In this document: piece after piece, positions 1-64,000 of the stretch
How positions within the stretch are numbered: the stretch's first letter is position 1
How the letters are laid out: every line of letters begins with the position of its first letter
From: an uncultured Gammaproteobacteria bacterium
Lineage (GTDB): Bacteria > Patescibacteriota > Microgenomatia > Levybacterales > GWA1-39-11
Direction: 5' to 3'
Length of the DNA stretch: 64,000 bases
Assembly: GCA_964425075.1 (NCBI GenBank)
Contig: CAYRKM010000001.1
Coordinates: 601,827-665,826, forward strand
The notes under the pieces: generated by a model
The model's input: only the letters and a program-made list of their open reading frames with translations
Databases searched by the model: none
What the model was told of the DNA's origin: nothing
Translations under genes and position numbers: made by a program

Positions 1-921
1 ATTGTTGGAAAAAGAGGCATCTTTCTAAGAGCATCAATAATTATTACAATTATTTGTTTTGTTTGTATTTTATTGTTCAGGTTTAAACCCTCCATTGAAT
101 TTACTGGTGGTTCACGTCTCGAAGTATTGAGTGCACAAAAAATAGATATTGCAAAAGTTGAGCAAGTACTTGAAAAGAACAATATAAATGTAGTAACCAT
201 ACGTGAAAATAGTGATAAAGACATTACCATAAGAACCGATACAATCTCGGATAAAGAGAAAAATGACGCTGTTAAGAAACTCAATGATTCGGGTCTTAAG
301 GTACAAGAAAAGAGCTTTGAAACATTGGGACCCACGATTGGAGCAGAAACTCGCAACAATGCTTTAAAGGCAGTTGGAATTGCAATAATTGCAATTACTC
401 TTTATATAGCATTTGCATTTAGGCAAGTTTCTAAGCCTGTATCATCATGGAAGTTTGGAGTTTCCGCAATAATTGCATTAATTCACGATGTTTTAATTGT
501 CCTTGGAACATTTGCAATACTTGGTCATTTTGCTGGAGTTGAAGTGGACACTTTGTTTATTACCGCGGTTTTGACAATTATGGGTTTTTCAGTTCACGAT
601 ACCATAGTGGTATTCGATAGGATTCGCGAAAACCTTGTAAAAAACGTAAGACATTTATCCTTTGAAGAGGTGGTTAATAATTCATTTAATGAAACACTTG
701 CTCGCTCACTCAACACGTCAGTGACAGTGGTTTTGGTGCTGTTAGCTTTACTTTTGTTTGGAGGGGAGTCAACTAGATGGTTTATTGTAGCTTTTATGGT
801 TGGTATGATTGTGGGAACATATTCTTCGATTTTTATTGCCTCCTCAATTTTAGTTGAATGGTATAAATTAGACGAGCATGGAGGATTTAAAAAATTAAAA
901 TTTCTTAAAAAAAGAGGTTAA
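1..921 (+). CDS. secF: Protein-export membrane protein SecF (5' partial; frame open to window start, track ORF begins at TTG 73)
   Basis: KPSIEFTGGSRLEV motif and multiple C-terminal TM helices typical of SecF; in-frame upstream TM segment with no stop back to position 1. Confidence 0.75.
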   Translation: MVGKRGIFLRASIIITIICFVCILLFRFKPSIEFTGGSRLEVLSAQKIDIAKVEQVLEKNNINVVTIRENSDKDITIRTDTISDKEKNDAVKKLNDSGLKVQEKSFETLGPTIGAETRNNALKAVGIAIIAITLYIAFAFRQVSKPVSSWKFGVSAIIALIHDVLIVLGTFAILGHFAGVEVDTLFITAVLTIMGFSVHDTIVVFDRIRENLVKNVRHLSFEEVVNNSFNETLARSLNTSVTVVLVLLALLLFGGESTRWFIVAFMVGMIVGTYSSIFIASSILVEWYKLDEHGGFKKLKFLKKRG

Positions 922-1367
922 GCCAGCTTTTCTCTAACAAGTTTTGAAACTAATTGCCCGTCTGCTTTGCCTTTTGTTTTTGGCATCAAAGCTCCCATGA
1001 CCTTTCCCATGTCAGAAATTGTTGTTGCCCCAGTTTCAGAAATTGCTTCTTCTATCAATTTTGTTAATTCTGCCTCTGACATTTGTTCTGGTAGATATTC
1101 CTGAAGTATTACTAACTCCCTTTTTTCCTTATCAGCAAGTTCTTGTCTTTGGCCTTTCTCATAGAGCTCAATTGATTCTCGACGCTTTTTAATTTCTCTT
1201 CCAACTACTTCAATAACGTCCTCATCTGTTGCAGTATATCCTGCGCCACCTTTTTGTATTTCGTGATATTGAATCGCTGACTTTAACATTCTAATGACAG
1301 ATAATTTTTCTTCGTCTTTTGAACGCATTGCATCAGCTAAATTTTCTTGAATTTTATCTTTTAACAT
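918..1367 (-). CDS. GatB/YqeY domain protein
   Basis: MLKDKIQENLADAMRSKDEEKLSVIRMLKSAI...EYLP pattern matches YqeY/GatB C-terminal domain family. Confidence 0.8.
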   Translation of the reverse strand: MLKDKIQENLADAMRSKDEEKLSVIRMLKSAIQYHEIQKGGAGYTATDEDVIEVVGREIKKRRESIELYEKGQRQELADKEKRELVILQEYLPEQMSEAELTKLIEEAISETGATTISDMGKVMGALMPKTKGKADGQLVSKLVREKLA

Positions 1368-1382
1368 AACAACAATTATACC

Positions 1383-2870
1383 CTACTTATTTAATTCCTC
1401 CAAACGTGATAGCAAATACTCTCTTGTATTTCTTGAAAGATCTTCATCAACTTCTTCAAAGAGTTTTTGTAAAATCTCTCCAATTTTTTTTCCTGGTGGA
1501 AGTTTTAATTCTCTCATTATGTCATTTCCGTCAATTGCCAAGTCATTAATTGAAAAAGGTGGATTGAGTTCTTTCTCAATCTTTTCTTTAAATTGTTTGA
1601 GTCGCCAGCTCTCAGCAGTTTTGGTTCCGCTACCAAGTCTATCGCCAATTCGAAGGTCTATCATATCAGTTACATTCTCAAGCTCTACGCGTCTTATAAA
1701 GCGTCTTACTGCACTATCTGTAATATGCTCATCAACCGTGAACATGTGCCATCTTATGAGAGTGTATAATTTTTCTTTCTGTTTTTTAGAAAGTCTTAGA
1801 CGGTCTGCAATAATTTGCGAAAGCTTTGCTCCTTCAACTTCATGGTTATAGAAGATTACATACCCCTCGTTATCAGTAGAGGCAATATACGGTTTACCAA
1901 CATCATGAATTAGGGCAGCAAATTTAACTAATGGGTCCTCTGAGGGACAATATTTTAAAGACAGTAGATTATGAGTAAACACATCGCTTGTGTGATGCCT
2001 GCCAGGACGCACCTGAGAAACTCCTTTTCCTTTCGAGAGCTCCGGAAGGATTATATCAAGAAGTCCAACTTCATCAAGCAAAAGCATTCCATCATATGCA
2101 TTTGGAAGGCTTAGAATTCTAAATAGTTCGTCGCGTATTCTCTCGTTTGATACGTGGGAAATGAGCGACGCATCATTTTTGATTGCAGATAATGTTTTCT
2201 CTTCAATCGTAAAGCCAAGTTGGGTTGTAAAGCGAATTGCTCTTAAGAGCCTAAGAGCATCTTCCTTAAAACGTTCATCGGGATTGCCAACTGCCCGAAG
2301 TATTTTATTTTGAAGGTCTTTTTGTCCATTTACCAAATCAACGACTTCAGCGTTGTTATCTTTATCCAGTTTTATTGCAAGAGCATTTACGGTGAAGTCT
2401 CGTCTTTTGACATCCTCCTCAAGGGTAGTTCCCCATTCAACTTTTCCAGGGTGTCTAAAGTCAGTGTATCCATTCTCTGTTCTAAAAGTTGTAATTTCTG
2501 CATATTCTTTTCCGGATTCATTTGGAGTGTTGTACTTAACCCCCACAGTACCAAATGAATTATCATCACTCGCTAATTCATTTGTAGTGTTGTACTTAAC
2601 TCCCACAGTACCAAATGAATTATCATCACTCGCTAATTCATTCGGAGTATTGTACTTAACTCCCACAGTACCAAATGAATTATCGTAGAAAGAGTCAGGG
2701 AAAACTTGTTGAATTTGCTCAGGAGTGGCGTTAGTTGTCATGTCCCAATCAGTAACTTCATGAGAGAGCAAGAGGTTTCGTACGCACCCACCCACAAGAT
2801 ACACTTCATATCCTGAGTCAGTTAATTTTCTATAAATTCTTACTACCTTTTCAGGTATATTTTTTTGCAT
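1383..2870 (-). CDS. cca: CCA tRNA nucleotidyltransferase / polyA polymerase family with HD domain
   Basis: N-terminal LVGGCVRNLLL head motif, RRDFTVNA, C-terminal HD (HDVGKP); contains 3x in-frame 20-aa repeat insertion. Confidence 0.8.
   Translation of the reverse strand: MQKNIPEKVVRIYRKLTDSGYEVYLVGGCVRNLLLSHEVTDWDMTTNATPEQIQQVFPDSFYDNSFGTVGVKYNTPNELASDDNSFGTVGVKYNTTNELASDDNSFGTVGVKYNTPNESGKEYAEITTFRTENGYTDFRHPGKVEWGTTLEEDVKRRDFTVNALAIKLDKDNNAEVVDLVNGQKDLQNKILRAVGNPDERFKEDALRLLRAIRFTTQLGFTIEEKTLSAIKNDASLISHVSNERIRDELFRILSLPNAYDGMLLLDEVGLLDIILPELSKGKGVSQVRPGRHHTSDVFTHNLLSLKYCPSEDPLVKFAALIHDVGKPYIASTDNEGYVIFYNHEVEGAKLSQIIADRLRLSKKQKEKLYTLIRWHMFTVDEHITDSAVRRFIRRVELENVTDMIDLRIGDRLGSGTKTAESWRLKQFKEKIEKELNPPFSINDLAIDGNDIMRELKLPPGKKIGEILQKLFEEVDEDLSRNTREYLLSRLEELNK
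2514..2686. repeat. 60-bp tandem direct repeat (~2.9 copies) inside cca coding region, in frame
   Basis: Units at 2521-2580, 2581-2640 and partial 2641-2685 nearly identical; encodes DNSFGTVGVKYNTPNELASD x3. Confidence 0.9.
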
Positions 2871-4550
2871 GTGATATTATTAGTTAATCAAAAAAAGTAT
2901 ATCATGAAACGCTGGAATATATTACAAAACAAACCACTTTCAACAAGTAAGGAAATAGTAGATATCCTTCTTAAAAATCGTAATATTGGTAAAAATGAGA
3001 AAGCAGAATTTTTACATCCCAATACCCAAACCATTATTCTAGAAAATGTTGGTCTCGAAAGAAAGGAATATAAAAAGTTTGAAAAAAGAATTAAATCTGC
3101 CATCAAGGATAATGAAAAAATTATTGTGTATGGTGACTATGATGTTGATGGAATAACTGGAAGCGCAATATTGTTTGAAACACTTTATTCATCTACCAAA
3201 CAAGTTACTGCATATATTCCAGGTAGAGTCGAGGAAGGATATGGTCTGTCTATGAAAGGAATTGACAATGTTTTAGAAAAATATCCTGACGCAAAATTAA
3301 TAATAACCGTTGATAATGGAATTGTTGCAAACAGTGCAGTTGATTATGCGAATAAAAAAGGAATTGACGTTATTATAACTGACCACCATGCAAAAGGAGA
3401 AAAATTACCCGAAGCATTTTGTATTCTTCATACGACTCAACTTTGTGGTGCAGGGGTTGCTTGGGTGATAGCAAAAGAAATGAAATTCGAATCAGATGAA
3501 AAGATCCATCAAAAACTGGAACTTGCAGCACTTGCAACAGTGGCAGATCTCGTACCTTTAATTGGGGCAAATAGAGCAATAGTGAAAGAGGGATTGGAGG
3601 TTCTTAAAAAAACTAAGCGTTTGGGTCTTAAAGAATTATTTAAACACGCAAGAATTGATTTAAATTCAATTTCCGTATACACAATTGGACATCAAATTGC
3701 ACCCCGGCTTAATGCCTCAGGAAGACTTACGCATGCACTCAACGCACTAAGACTTTTGTGTACAAAAGATCCTGAAAAAGCCACAAAGTATGCAAAGATG
3801 CTAGATGATACCAATCGTGACAGGCAGTTTCTCACTGAAGAAGCAGTGCAGCATGCAAAATTACTTGCGCTGGAGCATAAGTTGAACACTAAAATTATGC
3901 TTGTTTCACATAATTCATACAACCAAGGAATAATTGGTCTTGTTGCGTCGAACTTGGTTGAAAGTTATTACAGACCATCTTTTGCAATATCAATTGGGGA
4001 GGATGGGATATCAAAAGGTTCAGCGAGGTCAATTAGTGGTGTAAATATAGTTGAAATGTTACGAATGGTTTCTCATATTTTGGATGAAGTTGGAGGGCAT
4101 CCGATGGCAGCAGGATTTAGCTTAAAGACTGAGAAAATTGAGGAATTGCATATAGCTTTAGCAAAAATTGCAGAAAGATTAGTTACTGATGAGGTTGTTG
4201 AAAGAGTTTTAAGAATTGATGCTTTACTCAAGTTTGAATTGTTAGATAAAAGTTTGTTCAAAAATTTGCAAAGCCTTGCTCCTTTTGGAATGGGAAATCC
4301 TGAGCCAGTTTTTGCGACAGAAAAAGTAACGGTGGAGGAATGTAGAAAAATCGGTAGAGAAGGAAATCATCTCAAGTTGATTGTTTCAAAAGACGGGAAC
4401 AAATTTGATGCTGTGGGTTTTGGACTGGCAGATAAATTCGAAATTTCGAGTGGTGACACCATAGATGTCGCATACACAATTGACGTAAACGAATGGAATG
4501 GAAAGACTACTCTCCAGTTGAAAGTAAGGGACTTGAAAATTAAAGAATAG
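2865..4550 (+). CDS. recJ: Single-stranded-DNA-specific exonuclease RecJ (start may be Met14 near 2904)
   Basis: DHH family motifs (YGDYDVDGITG, ITDHH), DHHA1-like C-terminal region GGHPMAAG. Confidence 0.85.
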   Translation: MHVILLVNQKKYIMKRWNILQNKPLSTSKEIVDILLKNRNIGKNEKAEFLHPNTQTIILENVGLERKEYKKFEKRIKSAIKDNEKIIVYGDYDVDGITGSAILFETLYSSTKQVTAYIPGRVEEGYGLSMKGIDNVLEKYPDAKLIITVDNGIVANSAVDYANKKGIDVIITDHHAKGEKLPEAFCILHTTQLCGAGVAWVIAKEMKFESDEKIHQKLELAALATVADLVPLIGANRAIVKEGLEVLKKTKRLGLKELFKHARIDLNSISVYTIGHQIAPRLNASGRLTHALNALRLLCTKDPEKATKYAKMLDDTNRDRQFLTEEAVQHAKLLALEHKLNTKIMLVSHNSYNQGIIGLVASNLVESYYRPSFAISIGEDGISKGSARSISGVNIVEMLRMVSHILDEVGGHPMAAGFSLKTEKIEELHIALAKIAERLVTDEVVERVLRIDALLKFELLDKSLFKNLQSLAPFGMGNPEPVFATEKVTVEECRKIGREGNHLKLIVSKDGNKFDAVGFGLADKFEISSGDTIDVAYTIDVNEWNGKTTLQLKVRDLKIKE

Positions 4551-5070
4551 TCAACGGAATATTGAGTTGCATACATAATTCTATCTGTGCAGTTTCAGTA
4601 GGCAGTAAATTAACAGATCCATCAGATAGAGTTTCAACAGTATTATTTTCGCAGCCTTGAATTACCCTTCCTCCATGTCTTGTGCTGTATTCTAGTAGGG
4701 GAATAAGTGTTTCATTTTCAGGGTAGTCCTCAGTGACATCAACCACTGCCTCTGTTAACTCATCATCAAGGGCGCCATCATCAATGGTTCCGTCAGGACG
4801 GTAGGTAGTATCTCTGTGAACATCAAGATGCGGCAATTTAGGTCTAATTGCGTCAATTCCTATACCACCACTTGGTTTCCCGCCAGACTGAATTCTTGTT
4901 CTTGCTAAATGAGTCTCAATAACAAATGATGTTGCACCAGAGTCATGTAATATTTCGTTAATTGTCATATTTTTAACCCTTTCTATATCTGCCTGGACCG
5001 CCAGGAATTCCATGTTTTGAAACATGATTGCTCCAAGGTTTTCCTTGTGATTTGCCTCCAACAGGTTCAA
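4540..5070 (-). CDS. Hypothetical protein
   Basis: ORF only; overlaps next ORF in a different frame. Confidence 0.3.
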   Translation of the reverse strand: MNLLEANHKENLGAIMFQNMEFLAVQADIERVKNMTINEILHDSGATSFVIETHLARTRIQSGGKPSGGIGIDAIRPKLPHLDVHRDTTYRPDGTIDDGALDDELTEAVVDVTEDYPENETLIPLLEYSTRHGGRVIQGCENNTVETLSDGSVNLLPTETAQIELCMQLNIPLTIL

Positions 5071-5338
5071 GTATTGGTTCTGAAGTTATAGTAGGTTTAA
5101 TTGGGGGTTCAAATTTTGGCTTTGACTGAGCTGCCTTTTTTAGATCCTCCTCTGTTGCAGGTTTGATTTCAAAACCCCCATCTCGAGCGATGACAGCCAC
5201 TGGCTTTTTGCTTCTCTGCGCCATAAGTGATGCTACATCATGCAACTCCCTATCTCTTGTGTCATCCTGAGGCACATCAGTTCTAACTGCCTCATTTGGT
5301 TTGACTATTTCTTTTACTTCAATACCTTCTTCATTCAT
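4973..5338 (-). CDS. Hypothetical Pro/Lys-rich protein (possibly N-terminal part of a frameshifted gene continuing in 4540..5070)
   Basis: ORF only; 98-bp out-of-frame overlap with downstream ORF suggests frameshift or miscalled start. Confidence 0.25.
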   Translation of the reverse strand: MNEEGIEVKEIVKPNEAVRTDVPQDDTRDRELHDVASLMAQRSKKPVAVIARDGGFEIKPATEEDLKKAAQSKPKFEPPIKPTITSEPILEPVGGKSQGKPWSNHVSKHGIPGGPGRYRKG

Positions 5339-5350
5339 ATTTTTTGCCCA

Positions 5351-5386
5351 AAAAAAACTCCCTTTTTTAGGGAGTCGTGTTTTTCT
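5351..5386. terminator. Intrinsic-terminator-like hairpin flanked by A-tract and T-tract (bidirectional)
   Basis: aaaaaaaACTCCCttttttaGGGAGTcgtgttttt; 6-bp GC-rich stem with oligo-A upstream and oligo-T downstream. Confidence 0.45.
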
Positions 5387-5557
5387 AAAACTTTTTCACA
5401 CGTCTCCCCTAGCCTCTAAAGGCTTGGAGGGAGATAATAATATTCACGTGAGCGAAAAGTTTCATAACAATAAGAATTATATGTTCATGAAAACATTGTT
5501 GTCAAGTAGACTTTTTGAGGTGAAATTACCTTATTTCTATGATATGATAGCAAAAGA

Positions 5558-6913
5558 ATGGAAAAGAGAATATTAACAAAAGATTGTCTTGATAAGGTTG
5601 GCGAAACAGTCATGCTAGCCGGATGGATAGAAAGAGTGCGTTCACACGGAAAGATTGCTTTTTTTGACCTCCGAGACCGAAAAGGTACTCTTCAAGTTGT
5701 AGCTTTAACCCCTGAGACAATTACATCTGTAGAAAATGTTTCACCTCAAACCGTTGTTTCAATAACTGGGAAAGTAAAGGAGAGGGGAGAAAAGTTTGTT
5801 AACAACAATATAGAGCTTGGTGGAATCGAAGTAGAGCTTTTGGAGCCTTTAGAAATTCTTTCGGTTGCGGAAGAGATGCCATTTGATATGGGAGGAGTTG
5901 AGTTAAATTTACAACTGCCAACACTGCTTGATTATCGAGCACTAACATTGAGAAATGATAAAATTGCCAACATTTTTAGAGTGCAAGCAGCTGTTCTTAA
6001 AGGATTTAGAAAAGCTTCAAAAAAATTAGGAGCGGTAGAAATTGTTGTTCCTACAATTTCGGCTTCAGCAACTGAAGGAGGAGCTGAGGTTTTTTCCGTT
6101 GATTATTATGGATACAAAGCATATCTAACCCAAAGTCCTCAGCTTTACAAACAAATGATGGTGCCAGTTTTTGAAAGAGTGTTTACGATATCTCATGCAT
6201 ATAGGGCAGAGCCTTCGGTTACAACCCGTCATCTTTCAGAAAATACTCAAATGGATATGGAAATTGGATTCGTGGATTTTAATGAACTATTAAACATATT
6301 AGAACAAAACATAACCTCAACCCTAAAATATGCAGAGGAAAAATGCGAGAAGATTTTAAAAGAATATAACATTGAACCTATGGCTTTTGGAAGCATACCA
6401 CGATTAACTCTTGCTGAGGCACAAGAAATTATTTTTAAGGAATTTGGAAGGGACAGCCGTGGTGAGAAGGATTTAGCTCCACAGGATGAGATAGATATTT
6501 CAAAATGGGCATTGGACAAGCACAATTCCGATCTTGTTACAATTACTCATTTCCCAACTAAAAAAAGAGCATTTTATACAATGCCCGATCCAGAAAACCC
6601 TGAATTAAGTTTGTCATTCGATGTTTTATTCCGTGGAGTTGAGATATCGAGTGGAAGTCAGCGAATTCATGAATACGCTGACTTAGTAGCTGCAATTAAA
6701 GACAGAGGAATGGATCCGAACAACTTCAAATTGTATCTTCAAGCTTTTCAGTATGGCATGCCACCAGAGGGTGGATTTTCATTTGGTCTTGAAAGAATTA
6801 CAATGCATATATTGGGACTTTCTAATGTGAGGGAAGCCTCACTTTTCCCAAGAGATATGGAGCGCGTTGATGAAAGACTCTCAGTTATCCAGCCAAAAGA
6901 AGATAAAAAATAG
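5558..6913 (+). CDS. aspS: Aspartate--tRNA ligase, archaeal/eukaryal type (likely non-discriminating)
   Basis: N-terminal OB fold; class II motifs; LTQSPQLYKQ and FPRD signatures typical of archaeal-type AspRS rather than AsnRS. Confidence 0.8.
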   Translation: MEKRILTKDCLDKVGETVMLAGWIERVRSHGKIAFFDLRDRKGTLQVVALTPETITSVENVSPQTVVSITGKVKERGEKFVNNNIELGGIEVELLEPLEILSVAEEMPFDMGGVELNLQLPTLLDYRALTLRNDKIANIFRVQAAVLKGFRKASKKLGAVEIVVPTISASATEGGAEVFSVDYYGYKAYLTQSPQLYKQMMVPVFERVFTISHAYRAEPSVTTRHLSENTQMDMEIGFVDFNELLNILEQNITSTLKYAEEKCEKILKEYNIEPMAFGSIPRLTLAEAQEIIFKEFGRDSRGEKDLAPQDEIDISKWALDKHNSDLVTITHFPTKKRAFYTMPDPENPELSLSFDVLFRGVEISSGSQRIHEYADLVAAIKDRGMDPNNFKLYLQAFQYGMPPEGGFSFGLERITMHILGLSNVREASLFPRDMERVDERLSVIQPKEDKK

Positions 6914-7841
6914 TATTCCTAAAATTTCCCATTGGTACTCCAAAATACACCTGTACCATTTATTGGCTGTTGTATTTATTCTTAATTGCGTTGCCCTTTT
7001 ATTAATAGTTCTTTATTTTAGACAACTCCAGAATTTTGTACTCCCTCAGGACACGCCCAATTTTGTGAGTGTTCGCTCTATTCCCAACCTTTCAACAAAT
7101 ATCGATTCAATAAATGCTTCCGCTGCAGCATATGTTGTTTATGATACGGATTCCCGAAGTGTGGTTGCAGGTAAAAACCAAAACCTACGATTCACTCCAG
7201 CCTCAACTGCAAAGATTATGACTGCAATTCTGTCTTTAGAATATTATCCTCTTGAGCAATTACTTTCTGTTCCAAATGTTTCAGGTGTACAAGGTTCAAA
7301 AATGAATCTTATATCTGGTGAAAAACTTAGAGTAATTGATTTATTATATGGGTTAATGCTGCCTTCAGGAAATGATGCGGCATATACTCTCTCGTATAAT
7401 TATCCTGGTGGAAGAGGGGCCTTTATTGAAAAAATGAATAGTAAGGCAGATGAATTAGGTCTTACAAACACTCATTTTGTAGACCCTGCGGGGTATGAGG
7501 ACACGAATTACACAACAGCTGTTGAATTATCTCGTCTTGCATCATATGCAATGGAGAACCCAGCATTTACAAACATAGTAAAAACAAGGAGCATTACTGT
7601 TTATGATTCCACATTTCAACATGAATATTATTTGCAAAATCTTAATGAACTACTTTCATACCCTCACGTTTTGGGGGTTAAGACCGGATTTACCAATGAA
7701 GCAGGTGGGGTTCTTGTAACAGCCGTAAGACACGAAGGTAAAATATTGATTGTAGTTGTTTTAAAGAGTGAAAATAGATTTTTTGATACAGAGGATTTAA
7801 TGAAATTTATTGATCAGAAGGTTATCTATTCTTTACCCTAA
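6867..7841 (+). CDS. D-alanyl-D-alanine carboxypeptidase (serine-type, PBP5-like)
   Basis: N-terminal TM; STAK (SxxK), SGND (SxN) and KTGFT (KTG) motifs. Confidence 0.75.
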   Translation: MMKDSQLSSQKKIKNSIPKISHWYSKIHLYHLLAVVFILNCVALLLIVLYFRQLQNFVLPQDTPNFVSVRSIPNLSTNIDSINASAAAYVVYDTDSRSVVAGKNQNLRFTPASTAKIMTAILSLEYYPLEQLLSVPNVSGVQGSKMNLISGEKLRVIDLLYGLMLPSGNDAAYTLSYNYPGGRGAFIEKMNSKADELGLTNTHFVDPAGYEDTNYTTAVELSRLASYAMENPAFTNIVKTRSITVYDSTFQHEYYLQNLNELLSYPHVLGVKTGFTNEAGGVLVTAVRHEGKILIVVVLKSENRFFDTEDLMKFIDQKVIYSLP

Positions 7842-8878
7842 TTTTCCTCTAAATTTAAGGACGAATTCGGAATAGCCTGGACATATCCAGAAAAGTTAAT
7901 ACCCGTAAATAGATAAACAGGGAGTAAATAACCCTTCATATCTTTTCCCATATAATATCGAAGCGCTACGTTGGTGATGTCAACTGAGGATAATGCTTGA
8001 GGATTAAGCATGTAAGCATCTCCCTTTTTTAAATCCTCTAAAGCTTGCGCGACAGTCTTTATGGGATAGTCAGATTTTTCATCAGACGCTCTGTAGTGGA
8101 AAAATTGTCCTTCGACTAACTGAATATTTGTTGAGCCAGGATAAGAGACAACAAAATTTAAAAGTGAGGAAGTTGGTGTTTCATACACTAAAGGTATTTT
8201 TTCAATATCGTTTTGGACTAATTGAACTCTTGCAAATCTGGCATTTCCCAAATTTTCAGCTTCAACCAATTTACCACCGTTATTTTGAAGATATGTAACT
8301 GTAGATTTTTCAATATTTATATCTGTGGTGTCGACTTCCATTATTTGAAGAAAAGACAATATATCTTTTTTTACGTCTTCCTCAGAAGGCATAATTGAGG
8401 TCGATGTTAGATTTGGGTTGGTAAGATAGTCTGATGAGATTGTGAAATTTTTGGTGACTATGTCGTATTGAATAATTACTCCAGTACTTGTTTGGGTCCA
8501 CTGATATAAAGTGTCGGAAAGCTTTCTTTGATTTTCAACAAAACCTGCAGACTCAAGTATTTCTTTTGAATTGGCTAGATCAAGTAGGCTTGCTTGAGGC
8601 ATTATTAGTTTATAAACATTTGCTCTGTCTGGAAAAGCTGGAAGAGTTCCGTCAATGGTATTAATCTGAAACTCAATTCCAGGTGTACCAGCTGAGGGGA
8701 ATGAAGTTGAGGGTAATTTCCCATATGCTTGCATTGGTGGTGCGGGTGGGCTTGTGAGTTTCTTTATAAAAAGATATCCCTGAACAAAAAAATAAATCAA
8801 AAACCCCAAACCTAAAAGTGCTCCTCCTATTTTAAGAACTAAGCGAGTTTCGCGTGTAACGTTTGCTAAATTTGCCAT
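7838..8878 (-). CDS. Hypothetical membrane-anchored secreted protein
   Basis: N-terminal TM helix; no recognisable catalytic motifs. Confidence 0.4.
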   Translation of the reverse strand: MANLANVTRETRLVLKIGGALLGLGFLIYFFVQGYLFIKKLTSPPAPPMQAYGKLPSTSFPSAGTPGIEFQINTIDGTLPAFPDRANVYKLIMPQASLLDLANSKEILESAGFVENQRKLSDTLYQWTQTSTGVIIQYDIVTKNFTISSDYLTNPNLTSTSIMPSEEDVKKDILSFLQIMEVDTTDINIEKSTVTYLQNNGGKLVEAENLGNARFARVQLVQNDIEKIPLVYETPTSSLLNFVVSYPGSTNIQLVEGQFFHYRASDEKSDYPIKTVAQALEDLKKGDAYMLNPQALSSVDITNVALRYYMGKDMKGYLLPVYLFTGINFSGYVQAIPNSSLNLEEN

Positions 8879-8922
8879 ACTAATATTGAGTATAGGAATA
8901 TTGTACGGTACAATGCAAGAGT

Positions 8923-10164
8923 ATGAACCCTGAAAAACTTAATATCGCGGGTAACGTTAGGGTAAGATTTGCACCCAGCCCGACAGGAATTCCTCACGTG
9001 GGCAACATTAGAACTGCCCTTTTTGACTTTTTTTTGGCAAAAAACAAAAAAGGGACATTTATATTAAGAATTGAGGATACCGATCAAGCAAGGAAAATTG
9101 AAGGTGCAATTGAGGCTATTAAAGAAAGTCTTTCCTGGCTTGGAGCACAATGGGACGAATTTATAGTACAGTCTGAAAGGCTTGATGAATACAAAAAATA
9201 CGCACAGGAATTAGTGGAGAGTGGACTGGCAAGAGAAGAAGAGGGTGCAGTGCGTTTTATTATCCCAAAAGACTCAAAAGAGATTAAATGGACGGATTTG
9301 ATTGGTAATAAAGAAGTTTCATTTAATCTTGACGACGTTGAAGATTTTATAATTTTAAAAGCAGATGGATTCCCAACATACCATTTGGCAAATGTAGTCG
9401 ATGATCATTTAATGGGAATAACCCACGTCATAAGAGGCGAGGATTGGATTCCTTCTACTCCAAAACATCTATTGTTATATAGAGCATTTGGATGGAATGC
9501 TCCAGAATTCGCGCACGTACCAAATGTTTTAGGAACTGATGGCAAGAAGCTTTCAAAGAGAAAAGGCGCTAAGAGCGTTCTGGATTTCAAAAAAGAGGGA
9601 TATTTACCAGAAGCACTCCTGAATTACCTAATGCTCTTGGGGTGGTCACCAAAAAATGATCAGGAAATCTTGTCAAAGGACGAAATTATAAAAGAATTTT
9701 CACTTGAGAAGGTAAATAGTGCGCCATCAATATTTGATGAAAGAAAATTGCAATGGATGAATGGAGAATATATAAGAAAAACTCAAAATTCAGAACTCAA
9801 ATCTCAACTTCTAGAATTCGACCCGTTACTAAAAGAATTTGACGAGGATTTACTTGAGGCTCTTATAGAGCCAGCAAAAACTAGAATGAAGTTACTGTCT
9901 GAGTTTGTGAATTTAGTTTCACCATTTCTTACAACATCAAGAACACCATCTTCAAAATTAAAATCTGAGCTTGAAAGTAAATTTAATCAAATTAAAGTTT
10001 GGAATAAAGATGAAATTTTGATTGCTCTTAAAGACTTTATTGGCGAAAACAACTTAAGCTTTCAAGACATTTACACAATGATAATTGGGCAAAAACAAGG
10101 ACTCCCACTTGCTGATGTTTTTGAAATCCTTGGAAAAGAAAAAACCCTCTCCCTCTTGAAGTAA
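8923..10164 (+). CDS. gltX: Glutamate--tRNA ligase (short form)
   Basis: HIGH-type motif PSPTGIPHVGN and KLSKR (KMSKS) motif; 413 aa with truncated anticodon-binding region. Confidence 0.9.
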   Translation: MNPEKLNIAGNVRVRFAPSPTGIPHVGNIRTALFDFFLAKNKKGTFILRIEDTDQARKIEGAIEAIKESLSWLGAQWDEFIVQSERLDEYKKYAQELVESGLAREEEGAVRFIIPKDSKEIKWTDLIGNKEVSFNLDDVEDFIILKADGFPTYHLANVVDDHLMGITHVIRGEDWIPSTPKHLLLYRAFGWNAPEFAHVPNVLGTDGKKLSKRKGAKSVLDFKKEGYLPEALLNYLMLLGWSPKNDQEILSKDEIIKEFSLEKVNSAPSIFDERKLQWMNGEYIRKTQNSELKSQLLEFDPLLKEFDEDLLEALIEPAKTRMKLLSEFVNLVSPFLTTSRTPSSKLKSELESKFNQIKVWNKDEILIALKDFIGENNLSFQDIYTMIIGQKQGLPLADVFEILGKEKTLSLLK

Positions 10165-10190
10165 AACTTCACTTTCTATATCCTTAAAGC

Positions 10191-10769
10191 ATGAAACAAT
10201 TTGCAAATATTCTGACTTTTTTAATTCATCCCGCTGTTCTTTCCCTTCCTGCGGTTTTTCTAATTGTTTTTCACGAAGTTGGTAGTTTTAATGAGGCATT
10301 GCTTTGGATGATAGTTACGTTAATTGCAGTAGGAATAATTGGAGCATATGTTTTATTTGGGGTAAAAAGGGGCTTTTTTAATAATGTCGATGTTTCAAAT
10401 AGGAAGCAAAGAGTTTTGCTTTACCCATTTGTAGCTGGTGTAGTAATTTTTTTTGTAGGATGTGTTTATTTGCTTAAAGGTCCACCTGTGTTAATTTTTG
10501 GTGGATTTTTTTTGGTAATTTCTTTGCTTGTCTTTGATGCTATAAACACAAAAATAAAAGCAAGTGTTCATGTTGCTTCAATTACCTCTTTAAGCATTAT
10601 CCTAATTTCTCTATATGGTGGTTGGTCATATTTGGCATTACTTTTTGTTCCAATAGTTGCATGGGCTAGAGTAGTTGAGAGGAGACATACATTAAAAGAG
10701 ACAATCGCTGGAGGGGTAAGTGGCGCGATTTTAACAATTATTACGCTTATTGTTATACAATATCTTTAG
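10191..10769 (+). CDS. Integral membrane protein, possible PAP2-like phosphatase
   Basis: 5-6 TM helices; weak PAP2-like K...H...R...H pattern; adjacent to dgkA. Confidence 0.35.
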   Translation: MKQFANILTFLIHPAVLSLPAVFLIVFHEVGSFNEALLWMIVTLIAVGIIGAYVLFGVKRGFFNNVDVSNRKQRVLLYPFVAGVVIFFVGCVYLLKGPPVLIFGGFFLVISLLVFDAINTKIKASVHVASITSLSIILISLYGGWSYLALLFVPIVAWARVVERRHTLKETIAGGVSGAILTIITLIVIQYL

Positions 10770-10775
10770 ACAACT

Positions 10776-11141
10776 ATGTTAAACCCGAAAACATTTTATC
10801 GTTCATTTGGTTATGCCCTAGAAGGATTAAAACTTGCGGTAACACTTGACCAGAATGTTAGGATACATTTAGTTCTTGCTTTGCTCGTAATTCTTCTCTC
10901 AATCTATTTTCAGATATCAAAGTTTGAATTTTTGTTTGTAATTTTTTCAATTTTCTTTGTAATCATTACGGAGCTTGTAAACACAGCAATTGAGGAGATG
11001 ACAAATTTAATAGTTAATGAGCATAGAAGAGAGGCAAAAATTGCAAAGGACGTTGCAGCTGCCTCAGTCCTTCTTGCTGCTATATTTGCTTTAACTGTGG
11101 GAGTTGTTATATTTCTTCCCCGAATTTTAGAATTATTTTGA
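10776..11141 (+). CDS. dgkA: Diacylglycerol kinase / undecaprenol kinase (DgkA family)
   Basis: 121 aa, three TM helices, conserved ITELVNTAIEE motif of prokaryotic DAGK. Confidence 0.75.
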   Translation: MLNPKTFYRSFGYALEGLKLAVTLDQNVRIHLVLALLVILLSIYFQISKFEFLFVIFSIFFVIITELVNTAIEEMTNLIVNEHRREAKIAKDVAAASVLLAAIFALTVGVVIFLPRILELF

Positions 11142-11233
11142 GAGTGAATAACTCGCAACTCATTGCGAGGATGAGAGCGAGAAACAAACTTTTCTTAAAG
11201 AATTTTCTAGCTTTTAAGCCAGAGTAGTTTATT

Positions 11234-11506
11234 CTAATTTTTCTCCCGAGTTTCTGAATGCCCGTGGGTAAGTGCCAAAATTTCAGACAATTTTTTTACA
11301 AATTTTTGCGCATGAACCCTGCTCATTCCAATTCTCGCAACAACTTGAATTTGATCAGAGCTTCCAACTTTTTGGCAAACATCAAAAGTTACTCCATCAT
11401 CATTTACATTCATGAAAATTGTATCAGTGTACATGATGGGAGTAGTTTCTGAATTTAATTTTATTTGGAATTTTCTTGCTGGTTTGTCTGCCATATTATT
11501 CACCAC
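11234..11506 (-). CDS. DUF3467-like small protein
   Basis: ~90 aa with IMYTDTIFMNVNDDGVTFDV...ARIGMSRVHAQKF pattern reminiscent of DUF3467. Confidence 0.45.
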   Translation of the reverse strand: MVNNMADKPARKFQIKLNSETTPIMYTDTIFMNVNDDGVTFDVCQKVGSSDQIQVVARIGMSRVHAQKFVKKLSEILALTHGHSETREKN

Positions 11507-11830
11507 CTATCGAATTCGAAGGCCTGGCTCTACTTCTTTCTCTGGAGTTAAGAGAGAAATATTTTCTATGTCGTCTCCAGCGGCAAGTATCATTCCTTGA
11601 CTTTCAAGTCCCATCATCATTCTTGGTTCTAAATTTACAATTGCTACAATTTCCTTTCCGACCATTTCCTCGGGTGTATATGATTTTCCAATACCTGCAA
11701 GAATTTGTCTCTCTTCCTCACCCGCATTAACTGTTAGTCTCAATAGCTTATCAGAACCTTCAATTCTTTCAGCAGTCAAAACTTTTACAATTCTAATATC
11801 GCATTTTGCAAAATCATCAATTGAAATCAT
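11507..11830 (-). CDS. tRNA-binding protein (CsaA/Trbp111, EMAP-like OB domain)
   Basis: DIRIVKVLTAERIEGSDKLLRLTVNAGEE...LEPRMMMGLESQGMILAA matches tRNA_bind domain. Confidence 0.8.
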   Translation of the reverse strand: MISIDDFAKCDIRIVKVLTAERIEGSDKLLRLTVNAGEEERQILAGIGKSYTPEEMVGKEIVAIVNLEPRMMMGLESQGMILAAGDDIENISLLTPEKEVEPGLRIR

Positions 11831-11852
11831 AGGTAGATTATATACTATAAAC

Positions 11853-13283
11853 TTACTCTTTTACATAAACCTCATAATCCCCAAAGGAGGTAAAGTATGA
11901 ATAATATTGCCTTATATAAAAAATAATTTTTTCGTTTCTACCTTTTTGGATAAGCACTATTGGAACTTTTTTCTTTGATAAATTAAGAATCACGTTATAC
12001 TCATATGTTTTTTCATCAAAATCATAAGTTAGATAATTATGTTCAGTTGCTTCAATTCTATTCGAAATGAAATAAAACATAGGAGCGTAAGCATTTATAA
12101 ATAAATAGTCATTTGTTTTTGAGTTACTGTTGGTAATTTCAAGGAAATTTGAAAAGTCGTTATTTGTCTTTTCATTTACAAAAACAAATACTCTTGGATT
12201 ACTATAAAAATAATTATGTTTTATCAAAGGGTCTTCCCATCGATAGTATCCTTTAAATAAAGCAGTTTGAAATCCTAACGCTATCAAACCAGCTAGTCCT
12301 AAAATTATCAAAATTCTCAATGTCGAATATGTATTTAGTCGCAAAAATAGAACGGATGGAATTCCAACAAGCGAAAGAAGAGGGACAAGATGGAGATAAT
12401 CTGTTGTAGGACGAATTCCAAGAATATAAAAAAGGATTACAAATACTGTAAGGTGCAGGAGGTGGTAGCGTTTTCTGATAAAAATAATAATTAAGGCAGA
12501 TAAAGAAATAATAAATGGAGATAGATAAAGTAGGGTTCTTAAAAACGATTTTGTTAAAGTATCATAATAAATAAATGAAGTATTTAGATCCTTTTGAAAA
12601 ATAATTCTTTCAAGAGTAAATTTGTGCATGTCATAAACAAAATAAGCAAAGGAATTAGTTGTGAGTAAATATATGCAAAACAATATCAAGCTCCAGAAAA
12701 AACCATAGAGAAAAGAGAGAATAGAGGAAATTTTATGTGTTTGTTCTACAAATATAAAAAAGATAATTACGGCTCCAATGCCGGCAACTCCAAAATTCTG
12801 CTTGAAAAGAAATAATAAGAATGCCGAAACTCCTGCAAAGAACAAATATCTTTCAAGTTTTGTTTCAAAAAATTTAAGAAGAAGATAGCAAAGCGCAATA
12901 CCTAATGGAATACAAAACATAACCGGCCACGAAAAGTTAATATGAGTAGGTCCCCAAGCAACATAAACTAAAACAGATAGTATGGCATAGAGTTTATTTT
13001 TTGTTGAAAGAAAAACTGTTTTATAAATAAGAAAGGAAGATAGAAGAGAAACTCCAATCATTAAAATCCTAGTTGATAGAATACTTGGAGAAAAAAGGAA
13101 AAAAGAAAGCGAGGTTATAAAAATACTTCCTGGTGTATAAACGAAGTGAAAGTCTTTGTATGGAATTTCTCCATGTAAAAATCTAAGTGCGGATTGGAGG
13201 ATGTAGCCCTCATCATGCATCACAACGCCACGGGTATGAAAGAAAATAAGAATAAGAAGAATTAAAAAAATAAGAACCCTCAT
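11853..13283 (-). CDS. GT-C fold glycosyltransferase (family 39 / ArnT-PMT-like) integral membrane protein
   Basis: ~12 TM helices, N-terminal HDEGY...YKDFHFVYTPG loop typical of PMT_2/ArnT-like enzymes. Confidence 0.45.
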   Translation of the reverse strand: MRVLIFLILLILIFFHTRGVVMHDEGYILQSALRFLHGEIPYKDFHFVYTPGSIFITSLSFFLFSPSILSTRILMIGVSLLSSFLIYKTVFLSTKNKLYAILSVLVYVAWGPTHINFSWPVMFCIPLGIALCYLLLKFFETKLERYLFFAGVSAFLLFLFKQNFGVAGIGAVIIFFIFVEQTHKISSILSFLYGFFWSLILFCIYLLTTNSFAYFVYDMHKFTLERIIFQKDLNTSFIYYDTLTKSFLRTLLYLSPFIISLSALIIIFIRKRYHLLHLTVFVILFYILGIRPTTDYLHLVPLLSLVGIPSVLFLRLNTYSTLRILIILGLAGLIALGFQTALFKGYYRWEDPLIKHNYFYSNPRVFVFVNEKTNNDFSNFLEITNSNSKTNDYLFINAYAPMFYFISNRIEATEHNYLTYDFDEKTYEYNVILNLSKKKVPIVLIQKGRNEKIIFYIRQYYSYFTSFGDYEVYVKE

Positions 13284-13360
13284 GTATTAAGGGCAGTAGA
13301 GAATTTTTATTATACTATATGTGGAGCAAAGTTTTCTTCAGCTTTTTCGTGGGAGATTAT

Positions 13361-14557
13361 CTATTTTGCGTTATTTCTTTCGTTGTGAATAAAAGTAAGA
13401 TAGGGTCTTCCTACAAAAAATATAGCAGCAGTTACAATCCCTGACAAAACAAATGGGAGGCTTAAGTTAATAGAACCTAGTGCTCCACCAAGTAAAGGTC
13501 CAAAAATCATACCCATAGATCCAATGCTTTGTGTAACCCCTAAGACTATGCCTTGTTCTTCCTGCTTTGATTCAAGTGAAATGAGGGCTTGAGTGTTAAT
13601 CATAATAAGACTAACTGCAAAGGGAGTGGTCGCCCCAACAATTATCATTAGCCATTGGAATGGAGAAAGACCCATTATAAGAATTGAAATGCAGAATGTA
13701 AAAAGTCCAATTTTTATCAAATCAATTTCACTAAACTTTTTAAGTAGGAGTCTAACTAAAAACATTTGGGTGATAAAGGAGCTCATCCCGATAAGCCCAA
13801 AAAACATACCGTTTTGAGCTTGGGTCCAACCAAATTTTTGACTTCCAAGAAGCGAAAATACTCCGACAATAAGTGACAGCGAGAAATTAACGAAAAAGAA
13901 AAGTAAAAGAAGAAAGCCTATGTTCTTTGGTCTCATTACTTCCCTTGTAACCTTCCAGTTGAAAAGTTGGATTTTTATATTTTTTTGCAATGCTTTGTTA
14001 GATTCAGGAAGAATGAAGAAGATAAGTATTGCGTTAATAAGAGATAGTGCAGCCGGAATTGCAAATGCTGCAGAAATAGAAAACATCTCAGAAACAATTC
14101 CACCAAGCAATGGGCCCACAACAAACCCCAAACCAAAAACTGCCCCCATTGTTCCAAGGGTTCTAGTGCGTTCATGCGCGGTTGAGGAATCTGCAATATA
14201 AGCTTGCGCAACAGAGATATTGGCGCTTCCTATTCCAGCAAGCATACGAGCAACAAAAAGTACCCATATCTGCGGAAATAGAAAAATCAGAAAATAAGAA
14301 ATTGAATTTAAAATTGAACTAAGTATCAAAACTGGTCTACGACCATATTTATCTGAAAATCTTCCCAAAATTGGCGCAAAGATGAATTGAAATAAGGAAA
14401 AGGAAGCAATAATTGTCCCAACCAGGAATGTGTTTCCTCCAGATTCGGTTACCAAAGTTGGGAGAATTGGAATCACAATCCCAAACCCAATCATGTCTAT
14501 AAAAACTACAAGCAGAAGTGTTAAGATTTTTTTACTCATGACTATTAATTGTAGCAT
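13361..14557 (-). CDS. MFS transporter
   Basis: 12 TM helices; GRFSDKYGRRPVL signature motif A of major facilitator superfamily. Confidence 0.8.
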   Translation of the reverse strand: MLQLIVMSKKILTLLLVVFIDMIGFGIVIPILPTLVTESGGNTFLVGTIIASFSLFQFIFAPILGRFSDKYGRRPVLILSSILNSISYFLIFLFPQIWVLFVARMLAGIGSANISVAQAYIADSSTAHERTRTLGTMGAVFGLGFVVGPLLGGIVSEMFSISAAFAIPAALSLINAILIFFILPESNKALQKNIKIQLFNWKVTREVMRPKNIGFLLLLFFFVNFSLSLIVGVFSLLGSQKFGWTQAQNGMFFGLIGMSSFITQMFLVRLLLKKFSEIDLIKIGLFTFCISILIMGLSPFQWLMIIVGATTPFAVSLIMINTQALISLESKQEEQGIVLGVTQSIGSMGMIFGPLLGGALGSINLSLPFVLSGIVTAAIFFVGRPYLTFIHNERNNAK

Positions 14558-14744
14558 GAATTTTTATGACTATGACTATTATTTGCTCTTCAAGAAAACC
14601 CCGTCTTTAATAAAGACGGGGATGAATTGAAGAAAGAAAACATCTTTCCTTAGGGAATACCCCAAGTTTTAACTTGGGGAAGATGTTATTTTTATCTTTT
14701 AAGATTAGGGATATAATGTGTTCATTGAATAAGAGCTTGTAAAA

Positions 14745-16550
14745 ATGAAATCATTAAAAGCAGTAGCACAACTAGAACGCTTGGTATGGGCAGATGTATT
14801 AAGAGTAGTAGCAATTTATTTGGTACTTGTAGTTCATGCTTCCACAATGCCCTCATCAGCCTTTCCATTAAGTAATTCTTGGCCATACATAATTTCCTTT
14901 TCAATTGCAAAAATATGCGTGCCACTTTTTGTGATGTTAAGTGGCGCACTTCTTTTGGAAAAAAAGGAAACTTATAAAATGTTTTTCAAAAAAAGAATTT
15001 TAAAAGTGCTAACCCCTTGGATTGTTTGGACAGCGATTTATATGGGAATTAATTACTACACTAGAGATTTTCAACCACAAACTTTTTCTGAATGGAAATA
15101 TTATTTTACGCTGACTTTCTTTACTGAATTGTGGTTCCTACCTCTTATTTTTTCCATTTATTTATTAACTCCTATTATAAGACTTACCATTCCGTTATTA
15201 AAAAAAACTGACAAGATTTACATCATAATTTTGTGGTTTGTGTGGGTGTCGATTTTACCTTTCTTCAATTCAAGTCCCGCTTTTCCAAAACCATTCAACT
15301 CAGGACTTCTTTCATTGGCCGTATATTTTTCCGGGTACTTTCTTTTGGGCCATTTTTTAACAAAAATTAAGTATCCCAAGAATACTTTATGGTTCTCAAG
15401 TGTACTAATTATATTAGGCATACTAATTAATTTTGTTTCACTCTTTTTAGTTAATGAAAACGAATTAGTTCAATACCAAAGTTCTATTTTTGACTATATA
15501 GCACCTGATGAGTGGGGTTCAAACTCAATTGTTATTTCAAAATATGGAGCCAGAATAACCGTCGCATCAACTGAACAAAGCATAAGAGGATTAAGACACG
15601 GTGAGTATCGCCCAGACTTAGTCATATGTGATGATGTGGAAGATTTGAATAGTGTTAAAACACGAGAAGGTAGAGATAAAACATTTCAATGGTTAGTAGG
15701 AGAAGTTTTGCCAATTGGAGATCAGGGGACAAAGATTGTCATTGTAGGAAACCTACTACATGAAGATAGTCTCTTAATGAGATTGAAACAAGGAATCGAA
15801 AACCAAAAGTTAAATGGTAAGTTTTTTGCTTATCCACTCTTAGGCAAGGATAATGAAATTGCATGGAAGGATAAATTTCCTTCTCAAATCGATGTTGAGA
15901 AATTGCGCTCAAGTATAGGAACTGATTCAGCATGGTATAGAGAGTACCTTCTTCGAATCATCTCTGATGCAGAACGACTAGTCCATCCTGAGTGGATTGC
16001 CTATTACGATAAATCGCCTTCTGAAAGAGCTAATGGATTTAGATTTATTGCAACAGGTGTTGATCTTGCTATATCGCAAAAGGACTCAGCCGATTTCACA
16101 GCAATGGTGTCTGCAAAAATATTCGGACAGAAAGATGATCTAAGAGTTTATATCTTACCTTTCCCAATTAACAAAAGACTTAGTTTTCCAGAAACTTTTG
16201 AACAAGCAAAGAATCTTTCTGAAAATTTAGGAAATGGTCTTTACACAATGCTCTATATTGAAGATGTTGGGTATCAACAATCTTTAATCCAACACTTACA
16301 GGGGAATAATATTCCTGCAGTTGGAGTAAAGGTGTCAGGACAAGACAAAAGAGCAAGGCTTGCTTTAATAACCCATCTTATAAAACAAGGTAAAATACTT
16401 TTCCCGAAAAAAGGAGCAGAAGAATTAATACAACAGCTTACAGGTTTTAGCATTGAGAAGCATGACGATTTGGCAGATGCATTTTCCCTTCTAATTCTCA
16501 AGATTCAGGAGATGGATAATAAGCCTACATTCGATTACAGTTTTATCTAG
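14745..16550 (+). pseudogene. Chimeric ORF: acyltransferase-3 family membrane protein N-terminus (aa 1-~246) fused in frame to C-terminal ~355 aa of a phage terminase large subunit (lacks ATPase Walker A)
   Basis: N-terminus has Acyl_transf_3 pattern (LRVVAIYLVLVVHA, VPLFVMLSGALLL); from ~15483 the protein is ~85% identical by eye to residues ~132-490 of TerL at 29787..31313. Confidence 0.6.
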
Positions 16551-16551
16551 G

Positions 16552-16767
16552 CTAAAACAAATCAGACATATTAACCCTCAAAGCTTTAGCCAGCTTTGTC
16601 ATCACCTTAAGCGATGGTGATTTTCTTCCTTGCTCGATGTGACCCATGTGAGTCCTGCTGATATGAATTTTCTCGGCCAACTCTTCTTGAGATAAGCCCA
16701 TATTTTTTCTGAGCTTCTGAATCCTTTTACCCAGCCTTTCTTTTGTTTGTTTTTGACCTAAAATCAT
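16552..16767 (-). CDS. XRE-family HTH transcriptional regulator
   Basis: LRKNMGLSQEELAEKIHISRTHMGHIEQGRKSPSLKVMTKLAKAL helix-turn-helix. Confidence 0.8.
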   Translation of the reverse strand: MILGQKQTKERLGKRIQKLRKNMGLSQEELAEKIHISRTHMGHIEQGRKSPSLKVMTKLAKALRVNMSDLF

Positions 16768-16885
16768 AAGTTAATTTTGATAGCTATAAGCAATCAACTC
16801 TACTAGCTTAAAGCGAGCAATTAGCTTCAAATACTGCTTGCTTTTATGTTCACTTTCGCTTATCATTCAAATTAGAGGAATAAAT

Positions 16886-17386
16886 ATGGCATTATCTGAA
16901 GAACAGAAAATCAAAATTAAAGAAGAAGAGAAAAAGAAGCTTGAGGAAGAGAAATATAGAGAGAATGTAAAGAAAAATCTTAAAAAGGGACCTTGGTGGA
17001 AACCTAGGGGAGTATTAGCGTGGGTCGCAGTAGTCTTTATAATTGGATGGATTATTTATGCTGTATCTACCAACTCTTCTACAAGTACACCTCCTAAAGA
17101 TACAACTAATCTAGATGGAAATGTTTCCTATAATGATTTGCAATTCAAGGTAAGTAATACCGAACAAAAAGATTGGGAATATTGCCACTTTACTCTAAAT
17201 AATGATTATCATTATCCGGGAAGCTCTTTTAGCGATAAAGCTGGGCCAATTAAGGCTGGTGAAACTGTGTTTATTAATGCGTCAAATTTTGCAAAAAGCG
17301 ATGGTACGAGATTTAATCCCTATTCGGTAAAGCCACAGGCTATAAATGTAGATTGCAACGGAAGATTCGGCTACTGGAAATGGTAA
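16886..17386 (+). CDS. Membrane-anchored DUF4352-like protein with Lys/Glu-rich N-terminal coiled coil
   Basis: KKGPWWK then TM helix then beta-rich extracellular domain; positional equivalent of DUF4352 gene at 31663. Confidence 0.4.
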   Translation: MALSEEQKIKIKEEEKKKLEEEKYRENVKKNLKKGPWWKPRGVLAWVAVVFIIGWIIYAVSTNSSTSTPPKDTTNLDGNVSYNDLQFKVSNTEQKDWEYCHFTLNNDYHYPGSSFSDKAGPIKAGETVFINASNFAKSDGTRFNPYSVKPQAINVDCNGRFGYWKW

Positions 17387-17456
17387 ACCTCAAGCTATCC
17401 TTATAAGATTCTCCTACTAGACTTCACAAAACACCTGCGGTACCTTGTGTCCTGAG

Positions 17457-18797
17457 ATGGATAACAGTAACGTATTAGCAAGAGCACCTATAGTTTCATT
17501 ACCTACAACTGAATACTGTCTTTATGCCAGAAAATCGACAGAAGATGACGAAAGACAAGCTATGTCAATCGATTCTCAAATTAAGGAGATGAATGATATG
17601 GCTATACGAGACGGTCTGTTTATCAAAGAAATCCGCCAAGAGAAACATTCGGCTAAAATGTCTGGACAAAGGCCAGTATTTGCAAAATTAATTGAAGATA
17701 TTCGAATTGGAATGTTTACAGGCATTTTGACATGGGCGCCAGATAGATTAAGTAGAAACGCAGGCGACTTAGGGATGTTGGTAGATCTTATGGATCAGGG
17801 AAGCTTACATCACATAAAAACCTTTTCTCAAAGTTTTTCTAATAATCCGAATGAGAAATTTTTACTTATGATCCTATGTTCTCAGGCGAAATTAGAAAAT
17901 GATCAAAAAGGAATAAATGTTAAAAGAGGAATTCGTGCAAAATGTTCAATGGGCTGGCGTCCAGGGATGCCGCCCATCGGTTATTACAATAGAGCTTTTA
18001 ATGGAGTGAAAGATATAATTGTAGATCCTGATAGAGGCCCAATAATCAGAGAAATGTTTGATCGAGTAGCAAAAAATGGAGATAGTGGTAAGACTTTAAA
18101 GAAGTGGCTAGACACTTGCTTAACCACTAGAGCTGGAAAGAAAGTGACACTAAGCCAGATTTATATGATGCTTAAAAATCCTTTTTACTACGGGGAATTT
18201 GAATATCCTATAAACAGCGGCAATAGATATAAAGGAGCTCATCCACCTTTAATATCTAAGGAAATATTTGATGAGGTACAAAATCAACTAACTGCACCCA
18301 AGAGAGGCTGGGGATTTAAAACATTTGCCTTTAAAGATTTATTTAAATGTGGGAATTGTGGGTCAAGTGTAATTGGAGAAGAAAGGTGGAGAAAGAGAAA
18401 AGCAAGACCCCCAGTTCATCACGTCTATTATCATTGTACGCGGCAGAAAAATTGGGATTGTAAAGAACCGTATCTAACGGAGGAAAAATTAATAAAAGAA
18501 TTACTACGATATATCAATTTTAACGTTATTGCCCATCCACAAACTATAAATATTACTCCGGAGCTAAAAAGATATATGAATGAATACGAAAAAGCTAGAG
18601 AAATAACCCTCCTCCAGCAAGATATTGATCCAGACCACATCCAGTTTGGAATCTATGAATATTCTCAATATGCACTTAAGAACGGCTCAATTGAGGAGAA
18701 AAGAGAAGTAATAACTTCAATAAAAACACAGCTGTATATTCACAATCAGTTTATTAGTTCATTATCTAAAGTAAATGATGCACTAGTATCTAGTTGA
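17457..18797 (+). CDS. Large serine recombinase (resolvase catalytic domain + recombinase domain + zinc ribbon)
   Basis: YARKSTEDDERQ nucleophile-serine motif, recombinase domain, CGNCGS...YYHCTRQ zinc ribbon; ~80% identical by eye to paralog at 47374. Confidence 0.85.
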   Translation: MDNSNVLARAPIVSLPTTEYCLYARKSTEDDERQAMSIDSQIKEMNDMAIRDGLFIKEIRQEKHSAKMSGQRPVFAKLIEDIRIGMFTGILTWAPDRLSRNAGDLGMLVDLMDQGSLHHIKTFSQSFSNNPNEKFLLMILCSQAKLENDQKGINVKRGIRAKCSMGWRPGMPPIGYYNRAFNGVKDIIVDPDRGPIIREMFDRVAKNGDSGKTLKKWLDTCLTTRAGKKVTLSQIYMMLKNPFYYGEFEYPINSGNRYKGAHPPLISKEIFDEVQNQLTAPKRGWGFKTFAFKDLFKCGNCGSSVIGEERWRKRKARPPVHHVYYHCTRQKNWDCKEPYLTEEKLIKELLRYINFNVIAHPQTINITPELKRYMNEYEKAREITLLQQDIDPDHIQFGIYEYSQYALKNGSIEEKREVITSIKTQLYIHNQFISSLSKVNDALVSS

Positions 18798-18832
18798 TTT
18801 TGTTAGTGGATATCATGTTATGATAGTTACAT

Positions 18833-21505
18833 ATGCCACAACTATTCAAATCAATATATTTCCCTGATTATAATTCTGACAACAAAGAATCAAAATCATT
18901 TACGTTGGCATTTTCAGATAAGGATCAAGACATTTATGAACTATTAAGGACATCATCGAGCTTAGAGGTAAGAAGTTTATTATCAGTATTTTCATTTTCG
19001 GAATTAATTGATAAAGCTAATCAAGAAAGTCTACCTTTAAATACCTACTGTTTATGGAAAATCAGAAAAAACTTACAAAAGATTACCAGTCAAAATAAAA
19101 CTAACATCCAAACTAACTTATTTCCGCTAGATCCAGTACAGGTTACATTTGAAGGAGGAAAAAACTTACCCCTTCAATCTTGGTATCCCTACCTTGAAGG
19201 ATATTCTCCAGATTTTGTCGAGCACATTATAAAGAATTATTTAACACAGAACACAAGAACAGTTTATGATCCTTTTTCTGGATCTGGAACTACCCCTCTT
19301 GTAGCCTCATCTTTGAAGTATGATTCTTACTATTCAGAAATAAATCCCTTATTGCAATTTTTATCACAAACAAAATTCAGAGCTAAAAACATTAAAGATA
19401 AAAAAAAGACTATATCTAAGCTCACGATAATAAATAACACTCTTAAAAGTAAGATTCTAGCTTCTGATGAAGATATAGATCTTCGAGAAAACTATATTAG
19501 AACCTTTGGAAAGAGTAAGTTTTTCGATGATAAAGTTTTCTCTAACGTTTTAAGGACAAAGACGTATCTTAGGAGACTCGCTAAGCTAGATAGCTTGACA
19601 GCGGATTTAGTATGTACGGCAATCCTAGGAAGTTTAATAAAAGTATCTCTTTTAAAAAGGCAAGGTGATCTAAGGTATAAAACTAAAGATGAATTATCTA
19701 AAACAAAGACAGCTGAATATTTTGAAACTATACAGGCAAATCTGCAAAACATAATAAATGACATTTCGAATCTAAAGAAAGCTCCAGAGCCTATCTTCCT
19801 TACAGATGATGCAAGAAAAATAAAAGATTTAGACAAAATTGGTATAGACGCAGTAATAACTAGCCCCCCCTATCTGAACGGTACTAATTACTTTAGGAAT
19901 ACAAAGTTAGAGTTATGGTTTTTGGGATATTTAAAATCATTAAGTGATTTGACTGACTTTAGGCAACAGGCAGTAACTGCGGGTATTAATGACGTCTCTT
20001 TAAAAATTGAAAAGCAAATAGAAAATGAACTTCTTAAGGAGCTTTTGAAAGAAATTAATAAATCTGCATACGATCGAAGAATTCCTAAAATGATTCATGA
20101 TTATTTTGCAGATATGCAAACTATCTTTGAAGGATTAAAGAAACATTTAAATGATAATGCAGTTTTGGCTATCGATTTGGGAGATTCAATTTACAGTAAT
20201 GTTCATGTTAGAACTGACGAAATCCTGATTTCAATATTAAAACAATTAGGATATGAATTTGAGAGAAGCATTGTTTTGCGAAGACGGATATCCAAGAATG
20301 GCGAAGAACTGAGACAGGTGTTATTAATATTTAAATATAGACAATCCAAGCAGCCCAAAATAATCCCTATGAATAAATCTAATAAATGGGATCAGGATTG
20401 GAGTAAGTTTAAAAACGATTTGCCTCATCAGCAAATTCCATTATCAAAGAGAAATTGGGGAGATCCTATACATTCTTTGTGTTCATATCAAGGTAAGTTA
20501 AAGCCTTCTATTGCTCATATGTTAACCTCGATTTTTGTACCACCTAATGGCTCAGTATTAGATATTTTTGCAGGAGTTGGAACTATTCCACTAGAAGCCT
20601 CTCTCCAAGGAAAAAAATCATTTGGATTTGATATAAGTGCTCCTGCTGTTGCGATATCAAGAGCAAAATTATCTAAGATTTCAAGCGATAAAACTTATGA
20701 AATAATAAATGATCTTGAACAATATATTTTAAGCGGTAGAACTGACAAGTCTGAGCTTTCAAAAGCCCAAACATTTGGATTCAATAAGAAATTAATCGAT
20801 TACTTTCATCCAAATACATTAAAAGAGATTTTGTTAGCACGGGAATACTTCGGGAAGATAGGATATGATACACCAGAAAAGTCTATAGTTCTTGCCTCTA
20901 TTCTTCACATTCTTCATGGAAATAGACCGTATGCATTGAGTAGAAGATCTCACGGAATTACACCCTTTGCGCCTACAGGCGAATTTGAATATAAAAACCT
21001 TATAACTAAACTCAAAGAAAAAGTTTCCAGATCATTAAAATATGTTGATAGAAGTAATTTTGTAGAAGGAAATATGTATTTTCAAAATGCTCTAAATGAG
21101 TGGCCTAAAGAGATAAAGAATTTAGATGCAATCATCACAAGTCCGCCTTTCTTTGATAGTACGAGATTTTATCTTTCTAATTGGATGAGGATATGGTTTG
21201 CTGGCTGGGATGAAGAAAACTTCAAAACAGACTCTGTCGATTTCATAGAAGAATTACAAAAGAAAGATTTTTCCGTATATGACTCAATTTTTAAACAAGC
21301 CCGTGAGCGATTGAATAAAAATGGCGTATTTGTGATGCACTTAGGGAAAAGTAACAAGTGTAATATGGCAAAAATATTATCAGAAAAATCCAAGCCGTGG
21401 TTCAATACTTACGATATCTTTGAGGAAAGTGTAAGGACGGGAGAATCACATGGAGTCACAGATAAAGGAACAGTAGTCGACCATCAATATTTGGTATTAA
21501 ATTAG
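18833..21505 (+). CDS. Tandem two-domain DNA methyltransferase (two alpha-class N6A/N4C MTase domains)
   Basis: Motif I VYDPFSGSGTT + motif IV ITSPPYLNGTNYF in first half; VLDIFAGVGTIP + ITSPPFFDSTRFY in second half. Confidence 0.8.
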   Translation: MPQLFKSIYFPDYNSDNKESKSFTLAFSDKDQDIYELLRTSSSLEVRSLLSVFSFSELIDKANQESLPLNTYCLWKIRKNLQKITSQNKTNIQTNLFPLDPVQVTFEGGKNLPLQSWYPYLEGYSPDFVEHIIKNYLTQNTRTVYDPFSGSGTTPLVASSLKYDSYYSEINPLLQFLSQTKFRAKNIKDKKKTISKLTIINNTLKSKILASDEDIDLRENYIRTFGKSKFFDDKVFSNVLRTKTYLRRLAKLDSLTADLVCTAILGSLIKVSLLKRQGDLRYKTKDELSKTKTAEYFETIQANLQNIINDISNLKKAPEPIFLTDDARKIKDLDKIGIDAVITSPPYLNGTNYFRNTKLELWFLGYLKSLSDLTDFRQQAVTAGINDVSLKIEKQIENELLKELLKEINKSAYDRRIPKMIHDYFADMQTIFEGLKKHLNDNAVLAIDLGDSIYSNVHVRTDEILISILKQLGYEFERSIVLRRRISKNGEELRQVLLIFKYRQSKQPKIIPMNKSNKWDQDWSKFKNDLPHQQIPLSKRNWGDPIHSLCSYQGKLKPSIAHMLTSIFVPPNGSVLDIFAGVGTIPLEASLQGKKSFGFDISAPAVAISRAKLSKISSDKTYEIINDLEQYILSGRTDKSELSKAQTFGFNKKLIDYFHPNTLKEILLAREYFGKIGYDTPEKSIVLASILHILHGNRPYALSRRSHGITPFAPTGEFEYKNLITKLKEKVSRSLKYVDRSNFVEGNMYFQNALNEWPKEIKNLDAIITSPPFFDSTRFYLSNWMRIWFAGWDEENFKTDSVDFIEELQKKDFSVYDSIFKQARERLNKNGVFVMHLGKSNKCNMAKILSEKSKPWFNTYDIFEESVRTGESHGVTDKGTVVDHQYLVLN

Positions 21506-22548
21506 TATCCTAAAAGTTTTTTATTTGCGTCAGAAAGTTGTTCGACTAAATTATAGTCTTCAAGTAATTTCTTAATATCGTCAATTCTCCTACTTAAGTC
21601 CGTTGCAGATCTCACTGTCAGTAATCTTGTTACACACGCATTTACATCAATACGAGGATTAAGAATAGGCTCTCTTTTTGATATTAGCGATAAATCAGCT
21701 CCTGTAATCTGAGCTAAGCGTATAAGTTCCTCATTGGTATAAAAATCACTAGGCCACTTGTCGTTTTTCGCTGCATTTGCTTTTGTTGAGAGTAATGCTG
21801 CATTTTGTGAACTGAGAGGATAAAGCCACCTAGATGGCAAAATGTGATCGATTGCCCACGATCCTCTATCAGATTTGTCAATAATGATACCGGTTTTAAA
21901 ACATTTAGAATCAAATCGTTCAAACAATTCGTCTAAATCGACGGTTTGATTCTCACCCTCAAGTAGTAATTCAGCGGCTCTACGTTTGCTGGAAGATTCA
22001 TGTAGTTGTTGTTGCGTTCTTAGTGGGTTTAAGGTTGTGTTAATAACGGCTTTACAGCTTCTGCATTCAAGTTGTTTCTCCAGAGGTCCCCATCCAACGT
22101 GACGATCGAACGCCGACCCGGGAAGAACTCTACCACAGGTTCCGCACTGTTTCCAATAATTAGCTTTATCTGCTACTGCAATTCTAAAAAACGCTCTCCA
22201 AAATCGTTCTATATGCAAATCTCCTGGTAGGGTGTATTCTTCCTTCCAGTTTGTAAAAGGTGTTTCCTTGCCTGACGCATCAGTTAATGGTAATCCTGAC
22301 TGTCTTGAGTGAATATATCCACAAAAATCACATTTCCATTCTTCATTATCGTAAGCTTCTGTTTCCGATAGCAATCGTTCACCAATAGAATGCTTGTTAA
22401 GCATGTTACAACGTAGGCAATTAAAAATTACCCAGACATCATTGGGTTTTGCCCCAGCAATCCTAGGAATTTCCGTCCTGTTTGTAGTTGATCTTCTTGG
22501 CATATTGTTGCTTGTATTATATCCTAAGTGCCTTCTAAAGAAAAACAC
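21502..22548 (-). CDS. HNH-family endonuclease with zinc-ribbon (candidate restriction endonuclease partner of tandem MTase); start uncertain
   Basis: Multiple CxxC pairs (CLRC, CDFCGY, CGTCG, CRSC) and AIDHILP...N HNH-like motif; convergent and 4-bp overlapping with MTase. Confidence 0.55.
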   Translation of the reverse strand: MFFFRRHLGYNTSNNMPRRSTTNRTEIPRIAGAKPNDVWVIFNCLRCNMLNKHSIGERLLSETEAYDNEEWKCDFCGYIHSRQSGLPLTDASGKETPFTNWKEEYTLPGDLHIERFWRAFFRIAVADKANYWKQCGTCGRVLPGSAFDRHVGWGPLEKQLECRSCKAVINTTLNPLRTQQQLHESSSKRRAAELLLEGENQTVDLDELFERFDSKCFKTGIIIDKSDRGSWAIDHILPSRWLYPLSSQNAALLSTKANAAKNDKWPSDFYTNEELIRLAQITGADLSLISKREPILNPRIDVNACVTRLLTVRSATDLSRRIDDIKKLLEDYNLVEQLSDANKKLLGY

Positions 22549-22692
22549 CTATGATTGGAATTCGAACCGCAACCTCGGTATTCAGATGTTTAAAGGTGTG
22601 AATAGTGAGGGTACGGTGAGATACTAACACGTGCTTGCTGAGAGGCTCGGTCTAGAACCTTCTTATCCTTATAACGATTGTCTCACATCAAG

Positions 22693-22730
22693 GCTAAATG
22701 AGACAAACGAGACACTATAAAAAAGGGTGT
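22693..22730 (+). repeat. Copy A of conserved hairpin motif (aGGCTAAATGAGACAAAyGAGACACyATAAAA)
   Basis: Near-identical 38-nt stretch also at 53786-53822; contains GTCTCA...TGAGAC stem. Confidence 0.6.
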
Positions 22731-22788
22731 CTTATTTTCTATAATATCCCATAACAACACAACAGATAAATGATATATTTTGATATAG

Positions 22789-23382
22789 TTGTGTTTCTGC
22801 CCTTTAATTATGGCAAGGGCAAGAAAATATACAACATTTAATAGGGCAAGGCTTATGTTATTTACTCATTCATATGCCTGTTATGCTATTACTTGCCATG
22901 TAAAAACGAAATATAAAATTAATGATAACCTAACGCCACGAGAATTACGAAAGAGATATATCAATAAGAGAATTATTCCAGAAATTTCTAGGCTTTCTTA
23001 TTCGCTACATTTTGACTACGAAGTTCTATGGAGAGCAATACTATTGAATAAAAAGCCGCTACTGAGTAAGCAGGTAAGAAGCAGTGATGGAATTAGGTTA
23101 TATCTTGCCATCGAGGACGAACTGATTGCTCTTGCCGAATCAAAAAGGCACAGATCACGAGACTTTTTCGACCCTGATTATGAAAATGAATATGCGCTAC
23201 TCAGTATTGCAATAGAACGAGCAGCAGGAAGTCTTCTTAATGACGTAGAGGATGACTTTGTCTTTGATCAGCAATGTGAAGAAATGAAGAAGATATGTTT
23301 CAAGTGGTATTACAAAATTGCGTATCGATATAAACTGCCGACAACAAGAATTGTCCCGTTTGTTTTGAGACTTATCAGCTGA
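22789..23382 (+). CDS. Hypothetical protein (start uncertain)
   Basis: ORF only; convergent with helicase gene, 4-bp gap. Confidence 0.35.
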   Translation: MCFCPLIMARARKYTTFNRARLMLFTHSYACYAITCHVKTKYKINDNLTPRELRKRYINKRIIPEISRLSYSLHFDYEVLWRAILLNKKPLLSKQVRSSDGIRLYLAIEDELIALAESKRHRSRDFFDPDYENEYALLSIAIERAAGSLLNDVEDDFVFDQQCEEMKKICFKWYYKIAYRYKLPTTRIVPFVLRLIS

Positions 23383-23385
23383 AGT

Positions 23386-26300
23386 TTATTGACTGGCTAT
23401 CACTTCTAAGTTTATTGCGTGTGTTTCTTTAAGATAATTTTCTGTAACGGCGAGTAGTTCTAGTTGACTATTACTTGCTTGGTTTTTAGATAAACCTGGC
23501 TGAACAACTGTGATTGTAAATTCAGGAATAAGATAAGGTACTTTATTTCTTATTTCTTCGAGTTTTTCTAAATCACCTTTTTCAAATCTTGAAACCAATC
23601 CTTTCTTTTGTCGACTCACCTCACGTAAAGTTAAGTGATCGATAAGTTTTTGTATATCATCTCTCCAATGAACACTTTTTTGTGCTTGACCGCAAACTGC
23701 ATATAGATCTTCGACTCTTGCTCCGGGAGTGGCAGATTGGGAGAACTTACAATGGTATAAATCAACTATTAATTTCTCCTCTGTCATTTTAATTCCTATT
23801 ACATCCGCAGCTTCATAGGAATCGTCATCGTCAAAAACGACATCATATTGTGAATCGTGGGTATCCTTTAGTGCCTCTTGTATGACTCGATATTGTATTG
23901 AGTCAGTATCTTTATTTACTGTCTGCGATTCTTTACTCAAATCAATACCATTCCAGTCCCATATTTGAATCTTATCCTTATCAAAAGGTGCAGGCGGATC
24001 AGCAGGATTTTCAAAAAGAACGTTGTATTGTAGGTATGAATCGTTTTCAAAACGAACAATAGGAGAATTCTCTTTTAACCAATCAGGAAGGGATTGTGGT
24101 TTTCTCGCAATTATAATTTGTGCAGTGTCTTGCCCAGTCGGTAAATACTCAACATTGTTATTATTAAATGCAATTTTATATTCAACACTTTTGTTTTCAC
24201 TAAAAACCTGGAACTTTATTGGGCCTGTTTTATTAAAGTCCGTTAACTCAATACCTGCTTCATACAATGGAATCGTCTCTCCCGCGATATTTAGTTCAAC
24301 AGTTTCCTCGCTTTTCAAGAGTAAGTCTTCTGGCCACTCTATTGTTAGCGGTACGAGGTTTGGCCGTTGTGTTATTAAAGTTGGGCGCAATACATATTTA
24401 AGAATATCTGTTGCAGAAAAAGTATCATCAAGTAATTTTGTGCCTGTTTTTCGGCACCATTCAATCCATTCCGAGATATCATCTGCTATTTTATAAGACC
24501 AAATCCTCCCTTTGTAAGATGACCCGATGCTTGTTTTACTACCATTCTCAAAACCTCTTCCAAAAAGATTGGATTTAATCCTATTTTGTTGCTGAGCGTC
24601 CGAGATTGCTGATAGTATGTCTGATCCAACATACATTGTGAATCGCATTGCTCGATTTAAGGAATGTGTTAAGCCAAGATTCATAAGGCTTAATCTATTG
24701 ATCCCAGAGAGAGTACGAAACACTTGTTCTCCACGAACTATTTCAACATCATCGCCACAAATAGCTTTTGCTAATTCCCCATGGAAGGACCTGTTGTTTG
24801 AGCTATTGATAAATAATAATTTTTGAGCTTCATCCCAATGAATCAAATACAGATCCCAAATCGTATTATGGATATCCTTAAAATTGCCCCAAGAAATTGG
24901 TTCTTTCTCGCAGGTAACAAAGAACACGACTTTTTCTCCTTGATTTACAGTAGGGTCAATAAAAAGCCTAGATTCTTTTACTACTTTTGGTATGTTTTCG
25001 GGAGTCCACCGCGTATTATTTGTTTTATAAACAACAGTGCTCATTTTAGGCAAAATATTTTGAGGTAAGAATTCTGGAGGCAAATCCACAAATCCTTCAA
25101 AAAACTGAGATAGCTTTTCCTGTTTGGTAGTCGCTCCTTCACTTAAGTTCCGTAGTAATTTATCCCAATCAGCATCTTCTGCATATAAGTCTTTTAACGC
25201 TTCTTCAACACCAGGGTTGGCGATATTTGCAACAATCGTTGCGGAACCAATATTTGGTTTTGTTCTTGTAAATCTTCCTGTAAACTGCAATGTAATGGCA
25301 AGACCTTTATGCACATCATGGAGTGCTGCAATTTTTAATTCAGGTAAGTCAAAACCTTCTCCAAACATGTCAACACATACAATAATTCTTGATTTTCTTT
25401 CATTTATTTCATTAAGAGATTGGCGTTTTTCAGCCACTTTTTTCTTACTATGAAAAAGTTGAGGATTATGATTTGCGCCGTGTTGTTGGTAAATAGCAAA
25501 TATATCTCGCGCACGAGTTATACTATCTGCTCGCGCCAAGATAATATGGTCTAGATTTTGTGCAAGGTCTTCTTCCAGCTTTTTGATTGCTCTTTTGGCA
25601 ATAGTCTCATCGGCACGTTGTTTATTATAATCTCTTACACCAATAAAACTGATTTGCTTGAAATACCCTTCGCTTTGCGCTTTTCGTAATGGATAATTAA
25701 AAATTACCTTTCCATCAATATGTCTTCCATCTCCTCTAAAAGGTGTGGCGGTAAATTGTAATATGGTTTTTTCTTTGAAGAATTTTCTGAATTTTTGCCA
25801 AGTTGGTGCTGAAATATGATGTGCCTCATCTATAAAAAGGTACGTAGCTGTTCCAGCCATTGCCTTTTGAATTTCTTCTGAGCATCCACCTACTATTGCC
25901 ATTGTCGTTATCACCACATTGCATGACCCAAAAAATTTATTTACCTCATCTACTGTTTTGAGTCGATGCTCGAGGGTCCCCACGATAGGATTTTCTGCTT
26001 TCCTTCCAACAGCTCCAATTTTTCTTAATAATCCGAGACCTAGGAATTTATTCGTGATCTGATCTCTTAGCGCATCTGTTGGTACAACTACTAGGATTTT
26101 ATCTATTCGCTCGCAAACCATAAGTGCAAGCATTGTTTCCGTTTTTCCTGTACCAGTAGGCATAACAATGGTGGCTGATGCGTTTGTTACTTTCCAATGA
26201 GCGAGTGCGGCATGGAGTGCACCGATTTGGGGCGGACGCAATCCTTCTTCAAGAATTTGATCATTTTCTCGTTTTTCTTCGACGAAAGAGAATTGCTTAT

Positions 26301-26466
26301 CCCAGGATTTAATTACTTTTTCGCAAGATCTGGGGAATGTAGCAATTCTTCTATTACTAAGTGTTAACGCTCTAGGTTTATCGCCGGAAAATGTAGCAGA
26401 TTTATTAACCTGCCTAATAGGATTACCTAATACTTTTGTGTTGATTATAAATTGATCATTATTCAC
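23386..26466 (-). CDS. SF2 helicase (DEAH, Type III Res-like) with ~500-aa C-terminal extension containing a PD-(D/E)xK-like motif
   Basis: Motif I MPTGTGKT, motif II FIDEAHH, motif III TATP, motif VI QFTGRFTR; C-terminal DVIGIKMTEEK pattern. Confidence 0.75.
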   Translation of the reverse strand: MNNDQFIINTKVLGNPIRQVNKSATFSGDKPRALTLSNRRIATFPRSCEKVIKSWDKQFSFVEEKRENDQILEEGLRPPQIGALHAALAHWKVTNASATIVMPTGTGKTETMLALMVCERIDKILVVVPTDALRDQITNKFLGLGLLRKIGAVGRKAENPIVGTLEHRLKTVDEVNKFFGSCNVVITTMAIVGGCSEEIQKAMAGTATYLFIDEAHHISAPTWQKFRKFFKEKTILQFTATPFRGDGRHIDGKVIFNYPLRKAQSEGYFKQISFIGVRDYNKQRADETIAKRAIKKLEEDLAQNLDHIILARADSITRARDIFAIYQQHGANHNPQLFHSKKKVAEKRQSLNEINERKSRIIVCVDMFGEGFDLPELKIAALHDVHKGLAITLQFTGRFTRTKPNIGSATIVANIANPGVEEALKDLYAEDADWDKLLRNLSEGATTKQEKLSQFFEGFVDLPPEFLPQNILPKMSTVVYKTNNTRWTPENIPKVVKESRLFIDPTVNQGEKVVFFVTCEKEPISWGNFKDIHNTIWDLYLIHWDEAQKLLFINSSNNRSFHGELAKAICGDDVEIVRGEQVFRTLSGINRLSLMNLGLTHSLNRAMRFTMYVGSDILSAISDAQQQNRIKSNLFGRGFENGSKTSIGSSYKGRIWSYKIADDISEWIEWCRKTGTKLLDDTFSATDILKYVLRPTLITQRPNLVPLTIEWPEDLLLKSEETVELNIAGETIPLYEAGIELTDFNKTGPIKFQVFSENKSVEYKIAFNNNNVEYLPTGQDTAQIIIARKPQSLPDWLKENSPIVRFENDSYLQYNVLFENPADPPAPFDKDKIQIWDWNGIDLSKESQTVNKDTDSIQYRVIQEALKDTHDSQYDVVFDDDDSYEAADVIGIKMTEEKLIVDLYHCKFSQSATPGARVEDLYAVCGQAQKSVHWRDDIQKLIDHLTLREVSRQKKGLVSRFEKGDLEKLEEIRNKVPYLIPEFTITVVQPGLSKNQASNSQLELLAVTENYLKETHAINLEVIASQ

Positions 26467-26539
26467 GGTGTTTTGAAGCTGTTCCTTTTATTAGCTGAAT
26501 TATATACAATACGAATGTATAAAGCTAGAATTATGGGCT

Positions 26540-27283
26540 ATGAAAAAAGACTATTTTGCTGAAAAAACGAAGCGACTGAAACAGGAAATAAAAGTGCTTG
26601 TCAGCAGACCTGCATTTCAGAAAGAAATTGCTGACCTCAGGAAAAAATGGAATATTCCTTCCGAAGGAATAAAGAATGAGGATGACAATTTAGAATGGAA
26701 TCATAAGCTTGATATTGCAACTGACGAGTATTACAAAACAGAATGGCCGAAGTGTCGAGCAGAGATTGATAGCTTAAATAAAGAGAAAAAGTTCCTAGAA
26801 GCTGAGGATAAAAGAAAAGAGTGTAACGCTAAAGCTCCAATGCATGCATTTCGTGAGGATGTATGGGGTGTCGTCAGAAAATATCGCCTTTCTCCACGTT
26901 GGCACACTGGTATTCGTCGCTACCTTTTATTTAATGATCCCGATAATCTGAACTTGACCGCAGGAGTAACTATGGTTACGACATGGGAAAACGGTATGAA
27001 AAGACTTTCGCTTGAAATTGATGGCGATACGACCCTCAATGACATCAGGCATATTTGGCCGTGGGTGAAGCGAATGCAGAAAGATTTAATGTATAGGAAG
27101 GCTGATAAGTTCCAGCCTATTAAGAACTTTGACCGAGATCAAAGAATTTATGAGCTTGAACAAGAAGGAAAGTCGGAAAAGGATATTGGGGATATCATAC
27201 AGCAAGAATTTGGTGACTCACTTGATTACAACGAAATAAATATAGCTATCAACCGCTACAAGAAACGCCTCAACATCAATTAG
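26540..27283 (+). CDS. Hypothetical protein (phage-like, basic/acidic mixed)
   Basis: ORF only. Confidence 0.4.
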   Translation: MKKDYFAEKTKRLKQEIKVLVSRPAFQKEIADLRKKWNIPSEGIKNEDDNLEWNHKLDIATDEYYKTEWPKCRAEIDSLNKEKKFLEAEDKRKECNAKAPMHAFREDVWGVVRKYRLSPRWHTGIRRYLLFNDPDNLNLTAGVTMVTTWENGMKRLSLEIDGDTTLNDIRHIWPWVKRMQKDLMYRKADKFQPIKNFDRDQRIYELEQEGKSEKDIGDIIQQEFGDSLDYNEINIAINRYKKRLNIN

Positions 27284-27333
27284 TCACAATTGTTGTTTAT
27301 ACACAAGCCCTTTTTCATCCTATTATTGATAGT

Positions 27334-28626
27334 ATGTTGAACGCACATACTAAACAAGAGAACCCATATTCTATCGTTTATGTTTCAGCTCAAGAACTTC
27401 GCCCCGCTGAATACAATCCAAGAAAATGGGATGAGGAAGCTGCCAAGCAATTAACGGAGAGTATTAAGCGCTTCGGATTGATAGATCCCATTATTGCGAA
27501 TGGTGCATCTAATCGAAAAAATATTGTAATTGGTGGACATTTCAGACTCGAAGTAGGAAAAAGACTAGGTATAGAAAAAGTACCTGTGGTTTATGTTAAT
27601 ATCCCCAATCTTCAGAAGGAAAAGGAGTTGAATCTACGTCTTAACCGCAATACTGGAGAATGGGATTTTGAACTTCTGAAATCATTTAATGTCGAGCTGT
27701 TACTTGATGTTGGATTTGATGATAGCGATCTTTCACACATTTGGGATGATAACTTGGGAGTCGAAAATGACGACTTTGATGTTAAAAAAGAAATTGAAAA
27801 GATCAAAGAACCAAAAAGCAAATGGGGAGATATATACCAGCTTGGATCGCACCGACTTATTTGTGGAGACGCGACAGATCCCGAAGTACTCAAAAAGCTA
27901 GTACAGGATGACAAGATATCCATGCTCTACTGCGATCCCCCATATAATATCTCGCTCGATTACAGCAACGGGATTGGAACAAATGGAAAATATGGCGGGA
28001 AAACGAATGACAAGAAATCTGAAGAAGAATATAAAGCGTTTCTCAAGAAAACGCTTGAAAATGGGCTATCAACTGCTTTTCCTGATGCACACGTGTTTTA
28101 TTGGTGTGATGAAAATTACATTGGACTAATCCAGGGAATATACAAGGAACTTGGGATTATAAACAAACGAGTTTGTCTTTGGATTAAGAATAACCAGAAC
28201 GTCACTCCACAAACTGCATTTAATAAAGTGTATGAACCATGCGTTTATGGTATTCAAGGTAATCCGTATCTTTCCGAATCAGTCAAAAACCTGAATGAGG
28301 TTCTCAATAAAGAGGTAGGAACAGGAAATCGACTGACAGATGATATCCTTGACCTTTTTAATATATGGCTAGCAAAACGTCTTCCTGCACAAGAATACGA
28401 ACATCCGACAGAAAAACCACCAACACTCCATGAAAAAGCATTACGTCGTTGCACGAAAGCTGGAGACATCGTGCTTGATGTATTCGGTGGCTCCGGATCT
28501 ACTCTCATTGCGTGTGAACAACTCAAACGCAGAGCATATCTTTGCGAAATTGAGCCTATTTTTTGTGACCTTATTATCAAGCGCTTCGAGAAGTTGACTG
28601 GACAGGAGGCAAAGCTATGCAAATAA
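27334..28626 (+). CDS. ParB-like nuclease domain fused to beta-class DNA methyltransferase
   Basis: N-terminal ParB/Srx fold (VIGGHFRLEVGKRLG); motif IV CDPPYNI then motif I VLDVFGGSGSTLIA. Confidence 0.8.
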   Translation: MLNAHTKQENPYSIVYVSAQELRPAEYNPRKWDEEAAKQLTESIKRFGLIDPIIANGASNRKNIVIGGHFRLEVGKRLGIEKVPVVYVNIPNLQKEKELNLRLNRNTGEWDFELLKSFNVELLLDVGFDDSDLSHIWDDNLGVENDDFDVKKEIEKIKEPKSKWGDIYQLGSHRLICGDATDPEVLKKLVQDDKISMLYCDPPYNISLDYSNGIGTNGKYGGKTNDKKSEEEYKAFLKKTLENGLSTAFPDAHVFYWCDENYIGLIQGIYKELGIINKRVCLWIKNNQNVTPQTAFNKVYEPCVYGIQGNPYLSESVKNLNEVLNKEVGTGNRLTDDILDLFNIWLAKRLPAQEYEHPTEKPPTLHEKALRRCTKAGDIVLDVFGGSGSTLIACEQLKRRAYLCEIEPIFCDLIIKRFEKLTGQEAKLCK

Positions 28627-29372
28627 AAATAGGTGATGTTCTACAACTCGGTGATCATCGCTTGGCGTGTGGAGATGCAAAAGACTCAGCGTTGTTAAAG
28701 AGGCTTATTTTAGATGATCGAATCTCTCTCCTTCTGACGGATCCGCCCTACGGCGTGGCTTATGTTGAAGGAAAAGCTGAACTTACGGAAATTAAGAGTA
28801 ATAAAAAGATAGCCAACGATCACAACCAAACAGAAGGAACGTATCGCCATTTTACGAAGGAATGGCTAGAAGCAATAAAGCCATATCTTGCCAAGAAAAA
28901 TTCTTTTTACATTTTTAACTCAGACAAAATGGTGTTCTCCTTGCGAGATGGCATTGTTGATGCGGGTTTTCGACTCACACAACTACTTGTGTGGATCAAA
29001 AACAATGTTGTCGTCGGACGGCTTCACTATTTACCACAACATGAGCTGATCGCATACGGATGGTTTGGAAGTCATGAGTTCTATAAAGCAAAGGACAAAA
29101 GTATCCTCATCTATCCAAAACCTAATAAAAGCCCACTTCATCCAACCATGAAGCCAGTCGGACTTCTCAGAAACTTAATCCTTAATAGCTCGAAAATTGA
29201 TGACTATGTCTATGACCCATTCGGCGGATCGGGATCAACACTTATTGCTTGCGAACAAACGAAAAGGAAATGCCTCATGGTGGAGATAGATCCGGAGTAC
29301 TGCCAAGTGATTATTGATCGCTTTGAAAAAGTTACAGGTTACAAAGCAGAAAGGACAAAAGATGGAAAATAA
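28617..29372 (+). CDS. DNA methyltransferase (beta-class N4C/N6A)
   Basis: Motif IV LLLTDPPYGV followed by motif I VYDPFGGSGSTLIA. Confidence 0.8.
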   Translation: MQIKIGDVLQLGDHRLACGDAKDSALLKRLILDDRISLLLTDPPYGVAYVEGKAELTEIKSNKKIANDHNQTEGTYRHFTKEWLEAIKPYLAKKNSFYIFNSDKMVFSLRDGIVDAGFRLTQLLVWIKNNVVVGRLHYLPQHELIAYGWFGSHEFYKAKDKSILIYPKPNKSPLHPTMKPVGLLRNLILNSSKIDDYVYDPFGGSGSTLIACEQTKRKCLMVEIDPEYCQVIIDRFEKVTGYKAERTKDGK

Positions 29373-29790
29373 TCCGACGATTCAGAAGCGAATAGATAAA
29401 AATCAGGAACTACTTATTGAGCAGCTTAAGAAAACGCCAATTGTTCAAGTTGCGTGTGAGAAAGTCGGGGTAGGCCGAGCTACTTATTACCGATGGAGAA
29501 AAGAAAATGAAGTATTTGCCGAACAAGCAGATGAAGCAATAGCTGAAGGAGCGTTACTTGTGAATGACATGGCCGAGTCCCAACTCATGGCAGCGATTCG
29601 GGATAAAAATCTCACAGCCATCATTTTCTGGTTGAAGCACCATCACCCTCACTACGCAACGAAAGTTGAAGTGACGGCTAGACTAAAAGCTGATAACGAA
29701 GTTTTAACGCCTGAACAAGAAGCACTAGTAACGAAAGCATTAAAACTTGCCTCATTAATTCCTGAAACAAAGGAGGAAGTAAAACAATGA
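29362..29790 (+). CDS. Terminase small subunit-like HTH protein
   Basis: VACEKVGVGRATYYRWRKE helix-turn-helix; immediately upstream of and overlapping TerL. Confidence 0.5.
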   Translation: MENNPTIQKRIDKNQELLIEQLKKTPIVQVACEKVGVGRATYYRWRKENEVFAEQADEAIAEGALLVNDMAESQLMAAIRDKNLTAIIFWLKHHHPHYATKVEVTARLKADNEVLTPEQEALVTKALKLASLIPETKEEVKQ

Positions 29791-31313
29791 TTGTTGGAGC
29801 AATTACAGATAACGTGCTCGAAGGAATAAAAAGAGAAAGATCCGTGAGACGAGAAGTCGCAAGAAGTAGCCATCTTTGGTTTTTCTCAATATACCTTGGA
29901 CACTATATCAAGTATCCATTTGCGCCGTTTCATTCAGAAATGTTTGCGCTGACGGAAAATGCTGACATACGATTATCAGTTCTTGTAGCATTTCGTGGTT
30001 CTGGAAAATCAACGCTTATAACTCTGTCTTATCCAATCTGGGCAATTGTGGGAGCACAGCAAAAGAAGTTTGTGCTCATCCTCTCTCAAACCCAAACGCA
30101 AGCAAGACTTCATATGGCAAACATAAAACGAGAGCTTGAGAGTAATGACTTATTAAAAGCAGATATTGGACCATTTGAAGAAGTAAGTGACGAATGGGGA
30201 TCAAATTCAATTGTCATCTCAAAATATGGCGCACGTATTACTGTTGCCTCAACGGAGCAGAGTATTCGAGGATTAAGACATGGGGAGCATCGACCTGATC
30301 TGGTTATTTGTGATGATGTGGAGGATTTAAATAGTGTAAAAACCCGGGAAGGACGAGACAAAACATTCCAATGGCTGGTTGGTGAAGTGCTCCCAATCGG
30401 AGATCAAGAAACAAAGATTGTAATTGTTGGAAATCTTTTGCACGAAGACAGTCTCTTAATGCGACTGAAAAAAGGAATTGAAAATGAAAAACTTAATGGA
30501 AAATATTTTGCCTATCCACTCCTAGATATAAATAATACTATTGCATGGCAGGCTAAATTTAAAACTTTAGAGGACGTTGAGAGATTACGGGCAAGTATTG
30601 GAACAGACTCTGCGTGGTATCGAGAGTATTTATTACGAATAATTTCTGATGCGGACCGCTTAGTCCATCCTGAATGGATTCAGTATTATGACCGGATACC
30701 ATCTGAAGATAGTGGTGACTTCCATTACACTGCAACTGGTATTGATCTGGCGATATCTCAACGGGAGTCTGCAGACTATACTGCAATGGTTTCAGCTAAA
30801 GTATTTGGCTACTATGAGAAATTAAAAATATACATCCTGCCCCATCCCGTAAATGAACGTTTAAGTTTTCCTGAAACCTACGAGAAAGCAAAACAATTGT
30901 CCAAAGATTTAGGGGACGGTCACTATACTAAATTATTTATCGAAGATGTAGGATATCAAGCTGCTCTTATCCAAGACTTATCAAATCACAATGTTCCAGC
31001 AGAAGGGGTAAAGGTATCAGGACAAGATAAAAGATCAAGACTTGCTTTGATAACGCATCTTATTAAGCAAGGAAAAGTTCTCTTCCCTAAGGGAAACCAA
31101 GCTGAAGAACTTATTATGCAACTTACCGGGTTCGGTATTGAGAAACATGACGATTTAGCTGATGCGTTTTCGCTTCTACTTCTAAAGATCCTGGAAGAGG
31201 ATCAAGGAGAGCCAAGTGTCTATATCATCGATATGGGAAGCAGTCTTTATGATAGATATTCACCACTCGGGAATCTGAACGAAGACCGTTTTACACTTGA
31301 TACAAAATTTTAG
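29787..31313 (+). CDS. Phage terminase large subunit (ATPase + nuclease)
   Basis: Walker A AFRGSGKSTLI, Walker B LVICDDVED, C-terminal RNaseH-like nuclease with DDLADAF. Confidence 0.85.
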   Translation: MIVGAITDNVLEGIKRERSVRREVARSSHLWFFSIYLGHYIKYPFAPFHSEMFALTENADIRLSVLVAFRGSGKSTLITLSYPIWAIVGAQQKKFVLILSQTQTQARLHMANIKRELESNDLLKADIGPFEEVSDEWGSNSIVISKYGARITVASTEQSIRGLRHGEHRPDLVICDDVEDLNSVKTREGRDKTFQWLVGEVLPIGDQETKIVIVGNLLHEDSLLMRLKKGIENEKLNGKYFAYPLLDINNTIAWQAKFKTLEDVERLRASIGTDSAWYREYLLRIISDADRLVHPEWIQYYDRIPSEDSGDFHYTATGIDLAISQRESADYTAMVSAKVFGYYEKLKIYILPHPVNERLSFPETYEKAKQLSKDLGDGHYTKLFIEDVGYQAALIQDLSNHNVPAEGVKVSGQDKRSRLALITHLIKQGKVLFPKGNQAEELIMQLTGFGIEKHDDLADAFSLLLLKILEEDQGEPSVYIIDMGSSLYDRYSPLGNLNEDRFTLDTKF

Positions 31314-31580
31314 CTAAACAGTCGAAGGATACAAATCATCAACTTTTACCTTCAATGCTTTGGCAATACGATAGAGCGTGTAGGATGAAGGTGTTCTTTT
31401 CGCAGTCTCTACAAGATTAATATATGTCCGATAAAAACCACATTCAGCAGAAAGTTGATCTTGAGACCACCCCTTCTTCTTTCTCGCCTCCCTTATATTG
31501 TTACCGACAATTTCGGTAAACTTATACTTACTCAGCATATAGCATATTTTCCTAGGCTCTCCTACAACTGTGCAACGCAC
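31314..31580 (-). CDS. XRE-family HTH transcriptional regulator
   Basis: NNIREARKKKGWSQDQLSAECGFYRTYINLVETAKRTPS helix-turn-helix. Confidence 0.75.
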   Translation of the reverse strand: MRCTVVGEPRKICYMLSKYKFTEIVGNNIREARKKKGWSQDQLSAECGFYRTYINLVETAKRTPSSYTLYRIAKALKVKVDDLYPSTV

Positions 31581-31662
31581 TATTAGTAGAATTACTGCTT
31601 GATTTCCTCTATAATTAGCGATAATGTTGGGTTTAACCTATAAAGAAAGGAGGTGCTAAAAC

Positions 31663-32223
31663 ATGAAGAAATTACTTAAATGGGGAGGAATCGGACTCAT
31701 AATTATTATTGTGCTTGCAGTAATTGCAAGTAGCGGTGGAGATAAATCAGGTAACCAATCCACAACTGACTCAAACTCAGCGGGATCGCCTGATAGCAAG
31801 CAGGACAATACTGCTAAAACATACGGTCTTAATGAGACTGTCCAGGACGGAGATCTTGCTTTTACCGTTACCGGTGTTGAAACAGCCAAAACGCTTGGAA
31901 ATCAATTCACCGAGAAAGATTCTCAGGGCACGTTTTACGTTGTAACCCTGAAAATTGAAAATAAGGGAAACAAAACCGCAACCTTTGATAGCTCAATGGC
32001 GAAAGTAACAGACGACCAAGGCCGTGAATTTGAACGCTCTATCGAAGGCCAAACCGCCAAAGGTATGGCGCAGGGTAGTGTGGATTTATTTCTACAGCAA
32101 ATTCAACCATCATTATCTGTAACAGGAGACTTGGTGTTTGATCTGCCAGCGGATATGCAAAATCCAATGCTGGTTGTTAAAGGTTCACTCTTTGCAAAAG
32201 GAGCGAAAATTAAGCTTCAGTAA
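31663..32223 (+). CDS. DUF4352 domain membrane-anchored protein
   Basis: N-terminal TM, Ser/Thr-rich linker, FTVTGVE...YVVTLKIENKG...DDQGREF pattern of DUF4352; strong SD AAAGGAGGTG 8 nt upstream. Confidence 0.6.
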   Translation: MKKLLKWGGIGLIIIIVLAVIASSGGDKSGNQSTTDSNSAGSPDSKQDNTAKTYGLNETVQDGDLAFTVTGVETAKTLGNQFTEKDSQGTFYVVTLKIENKGNKTATFDSSMAKVTDDQGREFERSIEGQTAKGMAQGSVDLFLQQIQPSLSVTGDLVFDLPADMQNPMLVVKGSLFAKGAKIKLQ

Positions 32224-32224
32224 A

Positions 32225-32274
32225 AATAACGGATCCGTTATTTTCAAAAGCCCCTTCTTTAAGGAGGGGCTTTT
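32225..32274 (+). terminator. Two tandem intrinsic terminators after DUF4352 gene
   Basis: AATAACGGATCCGTTATTtt perfect palindrome then AAAAGCCCCTtctttaaggAGGGGCTTTT hairpin with T-tract. Confidence 0.6.
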
Positions 32275-32279
32275 AGTTC

Positions 32280-32306
32280 TTGACACACTACTACACAATG
32301 TAGTAG
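32280..32306 (+). promoter_or_regulatory. Promoter -35 TTGACA with overlapping cop-box-like palindromic operator CTACTACA-caa-TGTAGTAG upstream of csoR
   Basis: TTGACA at 32280-32285; perfect 8-bp inverted repeat at 32288-32306; same motif recurs 3 more times in island. Confidence 0.5.
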
Positions 32307-32326
32307 ATTATCTCTATGGGGGGTAT

Positions 32327-32599
32327 ATGTCATACAGGCCTAAAGATACACAAGAGCGAATAATCCACCGTCTCAAGATCGCAAAGGGGCAACTAGAGAA
32401 AGTAATCAAAATGGTTGAAGAAGATACATATTGTATTGATATCCTTCACCAATCGCACGCTATACAGAAAGCCCTAAAAGAGACAGATCATCTCATGCTT
32501 GAGAATCATCTACAAAAATGTGCCGCTGATGCTATTGGCAAAGGTCGCAAAGATGAAGCAATAAAAGAAGTAATGCAAGTTTTCAAAAAATCTCAATGA
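32327..32599 (+). CDS. csoR: CsoR/RcnR-family metal-sensing transcriptional repressor
   Basis: ~91 aa from Met64 of track ORF; conserved C-x24-H-x3-C style residues (YCIDILHQSHAIQKAL) of CsoR family. Confidence 0.75.
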   Translation: MSYRPKDTQERIIHRLKIAKGQLEKVIKMVEEDTYCIDILHQSHAIQKALKETDHLMLENHLQKCAADAIGKGRKDEAIKEVMQVFKKSQ

Positions 32600-33384
32600 A
32601 AGTGATTTTAATTATTGTTATTTTATTCTTTGCCATAGCCGCGTCAGGATTTCTATATTTTACGGTTAATAGAAATGGCACGAAAGCTCAAGAGAACTCA
32701 AGAACAAAAGTTCAGCAGAGTAATTCAAGCTTACAAGATCTCGTTGTTGCTCCACAAAAACCCACGGATAAAGTAATTGTAGAAAAAGTTACTCTCAAGA
32801 AAGCTGGATTTCTTGCTCTACGTGAGATGGAAGGAGACACACTGAGCCAAATTGTTGAGATAAGTACTTTCTTAAAGGTAGGAACACACACTGATGTGGA
32901 GATTCCTCTTAACAACGTGGATATTACGGATAAGGATCTTATTGTAATGGTTTATGAAGATCAAGAAAATGATCAGGTTTTTAATGATCTTGAGATTCCG
33001 GCAGTCAATGAGAAAGGTTCTTTGATTGCAAGATATGTAAAAACTGGTGAACCCCTTCCAGAAAATCTAGTTGAAGGAAATACATCTGACATGCCTGCAC
33101 ACAGCATGGAAGGAATGGTAACAGTAAAGTATACAGATAATGGATTTACACCAAATAAGATAGAAATTAACGAGGGAGATATGGTTGAATTTCGAAATGA
33201 GAGTAACAGGAATATGTGGGTTGCCTCAGCCAATCACCCGGCACATGAAGTTCTACCTACTTTTGACCAATTCAGAGCGTTTACGAAAGGTTCTGTATAT
33301 CGCTATGTATTCAAAAAGACAGGTTCATGGGAGTATCACGATCACTTAAGTCCAACTTTAGGAGGAGTAGTTGTCGTAAATTAA
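32596..33384 (+). CDS. Membrane-anchored protein with C-terminal cupredoxin-like domain (putative metal-binding)
   Basis: N-terminal TM; C-terminal beta-rich region with His cluster EYHDHL; context in copper island. Confidence 0.35.
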   Translation: MKVILIIVILFFAIAASGFLYFTVNRNGTKAQENSRTKVQQSNSSLQDLVVAPQKPTDKVIVEKVTLKKAGFLALREMEGDTLSQIVEISTFLKVGTHTDVEIPLNNVDITDKDLIVMVYEDQENDQVFNDLEIPAVNEKGSLIARYVKTGEPLPENLVEGNTSDMPAHSMEGMVTVKYTDNGFTPNKIEINEGDMVEFRNESNRNMWVASANHPAHEVLPTFDQFRAFTKGSVYRYVFKKTGSWEYHDHLSPTLGGVVVVN

Positions 33385-33422
33385 ATGTAAATATTGAAAT
33401 GTAGGACATAATAACTTTTACT

Positions 33423-34580
33423 ATGCAATTATCAAAACACATATATACAATTGCTTCATTTGTTTTTGTAATATTCGTATTGGGACTAGCCTTTTTCTCC
33501 GATAAAATAGCTGCTACTAATAACTCAACTGTTAAACAAAATCAAGCCGCAGAAAAATTATATGTAGCCTTAGAGGATGATGGTGCAATCGCTGTGATTG
33601 ATACAAAAGATAATTCACTTCTTGGCAAAATCGATCTTACAGAAAAGAATGGGGAGATGGAAGTCGGTTACTCAGCTCATAATGTGCAGGTAGCACCGGA
33701 TGGCAAAAGTGTTTGGGTAACTGCAAACTTTATGGGTCTTGGGGGACATGAAGGAGAAAATGATACCACTGAAAATGAAGAAACAAAAGAAGCATTTTCA
33801 GACCAAGTGATAATCATTGATCCCCAAAAGGATTCTATAGTAAAACGTATTGATATAGGAGCTGATCAGCATCTTGCCCACATAGTTGTAACCAGGGGCG
33901 GAAAAACTGCCTTTGCTACCGCGCAGGAACCAGGACTGGTATATAAAATAAACGGTGTAACATACGAAGTCGAGAAAACTATCCCTCTTACAAAAGATGC
34001 AGAGCCGCATGGTCTAAGACTTTCAGCAGATGACACAAAAGCTTTTGTTGCACTTATAGATGGAAAAGGCATTGGTGTAGTCGATACCAGAACAAATGAA
34101 GTAAAAACTGTCCCACTTTCAGGAAGCGCTGTACAAACAGCGGTTATTCCTAATACTAACTATATTGCAGCTTCGGTGTACGATACAAAGCAGATAGCAT
34201 TTTATGATACCGTTACAGGGGAAGTTTCCTATGTAGATTTACCTGCTGAATCTGAAGGCGCAATCCAATCATATGCTACACCAGATGGAAGGTATTTATA
34301 TATTGCAGATCAAGGATATTACTTCGGCAAACCAACAAGTGATTATGTGTATGTTATTGATGTTCAAGGGAAGCAGGTTGTTGGCAAAATTCAGGCAGGT
34401 GTTGCGCCTCACGGTGTTGTAGTGTCCCCTGATGGGAAAAGAGCGTATATTACAAATCTTTTAAGTGATGACATTTCAGTTATTGATACAGCCACTGATA
34501 AAGAACTTACCAAAATAAAAGTTGGAAAAATGCCAAATGGTATTAGCTTGTGGTCACACCAATCGGGAGGTACACCTTAA
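33423..34580 (+). CDS. Secreted YVTN-family beta-propeller repeat protein
   Basis: Signal/TM then repeated ~40-aa units (YVxxxxDxxIxVIDT) typical of YVTN beta-propeller. Confidence 0.55.
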
Positions 34581-36859
34581 TGGAAACGAAAACATTTCAA
34601 GTTAAAGGGATGCACTGCGCATCCTGCGCAAATATCATAAAAAGAAAATTAGAAAAGCTCGAGGGAGTTACAACTTGCACTGTTAATTTCGGAACAGAAA
34701 AAGCAGAAGTAGCATTTGATGCTACGAAAGTTGGGTTGCTTCAGATGAATGAGCAAGTTAACAAGCTTGGGTATACTCTTAATACTACTGAAGCTCCTAA
34801 TGCTTCTGAACAATCACAAGTTTCGACAGAAAATGAGGCAAAAGAGCAAAAGCTTAAAGAACTTGAAGAAATGAGGCAGAAAACAGCCTTTGTCATGCCG
34901 ATTGCAGCAGTTGTTTTTGTCTTGATGCTCTGGGAAATTCTTGTCTCTAGGGTAGCGTTTCTTCCTACCTTTCCTCTTTCAATGGATGCATTTAACAGAG
35001 CATCATTTATATTGGCAACTCCTGTCATGTTCTGGATCGGGAAACCTTTTATTAACGGCGTGGTACGGTTTATTAAGTATAGAGCCGCAAATATGGATAC
35101 ACTGGTTGGAATTGGTACATTAGTTGCATACTTCTACAGCAGTATTATGCTTCTTTTTCCTGAAATAAAGACGCTTCTAAACGCTCCTGAAGGGTTATAT
35201 TATGATGTAACAATTGTCGTTATTGGATTTATTACGTTAGGTAAGTATCTTGAAGCAAAATCAAAACTTAAGACTGGTGAGGCAATTGAAAAACTTTTAG
35301 GGCTTGCGGCAAAATCTGCTATTGTGATTCGCGATGGAAAAGAATTAGAGATTCCCATTGGACAAGTAGTTGTCGACGATACGCTTATTGTGAAACCAGG
35401 TCAAAAAATCCCAGTAGATGGAGAGATTATTCAAGGAAAATCCTCAATAGATGAGTCCATGATTACAGGAGAATCAATACCAGTTGATAAAACTGTTGGG
35501 GATACCGTGATCGGTGCAACTATTAATAAACACGGCGCATTTCAAATGAAGGCAACACAGGTAGGAGGACAAACAGTTTTGTCTCAAATAATAAAAATGG
35601 TTGAGGCGGCTCAAGGATCAAAAGCGCCTATTGAAAGGATAGCCGATCAAGTATCAGGAGTTTTCGTTCCCATTGTTTTGGTATTTGCAGTTATTGTCCT
35701 TCTTTTATGGCTCACTGTTGGATCTCAATTTATGCCATTCTCTCAAGCTCTCTCGCTTGGTCTTATTAGCTTTGTAGGAATTTTGGTTATCGCCTGTCCA
35801 TGCGCAATGGGTCTTGCAACTCCCACCGCTGTCATAGTCGGCGTTGGTAAAGCAGCGCAAAATGGTATCTTAATTAAGAATGCAGAAAGTCTTGAGAAGT
35901 TTCAAGGTATTAACTTTGTTGTGATGGATAAAACAGGCACGATTACTAATGGAACACCCGCAGTAACGGATATAAAAGTGACTGCAAAAATAGCGCAAAA
36001 AAAGATATTACAGCTGCTTGCGTCTTTAGAAAAACAATCAGAACACCCATTAGCTCAGGCAGTAGTTGATGCGGCAAAAGATGAAAATATTAGCTTCTTA
36101 TCAGTTTCTCACTTCAAGGCATTGGAAGGAAAGGGGCTTGAAGGAAGTATTGCCGGAACGCATTACTTTGCCGGAAATCTTAAATTAGCAGATGATCTTG
36201 GGTTAAAAGTTGATACAAATTTGATTAAAAAATTAACTTCGCAAGGAAAAACACCAGTAGTCTTTGCAACTAAAAAAGCAATTATTGCCTATGTTGCTAT
36301 AGCCGATACCATCAAAGAAGACGCAAAAGAAGCAGTTGCAGCGCTTCATAAGCTTGGTATCAAAGTTGCAATGCTAACAGGAGATAACAGACGTACTGCA
36401 GAACACATTGCAAAGCAAGTTGGCATTGATCGGGTTATTGCAGAAGTGCTACCAAGCGATAAGGCGAAGGAAGTAAAAAAGCTACAGGATGAAGGGTATA
36501 AAGTCGCAATGGTAGGTGATGGTATTAATGATGCACCAGCGCTTGCTACGGCTGATGTGGGAGTGGCAATGGGCACAGGAACTGATGTGGCTATTGAGTC
36601 TGCAGGAATAACCCTTCTTGGCGGTCACATTTCTAAATTACCAAAAGCAATAAAGCTTTCCCGTAAAACTATGCGGGTTATCAAACAGAATCTGTTCTGG
36701 GCATTTTTCTATAATATTGTCGGGATCCCGGTAGCTGCGGGAGCGCTATATCCATTTATAGGTATTATGCTTTCTCCTGCGATTGCAGGGGCAGCGATGG
36801 CCTTTAGCAGTGTTTCAGTCGTGACCAATTCACTTCTTCTAAAACGTCATAGACTTTAA
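34580..36859 (+). CDS. copA: Copper-translocating P1B-type ATPase (CopA-like)
   Basis: N-terminal [13 protein letters not shown]6 CPC ([11 protein letters not shown]), [15 protein letters not shown]. Confidence 0.9.
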
Positions 36860-36863
36860 CTTT

Positions 36864-37589
36864 ATGAAAATTCTCAAGTTGGTAATAATTTGTATTTTTT
36901 TATTGGCCGTTATAGGAGGAGTTATTGTTTGGCAAAAAACAAACTTCTCTCCTTCAAGCCAACAAATAAATAATACTCAAAATCTTGATAAGGAGTATCA
37001 ACTAGCTGAAGGAAAAATAACTATTCTGGATAGACATAATAAGAAAGAAATAGCCACAATCGACTTAGCTGCAAAAGAAGGAGATTTCCTCATTAAATTT
37101 TATCCCCATGACATTACAACGGTAGATGATAAAAATCAGATTTGGATAACAGTAAGTGCATCACAAGAAGAAATACAGACAATAACCAAAGAACTTGTCG
37201 AAAAAACACAAAGAGATCAGCACGTTATGATGGCTACAGATCAGGTAATTGTCATAGATAAAACTTTAGACAAGATTGTAAAAAGAATCCCAATAGGAGT
37301 AAGTTTAGGATTAGCAGATATTATCATTGCGCCAGATAATAGAAACGCTTATGTTACAGTAGAGGCGAGTGCTGTTTACAAAGTTAACATAGATACCCAT
37401 AAAGTGGAATTAATACAACTGCCTCCTGAAAGTAAACCTCATCAGCTTGCTTTATCAGCTTCAGGAGCAGAACTTTACACAAAAAATCAGGTAAATGGTA
37501 GTGTTTATCTAATTTCGACAAAAACAAATGAAGTTAAGAACTTAAAAGATACTGAAGAGATAAAAAATCTTAGATGGTCGAGTCACTAA
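36864..37589 (+). CDS. Secreted beta-propeller-like protein
   Basis: N-terminal TM; partial YVTN-like repeats (VIVIDKTLDKIVKRIPIG). Confidence 0.4.
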   Translation: MKILKLVIICIFLLAVIGGVIVWQKTNFSPSSQQINNTQNLDKEYQLAEGKITILDRHNKKEIATIDLAAKEGDFLIKFYPHDITTVDDKNQIWITVSASQEEIQTITKELVEKTQRDQHVMMATDQVIVIDKTLDKIVKRIPIGVSLGLADIIIAPDNRNAYVTVEASAVYKVNIDTHKVELIQLPPESKPHQLALSASGAELYTKNQVNGSVYLISTKTNEVKNLKDTEEIKNLRWSSH

Positions 37590-38581
37590 ACGAAATAGTA
37601 ATTATGAATAGAAAGTTAATAATCTTATTTGTATTATTAGTTATTTTTGCAGGAGCATTTTTTCTCTGGCAAAGAAATAACTTCTCTGTCTCGAATCAAC
37701 AAATAGGCACTCCCCAAAATACAAATCCTGAGAGTGATCAGTTATCAGATACTAACAATAATCAGTCGTTTATTGAAGGCTTACAAAATAGGGAGTTTAA
37801 AGGCGGAGAAATAAAAATTGAAGAAACACTAGCACATAATAACTCCTATACAAGTTATATTTTTTCTTATCCCTCAGATAATTTAAAAATTTACGGCATG
37901 ATGAATATTCCCGAAGGAGATGGACCGTTTCCGGTTATTGTTCTTAATCATGGTTACTATAATCCTTCAAGTTTTAATAGCGGTGATGGTACACGAACAA
38001 TGGCAGATATTCTTGCGACAAATGGCTACATTACAGTTGCTTCAGATTATAGAGGACATGGACAATCAGAAGATGATGGACAAAGACGAGGAGGTCATCG
38101 ACCGGAGTTTGCAATTGATGTTTTAAATCTTATCGCTTCAATAAAGAGTATTGATAAAGCAGATCCAAATAGGATTGGTATGTGGGGACATAGTATGGGA
38201 GGAGAGGTGGCTTTGAGAGTTGCAGAAGCAACAGATAAAGTAAAAGCAATTGCATTGTGGGCACCAACGAGCGCAAATGCTTCAGATAATGCTAATTTTT
38301 ATGGAGGAAGGCATAATCCTAATACAAATAATCCTGAGAATGATGGTATATCACCTATTAACTATTTACAGTACATCTCAGCACCAATTAGCTTACATCA
38401 GGGATTAGTTGACGTAGAAGTAAAACCTGAGTGGTCAAAGCAATTGAATGATGCTTTGAAAAAAGAAGGAAAGCAGGTTGAATATTTTGAGTATGAAGGG
38501 CAAGATCATAACTTTAGAAATTTAGGTTGGGATTTGATTTCTCAAAGAACTTTAGAGTTCTATAACAAGTACCTAAAGTAG
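37574..38581 (+). CDS. Alpha/beta hydrolase (dienelactone hydrolase / S9 peptidase-like esterase)
   Basis: GHSMGG nucleophile elbow, downstream Asp and His (QDHNF). Confidence 0.65.
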   Translation: MVESLNEIVIMNRKLIILFVLLVIFAGAFFLWQRNNFSVSNQQIGTPQNTNPESDQLSDTNNNQSFIEGLQNREFKGGEIKIEETLAHNNSYTSYIFSYPSDNLKIYGMMNIPEGDGPFPVIVLNHGYYNPSSFNSGDGTRTMADILATNGYITVASDYRGHGQSEDDGQRRGGHRPEFAIDVLNLIASIKSIDKADPNRIGMWGHSMGGEVALRVAEATDKVKAIALWAPTSANASDNANFYGGRHNPNTNNPENDGISPINYLQYISAPISLHQGLVDVEVKPEWSKQLNDALKKEGKQVEYFEYEGQDHNFRNLGWDLISQRTLEFYNKYLK

Positions 38582-38598
38582 TGATTTGTTATCTAACC

Positions 38599-38615
38599 TG
38601 CTACAATATGTAGTA
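38599..38615 (+). promoter_or_regulatory. Cop-box-like operator tgCTACA-ATA-TGTAGta overlapping TACAAT -10 and start codon of blaI-like gene
   Basis: Inverted repeat CTACA/TGTAG with 3-nt spacer; TACAAT hexamer inside. Confidence 0.45.
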
Positions 38616-38992
38616 TGAAACCTAATCTTGGTGAGCTTGAGCAACAGATCATGGACATTGTTTGGGAGCACAAAAACTGCTCTGCTCGTGATGTTCTTAA
38701 TATGATTGAGAAAGATAAAAAACTTGCATACACCACCGTCGCAACAATCTTACAAAGACTCTTCGATAAAGGTCTTCTTACTCGAAATGAAAATACTGCT
38801 GGACATATTTACTCTCCTAAGGTTTCAAAGGAAAAATACACAAAAAATGTCGCTCAGTCGTTTTTAAAGAACTTCATAAATTCTTTTGGTGATACCGCAA
38901 TCGCCTCATTTGCGGACAGTATTGATAAGCTGCCGGAAAAAAAGAGAAAGTATTTTTTAAAAGTTCTCGACGAGTATGATAAAAATAAATAA
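38615..38992 (+). CDS. BlaI/MecI/CopY-family winged-helix transcriptional repressor
   Basis: LGELEQQIMDIVWEHKNCSARDVL...AYTTVATILQRLFDKGLL matches Penicillinase_R family; lacks CopY C-terminal Cys motif. Confidence 0.8.
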   Translation: MKPNLGELEQQIMDIVWEHKNCSARDVLNMIEKDKKLAYTTVATILQRLFDKGLLTRNENTAGHIYSPKVSKEKYTKNVAQSFLKNFINSFGDTAIASFADSIDKLPEKKRKYFLKVLDEYDKNK

Positions 38993-39983
38993 AAATCTTT
39001 CCTTATTTTCGGGGTTATTTCTTTTATTGGGAACGCTTTTACTTTACACGCTTCAAAAGTTTTCTCCACTTTTAGGTCACGTTACATATTACTGTCAGTC
39101 ATTACTAATAGATGCAAATATGGTCCCGATACCCTATTACCTTAGTATGATTCCATTTGCTTTACTTTTCATTATTTTGGCAATTTCTGTAATAAAGTTT
39201 CTTGTTCTAAACATTAAAGTACAATTTCTTAAATTTAAATTAAAAGGAAGTGTTGCTATTGATACTAGCACTTATAAACTAATCAGTCGGCTTGGATTAC
39301 AAGATAAAGCAATCCTTGTAAAGTCAGATAAGCAGTTTGCATTTTGTTTAGGCGTCAGAATGCCCAAGATTTACTTTTCAACTGGTTTACTTACTCAGTT
39401 GTCACAGAAAGAATTAGAAGCAGTGCTATTACATGAACAATATCATTTAGAAAATTATGATACATTTACTATGATTGTCGCATCAGTCGCGCAATCACTG
39501 TTTCCTTTTTTCCCATTGATTAATGATCTTATTAATAAATACAGGATTGAAAGAGAAATAGCTGCTGACAAATTTGCAGTTGACAAGTTAGCTGACAAAT
39601 ACATACTTATATCGGCCCTTAAAAAACTTCTTGCGTTTCCTACTGTTCAGGCAGCACCAGTTGCTGCTATTGCAGACCAGGATACACTAGAACCAAGAAT
39701 TTACTCGCTTGTAAATAAACCATATGTCAGGCGACACTTTAAACTAAAACATGCATTTATAACCTTATTTTCTTGTTTGGTACTTGCAGCAGTTATTGTT
39801 ATGCCAGTACATGCCAAAGAGCTTCACCACGAAGAACATGATGTCATGATGCTCTGTACAGATGGAGAATGTATGAACTCATGCACAAGCGAAAAGAACT
39901 TGAATAAACTTTATTCTGAAATACCAGGTGCTGAAGTGAATCAGTCAATCTCATCACAACCATACAGTCCAATTCATAAGTAG
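38976..39983 (+). CDS. BlaR1/MecR1-like M56 peptidase membrane protein with Cys/His-rich C-terminal tail
   Basis: 4 TM helices, HEQYHL (HExxH) zinc-protease motif; C-terminal HHEEHDVMMLCTDGECMNSC instead of a penicillin-binding sensor domain. Confidence 0.75.
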   Translation: MIKINKNLSLFSGLFLLLGTLLLYTLQKFSPLLGHVTYYCQSLLIDANMVPIPYYLSMIPFALLFIILAISVIKFLVLNIKVQFLKFKLKGSVAIDTSTYKLISRLGLQDKAILVKSDKQFAFCLGVRMPKIYFSTGLLTQLSQKELEAVLLHEQYHLENYDTFTMIVASVAQSLFPFFPLINDLINKYRIEREIAADKFAVDKLADKYILISALKKLLAFPTVQAAPVAAIADQDTLEPRIYSLVNKPYVRRHFKLKHAFITLFSCLVLAAVIVMPVHAKELHHEEHDVMMLCTDGECMNSCTSEKNLNKLYSEIPGAEVNQSISSQPYSPIHK

Positions 39984-40021
39984 CCTCTAATAAATTTACC
40001 CTTGACAACACTAGAATTATA

Positions 40022-40040
40022 CTACTACAATATGTAGTAG
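40022..40040 (+). promoter_or_regulatory. Cop-box-like operator CTACTACA-ATA-TGTAGTAG within promoter (TTGACA 40002-40007; TACAAT 40026-40031) of dsbA-like operon
   Basis: Perfect 8-bp inverted repeat with 3-nt spacer; overlaps -10. Confidence 0.55.
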
Positions 40041-40058
40041 GCAGTTTTTAACAGTAGT

Positions 40059-40862
40059 ATGACAGAACAAAAAGAAAATAATTATATAACATTACGTGTT
40101 CCAAAGTTTCATAAAACACAACTTTTATTAACAATTGCTTTGATGGTCGCTGCATTTCTTATTGGCTCACTCTGGACAAAACTTCAATACTTGGAAAAAG
40201 GTGGAACTCTTACAAAGGGAGCGACTACTGCAAATGCCCAAGGTGCAGCGCAACAAGTACCACCTCAACAAGCTCCTCCAGAAGACACTACTCCTAAAAA
40301 AGTATCAATTGATGATGACCCGGTTTTAGGTGATAAAAATGCTAAAGTTACACTTATTGACTTCACGGACTATGAATGTCCATTCTGTAAGCGATATTAT
40401 GATGAGACTTTTTCTCAAATAAAAAGAGACTATATTGATACTGGTAAAATGAAATATGTCGTTCGTGATTTACCTTTAAGTTTCCATGCAAATGCTCATA
40501 AAGAAGCGCAAGCTGCAGAGTGCGCACGAGAACAAGGTGGGGACGAAGCATATTTCAAGTATCACGATGAAATATTTAAAAGAACAACCTCAAACGGAAC
40601 AGGTATTGCGCTTGATAAACTTTCAGTAATAGCAAATGATTTAGGCTTAAGTGGTGATACACTACAATCATGTCTTGACGCAGATAAATTTAAAGCAGAG
40701 GTTGATAAAGACTTGGCAGATGCTTCGGCAGTAGGAGCAACTGGCACACCAACATTTTTTATCGGAAAATCAACATCTGATGGTATTATTACAGGTACAA
40801 AAATAGTAGGAGCACAACCATACAGCGCATTTCAGGCAGAAATTGATAAACAACTGAAATAA
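40059..40862 (+). CDS. DsbA-like thioredoxin-fold protein, membrane-anchored
   Basis: N-terminal TM, CPFC active site (DYECPFCKRYY), Thioredoxin_4-like. Confidence 0.75.
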   Translation: MTEQKENNYITLRVPKFHKTQLLLTIALMVAAFLIGSLWTKLQYLEKGGTLTKGATTANAQGAAQQVPPQQAPPEDTTPKKVSIDDDPVLGDKNAKVTLIDFTDYECPFCKRYYDETFSQIKRDYIDTGKMKYVVRDLPLSFHANAHKEAQAAECAREQGGDEAYFKYHDEIFKRTTSNGTGIALDKLSVIANDLGLSGDTLQSCLDADKFKAEVDKDLADASAVGATGTPTFFIGKSTSDGIITGTKIVGAQPYSAFQAEIDKQLK

Positions 40863-40864
40863 TT

Positions 40865-41899
40865 ATGAATTTAGGAGCAGTTTTTTTAACAGGGCTATTT
40901 ACAGGCGGACTTACTTGCCTTGCTGTGCAGGGTGGACTTCTTGCTACAACAATTGCCCAGCGTGAAGAGGAAAAACTTAAGGAGAAAACTAAAACATCCG
41001 GTAATGCCCTGCCAATTCTTTCCTTTCTTGTTGCAAAAGTGGTTGCCTACACTATTCTCGGGTTCTTATTAGGCTGGCTTGGTTCGGTTGTTCAGTTATC
41101 TTTAACAGCTACGGTTATTTTGACAGTTGCAGTCGCTATCTTTATGATCGGTACTGCATTGAACCTTTTAAATGTTCATCCAATATTCCGTTACTTCATT
41201 ATCCAGCCACCTAAGTTTCTAACAAGACTCGTGAGGAATCAGTCAAAAAGTAACAGTATTTTTGCACCAGCTATGCTTGGAGCATTTACTGTATTTATTC
41301 CATGCGGGACTACACAGGCAATGATGGCATTAGCAATTGCCTCTGGTAACCCCCTATATGGAGCAGCAATACTTGCCGCATTTACGTTAGGCACTTCTCC
41401 AGTATTCTTTACACTTGGGTATCTTGCAACAAAACTTGGAGACGCAATGCATCGAAAATTCTTGAAGGTTGCAGCCTATGCGCTTATTCTTCTTGCTGTC
41501 TATAATCTGAATGGAGCAATAGCTCTAACTGGAAGTAACCTGACGCTTGAGAATGCATGGACAAATTTTTACTGCACATTCACTTTCTGTGAGAGGGATT
41601 TTGCACCAACAGCGCAAGCTGCAGTCCCTGTATCAGATGCCACTATAACAATTAATAATGATGGATATAGCCCGAATAACCTTACTGTCAAAGCAGGATC
41701 AAAAGTTACTTTGAAAATTGTCAATGAAGGTGGTGGAGGTTGTACCCAGGCCTTCACCCTACCAAAATATAATATTCAAAAAATAGTTCCGATAGGAAGT
41801 TCTGATCAGGTAACCTTTACTGCGCCGAATGAACCTGGCACGCAACTTGCTTTTATGTGTAGTATGGGGATGTACCGGGGAACAATTAACGTGATATAA
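40865..41899 (+). CDS. CcdA/DsbD-like thiol-disulfide transporter membrane domain fused to C-terminal cupredoxin-like domain
   Basis: Cys in TM1 (GLTCLAVQ) and TM4 (FIPCGTTQ) as in CcdA; C-terminal beta-sandwich with Cys/Met (GGGGCTQ...FMCSMGMY). Confidence 0.55.
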   Translation: MNLGAVFLTGLFTGGLTCLAVQGGLLATTIAQREEEKLKEKTKTSGNALPILSFLVAKVVAYTILGFLLGWLGSVVQLSLTATVILTVAVAIFMIGTALNLLNVHPIFRYFIIQPPKFLTRLVRNQSKSNSIFAPAMLGAFTVFIPCGTTQAMMALAIASGNPLYGAAILAAFTLGTSPVFFTLGYLATKLGDAMHRKFLKVAAYALILLAVYNLNGAIALTGSNLTLENAWTNFYCTFTFCERDFAPTAQAAVPVSDATITINNDGYSPNNLTVKAGSKVTLKIVNEGGGGCTQAFTLPKYNIQKIVPIGSSDQVTFTAPNEPGTQLAFMCSMGMYRGTINVI

Positions 41900-41903
41900 A
41901 CTT

Positions 41904-42131
41904 ATGCAAACAGTAAAATTAAACATTTATGGCATGCATTGTACGAGTTGCGCTTTCAATATTGATGGTGAGCTTGAAGATATGGAAGGAGTTAAAGAAT
42001 CAAAGACAAATTATGCAAAGCAGCAAACTGAAGTAACTTTTGATCCTAAAAAAATTTCACCAGATAAGATTATAAGCATTATTAAAAAGCTTGATGATAG
42101 TTATGATGCTGAAGTTAATAAAGAAGAGTAA
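41904..42131 (+). CDS. copZ: Heavy-metal-associated (HMA) copper chaperone CopZ-like
   Basis: 75 aa with GMHCTSCA MxCxxC motif. Confidence 0.85.
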   Translation: MQTVKLNIYGMHCTSCAFNIDGELEDMEGVKESKTNYAKQQTEVTFDPKKISPDKIISIIKKLDDSYDAEVNKEE

Positions 42132-42136
42132 CATGT

Positions 42137-42646
42137 ATGACAACAGAAAAGAAAGTAATCGGCGGTATTGCACTTTTAACTATAGCCATATTAGTTGGTG
42201 GAGTTTTCTTTTTGTCGGCTAGCTCTAATCAATCCACTTCTGGTAACTCAAATAACAATTCCGATACATCTGTCCCCGAAAGTGAAATTGTTGTTCGTAA
42301 TGGTATGCATTGGCATCCGAAACTATCGATCTATATTAACGGAGAAAAACAGCCTTTCACAAACGGTATTGGTTTAAATGGTGCAGTACATAACCCTATT
42401 CATACTCATGATGACGCTGACAAAGATATTGTTCACATGGAGTTTCAGGGTGTTGTTAGCAAGGAAGATACAAAATTAAGTAACTTCTTTAAGATATGGG
42501 GTAAAGACTTTTCATCAACTCAGATTTTTGATAAGAAAAATGGAGAAGAAGGAACTGTTAAAATGATGGTTAACGGAAAAGAAAACACAGAATTTCAAAA
42601 TTATATGATGAAGGATGGCGATAATATTGAGATACGCTATGAATAA
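42137..42646 (+). CDS. Secreted His-rich hypothetical protein
   Basis: N-terminal TM; HNPIHTHDDADKDIVHMEF His cluster. Confidence 0.35.
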   Translation: MTTEKKVIGGIALLTIAILVGGVFFLSASSNQSTSGNSNNNSDTSVPESEIVVRNGMHWHPKLSIYINGEKQPFTNGIGLNGAVHNPIHTHDDADKDIVHMEFQGVVSKEDTKLSNFFKIWGKDFSSTQIFDKKNGEEGTVKMMVNGKENTEFQNYMMKDGDNIEIRYE

Positions 42647-42851
42647 AGAAATAAAAACAATCGCTCATCTTGCTTGTCCGAAGTGCGGAAAATTACAAAC
42701 AGCAAAAATGCCTACAGATGCCTGTCAGCATTTTTATAAATGTCAAAGCTGTGGTGAAACCATAAAGCCAAAAGAAGGAGATTGTTGTGTATTCTGTTCT
42801 TATGCTGATACAAAATGTCCGCCAAAACAAGCGGAGCAAATGATGATATGA
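42642..42851 (+). CDS. Small Cys-rich (zinc-ribbon-like) protein
   Basis: CPKCG...CQSCG...CCVFCSY Cys pairs in ~70 aa. Confidence 0.4.
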   Translation, partial: NKEIKTIAHLACPKCGKLQTAKMPTDACQHFYKCQSCGETIKPKEGDCCVFCSYADTKCPPKQAEQMMI

Positions 42852-44458
42852 ATACTATGCAAAGAATACTTATTGCTGTCGTTATAGGTATTGCGCTTCT
42901 GGGAGCAGGAATATATTTGTATTCAAATTCTCAGAGGCAAAGAGAAGGATCGAGTAAGACGGGAGAATATTCAAAAGCGGTAAAGAATTATCCTGAAGCA
43001 AAATCTTCTGAGGTTGTAGAGCTAAAGAATGGTGATTCGTACAATTTAACGGCGAGTATAGTAAAGAGAAAAATTAATGGAACAGAAGTAAAAATGCTCG
43101 CCTATAACGGCTCGATTCCAGGCCCACTTATCAAAGTACCACAAGATGCTGAAATTACCATTAATTTCAAAAACGACACTGATGTAGATACAGCCCTACA
43201 TTCACATGGAGTCAGGCTTGAGAATCAATTTGATGGGGTGGTAGATGTTACCCAGAAGGCAATTCCAGTTGGCGGTACTTTTACTTACAAAGTGAAATTT
43301 CCGGATGAAGGGATCTTCTGGTATCATCCTCACTTTCGAGAAGATTATGCTCAAGAACTTGGACTCTATGGTAATTACCTTGTAGCACCTGAACAAAAAG
43401 ACTATTGGGCTGAAGTAGATCGAGAAGAAGCGCTGTTTTTAGATGATATTCTTTTGCAAAACGGGCAGGTAGCAGCTTTCAGCAGAGCAGGGGCAGATCA
43501 TACCTTAATGGGAAGATTTGGGAACGTCATGCTTGTGAATGGTAACGACAATTATAAATTATCGGTTAAACAAGGAGAGAGGATCCGTTTCTATATAACC
43601 AATTCAGCTAATACCAGAGTATTTAATTTTTCTATTCCCAATGCCCGAATGAAGTTAGTAGGCGCGGACAATGGCAAATACGAGCGCGAGGAGTGGGTCG
43701 ATTCGATTGTAATCGGACCGTCTGAACGCTCAGTTATAGAAATCTGGTTTGATCAGGCAGGAGATTATCAGATAGTTAATAAAACCCCTGAAAAAACATA
43801 CACGATGGGCACAATAGCCGTTGCATCTGCTCCAGTAACTACATCATATCTTCTCGTGCCTCGGGTAAATCAAGATTTTATTAATTCTTTATCCTCAATT
43901 CGTCCGCTCTTTACTAAACCTGCTGATAAGACACTTAATATGACTCTTACGATGATGGGAAATATGATGCAGCAAAATCAGAACAATGAGGGTATGCACA
44001 ACATGCATGGAGGCCAAATGATGCCAAATGAAGAAATGCCTTTGAATGACGGAACAGTTGAAAAAATAGAATGGGAAGATGATATGGGACAGATGAACGT
44101 AATGTCCAATACAAAAATGATTACATGGAAACTTGTTGACACAGAAACAAAAGCGGAAAATATGGATATTAAATGGCAGTTTAAAAAAGGAGACAAGATA
44201 AAACTCAAGCTTATCAATGATCCGAAAGCTCAACACCCTATGCAACATCCCATCCATGTTCACGGCCAGCGGTTCTTAGTACTGAATACAAATGGAGTAC
44301 CGAATCAAAACTTGGTTTGGAAAGACACAGTGCTCGTGCAGACCGGTGACACAGTAGAACTACTTGTCGATATGGATAATCCTGGCGACTGGGTGCTTCA
44401 CTGTCATATACCTGAGCATATGGAAGCCGGGATGATGTCACAGTTTGAAGTAATCTAA
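42815..44458 (+). CDS. Multicopper oxidase (CueO/laccase-like) with Met-rich insert (start may be Met12 at 42848)
   Basis: WYHPH and HCHIPEHMEAGMM copper-site motifs; Met-rich segment MMGNMMQQNQNNEGMHNMHGGQMM. Confidence 0.85.
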   Translation: MSAKTSGANDDMNTMQRILIAVVIGIALLGAGIYLYSNSQRQREGSSKTGEYSKAVKNYPEAKSSEVVELKNGDSYNLTASIVKRKINGTEVKMLAYNGSIPGPLIKVPQDAEITINFKNDTDVDTALHSHGVRLENQFDGVVDVTQKAIPVGGTFTYKVKFPDEGIFWYHPHFREDYAQELGLYGNYLVAPEQKDYWAEVDREEALFLDDILLQNGQVAAFSRAGADHTLMGRFGNVMLVNGNDNYKLSVKQGERIRFYITNSANTRVFNFSIPNARMKLVGADNGKYEREEWVDSIVIGPSERSVIEIWFDQAGDYQIVNKTPEKTYTMGTIAVASAPVTTSYLLVPRVNQDFINSLSSIRPLFTKPADKTLNMTLTMMGNMMQQNQNNEGMHNMHGGQMMPNEEMPLNDGTVEKIEWEDDMGQMNVMSNTKMITWKLVDTETKAENMDIKWQFKKGDKIKLKLINDPKAQHPMQHPIHVHGQRFLVLNTNGVPNQNLVWKDTVLVQTGDTVELLVDMDNPGDWVLHCHIPEHMEAGMMSQFEVI

Positions 44459-44535
44459 ATTGTGGAGGAGATGATGACTATGATGGATGAAAAGAGGCAT
44501 AAGCATTAAACAATATCAAGAGGAGAGATCAACAT

Positions 44536-45030
44536 ATGGCAAAGGAACATGAACATAATGTCGAGCCAATAAGAGGAAGCATTTTTGTTTTAACTCTAAA
44601 ACTTGCACTCATACTGCTTATTATAGACTCTCTTTACAGCCTTATATATTATCTCCTTAATTTAGGCTTTGGTATTCCTTTTGATTTCCATCACCACATT
44701 TCAGTAACGCTCTTTATCACACAAGTAGGAAAGATCATACTTGAAATTTTTCTGATTACTTATGTGGTTTTGCAGTGGGCAAATAATACCTATTTTCTTA
44801 CAGATAAGCATTTAATACGAAGAACTGGAATACTTAGCACCGAAGAAGATGTATTTCATTTCGAAAATATCAGATCTATTACAACACACCAGTCTTTATT
44901 AGGAAGGCTTTTTAACTACGGAGACGTTATATTAAAAACAAGTGCTTCAGGAGGGTATCAAGGCGAAGTTACCCTGACAGGAATCTCCAATCCATATAAA
45001 TACGAAAACGCTCTCAAAAAATCCTTTTGA
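44536..45030 (+). CDS. Membrane protein with bacterial PH domain (bPH_2/YdbS-like)
   Basis: Two TM helices then YFLTDKHLIRRTGILSTEEDVFHFENIRSI pattern of bPH_2. Confidence 0.6.
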   Translation: MAKEHEHNVEPIRGSIFVLTLKLALILLIIDSLYSLIYYLLNLGFGIPFDFHHHISVTLFITQVGKIILEIFLITYVVLQWANNTYFLTDKHLIRRTGILSTEEDVFHFENIRSITTHQSLLGRLFNYGDVILKTSASGGYQGEVTLTGISNPYKYENALKKSF

Positions 45031-45033
45031 CTG

Positions 45034-45054
45034 TGTACTACAATTAGTAGTACA
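45034..45054 (+). promoter_or_regulatory. Cop-box-like operator TGTACTACA-ATT-AGTAGTACA upstream of second P-type ATPase
   Basis: 8/9-bp inverted repeat arms; TTGACT -35-like hexamer at 45027-45032. Confidence 0.45.
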
Positions 45055-45081
45055 AATATATTATGCAGATGAGAAATAGTT

Positions 45082-47304
45082 ATGAGTAACAAAACATATA
45101 CCTGTCCAATGCATCCTGAAGTCAGAAAAGACAAGCCTGGTGTTTGTCCTAAATGTGGCATGGCACTTGTTGAAGTAAAGAATGATAAACATGGAATGCA
45201 TGAAAGTCATTTGAGCCATGAGCATACAATGAAATCCCTTGATCAAATGTCATTTTGGGAAAAATTCAAGATGAGTATGACTATGACAATGGGTATGGAC
45301 CATACAGGGAAAGCAGGACGTGAGATGGCGAAGCTAATGGAAGAGGATATTCGAAATAAGTTTTTGGTCTCTCTTCTTTTGACACTTCCAATTGTTGCCT
45401 ATTCTCCACTTGGAAAGAACATCTTTGGTCTTAATCTACCAACGCCGATTCCTGAGAATTGGTTAATGCTGTTACTGACAACTCCTGTTTATTTTTATTG
45501 TGGTTGGATATTCCTTTACTCAAGTTATATTGCTCTTAAACAAAAGACGCTCAATATGGCAGTTTTGATTGCCGTTGGCATTACTGCGGCCTATGTCTTT
45601 AGTATTGTTTTAACTCTTTTAGGATCTGAAGAATCTTTTTATGAAGCAGCAGCAATGCTTACTACTTTTGTCCTCTTTGGTCATTGGATGGAAATGAAAT
45701 CAAGGCGTGGCACAACTGATGCCCTTCAGGCCCTATTTAATCTCGTTCCCCCTCAAGCACGAGTAATGAGAAATGGCAAAGAGCAGTTAATTCCTACCTC
45801 AGAAGTTGTATTAGGAGATATTGTCGTTCTTAAGCCTGGCGATAAAGTGCCGGTTGACGGGGAAATTATAGAAGGAGAAACGTCAATAGACGAATCACTT
45901 GTTACAGGTGAATCAATACCTGTTGCCAAGAAAAAGGGAGATAGTGTCATTGGCGGTTCCATCAATACTTCAGGATCAGTACAATTCAATGCCACAAAAG
46001 TAGGAGGAGATACAGCGCTAGCACAGATTGTAAAGATGGTAGAAACAGCTCAGAACTCAAAAGCTCCCGGGCAGAAGCTTGCTGATAGGTTTGCCAAGTA
46101 TTTAGTTATTGTAGCTGTTGGAGGAGGATTACTAACCTTTGCAGTATGGTTTTTAATTCTCGGCCAACCATTCTTATTTGCAGTCACATTTGCCATTTCA
46201 ACAGTTGTTATTGCCTGTCCTGATGCTCTTGGACTTGCAACACCTACAGCGGTGGCAGTAGGAACAGGACTTGGAGCCAAACACAACATTTTGATTAAAG
46301 ACGCTCCGACACTTGAACAGGTATCCAAGATCCAAGCCGTAGTGTTAGATAAAACAGGCACTCTCACAGAAGGAAAGCCACAAGTGACAGGTATTGCAAC
46401 CGCAAAAGGGTTTTCAGAAAAAGAAGCACTAAGACTCGTGGGAGCCGCAGAGGTAAAATCTTCTCATCCTTTAGCAAACGCCGTAATCGAAGAGCTGAAA
46501 AAAAGAAAACTTGCTTTGCCTACATCAATAGAAAAATTTGAGAATCTTTCTGGGCTTGGCGTAAAAGCCACAGTAGAAGGTAAAAAGGTACTTGTCGGGA
46601 CAGTGAAATTGATGAAAGAAAATAGCGTTGATGTAAAGCCTCTCGAAAACAAAATTAATGAATTTTTAGAAAACGGAAATACTATCATGCTTCTTGCAGT
46701 TGAAGGTACCATTTCAGCTCTTGTAGGAGCTGCAGATCCAATAAAAGAGAATGCAAAAAAAGCTATAGATAAATTAAATGAATTAGGCATAGAAACTGCA
46801 ATGATCACTGGGGACAACGAAAAAACAGCACAAGTAGTTGCGAAGAAGATTGGTATCAAACGAGTATTTGCCGATGTCATGCCTGAAGATAAAGCTTCAT
46901 ATGTTAAAAAGTTGCAGCAAGAAGGAAAATTTGTGGCTATGGTTGGCGATGGTGTAAACGATGCGCCTGCACTTGCTCAAGCAGATATAGGAATTGCTAT
47001 TGGTGCCGGAACGGATGTAGCAATAGAAACAGCGAAAGTTGTACTTATGAAATCTGATCCAGCAGATGTGCTTCGCGCTATTAGACTCTCCAAAGCAACA
47101 GTAAGGAAAATGAAACAAAACCTATTCTGGGCATCTATTTATAATCTTTTGGCAATTCCTGTGGCTGCTGGAGTTCTTTACCCTGCTTTCCAGATTTCGC
47201 TACGTCCCGAAATATCAGCTCTTCTGATGAGCATTTCCTCAATCATTGTTGCAACAAATGCAGTCCTCCTTAATAGAGCAGAAAAAGACCTTATAAGTGT
47301 GTAA
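45082..47304 (+). CDS. Heavy-metal P1B-type ATPase with N-terminal CxxC x2 metal-binding domain, His-rich stretch and non-canonical CPD TM6 motif
   Basis: YTCPMHPE...CPKCGM; HGMHESHLSHEH; IACPDALGLATP; DKTGTLT; GDGVNDAP. Confidence 0.85.
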   Translation: MSNKTYTCPMHPEVRKDKPGVCPKCGMALVEVKNDKHGMHESHLSHEHTMKSLDQMSFWEKFKMSMTMTMGMDHTGKAGREMAKLMEEDIRNKFLVSLLLTLPIVAYSPLGKNIFGLNLPTPIPENWLMLLLTTPVYFYCGWIFLYSSYIALKQKTLNMAVLIAVGITAAYVFSIVLTLLGSEESFYEAAAMLTTFVLFGHWMEMKSRRGTTDALQALFNLVPPQARVMRNGKEQLIPTSEVVLGDIVVLKPGDKVPVDGEIIEGETSIDESLVTGESIPVAKKKGDSVIGGSINTSGSVQFNATKVGGDTALAQIVKMVETAQNSKAPGQKLADRFAKYLVIVAVGGGLLTFAVWFLILGQPFLFAVTFAISTVVIACPDALGLATPTAVAVGTGLGAKHNILIKDAPTLEQVSKIQAVVLDKTGTLTEGKPQVTGIATAKGFSEKEALRLVGAAEVKSSHPLANAVIEELKKRKLALPTSIEKFENLSGLGVKATVEGKKVLVGTVKLMKENSVDVKPLENKINEFLENGNTIMLLAVEGTISALVGAADPIKENAKKAIDKLNELGIETAMITGDNEKTAQVVAKKIGIKRVFADVMPEDKASYVKKLQQEGKFVAMVGDGVNDAPALAQADIGIAIGAGTDVAIETAKVVLMKSDPADVLRAIRLSKATVRKMKQNLFWASIYNLLAIPVAAGVLYPAFQISLRPEISALLMSISSIIVATNAVLLNRAEKDLISV

Positions 47305-47373
47305 TTTTGATTAATCCTCATAGTATTTTGCGTCTGGACTTCAAAGAACGGTTGCGGTACCTTGTCCCCTGAT

Positions 47374-48702
47374 ATGAACTACCAGAATGAATTATTACAG
47401 CAACCAACTCAAACACAACCGCTGGTTATTGAATATTGTCTCTACGCACGAAAATCCACAGAAGATGACGAGCGCCAAGCGATGTCAATCGATTCTCAAA
47501 TTAAAGAGATGACTGACATGGCGATCAAAGAAGGACTCTTTATCAAAGAAATCAGACGAGAAAGTCATTCTGCTAAAATGTCAGGACAACGACCAGTCTT
47601 CAATCAACTTCTCAATGACTTAAGAAATGGTCTATTCACCGGAATTCTCACATGGGCTCCGGATCGATTATCAAGAAATGCAGGAGATTTAGGAATGCTG
47701 GTTGATATGATGGATGGCGGAAAACTCATTCACATTAAAACATTTACGCAGGCATTCTCAAACAGTCCAAGCGATAAATTTTTACTCATGATTCTCTGCT
47801 CTCAAGCAAAACTCGAGAATGACCAAAAAGGGATAAATGTTAAACGAGGTATCAGAGCTAAATGCAATATGGGATGGAGACCAGGGATGCCACCAATCGG
47901 TTATTTCAACAGAGCAATGGCTGGGATAAAAGATATTATTCCTGACCCTGAAAGAGCACCATTTGTGACAGAAATGTTTGAAAGAGTTGCGAGGAACGGA
48001 GATAGTGGACGAACACTCAAAAAATGGCTGGATACATGCCTTACAACAAGGGCGGGAAAGAGAGTCACGCTAAGTCAGATTTATCTCATGCTCAAGAATC
48101 CTTTCTATTACGGGGAATTTGAATATCCAATTGGAAGCGGTAATTGGTATAAGGGATCACATAAGCCATTAATTACCAAAGAGCTATTTGATCAAGTCCA
48201 GAAACAACTTACAGTGCCATTTAAAAAAGCAAAATGGGGAAGCAAAATGTTTACCTTCAAAGAACTCTTTAAATGTGCAAGCTGCGGATCATTAGTAATT
48301 GGTGAGGACAGATATAGAAAGAGAAAATATGGAGAGCCGAGGTATCATATCTACTATCATTGTACTAGACAAAAGAAGTACGGCTGTCCTGAGCCATACT
48401 TAACAGAAGAAAAGCTTGTAAAGCAAATTCTTCGATATCTTAATTTTATGTACATGGCACACCCGCAAATATTTACCTTCAAGGAATTTATAAAACAAAG
48501 CATGGAAGCATATAAGAAAATGAGAGACGAAATTCTCTGGGCGCAAGATATAAACCCTGAGAATAAGCCTGTACATTTTATGGATTATGCAAATTATATT
48601 TTCAGAAATGGAACACTGCAAGAAAAACGAGAAATAACGAATATCCTCAATCGACAACTCTATATACACAACGAAACGGTCACTTCAGTACCCCTTATCT
48701 AG
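47374..48702 (+). CDS. Large serine recombinase (paralog of 17457..18797)
   Basis: Same motif set; conserved upstream TGCGGTACCTTGT..CCTGA.ATG shared with paralog. Confidence 0.85.
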   Translation: MNYQNELLQQPTQTQPLVIEYCLYARKSTEDDERQAMSIDSQIKEMTDMAIKEGLFIKEIRRESHSAKMSGQRPVFNQLLNDLRNGLFTGILTWAPDRLSRNAGDLGMLVDMMDGGKLIHIKTFTQAFSNSPSDKFLLMILCSQAKLENDQKGINVKRGIRAKCNMGWRPGMPPIGYFNRAMAGIKDIIPDPERAPFVTEMFERVARNGDSGRTLKKWLDTCLTTRAGKRVTLSQIYLMLKNPFYYGEFEYPIGSGNWYKGSHKPLITKELFDQVQKQLTVPFKKAKWGSKMFTFKELFKCASCGSLVIGEDRYRKRKYGEPRYHIYYHCTRQKKYGCPEPYLTEEKLVKQILRYLNFMYMAHPQIFTFKEFIKQSMEAYKKMRDEILWAQDINPENKPVHFMDYANYIFRNGTLQEKREITNILNRQLYIHNETVTSVPLI

Positions 48703-49267
48703 ATGATTTTCTCTTTCGTTTCTTTAAAACAAAAGCAACTAGTCCTAGTCCCAAAGCACCTCCAATGATGGGTAAAAGCATATTTGTATTAACAGACTTC
48801 TCTACAGTTTCACTTGTCTGGGAACTGGATAAATCCTGAGTATAACCATTTGGTGAATATCCACTGCCAAGAACTGCTCTATCTTCTTCCGAAAGATTTC
48901 CTGTAACTTCTTTATTTCCCATGCATGCATTTGTTTTAAGGTTACCTGAGTCCATTTTTAGAAAAAGGAGATATTTTTTGTCCTCTTCAAACGCAAAATC
49001 GACAGACGTTACTGTACCTGGAGCTTCTTGTCCACTTACCTCAATCTGAGAAGGTCCACCATGACCTTTAAAGTATCGCTCGACATTAAATATAGCTGGA
49101 GTATCAGCTATACTTGTTACTCTACCTAACACGACAATATCTGCCTGTTCTTTATATTCAGCTAATGACACAGCAGGAGCACAGGAAGCAAAGGCAACAT
49201 GAGGAGTAAAGGATAAGAGCGAAAAAAGTGCGATTATAAAGGTAAATAGTATATTTCTAAGTTGCAT
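48695..49267 (-). CDS. Secreted protein with signal peptide and C-terminal TM anchor plus basic tail
   Basis: N-terminal hydrophobic leader; C-terminal LLPIIGGALGLGLVAFVLKKRKRKSSR sorting-signal-like segment. Confidence 0.4.
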   Translation of the reverse strand: MQLRNILFTFIIALFSLLSFTPHVAFASCAPAVSLAEYKEQADIVVLGRVTSIADTPAIFNVERYFKGHGGPSQIEVSGQEAPGTVTSVDFAFEEDKKYLLFLKMDSGNLKTNACMGNKEVTGNLSEEDRAVLGSGYSPNGYTQDLSSSQTSETVEKSVNTNMLLPIIGGALGLGLVAFVLKKRKRKSSR

Positions 49268-49466
49268 GTTTATAAAAGGATTATACCAAAAATTTTCTGT
49301 TTGAATCCTAACTCTGCGGTTAAGTAGGACATATATGAACCTTAGCCTTAATATGGGGATTTTGAGGGTGTTTTGCCGGTCCGAATGTTTCCCGTCTTGA
49401 AGGGGATTTTAGCAAGCCCCTTCAAGCTAAATAGGGAATACGGTCACTCTAGGGTGCCCGTCTCAG

Positions 49467-49537
49467 CTGGGAGTCAGGGATTTGAACCCCAATAAACAGA
49501 TCCAGAATCTGTTGTCCTACCATTAGACGAACTCCCA
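49467..49537 (-). tRNA. tRNA-Gln (anticodon CUG), U1-A72, discriminator G, CCA not encoded
   Basis: Manual cloverleaf: acceptor TGGGAGT/ACTCCCA, D stem GTCT/GGAC, anticodon stem ACAGA/TCTGT with loop TTCTGGA, T loop TTCAAAT. Confidence 0.7.
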
Positions 49538-49658
49538 AAAAATTTGTTCGATTTATTGCCATTCGTCTAATGTCGAACTCATTAGACGAACTCCCATTGA
49601 GTTCACATATTTTACTAGATTTGATCATTTATTGCTATTCTAGTGATAAAATTATGAA

Positions 49659-49991
49659 ATGAGGATTTGGGATTTGGACCCTAAAATTTTATGTAGAAAT
49701 CACCTACTCGGGGAACATAGGGAGCTTCATGCTCTTTGGTCTATTATTTCTAACAACAAAAAAGGGTATTCTAGACACCCAGAAACCCTAAGATGGCAGG
49801 GCAAGCTTAATGCATTATATTTGCGCCACGAAAAATTAGTAAAAGAGATGGAAAGTAGGGGGTATTCTCACCACAGCCCTCTTGATAAGAAGCTAGCTAA
49901 AGGTGGAAATATTCAGGAAATTTATGTACATACACCAGAAGAGCAGAAAGAAATTTTACGTTTGAAAAATTGTGAATGTAAGTTGAAATGA
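49659..49991 (+). CDS. Pyrimidine-dimer DNA glycosylase (T4 endonuclease V / DenV-like)
   Basis: N-terminal MRIWDLDPKILCRNHLLGEHRELHALW resembles T4 endoV N-terminus (MTRINL...QHLMAEYREL). Confidence 0.55.
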   Translation: MRIWDLDPKILCRNHLLGEHRELHALWSIISNNKKGYSRHPETLRWQGKLNALYLRHEKLVKEMESRGYSHHSPLDKKLAKGGNIQEIYVHTPEEQKEILRLKNCECKLK

Positions 49992-50102
49992 GTCAATTTC
50001 GCCTTGACTTAGCGTAGTTATTCAATTATTCTATATGTGTCTTCTTCAAGATATTATTTAAGGAATTGACAATTAGCAATTGATTTGCTAAACTGCTAAT
50101 CC

Positions 50103-52505
50103 ATGGCACAATCATACTCAAACTACAGCGAAAAACAAATCCCAGTTATACCAATCCGCGACGGAATTGTATTCCCTCACACTGAATCCATACTTACCTT
50201 TGGTCGAGAAAGAAGCCTAGCTGCTCTTGAGGCTGCTTTTGCGGGAGAAAGAGTCGTTTGTTTTGTTTTGCAAAAAAATCCTAGACAAGAAGACCCCGAG
50301 CTTTCAGATCTTTACCAAATGGGTACAATTGCCCACATTGAACGCATGATAAGAGCAGATGGTGAGGTAAATGCACTCGTTAAAGGACTTTCTCGAGCAC
50401 AAATTGTTTCATACTCTGAGTCATCTCAATTTCTTCAAGCAGTAGTTCATGAAATTGACGATTTTGAACCTGAAAATCCTGAAGTAAGAGCTCTTATGAA
50501 TCAGCTTACTACTTTGTTCAAAAAAGCCTTAAGTCTTGGAAAACAAGCCGACTTTTTGGTTTTCATGAATATTATGTCTGAAATCAACGCTTCAGAGTTA
50601 GCTGACCAAATAGCTTCCACTCTGGACATAAAGGGAAGCGAGAGACAAGAGATTTTGGAAACCATACCTGTTAGAAAAAGACTTGAGAAAGTCTATGAAT
50701 ACCTTTCAAAGGAAGTAAAAGTATTGGAGCTTGAACGAAAAATTGCCTCAAAAACCCAAGAACAACTTGAGAAAAGCACGAAAGACGCAATTTTGAGAGA
50801 AAGACTTAAAACAATCGAAAAAGAGTTGGGGGATACTGATGAGGGTGGAGAGATAAAGGAGCTTTCTGACAAAATCAAGAAAGCAGGAATGCCTAAAGAC
50901 GTTGAGGAAAAGGCCGTAAAGGAGCTTAAAAAGCTTCAACAACTTACACCATATAACCCAGAATCAGGGTATATCAGAAATTATCTAGAGTGGATTGTTG
51001 CGCTTCCTTGGAATGTAAAGACTGAGCGCAAGATTAATATAAAAGATGCTGAAAAGATATTGGATGAAGGACATTATGGCCTTCAGAAAGTGAAAGAGAG
51101 GGTTGTCGAATACCTGGCCGTTCATCAACTCTCAGGGAAAATGAAGGGGCCCATCCTTTGTTTCTCTGGACCTCCTGGAGTTGGTAAAACTTCAATTGGT
51201 AAATCAATCGCAAAAGCTTTGGGTAGAGAATTTGTAAAAATGTCACTTGGAGGAATTCGGGATGAGGCTGAAATTCGAGGGCACAGAAGAACATATGTTG
51301 GTGCGCTTCCAGGAAGAATTATTCAAGGCATAAAAGACTCAGGGACGAAAAATCCTGTTTTTATGTTAGACGAGATTGATAAAGTAGGAGCTGATTTTAG
51401 AGGCGACCCATCTTCAGCACTTCTTGAGGCTTTGGATCCAGAGCAGAATAGTGGATTTTCAGATCACTATTTAGAAGTTCCTTTTGATCTTTCTGACGTG
51501 ATGTTTATAACAACCGCAAATATGCTTCATACTATCCCGCCTGCACTTCGTGATAGACTCGAAATTATAAATTTTGCAGGATACACACAGGAAGAAAAAT
51601 TTCATATTGCAAAGGACTTTTTGACCAAAAAACAAGTCCAAGCTCACGGGTTAAAACCATCTCAAGTAAGGATTTCTGATGATGCTATTCAGCATATTAT
51701 TAATCGCTACACAAGAGAAGCTGGAGTTAGAGGTCTTGAAAGACAACTTGCTGCAATACTTAGAAAAGTAGCAAGAAAAGTGGCTGAGGGTGGAAAAGGA
51801 AAGATTGTAATAACTGGTAAAAATATCACGAAATTCCTAGGTCCTGAAAAATTTGCCTCAACAATTGCCGAGAAAAAGGACGAAGTTGGAATGGCAACAG
51901 GACTTGCATGGACTGAAGTAGGGGGAGAGATATTGTTTGTTGAGGTTGCTCTTATGCCAGGAAAAGGACAGTTAATTCTTACTGGACAGCTTGGTGATGT
52001 GATGAAAGAATCATGTCAGGCCGCAATGACTTATGTTAGGGCAAGGGCTAAGAAATTTGGACTGGAAGATGACTTTTACAAGCAAATTGACGTCCATGTT
52101 CACGTACCAGAAGGCGCAACACCAAAAGATGGTCCATCAGCTGGAGATACAATAACCACTGCTTTGGTTAGTGCTCTTACCAAAATTCCAGTAAATAGAC
52201 TTGTAGGTATGACAGGGGAGGTAACCATCAGAGGCAAGATACTTGAAATCGGAGGAGTGAAAGAAAAAATTATTGCAGCACACAGAGCAGGGCTTCGAAC
52301 AATAATTCTGCCAAAAGATAACAGAAAAGACTTAGAGGAGATTCCAAAAGAAGTTGCAAAGGACTTAAGGTTTATATTCGTATCTCACATGGATGATGTG
52401 TTAAAAGTTGCTCTTACAAAACCTCTTCCTGGATTTAGAGAAATAAAGGGAGAAAAAGAAAAGAAAAACAATCTTACTACCCCAACCCCTACCCTTGCTG
52501 ACTAG
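50103..52505 (+). CDS. lon: ATP-dependent Lon protease
   Basis: Lon N-domain, Walker A GPPGVGKTS, S16 protease Ser site PKDGPSAG and downstream Lys. Confidence 0.9.
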   Translation: MAQSYSNYSEKQIPVIPIRDGIVFPHTESILTFGRERSLAALEAAFAGERVVCFVLQKNPRQEDPELSDLYQMGTIAHIERMIRADGEVNALVKGLSRAQIVSYSESSQFLQAVVHEIDDFEPENPEVRALMNQLTTLFKKALSLGKQADFLVFMNIMSEINASELADQIASTLDIKGSERQEILETIPVRKRLEKVYEYLSKEVKVLELERKIASKTQEQLEKSTKDAILRERLKTIEKELGDTDEGGEIKELSDKIKKAGMPKDVEEKAVKELKKLQQLTPYNPESGYIRNYLEWIVALPWNVKTERKINIKDAEKILDEGHYGLQKVKERVVEYLAVHQLSGKMKGPILCFSGPPGVGKTSIGKSIAKALGREFVKMSLGGIRDEAEIRGHRRTYVGALPGRIIQGIKDSGTKNPVFMLDEIDKVGADFRGDPSSALLEALDPEQNSGFSDHYLEVPFDLSDVMFITTANMLHTIPPALRDRLEIINFAGYTQEEKFHIAKDFLTKKQVQAHGLKPSQVRISDDAIQHIINRYTREAGVRGLERQLAAILRKVARKVAEGGKGKIVITGKNITKFLGPEKFASTIAEKKDEVGMATGLAWTEVGGEILFVEVALMPGKGQLILTGQLGDVMKESCQAAMTYVRARAKKFGLEDDFYKQIDVHVHVPEGATPKDGPSAGDTITTALVSALTKIPVNRLVGMTGEVTIRGKILEIGGVKEKIIAAHRAGLRTIILPKDNRKDLEEIPKEVAKDLRFIFVSHMDDVLKVALTKPLPGFREIKGEKEKKNNLTTPTPTLAD

Positions 52506-52517
52506 GGAAGATAAAAA

Positions 52518-53591
52518 TCATTCGTTATAAGGTGTAAATTTCGTTAGATAATTATTTTCAATATCTTCTTTTTTTGCCAAGGTTACATCAACTACTATTG
52601 CTCCAATGTTTTTTTGCCCGTAAATAACCAATGAGTTTAATGGTGCAAAAAGTACGCTTGGTATTACCAATAAGTCTTCCTCGCCAAATATTTTGATAGC
52701 TAATTTTATATTTTCTTTAAATGCTTTAGTGATTGTTTTTTGGATCCCTAGCGCCGTCCTTGAATTTATAGTGCCAGGCTTGTTATTAAGAGCAACATTC
52801 ATAGCTGGAAGTGATGCAAGAACATCATTTGGTATTTTGGTTCTGGAGTTAATATGATCATAAATTGAAATGTTCGGAATAATACCTTTCTTGACAAGGT
52901 TATAAACGACAATATCGCCCACTGCGATTATAAATTTATCCTTTAATTCAAATGGCGCAAATTCTTTAACTATATACCCAAGTGGTTTTTTAAATTCTTC
53001 CCTGTATTTTTCCAAAAGCGTAAAGCTTTCTGCCTTACCAAAAAAGTCAGCATAATGAATTCCAAAGTCATTTGTAAGACCGAGTCTTATATTGCTTGAG
53101 GAAATTATTTCTCCAGCCTCATTTTTTAGCATTTCGACTTTTATGATTTCAAGAGGTGGGAAATTAATTTTTATTCTCTCCTCATTTATTCTTTCTGCAT
53201 TTTTTATATTGTCCTCAGTTACAAAAATCGCATCGATATTTTTCTCCTCCAATGTTATTCCATAAATATTCTCGATTGGTATAATTTCTGCCTGGGTAAA
53301 TAGATTTTCTGTTTTAAGAAAATTAATAAGAGCCGATTTCCTATCTTCAAAGGGTGCAATGGGGGAAGGAGTTTTGTTTTGCACAAAGTTATCGGAAGTA
53401 AGGCCAATTATCACCTTGTGAGACTTTTCAAACGCACTTTTAATAAAAAAGATATGTCCATTGTGAAGATTGTCAAAAGTTCCACCAATGACTACAGTGT
53501 TAAATTTTTTCATGAAGAAAGTTTGTGCTCTGATTATATCAGAGCAATCTATTTGAGGACTGGGGGAGGTTCGAATTAAGCTAGTAAACAC
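52518..53591 (-). CDS. Cytidylyltransferase-like (archaeal-type PPAT-like) domain fused to DUF359-like domain (candidate archaeal-type CoA biosynthesis fusion); start probably Met27
   Basis: VVIGGTFDNLHNGH (GxFDxxHxGH) nucleotidyltransferase motif; C-terminal region with AVGDIVV pattern reminiscent of DUF359 GTP-dependent dephospho-CoA kinase. Confidence 0.5.
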   Translation of the reverse strand: MFTSLIRTSPSPQIDCSDIIRAQTFFMKKFNTVVIGGTFDNLHNGHIFFIKSAFEKSHKVIIGLTSDNFVQNKTPSPIAPFEDRKSALINFLKTENLFTQAEIIPIENIYGITLEEKNIDAIFVTEDNIKNAERINEERIKINFPPLEIIKVEMLKNEAGEIISSSNIRLGLTNDFGIHYADFFGKAESFTLLEKYREEFKKPLGYIVKEFAPFELKDKFIIAVGDIVVYNLVKKGIIPNISIYDHINSRTKIPNDVLASLPAMNVALNNKPGTINSRTALGIQKTITKAFKENIKLAIKIFGEEDLLVIPSVLFAPLNSLVIYGQKNIGAIVVDVTLAKKEDIENNYLTKFTPYNE

Positions 53592-53785
53592 GAGTTTGGT
53601 GTGGGTTTGGGTTTCGTCGTAGCATTAAATCTGTGACCCGTAGGAGAGTCGAACTCCTCTTACTAGGATGAGAACCTAATTTCATCGCTACCTTGATGCA
53701 AGCATCAAGGGTAACCAATAGAATGTGACCCAAACGGGTTCGGAACCATATAGGCCTTATAGCGGTTCTTTGGACTGTCTCACCT

Positions 53786-53822
53786 TGAGGCTAAATGAGA
53801 CAAATGAGACACCATAAAAGAG
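53786..53822 (+). repeat. Copy B of conserved hairpin motif (GAGGCTAAATGAGACAAATGAGACACCATAAAA)
   Basis: Matches 22693-22730 with 2-3 substitutions; preceded by weaker ~50-nt similarity. Confidence 0.6.
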
Positions 53823-53872
53823 AATCGTATAGTCTTAAAATGATATAGTTTGATATATTTAAGGCAGTGCTG

Positions 53873-54319
53873 CTAATGTAGCTCGTAGAATTTTACATTT
53901 TCTCCATATGAGTATGGTGAATCGAATATTTTATGTTCAAAAATCGGCCCATTTGACCATTTTGAGCGAACCATTCCTTTTCCAAGATAAATACCAGAAT
54001 GGTAGATGATTGGAGCGATTTCTCTTTCAGTATCTATGTATAAAATTATGCAGTTTAGTTTAGGTTGAGGTAGCTCAACTAAGTTACCATCTGTTAGTAG
54101 TTGAAAGACATTTGGTGTGGGAAACCAAACGCCTTTATTGAATGTGAAGCCGTGACAATTCATTTGTCTCTCGCGTGTATCCGGCTCGCCAATAATTTTA
54201 AGACTTGAGGGGATACTGCTTTCTACTTCATCAAAGAAATTAGCATCAACCATACCTCTTTTTTTCATCAACTGATCAAGGCTTATTCTGGAACCTTGGG
54301 AATATTTTTTAAAATTCAT
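53873..54319 (-). CDS. Hypothetical protein (possible Cys/His papain-like hydrolase)
   Basis: Weak CHGFTF...IIYHSGIYLGKG pattern only. Confidence 0.3.
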   Translation of the reverse strand: MNFKKYSQGSRISLDQLMKKRGMVDANFFDEVESSIPSSLKIIGEPDTRERQMNCHGFTFNKGVWFPTPNVFQLLTDGNLVELPQPKLNCIILYIDTEREIAPIIYHSGIYLGKGMVRSKWSNGPIFEHKIFDSPYSYGENVKFYELH

Positions 54320-54451
54320 AGATTAGTAAAAAAAAGGGTAAAAACTTGTTCCTCGCAAGAACACACCTCATATAAGCTACTCCGGTTGTTTTGTGAAGTC
54401 TTTACCCTCAAAAATATTATAACACTGGATTAAAAATAGAAAAAAACGAAC

Positions 54452-55453
54452 CTAACTTATGAGGGTAACATTTGGATCTTCTGGAGCATTGTTTCTGATA
54501 ATACTTATGTATTTAGAATCTTTTGCAATTTTCTGAACCTCATCTAGATAATTAACAGTGTTATCCTTTTCAAGGTATACGATATTTCTCTTATGCTTCA
54601 TGTATTTCTTAATCAGATCAAGAGTTTCCTCTTCCCTCAAGAACTCACTACTGTCCATTGTGATTGTTACTTTCATTGGATTAAAATCTTCAGAGGAGAA
54701 TGATAAAGCCCATTTTGCCTGCTCCTCAACAGTCATATATTCGTGATATTTTCCTTTAACCATGTAAGGGGATACGACTGCAATGCCTGAGAGTGCGAAA
54801 AGTTGGATAGTTAGTAAAAATCTGTCCTCTCTCAATTCGTTATCAAGAATATAAAATATATCTACTCCCCGGCTTTGTATTGCATCCCAGAACTCAGTAA
54901 TAACAGTTGCAAAGTATGCGCGAGTATAATCATCTACCTGAGTAGCAGATGATGAATAACGATATGTATGATCTACTAAGAATATTGCTAAACTTTTAAG
55001 TTTTTCTTTATCGGGACTTACATCACGGAAAAAATTCCAAATATAGTTAGTTAATTGTTTTGGCAGTTCGGTTTTGTCATCATTCTTTCGCATCTCTGCT
55101 AGATAAAGGTCAATTTTCTCAATAATATCTGTAATTTTTAAAAGAAGGGTGTCAGATTTGCCTGAGGGGCTATCGTGTTGGCTTTTACTCCTCTCAACTA
55201 CCTTAAGTGCCATTTCCTCTTTTATGACATCGGGGACATTAGTATGCAAGAATATATCTTCAATTTCTTCCTGAACATCCCACAGGTGTTTTTTAAGAAA
55301 GTGGTACTTTTTTTCACCATTTTCTATCACACTAGTTGCATATAAATCCCCGTTTTCATCTGCAAGTTTGTCTATGGTTTCAATATCAACATCCCAGTAT
55401 TCCTCAAGAATTTCATCAAAATCTTTTATGAATACCTTATTTTTCTTATTCAT
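54452..55453 (-). CDS. Hypothetical protein
   Basis: ORF only. Confidence 0.35.
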   Translation of the reverse strand: MNKKNKVFIKDFDEILEEYWDVDIETIDKLADENGDLYATSVIENGEKKYHFLKKHLWDVQEEIEDIFLHTNVPDVIKEEMALKVVERSKSQHDSPSGKSDTLLLKITDIIEKIDLYLAEMRKNDDKTELPKQLTNYIWNFFRDVSPDKEKLKSLAIFLVDHTYRYSSSATQVDDYTRAYFATVITEFWDAIQSRGVDIFYILDNELREDRFLLTIQLFALSGIAVVSPYMVKGKYHEYMTVEEQAKWALSFSSEDFNPMKVTITMDSSEFLREEETLDLIKKYMKHKRNIVYLEKDNTVNYLDEVQKIAKDSKYISIIRNNAPEDPNVTLIS

Positions 55454-55475
55454 GCTATTACAAATTGTTTTGTTA

Positions 55476-55802
55476 TTATTTGTTTCTTTGGTGAATTACT
55501 TCTACTAACGCGTCGGCTACTTGATCGAGGCATCTGTCAATAATCTGGTTGGTAACATAAAAAGTACTAAAATCATCACCATCAGAGTAATGGCTTCTCT
55601 TAAAGTCTCTTGTTATTTGTGTGGGATCTGTAAAGTGTTGTAAGCCATCAACTTCGATGAACAATTTTGCATCCAATACTGCAATATCAACAGTCTTGTG
55701 CCCATCGTTATATTCCAATACAGCATTGATTCCCCTGGCTGTTAATGCGTCATATAACATTTTTGAATGTTGACTTGAGGAATTATTAATAGCTTGATCC
55801 AT
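55476..55802 (-). CDS. DUF559 / Vsr-like endonuclease-fold protein
   Basis: VDIAVLDAKLFIEVDGLQH matches DUF559 hhD...hIExDGxxH core. Confidence 0.6.
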   Translation of the reverse strand: MDQAINNSSSQHSKMLYDALTARGINAVLEYNDGHKTVDIAVLDAKLFIEVDGLQHFTDPTQITRDFKRSHYSDGDDFSTFYVTNQIIDRCLDQVADALVEVIHQRNK

Positions 55803-55843
55803 GACTTATTAAAATATAGCAGATTTGATAATACTCTGAAGGA

Positions 55844-56245
55844 CTACTCTAGAATTTCCTCAATTAATCCAATGACTTCAAATGCAAAATCATCAAGATT
55901 TTTATAATCTTTGAAAACTATTTTCTGAATACCTTTTGCACGTAATTGGTCGTTATATTCAGGAATCGAAGATATTCCAATGATTTCAGAGTCTTTGTAT
56001 TTATTAAGATCAAGAGCATGGAATGAGCCTCCGGCTTTACAGTCGCGATCTAAAAGAATTACATCAAATTTTTCAGTTGTACTTGGATTAATATGTTCTT
56101 CAACCTGCCAGTATTCAGAAAGTACCGTGATAGCAATATCTCTCCCTTCGTTTTGGATCCTTTTTTCAAGGAGGGTAAAATGTTTCAGAAGTGTTGCAAG
56201 CGTTTCGAGGTCATCTTCAAGAATTAAAATGCGATGCATTTTCAT
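55844..56245 (-). CDS. Standalone response-regulator receiver domain protein
   Basis: ILILEDD acidic pair, VILLDRD phospho-acceptor Asp context, ~130 aa. Confidence 0.55.
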   Translation of the reverse strand: MKMHRILILEDDLETLATLLKHFTLLEKRIQNEGRDIAITVLSEYWQVEEHINPSTTEKFDVILLDRDCKAGGSFHALDLNKYKDSEIIGISSIPEYNDQLRAKGIQKIVFKDYKNLDDFAFEVIGLIEEILE

Positions 56246-56367
56246 ATATATTGACTTACCTTAGCATATATTTCTCTGTTTGTGTAGCCTCAAATTAAAG
56301 TCATTATAGATGATAGGATTTACAAAATATTTGCTTTGAAAAATAACAGCGAGTATACTTTTTAGGA

Positions 56368-56739
56368 ATGGATGAAGAAGCAAAAAAACAAATCGAAGAA
56401 CTCAAAACTGAGGTCGTAAGCTTACGAATTAGGGTAAAAAGACTTGAAGATTTTTACAATGCATTTCCAGATCCAGCAGAATATTTATATGACCATGATT
56501 TAGGACCTGGAGAAAGAGATGATCTATTCGAACAAGCTGTGAGGGTAGTAGCTCAACATGATAGAGCCTCCGCTTCACTAATCCAGAGAAGAATGCAGAT
56601 TGGATTTAATAGAGCCGCAAGACTATTAGAACAACTGGAAGAAGCAGGCGCAATAGGAGCTGCCGATGGATCAAAACCAAGAGATGTTTTGATAAAAAAT
56701 GCTGACGAGTTTTTAAAGAAACTTGAGGAAAATAGTTAA
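56368..56739 (+). CDS. Standalone FtsK gamma (KOPS-binding winged-helix) domain protein with N-terminal coiled coil
   Basis: DDLFEQAVRVVAQHDRASASLIQRRMQIGFNRAARLLEQLEEAGAIG closely matches FtsK gamma domain (DPLFDQAV...[30 protein letters not shown]). Confidence 0.85.
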   Translation: MDEEAKKQIEELKTEVVSLRIRVKRLEDFYNAFPDPAEYLYDHDLGPGERDDLFEQAVRVVAQHDRASASLIQRRMQIGFNRAARLLEQLEEAGAIGAADGSKPRDVLIKNADEFLKKLEENS

Positions 56740-56745
56740 TTATTC

Positions 56746-57459
56746 TTATTTATTCGCTAAATCAACAGCCCTATAAATTGCCCCAAGCTCGCGCACCGAT
56801 TCCATTTCATTTTCAAAAATTAACTTTTCGCAATCCTCTGGGTTATTTTTATAAAGTTTTTGGACACAAAAGACTAATGTTTTTAAGTCTCCAACAACCT
56901 GACTTGATGATTGATTATCAAAAAACATCACATAGAAGAACTGCATGCAAAATAGAGCTAAATTGAAAAGAAAAAAGTTAGGTAGAGCAAACAATAAGAT
57001 AATAAGTAGCACGCCGACCTCAGCCCCATTTCTAAATGCGTGATATTTGAAACCTACTGAATTATAGTGAGATATAACGTGCAGTGCCCCCTCTGGATTC
57101 TCTGACTCTGCATCGTCTATTTTCAAAGTTTTGATATTTTTTAAGTAATAATTTATACTTTTTCGTCTTTTGACATGGATCTTATACATCCACGACTTTT
57201 TCATTAGAAACCAGAAAGTATTTGACCATGCAAGACTAATAAATGTAGTTACACTGATGAAAAAGATTTTTATATAAATCAAAGGTAGAGTATAGGGGTC
57301 AGGATTAATTAAAATTGGGATTGTTAAAATAACGCAGACAATCAATATCAAAATACGCTTATTAATTGGTGGATTATCAATGATAACAGTTGCAAAATTC
57401 CAACAAGATTCAAAGTCTCCAATAATATCAAAAAATAAGGATTTAATTTTATTCAGCAC
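56746..57459 (-). CDS. Hypothetical multi-pass membrane protein
   Basis: Several TM helices; no motifs. Confidence 0.4.
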   Translation of the reverse strand: MLNKIKSLFFDIIGDFESCWNFATVIIDNPPINKRILILIVCVILTIPILINPDPYTLPLIYIKIFFISVTTFISLAWSNTFWFLMKKSWMYKIHVKRRKSINYYLKNIKTLKIDDAESENPEGALHVISHYNSVGFKYHAFRNGAEVGVLLIILLFALPNFFLFNLALFCMQFFYVMFFDNQSSSQVVGDLKTLVFCVQKLYKNNPEDCEKLIFENEMESVRELGAIYRAVDLANK

Positions 57460-57475
57460 AAATTATTTAATTGAG

Positions 57476-59686
57476 TTATTTAAGTTTTATCTGTTTTCCT
57501 GGTTTAAGAAATTGCTTTGAAATTTTCTCTACAACTTCATCCTTTACCCAATCAAACGATAAAAATGTAGCCAAATCAACAAGTTTACTACTGTTTTTGT
57601 CCCATCCAAACCCTACCCACTCTTTACATTTAGTGGAATATTTTTTCATGACTGCAAATGAATAGAGCTGTTTATATAGTTTTTCTGGATCATCGCGAGT
57701 ATCCATTCCAATAAAACAATATCCTAACGGCTTTTCATCAAGTACAAAAGAAAAACTTTCAAGTTTTTTCCCAGACGTAACTTTAGTTTTGAGAGATTCT
57801 ACGGATTTAACGAAATTTTCTCTTCCCTTATATCCAAGATCGAGTAATCTCATGGCACAATCTGTACTATAAGGAGTTCTGAGTTTAGTGATAGCTGATA
57901 AATAATCATCAAAGCCATCAGGTGATTGTTGACGAGGTTTGGTAGGATTTAAAGTTGTTTCATGCTTTTCAAAGATATATTTATCTACTTCTCCAGAAAC
58001 ACCAGAAAAACTCGCGGCGTTATATTGATCAAATTCGCCATCTTCAAAATAAATTCCTCTTGAGAAATACAGCCCGAGTAAGTCTATTTCATCAGCCATC
58101 AAATGAAAAGTCGTCTTTTCTATTGTCATTCTACGCGAAATGTAATGTAAAAATTGTTCAGGTGAGTCAATTATTTCCGTGATTGTACCAAGATCAGAAA
58201 GAGATACAGACCAAGGATATTTATTCTCTTCAAAAACTTTAAGGATAGAATTCGTATTCGAGAATCTCGTTGTAAAATTTTGGTAGCTATCTAGCGTAAC
58301 GCTTATTGGAAAAATCTTAGATATTTGTCGACTATCTACTACAATTTCTCCCTTTTCTACCTTGATTTTTACTGGCTTACCAGCCTCTAGGTAATTTTTA
58401 GCTTTTATTGCCTGGTCGAATGCACTTCGTATTCCTTTTGAAATATCACTTTTGATTGCTTCTATATTCATGCCTATTAATGATTCATGTTGCATCCGCT
58501 TTGTCTTATCTTGAAAGACCAAAACATATCTATCAAAAAGAACTAACACATCACACATTTCCGTACCATCTGGGTATTCAGGATTTAGAAAAATACAGTC
58601 TTTTGGAAATATTCTTTCAAGATATTCGGCTGTTTTCTCTTCGAGAGAGTTGGCGTAGGTTTTTGATCCACCTGAGTTCCAATATTGGCTATCTCCAATC
58701 AAATCATAGTAAAACGTATGATATAGAACTTCATAAAATAATGAAGGTATTGGAACATAATATTTTCCACCACGCCCAATAATTGGTTTTTCGTAGAGGG
58801 TGTTGTAGTCCCAAGGTGCAAGTTTTGCTTCTTCAAATGAATTGGGAAATCTTGGATTTTTGTATCCGAAATTTTGGCTCAGCCTAGATAAGAAAGCTTT
58901 GCAGATATCTTCTGGGAATCCTGAAAATGATACAAGCTCTTTCAACGAAAAAGAAAGAATTCGATCAGATTCTCCAAAAAAGTAGTAACAACCAACTCGC
59001 GTTATATATTTTTTCTCATCAAAAAGTGGATCGCTACTTTCTGGATGATCTTTTACATATTTCTTTGCTTTTTTGAGACTTAATTCTTTCTCAAGATTAA
59101 CTCTATCGTTATATTCTGAAATAATTGATTCGCTTATGCTTAGTGCCTCAGCGATAGTAAAGCCAAGCCTTTCCTTAAACCATTTATCATGAGTAGAGTA
59201 TAGACTAACTAATATATCTCTCAGTTGATGTTGGTATGATTCTCCTCGAACATAAAATGAAAATAACTTAGCACTTTTAAGAATAGCTTCAATTTCTTTG
59301 TCCTCTTCCTTTTCTATTAAGCTACCTGATGTGAGAAGGTCAGTCGTAATACTTTTTAGATATCTTTCAAGTGCTTTCTCTACAATCTCCAAATCCCCTC
59401 CATCTACTAATGATTTTGGGGCTATCGGGTAATCCTGGGAAAGATACAGTCCAGCAAGAAATTCTGACTTTCTGAGCCATTCTTCCTGTTCTGAATCTTC
59501 ACCATGAAATTCGTTTTCTGGAACTAATAAATATGTGAGATGAATTTGGCTCAGTAACTTAATCGGGTCGTATTTAGACAAAGTTTCTATTAGTTCCTTG
59601 AATGAAGTTTCAATTTCTTGGAGATTGTCTTTATTTACATCCGTAAGTTTTTTAGTAAATGCCTGTTGTTTTGGTAGTTTCTTCAT
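57476..59686 (-). CDS. Large uncharacterised protein (736 aa), possible PD-(D/E)xK-like segment
   Basis: ORF; GTEMCDVLVLFDRYVLVFQDK nuclease-like strand pattern; ATGA overlap with upstream gene. Confidence 0.45.
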   Translation of the reverse strand: MKKLPKQQAFTKKLTDVNKDNLQEIETSFKELIETLSKYDPIKLLSQIHLTYLLVPENEFHGEDSEQEEWLRKSEFLAGLYLSQDYPIAPKSLVDGGDLEIVEKALERYLKSITTDLLTSGSLIEKEEDKEIEAILKSAKLFSFYVRGESYQHQLRDILVSLYSTHDKWFKERLGFTIAEALSISESIISEYNDRVNLEKELSLKKAKKYVKDHPESSDPLFDEKKYITRVGCYYFFGESDRILSFSLKELVSFSGFPEDICKAFLSRLSQNFGYKNPRFPNSFEEAKLAPWDYNTLYEKPIIGRGGKYYVPIPSLFYEVLYHTFYYDLIGDSQYWNSGGSKTYANSLEEKTAEYLERIFPKDCIFLNPEYPDGTEMCDVLVLFDRYVLVFQDKTKRMQHESLIGMNIEAIKSDISKGIRSAFDQAIKAKNYLEAGKPVKIKVEKGEIVVDSRQISKIFPISVTLDSYQNFTTRFSNTNSILKVFEENKYPWSVSLSDLGTITEIIDSPEQFLHYISRRMTIEKTTFHLMADEIDLLGLYFSRGIYFEDGEFDQYNAASFSGVSGEVDKYIFEKHETTLNPTKPRQQSPDGFDDYLSAITKLRTPYSTDCAMRLLDLGYKGRENFVKSVESLKTKVTSGKKLESFSFVLDEKPLGYCFIGMDTRDDPEKLYKQLYSFAVMKKYSTKCKEWVGFGWDKNSSKLVDLATFLSFDWVKDEVVEKISKQFLKPGKQIKLK

Positions 59687-61350
59687 AATTCAATTGATTT
59701 TCCGTCTTTACCGCTAACCGTCATCTTTATATCAGATTTCTTTTTCGGATACTTCTTGAGAAATTCCTGATTTTCACTCACTAAGTAAACTGTGTAGTAA
59801 TCAGATCCATCTTGTCTCTTTAAATCCCTACCATGAAGCAATCCTTCTTTCATTAATTTACGAACAGATGATGGGTGAACTCCATGATTGGACTTTATCT
59901 GCCAACTCTCAAACCAATTACTTTTGTCATCATATCTGGGTGTTAATGATGGAATAACGCCTTCTTGAATGTTTCTCCAGCAATCTTTGCATCGTGTTCC
60001 GTCCAAATTCCACCACATTTCATTACCATAGTAGTGTTCACCACAAATAGTACATGTAAGTGGGCCTTCACTGGCTTCAAGGAAGAACCCTTCTGGTTCC
60101 TTTTCAAGTCTTCGCTTTCTCATATTCTCAATTCCTGCATACTTCCCAGTCATTCGCCCAAGTTGGACTAAGTTGTTTGAAGCGTACTTCTGGCGTTTTT
60201 CTTCATCAATTTTTGGTTTGGGCTTGGGCTCATCTGTTTTTCCAGCAAGTTTGAGCATATCTTCTTCTCGTTCATATCCTTTCAGTCGTCCCTCAAGATA
60301 TCCAAGTCGGTACATGACGCTATTGGATAATAACCGCCAATTAGTGTTTTCCAGAGCACCCTTAATCAGTTTTTCTAGTTCAGAAACGCTTACTCTGTCT
60401 CTCCGCGTGGAATCGTTGTCCTGAAGCGTAAAGGGAACAATGACATATTGACCAATCTCTGGTTTCTCAAATGAGAGTTTGGCGTATTTGGCTTTTTCGA
60501 GTGGTTCTAATAATAGTTTTTCCAGGTCTACAATGGTTGTTCTCTTTAGTTTAGTAACTCGCTCATAAACAGGGTTATCATACTTTTGCATCTCTTCTTC
60601 ATGAACAACATTAGCAACTTCCATAGCTTCAAGTGTTTCAACGTATTCTTTGCCTTCTTTGTCTGACAAACAAAATTCTACTCGGTACTTTTCAAGAAGT
60701 TTTTTACCTTCTTCTTCCTTTTTATCTTGTTCTTCTTGCCATTTCTTGTGCTCTTCATCGTGCTTGCTAAGATCTTCCACTTCAGTTTTTGAGAAGCCAC
60801 AAACTTTGCACTTATGCTTCCAAGTAATGGCTTTGCCTTTTCGAGTAGCCTTTATATCTATTCCTTTCTTGCACTTGGGACAAAGATCAGGTTTTGAAAC
60901 TCGTATTTCACCATCATCGAATACCCATTGTTGTTTATCGCAGTTGTTACACTTAAAAAGAAACATCATCCTTAGAATTGGACTATCGTATGAGTATTCA
61001 AGATGCTTTGAAGAGTTAAAAGACATTGAACCAACGCAGAAGGGACAAACAATTCCTTCTGGAGCGGGAGTAAGATCCTGTTTGTCTTGTTTTAGCTTAT
61101 CTTCCTCAATCCATTTCTGGATGGTTTCTTGTCTTTTCTCATATCTTTTTCCTTTTATAACAAAAAGTGTTCGATGGAGCATGAGATTTGAATCTTTTAA
61201 TTTGTCTTCTTGGGAAAGATGTTTAAGATCTTCGCTAACTAAGATTTTTTGATAAATATCTTGAAACATTTTTACATTATCAAGGCATTCTTCAATGGTG
61301 TGAAGGTCGTAACGATTTATATAGTGTTGTTCATCACGAAGATACTGCAT
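59683..61350 (-). CDS. Uncharacterised Lys/Glu-rich protein with multiple zinc-ribbon motifs (555 aa)
   Basis: CPFC...CNNC, CPKC...CKVC, CTIC...CKDC Cys pairs. Confidence 0.45.
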   Translation of the reverse strand: MQYLRDEQHYINRYDLHTIEECLDNVKMFQDIYQKILVSEDLKHLSQEDKLKDSNLMLHRTLFVIKGKRYEKRQETIQKWIEEDKLKQDKQDLTPAPEGIVCPFCVGSMSFNSSKHLEYSYDSPILRMMFLFKCNNCDKQQWVFDDGEIRVSKPDLCPKCKKGIDIKATRKGKAITWKHKCKVCGFSKTEVEDLSKHDEEHKKWQEEQDKKEEEGKKLLEKYRVEFCLSDKEGKEYVETLEAMEVANVVHEEEMQKYDNPVYERVTKLKRTTIVDLEKLLLEPLEKAKYAKLSFEKPEIGQYVIVPFTLQDNDSTRRDRVSVSELEKLIKGALENTNWRLLSNSVMYRLGYLEGRLKGYEREEDMLKLAGKTDEPKPKPKIDEEKRQKYASNNLVQLGRMTGKYAGIENMRKRRLEKEPEGFFLEASEGPLTCTICGEHYYGNEMWWNLDGTRCKDCWRNIQEGVIPSLTPRYDDKSNWFESWQIKSNHGVHPSSVRKLMKEGLLHGRDLKRQDGSDYYTVYLVSENQEFLKKYPKKKSDIKMTVSGKDGKSIEL

Positions 61351-64000
61351 TGTATTTTTCGTAAATCTCCCTCAGTCGAAGATTTCGGTGTTCAGCATAA
61401 AACACACATATTTGATTAGCAAGATCCTTTACTTCTTTCTCTTTTTTGCCTACGTTGTACAAAAAGGTAATAATTTCCACAATATTTTCCCATTTGTAGT
61501 CAGGTATTAACTCTTCTGCACCTTCAAGCATTTTGAGAAAAAGCAAACCGATATATTTGGCCGTTTTTTGTTGATCACCCTTATTCTTAATATCGTTTAG
61601 ATATTCAATGAAGTATGGTGAGTCAAAATCCACAGTTACAAATGGAGCGGAGATAAGTAACCTTTTATATCCTATTTCATCTAAGTTAGAAAGATAAATA
61701 GAAAACTTACCCATTTCACTTAACACTTTTTTATCATCTTCTGTTAAAGGCTTCTTCTTGCTAAATATGTCAAGAATATAATCCCAGAATGTGATAATTC
61801 TTGATTTAAATTCTGACTGTTCTTTCTGGACAGCTTCGTCCTTGCTTTTCTCAAAGATTATATAGTCTTTTTGATGCCACAGGAATTCAACTACCTGGCG
61901 AAGGTATACTGAGTCCTCTGTGGCAATAATTGTATCCATCAGGCTATCGCTTCCAAGCTTTTCATCTCCTCTTACATAGCCAACCGTTATGTGCTGAATA
62001 AGACGCTCTTGAATTCTTTTATCTTCAAAATTCACAGCAAGAGCTTTTTCATAAGCCTTTACTAACAATTTGTATAGCTTTTCATAAACTTTGCCAGTGA
62101 ATAAATACCCCTCCATGAATGTTTCAAACTTTTTATCTTCTAGGGTATGGATACTTTTTGACTTATTTTCAGCCCATTCTTTGTCGATGTAATGGAGGTT
62201 TGGTAGATACTGTCCCAATAATGTATATGCTTCCAAGATGTCTTGCTCTAAAGCTTTTTCAAAGTTACCTTTCAAAGATTTACTCCATTTTGAGGTTTTT
62301 TTCTCTTTGTTTTTGTCACTTAATCTTGCTTCTCTAAGACCTAAGTAAATAATAGCTATGAGCATTTTCCCCCAACTCGAGTTTAAGGCGTGATCAACCC
62401 CTGCGCCTTTGTATGTTTCATTATCATAAGGCAACTTATCAACAATAATATCAATGACCTTTTCTATGTCAGTATGTAGGGATTCATTAAAACTCCAGTC
62501 ATCAGCTCTGCAACCCTCCCGTATCAGATCTCCAATTGCTGAAAGTGTCCAAGCGTAATAATTTTGATGGCGTAATTTATCTTCTTCTGGAGGTTTCCAA
62601 AACCAGTCTTCTTGCAGCAGTTCAAGCGTAAATTTTATTACTTTATCCCAAGAAATATCTTTATGCTGTTTCCAGGCTTCCTCCAAGCCATTATAGAGAC
62701 TTAATAACAAGTGGTAGTCCTTAGTTTTAAAGGGAAATATATTCTGAGTAAATTTATTGGGATCAAGCTCTACAGCAGATTGCAATGTACTATATATTCC
62801 ATCCGGTGAAAAATTCGAGAATTGTCCTGAAGGTTTGTATTCTGCAACATACTTTACTATCCCGTCATTTTCTTTTGTCAAAAATTCTTCAGCCGAAACC
62901 GGTGACTTATCAAATTCCTCCTTAAATATTACTCCATCGTTGTATTCAGGCAATCTTACTTCCCGCTTAGTTACTTTCTTAATTTCTTCATACCTAGACT
63001 TAAACTCAGGATTTGTGTCAAGAATTTTATATAAGCTTTGTTTCCAATAAAGTTTATATTCTTCTTTCTTATTGTCTGGCAGCTCATCAGAAGGGCCTTT
63101 ATCAATTATTCTTTCGAGTTTATTTTTTTGTTTTTGTGTCAATTCGTTTGAATGTTCCCTTAGAAGGTGCGCAAGTTCCGGCTTAAATGCATCTCTATCA
63201 AAATATTTCTCTTTGTTGTCATCTAAAATAAGGTCGAAATACTTACTAAAATTTTTCCAATCCATAGAAATAAGTACTATTGCCAGACGTTTGAAAAGGG
63301 TATGGGGATATTCATCGCTTAAGAACCTATCAATAACTTCCATGCCTTCTTTCTTACTATGTTTTACCTTTTCTATTGCAATCTGACGGAGTATTATGGC
63401 AAGAAAGTGTTCAGGATTATAAATCGATTTTGTTTGATCTTTAGTCAAATCCCTAAGCCAAATATAAGAATAGTCATCAGTTTTATATTTCTTATTAAAA
63501 ATCCTCCGTATCTTGTTTGAGAGATTAAAAATAGGTTCGTTTGTGCATTTTTGTGCAATAAGCTGCGAATTATTTTTAGCAATAAAGCTTTCTTCAAGCC
63601 AATGAGTATCAATTTTTGTTTCTACGTCTATTGTGTCGCCGAGCGTGCTTTTTTTAACTTTTAAATCTTTAACATCAAGTAAAGCATCGACAAGTCTTTC
63701 AACCTTTTTAACATCTTCCGGATTATTAATTTGATTAAGATATGATGGCAATAGATCATCAGTTAGATCTGCACCAGGCAAAGTAAGGTTAAATTTAGAA
63801 TCAAGCCACACTGGCAGTGCTTGGTTAAATATTTTGTATGGAACTTTTGACAGAGGAATGTTAAGTAAGATTTTTACGAAATACCACCAAGTTCTGTAAT
63901 TATCTATGTGTGCGCCATTTTTTTTGTATAGCGATACCTCATCAATTATTTTTAGTAATTCATCATCAAGCTTCCTATACTTAACAGATAGTTTTTCAAG
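61334..64000 (-). CDS. Very large uncharacterised alpha-helical protein, 3' part (gene continues beyond window end; track Met at 63811 is an internal GTG)
   Basis: Reading frame stays open from 63811 to 64000 on minus strand (…KIFNQALPVWLDS…), no stop. Confidence 0.45.
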   Translation of the reverse strand, partial: LEKLSVKYRKLDDELLKIIDEVSLYKKNGAHIDNYRTWWYFVKILLNIPLSKVPYKIFNQALPVWLDSKFNLTLPGADLTDDLLPSYLNQINNPEDVKKVERLVDALLDVKDLKVKKSTLGDTIDVETKIDTHWLEESFIAKNNSQLIAQKCTNEPIFNLSNKIRRIFNKKYKTDDYSYIWLRDLTKDQTKSIYNPEHFLAIILRQIAIEKVKHSKKEGMEVIDRFLSDEYPHTLFKRLAIVLISMDWKNFSKYFDLILDDNKEKYFDRDAFKPELAHLLREHSNELTQKQKNKLERIIDKGPSDELPDNKKEEYKLYWKQSLYKILDTNPEFKSRYEEIKKVTKREVRLPEYNDGVIFKEEFDKSPVSAEEFLTKENDGIVKYVAEYKPSGQFSNFSPDGIYSTLQSAVELDPNKFTQNIFPFKTKDYHLLLSLYNGLEEAWKQHKDISWDKVIKFTLELLQEDWFWKPPEEDKLRHQNYYAWTLSAIGDLIREGCRADDWSFNESLHTDIEKVIDIIVDKLPYDNETYKGAGVDHALNSSWGKMLIAIIYLGLREARLSDKNKEKKTSKWSKSLKGNFEKALEQDILEAYTLLGQYLPNLHYIDKEWAENKSKSIHTLEDKKFETFMEGYLFTGKVYEKLYKLLVKAYEKALAVNFEDKRIQERLIQHITVGYVRGDEKLGSDSLMDTIIATEDSVYLRQVVEFLWHQKDYIIFEKSKDEAVQKEQSEFKSRIITFWDYILDIFSKKKPLTEDDKKVLSEMGKFSIYLSNLDEIGYKRLLISAPFVTVDFDSPYFIEYLNDIKNKGDQQKTAKYIGLLFLKMLEGAEELIPDYKWENIVEIITFLYNVGKKEKEVKDLANQICVFYAEHRNLRLREIYEKYNAVSS

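What the first reader, a model, noticed from the sequence alone, without database searches (positions are those of the whole stretch)
17386..17460. Conserved sequence immediately upstream of both serine recombinase genes
TGCGGTACCTTGTgtCCTGAgATGG (17434-17460) matches gtTGCGGTACCTTGTccCCTGAtATGA (47352-47377) although flanking DNA is unrelated. It could be a shared promoter/RBS leader or part of the recombination (att) site, since serine recombinase att sites often lie adjacent to the recombinase gene.
Basis: seen in the sequence. Interest (0 to 1): 0.5.

Follow-up and report, generated by a model that had tools for sequence, protein, structure and literature searches.

The report
Conserved promoter-like leader of integrase genes
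The shared sequence in front of the two serine recombinase genes is real and selected, recurs in front of this gene family across candidate-phyla (Patescibacteria) genomes, and looks like the gene's promoter rather than its recombination site.

Summary
TGCGGTACCTTGT occurs exactly twice in the window, 8 nt upstream of the ATG of two paralogous large serine recombinases (68% aa identity). The similarity covers the whole 69-70-nt intergenic leader (46/69 identical), although 4-fold synonymous sites of the two genes are randomised (30% identical).

In 89 homologous loci from Patescibacteria MAGs, 76 carry the same two-box motif: CTRGACTT, 13-14 variable nt, GCGGTACCnT, then 7-12 nt to the ATG. 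Its geometry is that of a sigma-70-type promoter:
- a -35-like TRGACT;
- a 16-17-nt spacer;
- a -10-like TAYYnT;
- a pyrimidine/purine step where transcription should start.

There is no Shine-Dalgarno sequence, no conserved RNA fold, no Rfam match and no dyad symmetry. Of 95 profile hits, 93 point the same way as the recombinase gene. They precede either that gene or a conserved ~50-aa ORF in front of it.

The recombinase closes an integrative element (ParB-methylase, TerS-like, TerL, cargo, recombinase) that abuts a convergent tRNA-Gln. The element-host junction is therefore downstream of the gene, not at the motif.

Verdict: a promoter and short-leader module, probably overlapped by a regulator site. 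It is a new member of a known kind and of modest interest.

The parts
17397..17416 (+). Copy 1, A/T-rich block upstream of box 1 (ATCCTTATAAGATT...). It pairs with 47314-47333 and sits where an UP-like element or a second -10-like box (TATAGT in relatives) would lie.
   Evidence: Left edge of the 81-nt repeat D7. In relatives the consensus is ATAGTATTTT at about 50-60% per column.
17417..17424 (+). Copy 1, box 1 CTAGACTT. The -35-like hexamer is TAGACT, 17418-17423.
   Evidence: profile score 40.9.
17436..17448 (+). The -10-like hexamer is TACCTT, 17441-17446, 17 nt after the -35-like hexamer.
17451..17456 (+). Copy 1, CCTGAG, the predicted transcription start region (pyrimidine then purine, T17453/G17454), 3 nt before the ATG at 17457.
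   Evidence: Inferred from the spacing to the -10-like hexamer. Logo columns 36/37 are T or C in 48/75 and G or A in 56/75.
17457..18797 (+). rec1, a large serine recombinase (Resolvase + Recombinase + Zn_ribbon_recom).
47314..47333 (+). Copy 2, A/T-rich block ATCCTCATAGTATTTTGCGT.
   Evidence: D7.
47334..47341 (+). Copy 2, box 1 CTGGACTT. The -35-like hexamer is TGGACT, 47335-47340.
   Evidence: profile score 46.6.
47353..47365 (+). Copy 2, box 2 TGCGGTACCTTGT. The -10-like hexamer is TACCTT, 47358-47363, after a 17-nt spacer.
47368..47373 (+). Copy 2, CCTGAT, the predicted start region (T47370/G47371). The ATG is at 47374.
   Evidence: Inferred.
47374..48702 (+). rec2, a large serine recombinase, 68% identical to rec1.
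   Evidence: phrog_95 integrase.
27334..31313 (+). Backbone of the element that rec2 closes: ParB-methylase, methylase, TerS-like HTH, TerL.
   Evidence: The same order recurs upstream of the recombinase in about 40 of 82 loci.
31314..47304 (+). Cargo between TerL and the motif: XRE regulator (-), DUF4352, and copper/metal-resistance genes ending with a CopA-like ATPase.
15506..16550 (+). Truncated TerL of the older, rec1-bearing element, fused in frame to an acyltransferase.
   Evidence: D1, D4, D5: 76-82% identical to 30188-31202.
49466..49537 (-). tRNA-Gln(CUG), convergent with rec2. It marks the host side of the element's end.

Best explanation
The conserved block is the recombinase gene's own transcription-start module. 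It is carried with the gene in a family of integrative elements of Patescibacteria.

Box 1 (CTRGACTT) acts as a -35 element. Box 2 (tGCGGTACCnT) supplies an extended-10-like G and a weak -10 hexamer, TAYYnT, 16-17 bp downstream. RNA polymerase would then start at the conserved pyrimidine/purine step in CCYTGA, 0-5 nt before the ATG. That gives a leaderless or nearly leaderless mRNA with no Shine-Dalgarno sequence, which is a common gene-start style in these genomes.

The non-consensus bases are kept across recombinases only ~50% identical: C before the -35-like hexamer, GCGG before the -10-like hexamer, and CC inside it. This implies that a second protein (a regulator, the recombinase itself, or a specialised sigma factor) also reads the site and keeps expression low or conditional.

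Shown here: conservation, geometry, orientation, coupling to start codons, and the position inside the element. Inferred: the transcription start, the polymerase or sigma that binds, and any regulation.
For: 1. Selection. The leader is 46/69 identical and the 13-mer 13/13, while 4-fold sites are 30% identical.

2. Family-wide presence. 76 of 89 homologs score at least 13/18 on a mismatch-tolerant two-box match; 0.6% of shuffled controls do.

3. Geometry. The distance from GACTT to GGTAC is always 13-14 nt, so the hexamer spacer is 16-17. The sixth position of TAYYnT was not used to select sites, and it is T in 64/75 (background 31%). The position 7-8 nt after the hexamer is a purine in 56/75, preceded by T or C in 48/75.

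4. Divergent members change into other promoter-like sequences: TTGATT or TTGCCG for box 1, and GATAAT, TACAAT or TACTGT for box 2.

5. Direction and gene coupling. 93 of 95 profile hits share the recombinase's orientation. 65 are followed within 20 nt by the recombinase start. About 12 are followed by the start of a conserved ~50-aa ORF that overlaps the recombinase start, with a gap of 6-8 nt after the hexamer.

6. Host habit. SD-like sequences precede only 8 of 45 window genes. 407 neighbouring genes show a sharp TANNNT-N6-ATG peak, 63 against a background of about 14, with T-15/G-14 enrichment.

7. No RNA signal. RNAalifold gives an empty consensus structure, the mean fold z-score is -0.3, and a permissive Rfam scan finds nothing.

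8. In cargo-free loci the motif fills the 16-110 nt between the TerL stop and the recombinase, as expected for an internal promoter.
Against: - The gap between the -10-like hexamer and the ATG is 7-12 nt (mode 10), not the strict 6 nt of the host's leaderless genes. A 1-5-nt leader must therefore be assumed.
- The -10-like hexamer is poor (TACCTT, 3 of 6 matches). Host leaderless promoters show little -35 conservation, whereas box 1 is nearly invariant. The motif is therefore not a typical housekeeping promoter of these organisms.
- In one clade box 2 is GCGTCATCCA, which lacks the final T of TAnnnT.
- Three loci (L067, L075, L080) place the motif 60-100 nt from the ATG. A few copies (L034, L040) are not followed by a nearby start codon.
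- No transcript data were available.
Confidence: 0.6

Rival explanations
1. The motif is above all a specific protein-binding site. It could be an operator for the recombinase, the small ORF product or another regulator. It could also be a promoter read by a specialised (ECF- or group-3-like) sigma factor rather than the housekeeping one. The promoter-like spacing would then reflect that factor.
For: - Non-consensus bases are nearly invariant across recombinases 45-95% identical and across several candidate phyla: C0, T7, G20, C21, G22, G23, C26, C27.
- Host leaderless promoters lack a conserved -35, so box 1 is unusual for them.
- The alternative box 2, GCGTCAT, contains a CGTC-like core as in ECF -10 elements. 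That resemblance rests on my own knowledge, not on a test.
- Box-2-like GCGGTAC or GTGGTAC also occurs in the conserved block between the recombinase and tRNA-Gln in L008, L010 and L029.
Against: - No sigma-factor gene was seen in the elements.
- The two boxes are unrelated to each other and show no dyad or direct symmetry, so a homodimeric regulator is unlikely.
- Each locus's own box-2 7-mer recurs downstream of the gene no more often than chance: 4 hits against 1.9 expected.
- The spacing from GAC to CG(G/T) is 14-15 nt, shorter than the 16-17 typical of ECF promoters (my own knowledge).
Confidence: 0.2
2. The motif is a 5' UTR element. Transcription would start at the upstream TATAGT(AT) box, about 9 nt before CTRGACTT, and the conserved ~45 nt would act in the RNA (translation initiation without SD, protein binding or stability).
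For: - Many Microgenomates-type members have (T)ATAGTATTTT 8-10 nt upstream of box 1, including copy 2 (CATAGTATTTT, 47319-47329).
- The strand and the distance to the ATG are fixed, which an RNA element also needs.
Against: - There is no consensus structure, no covariation and no Rfam match.
- The upstream box is weakly conserved (0.3-0.6 bits per column) and missing in distant members. It has no -35 or TG partner.
- A fixed 13-14-nt spacer of free sequence between two unrelated boxes is what DNA recognition by polymerase predicts. It is not a known RNA motif.
Confidence: 0.1
3. The motif is a recombination site for the serine recombinase: attP, or an attL/attR arm, or an integron-like site at which cargo is inserted between TerL and the recombinase gene.
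For: - The motif sits next to the recombinase gene, as attP often does.
- Variable cargo always lies immediately upstream of it.
- In L031, L034, L040 and L077 (weakly L035) a second copy sits at the TerL stop, so the cargo is bracketed by two copies. In L031 the copy includes the first 12 recombinase codons.
- In this window the two copies are direct repeats 29.9 kb apart that bracket one whole element.
Against: - There is no inverted-repeat half-site structure, and the boxes are not reverse complements of each other.
- The full two-box motif is present in nearly all integrated copies, whereas integration through it would split the boxes.
- Element genes lie on both sides of it.
- The host junction is downstream of the gene, at convergent tRNA genes.
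- 19-20 of about 24 cargo-bearing loci, including this window's cargo region, have no second copy at TerL.
- The motif precedes a different gene, the small ORF, at the same distance from its start codon.
- Sites of serine integrases normally diverge with the enzyme, yet this one is constant over enzymes ~50% identical (the general point rests on my own knowledge).
Confidence: 0.07

Closest known systems
Sigma-70/sigma-A promoters of leaderless or short-leader mRNAs (extended -10 type, as mapped in Mycobacterium and Deinococcus)
   Same: - A -35-like box, a 16-17-nt spacer and TAnnnT preceded by G at -14.
- A start codon a few nt downstream and no Shine-Dalgarno sequence.
- Neighbouring host genes show the same habit, TANNNT-N6-ATG.
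   Different: - The -10-like hexamer is C-rich (TACCTT).
- The gap to the ATG is 7-12 nt instead of 6.
- Box 1 and the GCGG stretch are conserved far beyond what polymerase contacts require.
- No transcription start site has been mapped.
Promoters of mobile-element recombinase genes placed at the element end, such as the tnpX promoter of Tn4451, which is assembled on circularisation (Lyras and Rood 2000, from memory)
   Same: A serine recombinase gene at the extreme end of an integrative element, with its promoter packed into a very short upstream region.
   Different: Both boxes are present in the integrated state. The promoter is therefore not split across the element ends, and expression does not need excision.
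attP/attB sites of large serine integrases (Bxb1, phiC31, A118)
   Same: Length (~45 bp) and position next to the integrase gene.
   Different: - No dyad symmetry.
- Not at the element-host junction.
- Conserved across distantly related enzymes.
- Also found in front of a different gene.
Integron attI with promoter Pc
   Same: Cargo accumulates at one spot next to a recombinase gene and a conserved site. A few loci have cargo bracketed by two site copies.
   Different: - The recombinase is a serine, not a tyrosine, enzyme.
- The gene is co-directional with the cargo and downstream of it.
- Most cargo regions lack a second site.
- There is no attC-like folded element.

Membership tests
Sigma-70-type promoter | A -35 hexamer resembling TTGACA | tested here: met
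   TRGACT matches 4/6 (5/6 in the TTGACT variants). Divergent members have TTGATT, TTGCCG or TAGCTT. The selection regex fixed most of these bases, so the support comes from the mismatch-tolerant scan: 76/89 loci against 0.6% of shuffles.
Sigma-70-type promoter | A spacer of 17 +/- 1 bp between the hexamers | tested here: met
   16 nt in 29 and 17 nt in 46 of 75 distinct instances, and never any other value.
Sigma-70-type promoter | A -10 hexamer with A at position 2 and T at position 6 | tested here: inconclusive
   T at position 6 in 64/75; that position was not used to select sites. The A at position 2 was fixed by the selection pattern. The inner positions are C/T rather than A/T. The GCGTCATCCA clade lacks the final T.
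Sigma-70-type promoter | Fixed orientation and a short distance upstream of a gene start | tested here: met
   93/95 profile hits are co-oriented. 81 are followed within 20 nt by an ORF of at least 40 codons; 65 of these are the recombinase and about 12 the conserved small ORF.
Sigma-70-type promoter | A mapped transcription start 6-9 nt after the -10 hexamer | not testable with these tools
   No transcript data. Only the pyrimidine/purine preference at the expected position is available.
Large-serine-recombinase att site | Imperfect inverted repeat (two half-sites) around a central dinucleotide | tested here: not met
   No inverted repeats of at least 8 nt in 17360-17480 or 47280-47400. The consensus boxes CTRGACTT and GCGGTACC are not reverse complements.
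Large-serine-recombinase att site | Lies at the boundary between element and host DNA in the integrated state | tested here: not met
   TerL or cargo lie upstream and the recombinase downstream. The host boundary is at convergent tRNA genes beyond the 3' end of the recombinase gene.
Large-serine-recombinase att site | A partner (hybrid) site at the other end of the element | tested here: inconclusive
   The window's two copies each precede their own recombinase gene. A second copy at the TerL stop exists in only 4-5 of about 24 cargo-bearing loci. The left ends of the elements were not mapped.
Structured cis-regulatory RNA (riboswitch or leader) | A conserved secondary structure with covariation, or a match to a curated family | tested here: not met
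   RNAalifold gives an empty structure on 75 sequences, the mean z-score is -0.3, and the Rfam scan at E <= 10 finds nothing.
Shine-Dalgarno ribosome-binding leader | A purine-rich GGAGG-like box 5-10 nt upstream of the start codon | tested here: not met
   The 7-12 nt before the ATG are GTCCCCTGAT and GTGTCCTGAG in the window. The family consensus is CCYTGA.

The most novel reading that the evidence does not exclude
The motif has two roles. Besides promoting transcription, it is read by the recombinase (or by the ~50-aa ORF product) and serves as the spot where new cargo is recombined in between TerL and the recombinase gene. That would be a serine-recombinase counterpart of an integron platform, in a capsid-less TerS/TerL/ParB-methylase element family that targets tRNA-Gln across Patescibacteria.
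Probability: 0.08. Interest if true: 0.7.

Novelty: new member of a known kind. Interest (0 to 1): 0.35.

Why it matters
- It fixes the start codons of these recombinase genes: ATG at 17457 and 47374, not the TTG that an ORF caller picks.
- It gives a compact sequence signature for finding this element family in candidate-phyla genomes.
- It adds a concrete, conserved example of SD-free, near-leaderless gene expression in organisms for which almost no promoters have been defined.
- It redirects the search for the true attachment site to the tRNA-Gln side of the gene.
- If the extra conservation reflects a regulator or a special sigma factor, the motif is a ready handle for studying how these elements control integrase expression.

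Tried and rejected
- **RNA element.** RNAalifold on 75 instances, shuffle z-scores and a permissive Rfam scan all gave nothing.
- **att half-sites.** An inverted-repeat search around both copies found none.
- **tRNA fragment.** ARAGORN and Rfam find no tRNA at the motif. No second copy of the tRNA-Gln 3' half exists in the window.
- **Link between box 2 and the conserved block next to tRNA-Gln.** Each locus's own box-2 7-mer recurs downstream 4 times against 1.9 expected, which is not significant.
- **That ~190-nt block as an RNA gene.** No Rfam hit and no supported consensus fold on either strand.
- **Motif copy after TerL in this window's cargo-bearing element.** Absent; the region 31314-31662 holds an XRE gene on the minus strand.
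- **Exact-pattern scans of public collections.** CTAGACTT-N13/14-GCGGTACCTTG in the metagenome contigs gave one G+C-rich contig with no recombinase, a chance match. The CTGGACTT variant in the viral contigs gave none.
- **Literature.** Searches for serine recombinases or leaderless mRNAs in Patescibacteria or the candidate phyla radiation found nothing on this element or motif.
- **Strict leaderless model (TANNNT-N6-ATG).** Rejected for the recombinase, whose gap is 7-12 nt. It holds only approximately for the small ORF, whose gap is 6-8 nt.

Full report
**What is there.** The window has two + strand genes for large serine recombinases: rec1 at 17457-18797 and rec2 at 47374-48702. Each has Resolvase, Recombinase and Zn_ribbon_recom domains, and the two are 68% identical in protein. 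The similarity is wider than reported. Ungapped and anchored at the ATG, the two 69-70-nt intergenic leaders are 46/69 identical, and they contain a second box, CTAGACTT at 17417-17424 and CTGGACTT at 47334-47341. In contrast, 4-fold degenerate sites of the two genes are 30% identical, which is saturation, and the first ~55 coding nt barely align. The leader is therefore under purifying selection. It is not coding. rec1 has an in-frame TAG inside box 1. rec2 has no start codon upstream of the TTG at 47362. In homologs the motif falls in all three frames.

**Family-wide conservation.** A scan of one genome per species returned 80 loci that encode relatives 50-95% identical. All are from Patescibacteria/CPR MAGs (Levyi-, Woese-, Davies-, Shapiro-, Pacei- and Saccharibacteria, WWE3), apart from some mislabelled records. 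Nine more came from viral contigs. Upstream of nearly all of them lies CTRGACTT, then 13-14 variable nt ending in tttGC, then GGTACCnT, then 7-12 nt, then ATG. On a mismatch-tolerant score, 76 of 89 loci reach at least 13/18, against 0.6% of shuffled upstream regions.

**Anatomy.** In 75 distinct instances the distance from GACTT to GGTAC is only ever 13 or 14 nt. TRGACT and TAYYnT are therefore separated by 16-17 nt, the canonical -35/-10 spacing. The sixth position of the second hexamer was not part of the selection pattern, and it is T in 64/75. G at -14 is invariant within a TGCGg stretch that resembles the TRTGn extended -10. Seven to eight nt after the hexamer there is a pyrimidine then purine step (CCYTG/A), where transcription would start. 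Divergent members do not lose the pattern. They drift to other promoter-like hexamers: TTGATT or TTGCCG for box 1, and GATAAT, TACAAT or TACTGT for box 2. No Shine-Dalgarno sequence is present.

**Coupling to gene starts.** A profile scan of all loci gave 95 hits above the best score in shuffled sequence, 93 of them in the recombinase's orientation.
- 65 hits are followed within 20 nt by the recombinase start codon.
- About 12 are followed by a conserved ~50-aa ORF (C..YFY.YLLT.D..YIDRFF.T.K.LKR). It overlaps the recombinase start and begins 6-8 nt after the hexamer.
- In L008, L010, L011, L013 and L068 there are two copies, one before this ORF and one before the recombinase.

A site that precedes two different genes at the same short distance, always on the same strand, behaves like a promoter.

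**Host habit.** Only 8 of 45 window genes have an SD-like sequence. Across 407 neighbouring genes, TANNNT peaks sharply 6 nt before the ATG (63 against a background of about 14), with T-15/G-14 enrichment and little -35 signal. Leaderless starts are therefore common in these organisms. The recombinase motif differs from that norm in three ways: a longer gap (7-12 nt), a C-rich -10-like hexamer, and a strongly conserved box 1. This is why I think a second reader of the site is likely.

**RNA and symmetry tests.** RNAalifold gives no consensus structure, the mean fold z-score is -0.3, and Rfam finds nothing at E <= 10. No inverted repeats surround either copy.

**Genomic setting.** About 40 of 82 loci and all nine viral contigs show the same co-directional order: ParB-methylase, TerS-like HTH, TerL, optional cargo, motif, recombinase. 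In cargo-free loci the motif abuts or overlaps the TerL stop codon. Downstream of the recombinase, 44 of 89 loci and this window have a convergent tRNA-Gln. Others have a convergent tRNA-Asn, Pro, Lys, Met, Ser or Tyr. The recombinase gene is thus the last gene of an integrated element that ends beside a tRNA gene, and the element-host junction lies 3' of the gene.

The window holds two such elements in tandem.
- The older one is a remnant: a truncated TerL fused to an acyltransferase (15506-16550), an XRE regulator, a membrane protein, and rec1.
- The newer one runs from 18833 to rec2 and carries ~15 kb of copper/metal-resistance cargo.

That arrangement explains why the two motif copies are direct repeats 29.9 kb apart, without making them att sites.

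**What keeps the att reading alive, weakly.** Cargo always sits just upstream of the motif. In L031, L034, L040 and L077 a second, partly degenerate copy remains at the TerL stop. In L031 that copy includes the first 12 recombinase codons, which are identical over 41 nt. Tandem arrays followed by deletion, or promoter duplication, explain this as well. Most cargo regions, including the window's, have no second copy.

**Verdict.** Its best reading is a promoter and short-leader module of the integrase gene (confidence 0.6), probably overlapped by a regulatory binding site or read by a special sigma factor (0.2). A 5' UTR role (0.1) and a recombination-site role (0.07) are less supported. It is a new, well-conserved example of a known kind of element. 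Its main value is for annotation and for future work on gene expression and mobile elements in candidate-phyla bacteria.

Noticed in passing
window 14745-48702: There are two tandem paralogous integrative elements. The first is a remnant ending in rec1; its TerL lacks about 133 N-terminal codons and is fused in frame to an Acyl_transf_3 gene (ORF 14745-16550). The second is a complete ~30-kb element (18833-48702) with ParB-methylase, TerS-like and TerL genes but no capsid, portal or tail genes. The same capsid-less backbone recurs in about 40 MAG loci and 9 IMG/VR contigs. It could be a satellite-like or defective-phage element family of Patescibacteria.
   Followed up: partly
window 49466-49537 (-), and L001-L089: A convergent tRNA-Gln lies downstream of the recombinase in 44 of 89 loci and in the window. 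Other loci have a convergent tRNA-Asn, Pro, Lys, Met, Ser or Tyr. tRNA-adjacent integration is unusual for large serine recombinases. No duplicated tRNA fragment was found in the window.
   Followed up: partly
window 49276-49465: A ~190-nt noncoding block between the recombinase (or the 190-aa secreted protein gene 48695-49267) and tRNA-Gln is conserved in many loci. Its motifs are TTGAGGGT, GC(C)GGTyCGAATG (T-loop-like), a TTTAGCAAGCC hairpin, and ACGGTCAC..GGGTGCCCGTCT. There is no Rfam match and no supported consensus fold. It may hold the real attachment site or an unknown RNA.
   Followed up: partly
L015 5831-5992, L019 5858-6019, L010 5040-5234 and 9 further loci: A conserved ~50-aa ORF (C..YFY.YLLT.D..YIDRFF.T.K.LKR) lies directly after the motif and overlaps the recombinase start. 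It has no PHROG match (Pfam was not searched for it). It is a candidate directionality factor or regulator. It is absent from the window.
   Followed up: partly
window 32288-32305, 38598-38615, 40022-40039: The palindrome CT(A/G)CTACAAT/CATGTAGTA occurs three times in front of cargo operons that include a BlaI/CopY-like repressor (38615-38992). It looks like cop-box operators (TACAnnTGTA) of a copper-resistance regulon.
   Followed up: no
window-wide, and 407 genes in L001-L080: Shine-Dalgarno sequences are rare. A -10-like TANNNT sits exactly 6 nt before the ATG far more often than expected (63 against about 14). Leaderless mRNAs therefore appear to be a major mode of gene expression in these Patescibacteria.
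   Followed up: partly
L006 6001-9012, L059, L069, L035: Some loci carry two recombinase genes side by side, or one inverted (L035). Several contigs carry two copies 25-30 kb apart in the same orientation (L006/L013, L008/L015), as in this window. Tandem accretion of these elements seems to be common.
   Followed up: no
L012 about 7345-7368: A run of N (masked sequence) lies immediately after the recombinase stop codon in this locus, so its tRNA-proximal junction cannot be read.
   Followed up: no

What the first reader, a model, noticed from the sequence alone, without database searches (positions are those of the whole stretch)
18833..22548. Candidate Type IIS-like restriction-modification pair: double-headed methyltransferase plus HNH zinc-ribbon endonuclease
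An 890-aa protein carries two complete alpha-class amino-MTase domains in tandem (each with FxGxG and SPPY/SPPF). This is as expected for enzymes that methylate both strands of an asymmetric site. It is convergent with, and 4 bp overlapping, a 348-aa protein with several CxxC knuckles and an AIDHILP HNH-like motif. The pair sits directly downstream of a serine recombinase, i.e. mobile defence cargo.
Basis: partly seen in the sequence, partly recalled or inferred. Interest (0 to 1): 0.55.

Follow-up and report, generated by a model that had tools for sequence, protein, structure and literature searches.

The report
Mobile restriction-modification cassette with HNH nuclease
This is a real but fairly ordinary bacterial defence gene pair: a double DNA methyltransferase and an HNH DNA-cutting enzyme, carried with a serine recombinase as a small mobile cassette that normally sits at the end of a tRNA-Gln gene.

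Summary
An 890-aa protein (18833-21505, +) contains two homologous, complete amino-methyltransferase modules. It converges on, and overlaps by 4 bp, a Cys-rich protein with an HNH motif. Homologues put that protein's start at 22503, so it is 333 aa, not 348.

Both refutation tests failed to refute:
- **Linkage:** 76 of 80 species-level genomes across many phyla carry the same double methyltransferase directly downstream and convergent. The other four loci are contig ends or a truncated copy.

A Psychrobacter plasmid carries a split M1/M2 version with a controller-like regulator. The best reading is a Type II restriction-modification system for an asymmetric site. The Type IIS cleavage geometry, the recognition site and the methylated base remain untested.

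The pair plus the recombinase forms a discrete ~5.2-kb unit. A relative with 87% DNA identity sits in a different genomic context and ends exactly at tRNA-Gln(CTG). The recombinase family lies next to tRNA 3' ends (37 of 37 in one orientation) with variable, often defence, cargo.

The pair is a new member of a known kind. The recombinase platform is the more interesting by-product.

The parts
17397..17456 (.). Left end of the cassette. This non-coding stretch upstream of the recombinase carries a conserved motif (CTAGACTTC ... GCGGTACCTTG). It may be a promoter/leader, an att half-site, or both.
   Evidence: It aligns with the region upstream of the paralogous recombinase at 47314-47376 (74.6% over 63 bp) and with L001. 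A related motif lies upstream of recombinases that are only 45% identical. A loose regular expression for it matched in 25 of 80 family loci.
17457..18797 (+). Large serine recombinase. It is 446 aa from the ATG at 17457; the mechanical ORF starts at a TTG at 17445.
   Evidence: Pfam Resolvase 63.5 bits, Recombinase 54 bits and Zn_ribbon_recom 32 bits, all above their cut-offs. PHROG integrase family, E 1.7e-60. Homologues are 440-446 aa. The YARKS catalytic-serine motif is invariant.
18833..21505 (+). Fused double DNA amino-methyltransferase (890 aa). The N-module is about aa 100-502 and the C-module about aa 520-890. Each has motif I (FxGxG) followed by motif IV (SPPY or SPPF).
   Evidence: Pfam N6_N4_Mtase 75.6 bits against a cut-off of 26.7. 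PADLOC MTase_II, E 3.7e-70. The halves are homologous. AlphaFold model pLDDT 84.4. The catalytic motifs are invariant in 36 homologues.
21502..22503 (-). Putative restriction endonuclease (333 aa). Its layout is: an N-terminal domain with zinc ribbon 1 (C29/C32/C58/C61); zinc ribbon 2 (C120/C123/C147/C150); an HNH catalytic core (D219, H220, N234, N243, K246); and a C-terminal helical region.
22504..22640 (.). Right end of the cassette: the non-coding region upstream of the nuclease gene. It contains a GAGGGTACGGT motif about 25-30 nt from the boundary.
   Evidence: The 86.7% DNA homology with locus L001 runs from 17510 to 22640 and stops exactly where L001 has the 3' end of tRNA-Gln(CTG). A similar motif lies next to the tRNA in other family members.
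22637..22665 (-). Degenerate fragment resembling the 3' end of tRNA-Gln (T-arm plus the acceptor 3' strand), at the position where relatives have an intact tRNA-Gln.
   Evidence: Alignments A5 and A7. Read by eye, its acceptor 3' strand pairs 6 of 7 with the 5' strand of this genome's tRNA-Gln. Neither ARAGORN nor Rfam detects it, so this is tentative.
47314..49465 (+). Second, paralogous cassette. It holds a recombinase (47362/47374-48702, 68% identical to the first) and a convergent 190-aa protein with a predicted signal peptide and membrane anchor (48695-49267, -). It abuts the intact tRNA-Gln.
   Evidence: The tRNA-Gln(CTG) is at 49466-49537 (-).

Best explanation
The two genes form a Type II restriction-modification system. 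The 890-aa protein is two methyltransferase modules fused head to tail. Each module most likely methylates one strand of an asymmetric recognition sequence. The SPPY/SPPF form of motif IV points to N4-methylcytosine, but that is a sequence-motif inference only. The 333-aa protein is the cognate endonuclease. A Cas9/McrA-type HNH active site (D219-H220...N234...N243) is embedded between zinc-ribbon and helical domains that presumably recognise DNA, and it cuts unmethylated copies of the site. In this genome and in other Patescibacteria the pair rides with a large serine recombinase as a ~5.2-kb cassette (about 17.40-22.64 kb). That cassette normally lies immediately 3' of tRNA-Gln. Here it sits beside only a decayed tRNA-like fragment, while a paralogous cassette occupies the live tRNA-Gln 27 kb away. 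Shown: gene structures, domain homology, fold, catalytic-residue conservation, pair linkage, cassette boundaries, and the tRNA association. Inferred: enzymatic activities, asymmetry of the site, the base methylated, cleavage geometry, and current mobility.
Confidence: 0.8

Rival explanations
1. The HNH protein is a strand-specific nicking or homing-type endonuclease that promotes spread of the linked methyltransferase gene or cassette. On this view it is not a double-strand restriction enzyme.
For: There is only one HNH active site per polypeptide. Zinc-ribbon HNH nickases are common in phages (PMC3592412). The pair is part of a mobile cassette.
Against: The pair is strictly conserved with a protective double MTase in 76 of 80 species, and most of those loci have no recombinase or mobile context. 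The plasmid relative has a controller-like regulator, as toxic restriction genes typically do. From general knowledge, known Type IIS HNH enzymes also cut both strands with one active site.
Confidence: 0.08
2. The HNH protein is a modification-dependent (Type IV, McrA-like) enzyme, and the neighbouring methyltransferase is an independent or orphan enzyme.
Against: The similarity is limited to the shared HNH core. No SRA, SBD or other modified-base reader domain was detected. Near-obligate convergent linkage, with overlapping or abutting stop codons, to one specific MTase family across phyla is the signature of a cognate pair.
Confidence: 0.04
3. The 890-aa protein methylates RNA (tRNA or rRNA, m2G type) rather than DNA, and the HNH protein acts on RNA or in an unrelated process.
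For: The best structural neighbours are Trm11, Trm14 and TrmN. There are weak UPF0020 and TIGR01177 hits, and JGI names some homologues Trm11. The cassette sits next to a tRNA gene.
Against: Pfam N6_N4_Mtase scores above its cut-off, and the REBASE-derived PADLOC Type II MTase models match full length at E 3.7e-70. The RNA-MTase hits fall far below their cut-offs (27.7 against 316 bits). Linkage to an HNH nuclease and a C-protein-like regulator on a small plasmid is R-M-like. Outside Patescibacteria the pair is not found next to a tRNA in most loci.
Confidence: 0.04
4. The pair is part of a larger multi-gene defence system that includes the adjacent 1026-aa ResIII/helicase protein (23386-26466), similar to a Type III or Type ISP system.
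For: The helicase gene lies 840 bp away and has ResIII, PbeA-like and Type IV REase-like hits.
Against: Neither the helicase nor ORF197, ORF247 or ORF182 has a homologue in any of the 98 other loci that carry the pair. The homology with L001 ends at 22640, before these genes.
Confidence: 0.02

Closest known systems
Type IIS restriction endonucleases with an HNH catalytic domain (Eco31I/BsaI, MnlI, HphI, HpyAV). These are recalled from general knowledge of the REBASE literature; HpyAV is cited in PMC3592412.
   Same: A single HNH (beta-beta-alpha-metal) catalytic module is joined to separate DNA-recognition domains. The partner is either two methyltransferases or a fused double methyltransferase for an asymmetric site.
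   Different: No sequence relationship to any named enzyme could be tested, because REBASE is not available here. The HNH core is of the Cas9/McrA (HNH_4-like) type and is flanked by two Cys4 zinc ribbons. The recognition site and cut position are unknown.
Fused two-domain methyltransferases of Type IIS systems, such as M.FokI (general knowledge).
   Same: Two complete amino-MTase modules sit in one polypeptide, each with its own motif I and motif IV. Presumably there is one module per strand.
   Different: The modules carry SPPY/SPPF rather than the DPPY of the Dam-like FokI domains. They have a ~145-aa helical insert between beta2 and beta3. The nearest solved folds are Trm11/Trm14-type.
Unannotated R-M-like locus on Psychrobacter sp. 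plasmid pA39BP3 (NZ_MN657077.1).
   Same: It has homologous MTase modules (50% and 41% identity) and a homologous zinc-ribbon + HNH core (30%). The R and M genes are convergent.
   Different: Its MTases are two separate proteins (382 and 416 aa). Its nuclease is 471 aa with a different N-terminal domain. An HTH controller-like gene precedes the R gene. It is plasmid-borne, with no recombinase.
The unit of Type II R and M genes plus an integrase homologue inserted in a tRNA gene in Xylella fastidiosa (Furuta et al. 2010, PMC2853133).
   Same: A minimal mobile unit made only of an R-M system and a site-specific recombinase, at a tRNA gene.
   Different: That unit is flanked by long direct repeats of the tRNA 3' end and has a weak tyrosine-integrase-like gene. 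Here the recombinase is a large serine recombinase, no long direct repeats are present, and the boundary lies at the very 3' end of tRNA-Gln.
SCCmec-type cassettes moved by Ccr large serine recombinases.
   Same: A large serine recombinase moves a cargo cassette into a fixed site at the 3' end of a conserved host gene. The best NCBIfam hits of the recombinase are CcrB (E 1e-22) and XisF.
   Different: The scores are far below the family cut-offs (80.6 against 900 bits). The target is a tRNA rather than rlmH. There is a single recombinase gene, and the cassettes are much smaller (0-7 kb).
HNH domain of Cas9 and of McrA-family nucleases.
   Different: There is no RuvC domain and no RNA-guide apparatus. 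The protein is a stand-alone 333-aa enzyme with zinc ribbons, paired with a methyltransferase.

Membership tests
Type II restriction-modification system | The nuclease and methyltransferase genes are adjacent and conserved as a pair | tested here: met
   76 of 80 species loci have the double MTase directly downstream and convergent. The exceptions are three contig ends and one truncated nuclease gene. The same pairing appears.
Type II restriction-modification system | The methyltransferase carries the motifs of DNA amino-methyltransferases | tested here: met
   Pfam PF01555 scores 75.6 bits against a cut-off of 26.7. PADLOC MTase_II, E 3.7e-70. FxGxG and SPP(Y/F) are invariant in both modules.
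Type II restriction-modification system | Site-specific cleavage that is blocked by the cognate methylation | not testable with these tools
   This needs enzyme assays or methylome data.
Type IIS subtype | Asymmetric recognition sequence | not testable with these tools
   There is only indirect support: two diverged MTase modules (22% identity) and a split M1/M2 relative. k-mer avoidance was uninformative.
Type IIS subtype | Separate recognition and cleavage domains, with cleavage at a fixed distance outside the site | tested here: inconclusive
   The model is multi-domain (pTM 0.48). The zinc-ribbon-2 + HNH core is shared with proteins that have other N-terminal domains. The cleavage position is unknown.
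HNH / His-Me finger nuclease superfamily | Beta-beta-alpha-metal fold | tested here: met
HNH / His-Me finger nuclease superfamily | Conserved catalytic His with its flanking Asp, plus Asn/Asn metal and structural residues | tested here: met
   D219, H220, N234 and N243 are invariant in 39 sequences. They align to the Cas9 D-H...N...N residues.
HNH / His-Me finger nuclease superfamily | Match to a curated Pfam HNH model | tested here: not met
   The window protein has no Pfam family at E <= 0.01. PF13395 is precomputed for only two homologues. The fold supports membership of the superfamily, but the protein belongs to no curated family.
Large serine recombinases | Resolvase catalytic domain, recombinase domain and zinc beta-ribbon, with an N-terminal catalytic serine motif | tested here: met
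   All three Pfam domains score above their cut-offs. The YARKS motif is invariant in six family members.
Large serine recombinases | Defined attP/attB sites with a 2-bp crossover, and demonstrated integration or excision | not testable with these tools
   No empty site or circular form was found. There are only conserved end motifs and the tRNA association.
SCCmec Ccr recombinases | Score above the NCBIfam equivalog cut-off | tested here: not met
   CcrB scores 80.6 bits against a cut-off of 900.

The most novel reading that the evidence does not exclude
The recombinase belongs to a large, undescribed family of Patescibacteria serine recombinases. The metagenome scan found 568 or more relatives. 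These recombinases insert mini-cassettes immediately 3' of tRNA genes (Gln, Ser, Asn, Glu, Trp, Lys). They appear either alone or with a single cargo module that is often a defence system: this HNH R-M, an unrelated N6_Mtase + MamI R-M, Shedu, a SIR2-like protein, or a Schlafen/AlbA protein. This would be a tRNA-targeting serine-integrase platform that shuttles defence genes between genomes of under 1 Mb.
Probability: 0.55. Interest if true: 0.6.

Novelty: new member of a known kind. Interest (0 to 1): 0.36.

Why it matters
The nuclease family is widespread: more than 600 protein clusters and 80 or more species across at least ten phyla. Its members are 46-95% identical, yet it has no Pfam family and, as far as could be checked here, no characterised member. 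If it is a Type IIS enzyme with a new specificity, it would be a useful reagent and would fill a gap in R-M annotation for candidate-phyla-radiation bacteria. The context adds two points. First, minimal symbiont genomes acquire R-M systems on tiny serine-recombinase cassettes. Second, a serine-integrase family appears to favour tRNA 3' ends, a target preference usually associated with tyrosine integrases (for mycobacteria, see PMC10654092). That preference could interest researchers who develop integrase tools.

Tried and rejected
- **tRNA-like fragment:** an Rfam scan of 17200-22900 at E <= 10 gave no tRNA hit for 22637-22665, and ARAGORN does not call it. It is kept only as a tentative remnant.
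- **Site avoidance:** k-mer under-representation in the 64-kb window returned only common palindromic 4-mers and no asymmetric candidate site.
- **Promoters and terminators:** the scan found no more sites than in shuffled sequence.
- **Neighbouring genes:** the 1026-aa helicase, ORF197, ORF247 and ORF182 were rejected as system components because they have no homologues in the other loci.
- **Phage collection:** a protein search with the nuclease found nothing.
- **Solved structures by sequence:** only marginal hits to Cas9 HNH and rubredoxin. For the MTase, one marginal hit.
- **Literature:** no paper was found for pA39BP3 or for serine recombinases at tRNA genes in Patescibacteria.
- **afdb50 fold library:** unavailable.
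- **Direct repeats:** none of 9 bp or longer were found between cassette ends and the tRNA, beyond chance 7-9-mers. This fits a serine recombinase but leaves the crossover undefined.
- **11-bp match:** 'TATCCTTATAA' occurs at 17397 and 22666. It was noticed but not treated as an att site, because relatives do not share it.
- **Source genome:** the look-up for the identical MTase returned only a 4.8-kb Logan contig.
Full report
**Observation.**
- An 890-aa ORF lies at 18833-21505 (+).
- A 348-aa ORF lies at 21502-22548 (-) and overlaps the first by 4 bp.
- A 450-aa ORF lies at 17445-18797 (+), 35 bp upstream of the 890-aa ORF. It has all three domains of a large serine recombinase above the Pfam cut-offs.
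- Homologues of the small protein are 323-336 aa and all start at the internal MPRR. The real gene is therefore most likely 21502-22503 (333 aa).
- By the same logic the recombinase starts at the ATG at 17457 (446 aa).

**The methyltransferase.**
- Pfam N6_N4_Mtase scores 75.6 bits against a cut-off of 26.7.
- Residues 102-501 cover a 445-position PADLOC Type II MTase model end to end (E 3.7e-70). Residues 545-819 match other Type II MTase models.
- The two halves align with each other over their whole length in the same motif order (22% identity, E 8e-12).
- Both motif I and motif IV copies are invariant in 36 homologues that are 48-85% identical to the window protein. Both modules therefore look catalytically competent.
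- The AlphaFold model (pLDDT 84.4) shows two Rossmann modules. Each has a ~145-aa helical insert between beta2 and beta3, and a second helical insert after motif IV.
- 'Tandem complete modules' is therefore confirmed. 'Alpha-class' is only loosely right.
- SPPY/SPPF in motif IV is the form classically associated with N4-cytosine enzymes. That rests on established knowledge of motif IV and was not tested here.

**The nuclease.**
- Pfam gives nothing. Weak profile hits all fall on residues ~200-290 and point to Cas9 HNH domains. A PHROG family annotated 'endonuclease VII' matches residues 130-274 (E 3e-16).
- An alignment of 39 homologues shows invariant C29/C32/C58/C61 and C120/C123/C147/C150, which form two Cys4 ribbons. 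D219-H220, N234, N243 and K246 are also invariant.
- It also matches EcoKMcrA (7.2), TagI (5.8), Cap5 and DraIII (4.9). Foldseek agrees.
- The nuclease-fold test is passed.

**Linkage.**
- Look-ups of five homologues at 56-95% identity always showed an ~880-892-aa N6_N4_Mtase gene convergent with the nuclease gene.
- A scan of one genome per GTDB species returned 80 loci. They come from Patescibacteria, Bacteroidota, Ignavibacteria, Nitrospirota, Verrucomicrobiota, Elusimicrobia, Planctomycetota, Thermodesulfobacteriota, Firmicutes and others.
- In 76 of these, tblastn finds the MTase C-half and then the N-half directly downstream on the opposite strand. The other four are three contig ends and one truncated nuclease gene.
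- The C-module is more conserved (44-64% identity in most loci; 96% in the near-identical L019) than the N-module (32-58%; 93% in L019).
- The only plasmid hit is a 6.45-kb Psychrobacter plasmid. It carries an HTH regulator overlapping the start of a 471-aa homologue of the nuclease core (30% identity over residues 92-271).
- That homologue converges on two separate MTase genes matching our C-half (50%, E 7e-130) and N-half (41%, E 3e-95). This is the textbook layout: C protein, R, and M1/M2.
- An exhaustive profile search found 481 cluster representatives. Many are 400-560 aa and share only profile positions ~143-280 (zinc ribbon 2 + HNH) behind different N-terminal domains. That suggests a portable cleavage module.
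- Together these results support a cognate R-M pair acting on an asymmetric site. They do not reveal the site or the cut position.

**What is not part of it.** The neighbouring 1026-aa ResIII/helicase protein and the small ORFs around it have no homologues near the pair anywhere else.

**Mobility.**
- The closest relative (L001; nuclease 95% identical) shares 86.7% DNA identity with the window only from 17510 to 22640. Weaker similarity extends back to ~17397.
- Both flanks differ. In L001 the unit lies between a copper-resistance cluster and tRNA-Gln(CTG), and the homology stops exactly at the tRNA 3' end.
- tRNA-Gln also adjoins the nuclease gene in L007-L012 and L023.
- In the window that position holds only a decayed fragment resembling the T-arm and acceptor 3' strand (22637-22665). 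Neither Rfam nor ARAGORN detects it.
- The intact tRNA-Gln is at 49466-49537. It is preceded by a second recombinase (47362-48702; 68% identical) and a convergent 190-aa protein with a signal peptide and membrane anchor.
- The two recombinase genes share a conserved upstream motif.
- A plausible but unproven history has three steps. The R-M cassette inserted first. A ~25-kb island (phage-like genes plus copper resistance) later separated it from the tRNA. The paralogous cassette then took the regenerated site.

**The recombinase family.**
- A metagenome scan found at least 568 relatives, and 80 loci were fetched.
- A tRNA gene lies downstream of the recombinase in 36 of 60 loci with at least 1 kb of room. 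One lies upstream in only 1 of 62.
- All 37 nearest downstream tRNAs are on the opposite strand, with their 3' end facing the recombinase. The tRNAs are Ser 11, Gln 10, Asn 6, Glu 4, Trp 3, Lys 2 and Ala 1.
- Nine loci have 300 bp or less between the recombinase and the tRNA, so they are recombinase-only elements. The others carry 0.3-7 kb.
- In L103 (recombinase 69% identical, 826-kb contig) the cargo is an N6_Mtase followed by a convergent MamI-family endonuclease and tRNA-Gln(CTG). This is the same geometry with an unrelated R-M system.
- Other cargos include Shedu SduA_C, Schlafen/AlbA_2, a SIR2-like domain and a UvrD helicase.
- No long direct repeats flank the elements, as expected for serine recombinases.
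- Furuta et al. (PMC2853133) described a unit of Type II R-M genes plus an integrase homologue in a Xylella tRNA gene, so the concept is known. The serine-recombinase version and its breadth in Patescibacteria were not found in the searchable literature.
- In mycobacteria, tRNA attB sites are used by tyrosine integrases, not serine integrases (PMC10654092).

**Source organism.** The identical MTase sequence is listed on an 835,411-bp contig. GC content is 32-41%. The nearest relatives are labelled Parcubacteria or Patescibacteria. By inference, the window most likely comes from a candidate-phyla-radiation bacterium.

**Verdict.** It is a new, widespread but uncharacterised member of the Type II (probably IIS) HNH restriction-modification kind, so its interest is modest. 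The more novel by-product is the tRNA-associated serine-recombinase cassette family that carries it.

Noticed in passing
window 47314-49537; loci L100-L179: A second, paralogous serine-recombinase cassette sits at the intact tRNA-Gln. Family-wide, the recombinase gene is followed by a tRNA on the opposite strand in 37 of 37 cases. Cargo is variable and often defence-related: a MamI R-M, Shedu, a SIR2-like protein and a Schlafen/AlbA protein.
   Followed up: partly
window 14745-16550: A 601-aa ORF fuses an Acyl_transf_3 domain (aa 14-265) in frame to the C-terminal two-thirds of a terminase large subunit. DNA at 15506-16510 is 72.8% identical to the full terminase gene at 29787-31313. It looks like a deletion or recombination scar joining a host gene to a prophage remnant.
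   Followed up: partly
window 22650-22800 and 53745-53865: A ~150-bp repeat has an 86%-identical 50-bp core and a GTCTCA...TGAGAC hairpin, and ends in AAATGATATAnTTTGATATA. One copy abuts the tRNA-Gln-like fragment and the other lies just upstream of tRNA-Glu(CTC). It may be a tRNA promoter/leader or an unknown small RNA.
   Followed up: partly
window 49580-49597: A second copy of the 5' end of tRNA-Gln (cattagacgaactccca) lies about 45 bp upstream of the gene. This suggests past rearrangement at this tRNA locus.
   Followed up: no
window 53633-53706: As called by ARAGORN, the 5' acceptor strand of tRNA-Glu(CTC) does not pair with its 3' strand. A better-pairing 5' strand seems to lie ~40 nt further upstream. 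The gene may contain an insertion or have miscalled ends.
   Followed up: no
window 23386-26466 (-): A 1026-aa protein has an N-terminal ResIII/DEAD helicase with PbeA-like and Type IV REase-like PADLOC hits, followed by ~600 aa of unassigned C-terminal sequence. It is not linked to the R-M pair elsewhere and may be a separate defence gene.
   Followed up: partly
window 27334-28626 and 29787-31313: A ParB-N-terminal::N6_N4 methyltransferase fusion and a terminase large subunit indicate a prophage-like block between the two cassettes. A 47%-identical ParB-MTase also lies beside the cassette in loci L007-L012.
   Followed up: partly
window 34550-47304: A copper-resistance cluster includes two P-type ATPases, a DsbD-cupredoxin protein and a multicopper oxidase. 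The related locus L001 has a similar cluster directly beside its R-M cassette.
   Followed up: partly
locus L099 (Psychrobacter plasmid pA39BP3, NZ_MN657077.1): The genes annotated 'hypothetical protein' at record positions 3961-5376 and 1558-2808 are, respectively, an HNH nuclease homologue and a methyltransferase homologous to the N-module. The plasmid therefore carries an unannotated C-R-M2-M1 restriction-modification system.
   Followed up: yes
locus L021, about 6250-6500 (upstream of its recombinase): The sequence just upstream of the cassette recombinase encodes the C-terminal zinc-ribbon part of another recombinase. This suggests tandem cassettes, as in the window.
   Followed up: no

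What the first reader, a model, noticed from the sequence alone, without database searches (positions are those of the whole stretch)
22549..22788. Conserved ~40-nt hairpin motif repeated at two intergenic loci 31 kb apart
tcaAGGCTAAATGAGACAAAcGAGACACtATAAAA (22693-22730) and ttgAGGCTAAATGAGACAAAtGAGACACcATAAAA (53786-53822) are nearly identical, including the loop of a GTCTCA/TGAGAC hairpin. They are preceded by ~50 nt of weaker similarity (GGTCTAGAACC..CCTTATAACGATTGTCTCAC versus GGTTCGGAACC..CCTTATAGCGGTT..TGTCTCAC). Both sit in intergenic DNA next to tRNA-like debris. Candidates are a small regulatory RNA or binding site, or attL/attR-type boundary repeats of a larger integrated element.
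Basis: seen in the sequence. Interest (0 to 1): 0.6.

Follow-up and report, generated by a model that had tools for sequence, protein, structure and literature searches.

The report
Conserved end-module of tRNA-targeting mobile elements
The repeated "hairpin motif" is real. It belongs to a family of at least 160 conserved non-coding modules in Microgenomates (candidate-phyla-radiation) bacteria, and these most likely mark one end of serine-recombinase mobile elements inserted at the 3' ends of tRNA genes, so the two copies are ends of two different insertions rather than the two borders of one.

Summary
Two minus-strand copies, 22637-22787 and 53725-53857, share a 25-nt core that is not expected by chance.

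The motif is the centre of a composite module I call E:
- an upstream TATATCAAAnTATATCA motif;
- four TGAGACA/TGTCTCA heptamers around a TATAGT-like box;
- the GTCTCA/TGAGAC inverted repeat;
- a fixed 36-37-nt copy of a tRNA 3' end (T-arm-like GGTTCnAGACC plus an acceptor-like end).

E occurs in at least 160 intergenic loci of Patescibacteria/Microgenomates and is not in Rfam.

Comparative loci show a recurrent layout: tRNA | T module | large serine recombinase (LSR) on the opposite strand | cargo | E | host flank. E and the target tRNA share only their last 6-8 nt. The same cargo+E unit lies at different tRNA-Ser genes in different genomes.

In the window:
- tRNA-Gln (49466-49537) plus T starts a 27-kb phage-like element that ends at E copy 1.
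- Copy 1 abuts the T end of a second, decayed LSR element.
- Copy 2 ends a third insertion, next to a pseudo-tRNA.

Evidence for RNA structure is weak. The 75-nt 5' block is probably a promoter/operator, but this is only inferred. Confidence is about 0.6. The main rival is a host tRNA-like sRNA gene used as an integration site.

The parts
22771..22787 (-). Copy 1: upstream direct-repeat motif TATATCAAAATATATCA. It abuts the divergent ORF at 22789-23382.
   Evidence: The same motif (TATATCAAACTAYATCA) lies 15-45 nt upstream of the core in most of 145 family members.
22714..22733 (-). Copy 1: heptamer 1 (AAGACAC), a T-tract, the -10-like TATAGT, and the start of heptamer 2 (TGTCTCG).
   Evidence: Read. 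The family consensus is TTGAGACAC-CCTTTTTATAG/C-TGTCTCATTT. The promoter scan lists TATAGT ending at 22714.
22680..22704 (-).
22637..22673 (-). Copy 1: 37-nt tRNA-3'-end mimic, TATAAGGATAAGAAGGTTCTAGACCGAGCCTCTCAGC. This is the inferred recombination half-site, with the crossover near ...CAGC.
   Evidence: The length is fixed at 36-37 nt in 106 of 112 members. About 15 of the last 24 nt match the 3' end of the window's tRNA-Gln by my own by-eye alignment, with sequences.
22549..22636 (-). T' module after copy 1. It is the inferred left end of a second, decayed LSR element (HNH-like ORF 21502-22548 named from motifs by eye with no Pfam hit, methylase 18833-21505, LSR-A 17445-18797), and it includes degenerate T-arm debris.
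   Evidence: Alignment. It is homologous to sequence after tRNA-Gln (L144), after E (L041, L095) and next to an LSR stop codon (L046).
53841..53857 (-). Copy 2: upstream motif TATATCAAACTATATCA.
53777..53811 (-). Copy 2: heptamer 2 plus the hairpin GTCTCA-TTTAGCCTCAAGG-TGAGAC.
53725..53761 (-). Copy 2: tRNA-3'-end mimic, TATAAGGCCTATATGGTTCCGAACCCGTTTGGGTCAC.
   Evidence: The near-identical homologue L047 continues directly into AGATT after GGGTCAC.
53633..53724 (-). An 18-nt linker plus a pseudo-tRNA (53633-53706) that ends in a second GGGTCAC. This GGGTCAC-delimited unit after E (53633-53724) is absent from L047.
49466..49537 (-). tRNA-Gln(CUG): the inferred target (attL side) of the 27-kb element whose other end is copy 1.
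   Evidence: 58.6 bits. Orientation and order follow.
49330..49465 (-). T module directly after tRNA-Gln (GACGGGCACCC..GTGACCGTATTC..GGGGCTTGCTAAA..ACATTCGGACC).
   Evidence: The same module follows E in L117 and L068, and follows tRNA-Gln in IMG/VR locus L173 just before an LSR stop codon.
47362..48702 (+). Large serine recombinase LSR-B. It converges on tRNA-Gln|T and is the last gene of the phage-like element (terminase at 29787-31313).
   Evidence: Pfam Resolvase+Recombinase+Zn_ribbon_recom. PHROG integrase and terminase hits.
17445..18797 (+). Paralogous recombinase LSR-A (70-82% DNA identity to LSR-B) of the decayed neighbouring element.
   Evidence: (D2, D3, D5, D6).

Best explanation
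The motif is the core of a conserved non-coding end-module, which I call E, of a family of integrative mobile elements in Microgenomates. These elements include prophages and defence or cargo islands.

They appear to be moved by a large serine recombinase (LSR) and to insert at the extreme 3' end of tRNA genes (Gln, Lys and Ser types were seen). Each element has two conserved ends:
- T, about 110 nt, which after integration lies between the target tRNA and the 3' end of the convergent LSR gene.
- E, at the far end, which points outward.

The last 36-37 nt of E imitate a tRNA T-arm plus acceptor 3' strand. This stretch probably forms the element-side half of the recombination site. Only the final 6-8 nt (for example GGCTCAC or CTCAGC) are shared with the target tRNA, and that is where strand exchange is inferred. 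After integration, E is therefore followed by whatever originally followed the tRNA: a terminator, the next tRNA or a host gene. In tandem or circular forms, E is followed by T.

It is conserved as primary sequence: four TGAGACA/TGTCTCA heptamers, a TATAGT/TATACT box and a TATATCA direct repeat. I infer that it is an outward-facing promoter/operator that restores transcription of host DNA cut off from the tRNA promoter. When E|T is joined, it would instead read antisense toward the recombinase gene.

What is shown: the architecture, the junction sequences, the LSR association, and the occurrence of the same cargo+E at different tRNA genes. What is inferred: that the LSR is the enzyme, the exact crossover point, and the promoter/operator role.

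In this window, copy 1 is the right end of a 27-kb phage-like element inserted at tRNA-Gln, and it abuts the T end of an older element. Copy 2 is the right end of another insertion that extends beyond 54 kb.
For: (1) Family and specificity. A genome scan gave 49 loci, of which 46 are true homologues. All are in Patescibacteria/Microgenomates MAGs or in MAGs with doubtful labels. All elements are intergenic.

(2) The sequence after E is a tRNA trailer or a T module.
- L073 and L081 after E match the last 7 nt of tRNA-Lys plus its 155-nt trailer in L056 at 86-89%.
- L095, L097 and L117 after E match the trailer of tRNA-Gln, including this window's own.

(3) L056 holds a complete example: tRNA-Lys|T, then 9.4 kb with two LSR genes, then E followed by an intrinsic terminator. 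The core GGCTCAC(A) is shared by the tRNA and E.

(4) LSR association.
- LSR homologues occur in 11 loci. All are upstream of E and on the opposite strand.
- LSR domains are the most frequent Pfam families among 140 upstream ORFs.
- No tyrosine integrase appears among the top 25 families.

(5) A tRNA|T module lies next to the LSR stop codon in several loci:
- L017/L106 (tRNA-Ser);
- L023 (tRNA-Ser);
- L046 (Gln-like);
- IMG/VR provirus L173 (tRNA-Gln).

(6) Mobility relative to the host backbone.
- The same AEP-TOTE helicase + 190-aa gene + E unit lies immediately before tRNA-Ser(UGA) in L039/L050.
- In L106/L017 that unit lies before the DnaG-side flank of tRNA-Ser(GGA).
- In L169, E occupies the exact position that tRNA-Ser(UGA) has in L039, 35-42 nt before the same 191-aa gene.

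(7) E subtypes track target type...GCTCAGC with Gln...GGCTCAC with Lys...GCTCCGC with Ser.

(8) The window fits the layout. On the minus strand the order is tRNA-Gln, T, membrane ORF, LSR-B, terminase-bearing element, E copy 1, T', HNH-like ORF (motifs by eye, no Pfam hit), methylase, LSR-A.

(9) Conservation is at the DNA-sequence level rather than as RNA helices. The first downstream feature is co-oriented with E in 74 of 101 loci.
Against: - E patterns give 0 hits in 2.9 million IMG/VR viral contigs. No free or circular element carrying an E|T junction was seen, and the nine IMG/VR proviruses with related LSRs show no E in the fetched parts.
- Many loci show no LSR within the available flank. 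Only 11 loci have one, while 35 loci have at least 5 kb of upstream flank. Some stretches between tRNA-Gln and E hold ordinary-looking genes, such as an Asp racemase-like ORF and a P-type ATPase, named by eye from the translations. Either those islands are decayed, or E is host DNA.
- Some copies are followed directly by an intrinsic terminator (L018, L019, L036, L056, L085). This would also fit a free-standing small-RNA gene.
- Substitutions in the hairpin include 32 wobble-type changes and 5 double compensatory changes, which hints at RNA-level selection.
- Serine recombinases normally need only about 50 bp and no flanking sites, so the strong conservation of the 75-nt 5' block is unexplained by recombination.
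- No third E closing the older element was found in the window.
- L106 implies an additional deletion or rearrangement that the simple model does not predict.
- All comparison sequences are MAG or metagenome contigs.
Confidence: 0.6

Rival explanations
1. E is a host-encoded, free-standing small RNA gene family with its own promoter, a tRNA-like 3' end and sometimes its own terminator. Because that 3' end resembles a tRNA, mobile elements use E as an integration site just as they use tRNA genes. On this view E|T means an occupied E gene, and LSRs upstream of E simply sit in neighbouring tRNAs.
For: - E is followed by an intrinsic terminator in several loci.
- E gives 0 hits in IMG/VR.
- tRNA-Gln lies 1.2-5 kb upstream on the same strand in 13 loci, with ordinary genes between in some.
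- The sequence is very highly conserved across orders.
- Wobble-type and a few compensatory changes occur in the hairpin.
- LSR-A lies 3.9 kb downstream of copy 1 after a T module, as an 'occupied E' would predict.
Against: - The same cargo+E unit lies at different tRNA-Ser positions of an otherwise syntenic backbone.
- In L056, E closes a 9.4-kb LSR-bearing segment that starts at tRNA-Lys|T.
- The last 6-8 nt of E always equal those of the tRNA type it is associated with. This is expected for a recombination product but not for an independent gene.
- All 12 LSR matches (11 loci) in the fetched loci are upstream of E; none is downstream.
- Distribution is patchy: 46 true hits among 185,579 species genomes, although the search pattern was strict.
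- There is no covariation-supported structure beyond one imperfect hairpin, and no Rfam match.
Confidence: 0.22
2. This is the first reader's version: the two copies are the attL and attR direct repeats that flank one 31-kb integrated element spanning 22.7-53.8 kb.
For: The two copies are in direct orientation, are 80-86% identical over about 110 nt, and enclose phage-like genes and a recombinase.
Against: - The shared part is the same arm (upstream motif, heptamers, hairpin, tRNA mimic) in both copies, and the sequences after the core differ. An attL/attR pair would share only the core.
- Identity is too low for a duplicated core.
- The interval includes a Lon-like protease, a CoaD/DUF359 fusion, a glycosylase and tRNA-Gln.
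- The family-wide partner of E is tRNA|T, which is present at 49.3-49.5 kb.
Confidence: 0.03
3. E is a cis-acting 5' leader (a riboswitch, attenuator or antitermination signal) that controls the gene downstream.
For: - The downstream feature is co-oriented in 73% of loci.
- Alternative pairings among the four heptamers are possible.
- Terminator-like hairpins follow some copies.
Against: - Downstream genes are functionally unrelated, and 27 of 101 are convergent.
- There is no covariation.
- There is no Rfam hit at E-values up to 10.
- The 3' part is a tRNA-end copy fused to tRNA trailers.
Confidence: 0.04

Closest known systems
Attachment sites of large serine recombinase (LSR) prophages and islands (phiC31, Bxb1, TP901-1, A118; SCCmec/Ccr at the 3' end of rlmH). 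This comparison rests on my own knowledge.
   Same: The recombinase gene sits next to one end of the element. The identity between partner sites is very short. Sequences roughly 20-25 bp either side of the crossover carry partly symmetric motifs. An example is GGTTCCAGACC ... GGCTC|AC ... GGTTGCGCGCGACC in the Lys-type E|T junction. Tandem arrays form at one target, as with SCC elements.
   Different: The target here is the 3' end of tRNA genes, and the element-side half-site copies a tRNA T-arm/acceptor at a fixed 36-37 nt. Both ends carry much longer conserved non-coding modules than any LSR site is known to need: E is about 115-150 nt and T about 110 nt. Recombination by the LSR was not tested.
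tRNA-gene-targeting genomic islands and phages with tyrosine integrases (P4-like and others). In these, attP carries a copy of the tRNA 3' part and integration leaves a tRNA fragment at the far end. This rests on my own knowledge.
   Same: A tRNA-3'-end-like segment sits at the distal boundary, followed by the native tRNA flank. The tRNA is intact at the proximal boundary. Remnants occur in tandem (L034, L067, L070, L107).
   Different: No tyrosine integrase was found among 140 upstream ORFs, and the recurrent recombinase is a serine one. The block shared with the tRNA is only 6-8 nt. The rest of the tRNA-like segment is a family-specific mimic, not a copy of the target.
tRNA-like small RNAs (the tmRNA tRNA-like domain, YrlA/Y-RNA-like RNAs). 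This rests on my own knowledge.
   Same: A T-loop-like GGUUCnAGACC and an acceptor-like 3' end lie behind a conserved 5' domain.
   Different: ARAGORN and Rfam find nothing. No 5' partner for an acceptor stem was found, and the stem positions do not covary.
Outward-facing promoters at the ends of insertion sequences and other mobile elements. This rests on my own knowledge.
   Same: The -10-like box has a constant outward orientation at the element end. Co-oriented host tRNAs or genes lie immediately downstream.
   Different: Promoter activity is only inferred here, and no clear -35 element is present at the standard spacing.

Membership tests
Large-serine-recombinase attachment site (element-side half / attR-type junction) | Physical linkage to an LSR gene within the same element | tested here: met
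   In the window, LSR-B and LSR-A flank the two T modules. In related loci, 11 have an LSR, always upstream of E on the opposite strand. LSR domains are the top family among 140 upstream ORFs.
Large-serine-recombinase attachment site (element-side half / attR-type junction) | The junction behaves as a recombination product: left partners (tRNA or E) and right partners (T, or native flank) occur in all combinations and share a short core | tested here: met
   All four junction types were seen: tRNA-Lys|T, E|T, E|terminator and E|tRNA. The common core is GGCTCAC(A).
Large-serine-recombinase attachment site (element-side half / attR-type junction) | A site of about 40-50 bp with imperfect dyad symmetry around a central dinucleotide | tested here: inconclusive
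   GGTT..GACC-type motifs lie 11-15 bp either side of the core in E|T junctions. This was judged by eye only. No statistical test was done and the central dinucleotide was not defined.
Large-serine-recombinase attachment site (element-side half / attR-type junction) | Recombination catalysed by the cognate LSR; excised circle and empty site detectable | not testable with these tools
   No read-level data are available. An exact-protein look-up for a neighbouring gene returned only 1-2 kb contigs.
tRNA gene (Rfam RF00005 / ARAGORN) | A cloverleaf that scores above threshold | tested here: not met
   There is no tRNA call on either E copy. The neighbour at 53633-53706 scores 16.7 bits against a gathering score of 29, with acceptor mismatches.
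Any described structured RNA family (Rfam 15) | A covariance-model match | tested here: not met
   There is no hit at gathering score in the window. Only chance-level hits (E-values 1-10) appear on either locus with permissive filters.
Structured small RNA (generic) | Base pairs maintained by compensatory substitutions | tested here: inconclusive
   RNAalifold keeps only the 8-pair hairpin and finds no covariation, though the arms were fixed by the search pattern. In the set with free arms, 69 of 129 sequences pair fully, 39 carry a central C.U mismatch, and there are 5 double compensatory and 32 wobble changes. The flanking helix gives a mean run of 2.49 against 2.45 +/- 0.07 in controls. The 37-nt module shows no Watson-Crick covariation.
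Tyrosine-integrase tRNA-targeting island | A tyrosine recombinase (Phage_integrase) in the element | tested here: not met
   It is absent from the 25 most frequent Pfam families among 140 ORFs within 9 kb upstream of E. None of the window ORFs that were scanned had it.

The most novel reading that the evidence does not exclude
E is transcribed from its own promoter into a roughly 115-nt RNA whose 3' end imitates a tRNA 3' half. On this reading, the mobile element uses that RNA actively in one of three ways:
- as an antisense or read-through regulator of its recombinase once E and T are joined by excision;
- as a processing signal that lets downstream host tRNAs mature after the insertion;
- as a decoy for tRNA-directed host or phage nucleases.

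This would make it a new class of mobile-element-borne tRNA-mimic RNA that is widespread in candidate-phyla-radiation bacteria.
Probability: 0.15. Interest if true: 0.7.

Novelty: new variant of a known kind. Interest (0 to 1): 0.45.

Why it matters
If this is right, it defines the two ends (T and E) and the tRNA-3'-end target of a mobile-element family that is widespread in Microgenomates, a group whose mobile elements are barely charted.

Practical gains:
- It gives a sequence signature for delimiting prophages and defence islands in fragmented genomes assembled from metagenomes.
- It explains the tRNA fragments and pseudo-tRNAs scattered in these genomes.
- It points to serine recombinases with a natural, highly conserved target (tRNA 3' ends). 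Such enzymes could be useful as integration tools for organisms that currently have no genetics.

The unexplained, almost invariant 75-nt block next to the site is a concrete candidate for a regulatory element or small RNA, and it can be tested directly.

Tried and rejected
- **Rfam.** I searched at gathering score and at permissive thresholds and found nothing.
- **Single-sequence folds.** These give only modest z-scores of -2.2 and -2.8.
- **RNAalifold on 24 short forms.** Only the hairpin that the search pattern had fixed is kept.
- **Long-range helix CCUUUUUAUAG/UUAUAAGG.** RNAfold suggested it, but the G/C alternation in TATAG/TATAC is not compensated. I judged this by eye.
- **A helix enclosing TGAKACA.** It does no better than shuffled partners.
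- **T-stem or any other helix inside the 37-nt module.** No covariation was found.
- **Small ORF on the opposite strand (MRQ(T/M)RH...).** I translated this by eye. I rejected it because the T-tract length varies by single bases.
- **Split-tRNA 3' half, permuted tmRNA, T-box, IscB/TnpB guide RNA.** I considered each from memory. None fits: ARAGORN and Rfam find nothing, no associated protein recurs, and the T-stems are degenerate.
- **Constant protein neighbour.** There is none. The most frequent neighbours are a divergent 190-aa ORF in 12 loci, GIY-YIG ORFs in 11 and Zn-ribbon proteins in 11.
- **Tyrosine integrase.** Not found.
- **Literature.** Searches for the sequence itself and for candidate-phyla-radiation (CPR) prophage/tRNA/serine recombinase found no description. 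TOTE was clarified from PMC12458937.
- **Empty-site search.** An exact look-up of the glycosylase protein returned only 1-2 kb contigs.
- **A third E copy closing the older element.** None is present in the window.
Full report
**1. The observation**

Both copies exist and lie on the minus strand. The 25-mer GTGTCTCRTTTGTCTCATTTAGCCT occurs only at 22691-22715 and 53788-53812, and no match was seen in 100 shuffles. The repeat finder gives 50 nt at 86% identity. An alignment of the two loci read on the minus strand shows that the similarity is broader. It has three parts:
- an upstream 17-nt motif, TATATCAAA(A/C)TATATCA;
- a block with a T-tract, TATAG/TATGG and the tandem TGTCTCNTTT GTCTCATTTAGCC, which includes the GTCTCA/TGAGAC inverted repeat;
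- a TATAAGG...GGTTC..GA(A)CC... segment.

After that the two loci diverge. Rfam finds no family at either locus. The ARAGORN tRNA-Glu at 53633-53706 reaches only 16.7 bits in Rfam and has acceptor mismatches, so I treat it as a pseudo-tRNA.

**2. The motif belongs to a large, lineage-restricted family**

A pattern scan of one genome per species returned 49 loci.
- 46 are clear homologues. They come from Patescibacteria: Levyi-, Curtiss-, Davies-, Woese-, Roizman-, Gottesman- and Chisholmbacteria.
- Some MAGs are labelled Gammaproteobacteria or Pseudomonadales yet carry the same element.
- Three hits look like chance matches (L005, L008 and L028).

Two patterns gave no hit in IMG/VR. The window itself looks like a Microgenomates-type genome with about 36% GC and bacterial genes.

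The element is always intergenic, and its neighbours are diverse.

The family consensus, read on the element strand, is:
- [TATATCAAACTAYATCA], then 7-30 nt;
- [TTGAGACAC][CCTTTTTATAG/C][TGTCTCATTT][GTCTCATTTAGCC];
- 4-8 nt, then [TGAKACA];
- a variable insert of 2-60 nt;
- a 36-37-nt module of the form TATRRGRN7GGNNCNAGACCN5GCTCAGC.

I call the whole unit E.

**3. RNA or DNA?**

I looked for RNA structure in several ways.
- RNAalifold on 24 short forms retains only the hairpin whose arms the search pattern had fixed.
- In the metagenome set, where the arms were free, I examined 129 distinct sequences:
  - 69 pair fully.
  - 49 have one mismatch; 39 sequences in all carry an uncompensated central C.U (GTCTC[A/G] with TGATAC).
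  - There are 32 wobble-type changes.
  - Only 5 changes are double compensatory.
- A possible helix formed by the variable bases either side of TGAKACA is no better than when partners are dealt at random (2.49 against 2.45 +/- 0.07).
- Within the 37-nt module, the invariant positions are sequence positions (GG, C, AGACC, GCTCA). The would-be T-stem does not covary.

I conclude that conservation is mainly of primary sequence. A weak RNA-level signal in the hairpin cannot be excluded.

**4. The key turn: the 3' part of E is a tRNA 3' end, and what follows E is a tRNA flank**

The module has the layout of tRNA positions from about 39 to 74. It is a T-arm-like 5+7+5, then a 7-nt acceptor strand, then a discriminator.

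Three subtypes exist, and they end ...GCTCAGC, ...GGCTCAC and ...GCTCCGC.

In five loci a same-strand tRNA follows within 4-18 nt, and it shares its last 6-7 nt with E. The loci are L092 (Lys), L039/L050/L089 (Ser) and window copy 2 (pseudo-tRNA, GGGTCAC).

BLAST of the sequence after E against tRNAs plus their flanks gave these matches:
- L073 and L081 continue into the last 7 nt plus 155 nt of trailer of tRNA-Lys(UUU) of L056 (86-89%).
- L095, L097 and L117 continue into the sequence that follows tRNA-Gln, including this window's own tRNA-Gln.
- L017, L023 and L086 continue into flanks of tRNA-Ser genes.

**5. A second conserved module, T, and the recombinase**

The "trailer" is not a universal tRNA flank. 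It follows only some tRNA-Lys and tRNA-Gln genes. It is itself a conserved module of about 110 nt with these features..GACC(C)GTA.., a GCC...GGC hairpin, TTGCTAA and ATTCGRA. I call it T.

Homologues of the window's large serine recombinase occur in 11 of the fetched loci. Every one lies upstream of E on the opposite strand, with its start codon 0.1 to 10 kb from E.

Just beyond the stop codon of these recombinase genes lies T, preceded by a tRNA:
- tRNA-Ser(UGA) in L017/L106 and in L023;
- a tRNA-Gln-like end in L046;
- tRNA-Gln in the IMG/VR provirus L173.

Among 140 non-redundant ORFs within 9 kb upstream of E, the serine-recombinase domains are the most frequent Pfam families. No tyrosine integrase reaches the top 25.

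L056 shows the whole arrangement on one contig. It reads tRNA-Lys|T, then 9.4 kb with two recombinase genes, then E followed by an intrinsic terminator. GGCTCAC(A) is the only block shared by the tRNA and E.

All four junction combinations occur: tRNA|T, E|T, E|native flank and tRNA|native flank. This is what site-specific recombination between an element site (E|T) and a tRNA site predicts.

**6. E moves with its cargo**

In Curtissbacteria-like loci the host order is tRNA-Ser(GCU), tRNA-Ser(UGA), a 191-aa gene, tRNA-Arg, tRNA-Ser(CGA)..., tRNA-Ser(GGA), then a DnaG-like gene.

The unit made of an AEP-TOTE helicase, a 190-aa ORF and E (Pfam) sits in different places on this backbone.
- In L039/L050 it lies directly before tRNA-Ser(UGA), which is the position of tRNA-Ser(GCU).
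- In L106/L017 it is bounded on the left by tRNA-Ser(UGA)|T-LSR. On the right, E is joined to the flank of tRNA-Ser(GGA).
- In L169, E sits exactly where tRNA-Ser(UGA) sits in L039, 35-42 nt before the same gene.

This is hard to reconcile with E being a fixed host gene.

**7. Reading the window**

Along the minus strand the order is:
- E copy 2 (53857-53725);
- an 18-nt linker, then the pseudo-tRNA (53706-53633);
- the CoaD/DUF359 gene, a Lon-like protease and a Pyr_excise glycosylase;
- tRNA-Gln (49537-49466);
- T (49465-49330);
- a membrane ORF;
- LSR-B (47362-48702, opposite strand);
- phage-like genes, including the large terminase and a ParB-methyltransferase;
- a ResIII helicase;
- the divergent 197-aa ORF, which belongs to the 190-aa family;
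- E copy 1 (22787-22637);
- T' (22636-22549; homology);
- an HNH-like ORF (named from motifs by eye; no Pfam hit) and a methylase;
- LSR-A (17445-18797);
- a terminase fragment.

LSR-A and LSR-B and their upstream regions are 70-82% identical at the DNA level.

The simplest reading is two related elements integrated in tandem at tRNA-Gln. In this reading tRNA-Gln|T_B...E_B (copy 1) is followed directly by T_A...(a decayed element A). Copy 2 is then the right end of a third insertion that extends beyond 54 kb. Its host flank begins with a pseudo-tRNA. The close homologue L047 lacks the GGGTCAC-delimited unit after E (53633-53724), which is consistent with recombination at that core.

No E that would close element A is present in the window.

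**8. Mechanism proposed, and its limits**

Shown:
- the layout;
- the junction sequences;
- the recombinase association;
- the relocation of cargo+E.

Inferred:
- The serine recombinase catalyses exchange within the 6-8-nt core at the tRNA 3' end.
- The 36-37-nt tRNA mimic is the element-side half-site, and the start of T is the other half. GGTT..GACC-like motifs flank the core on both sides in E|T, but I did not test the symmetry statistically.

Three features are constant across the family:
- its outward orientation;
- the TATAGT/TATACT box;
- the four heptamers.

Downstream features are co-oriented with E in 74 of 101 loci, and in several loci they are tRNAs that the insertion separated from their upstream region. 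From these features I infer an outward promoter/operator. When E|T is joined, this promoter would read toward the 3' end of the recombinase gene. This last step is the weakest part of the account.

**9. Counter-evidence and the main rival**

- E is absent from IMG/VR, and no circular E|T-bearing element was seen.
- Many loci show no recombinase in the available flank.
- Some segments between tRNA-Gln and E carry ordinary genes.
- Some E copies are followed by terminators.

These points fit an alternative in which E is a host tRNA-like small-RNA gene that elements use as a target. I give that alternative about 0.2. The relocation evidence (section 6), the L056 arrangement and the match between E's terminal bases and the associated tRNA type favour the mobile-element reading at about 0.6. 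The attL/attR-pair reading and the leader or riboswitch reading are each unlikely (see the rivals).

**10. Comparison with known systems, and novelty**

Functionally this resembles serine-recombinase prophage or island boundaries and tRNA-targeting islands. It differs in three ways:
- it combines a serine recombinase with tRNA 3' ends as the target;
- the half-site is a fixed-length tRNA mimic;
- both ends carry long, almost invariant non-coding modules.

I found no description of it in Rfam or in the searchable literature. I rate it a new variant of a known kind and of moderate interest. Its interest would rise if the 5' block proves to be a functional RNA or a regulatory switch.

Noticed in passing
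window 49330-49465 (-), and loci L056, L073, L081, L085, L162, L117, L068, L103, L173: A conserved module of about 110 nt (T) follows some tRNA-Lys, tRNA-Gln and tRNA-Ser genes, or follows E. Its features are ..GACC(C)GTA.., a GCC..GGC hairpin, TTGCTAA and ATTCGRA. It may itself be structured, for example as a terminator, an insulator or an RNA. Its start contains a degenerate copy of the E module.
   Followed up: partly
window 53633-53706 (-): ARAGORN calls a tRNA-Glu(CUC) here, but Rfam gives only 16.7 bits and the acceptor stem is mismatched. An alternative fold with a UGC anticodon loop is also possible. It is probably a pseudo-tRNA created by recombination.
   Followed up: partly
window 22789-23382 (+), and 11 related loci (e.g. 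L017, L039, L042, L080, L115, L143): A roughly 190-aa ORF family with no Pfam hit is transcribed divergently from E, starting about 96 nt upstream of the core. In several loci it sits next to an AEP-TOTE primase-helicase (PF22548). It is a candidate DNA-binding partner for the heptamer array.
   Followed up: partly
L013, L040, L079, L090, L096, L109 and others (11 loci): Small GIY-YIG nuclease ORFs (80-100 aa) start 90-180 nt downstream of E on the same strand. This suggests free-standing homing-type nucleases nested at these junctions.
   Followed up: no
L065, about 400 nt beyond the stop codon of its serine recombinase: A tRNA 5' part (CCCCTGTAGCTCAATGGTAGAGCAGG...) appears to be interrupted by a structured insertion of about 200 nt. 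This may be a group I intron in a tRNA gene.
   Followed up: no
window 14745-16550 (+): One ORF combines an Acyl_transf_3 domain with the C-terminal nuclease domain of a large terminase. It is 79% identical in DNA to the intact terminase gene at 29787-31313. It is probably a fusion left by decay of the older element.
   Followed up: partly
window 2516-2695 (+): Three tandem 60-nt repeats (80-97% identity) lie inside overlapping ORFs.
   Followed up: no
L004, L013, L019, L024, L027, L031, L032, L038, L039, L041, L042, L045, L047: MAGs labelled Gammaproteobacteria or Pseudomonadales carry the Microgenomates-type element and Microgenomates-like neighbours. The taxonomic labels of these third-party assemblies look wrong, or the bins are contaminated.
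   Followed up: no
L143, L080, L086 compared with L039/L050: The block holding the 191-aa gene, tRNA-Arg(GCG) and tRNA-Ser(CGA) is inverted relative to E in some genomes. L106 lacks the 2.7 kb between tRNA-Ser(UGA) and tRNA-Ser(GGA). This suggests that recombination among the tRNA-Ser/E sites rearranges the host chromosome.
   Followed up: partly
L034, L067, L070, L107, L144; L104 directly after tRNA-Gln: Tandem extra copies of the 37-nt tRNA-end mimic occur without the 5' block of E. They may be scars of successive integrations.
   Followed up: no
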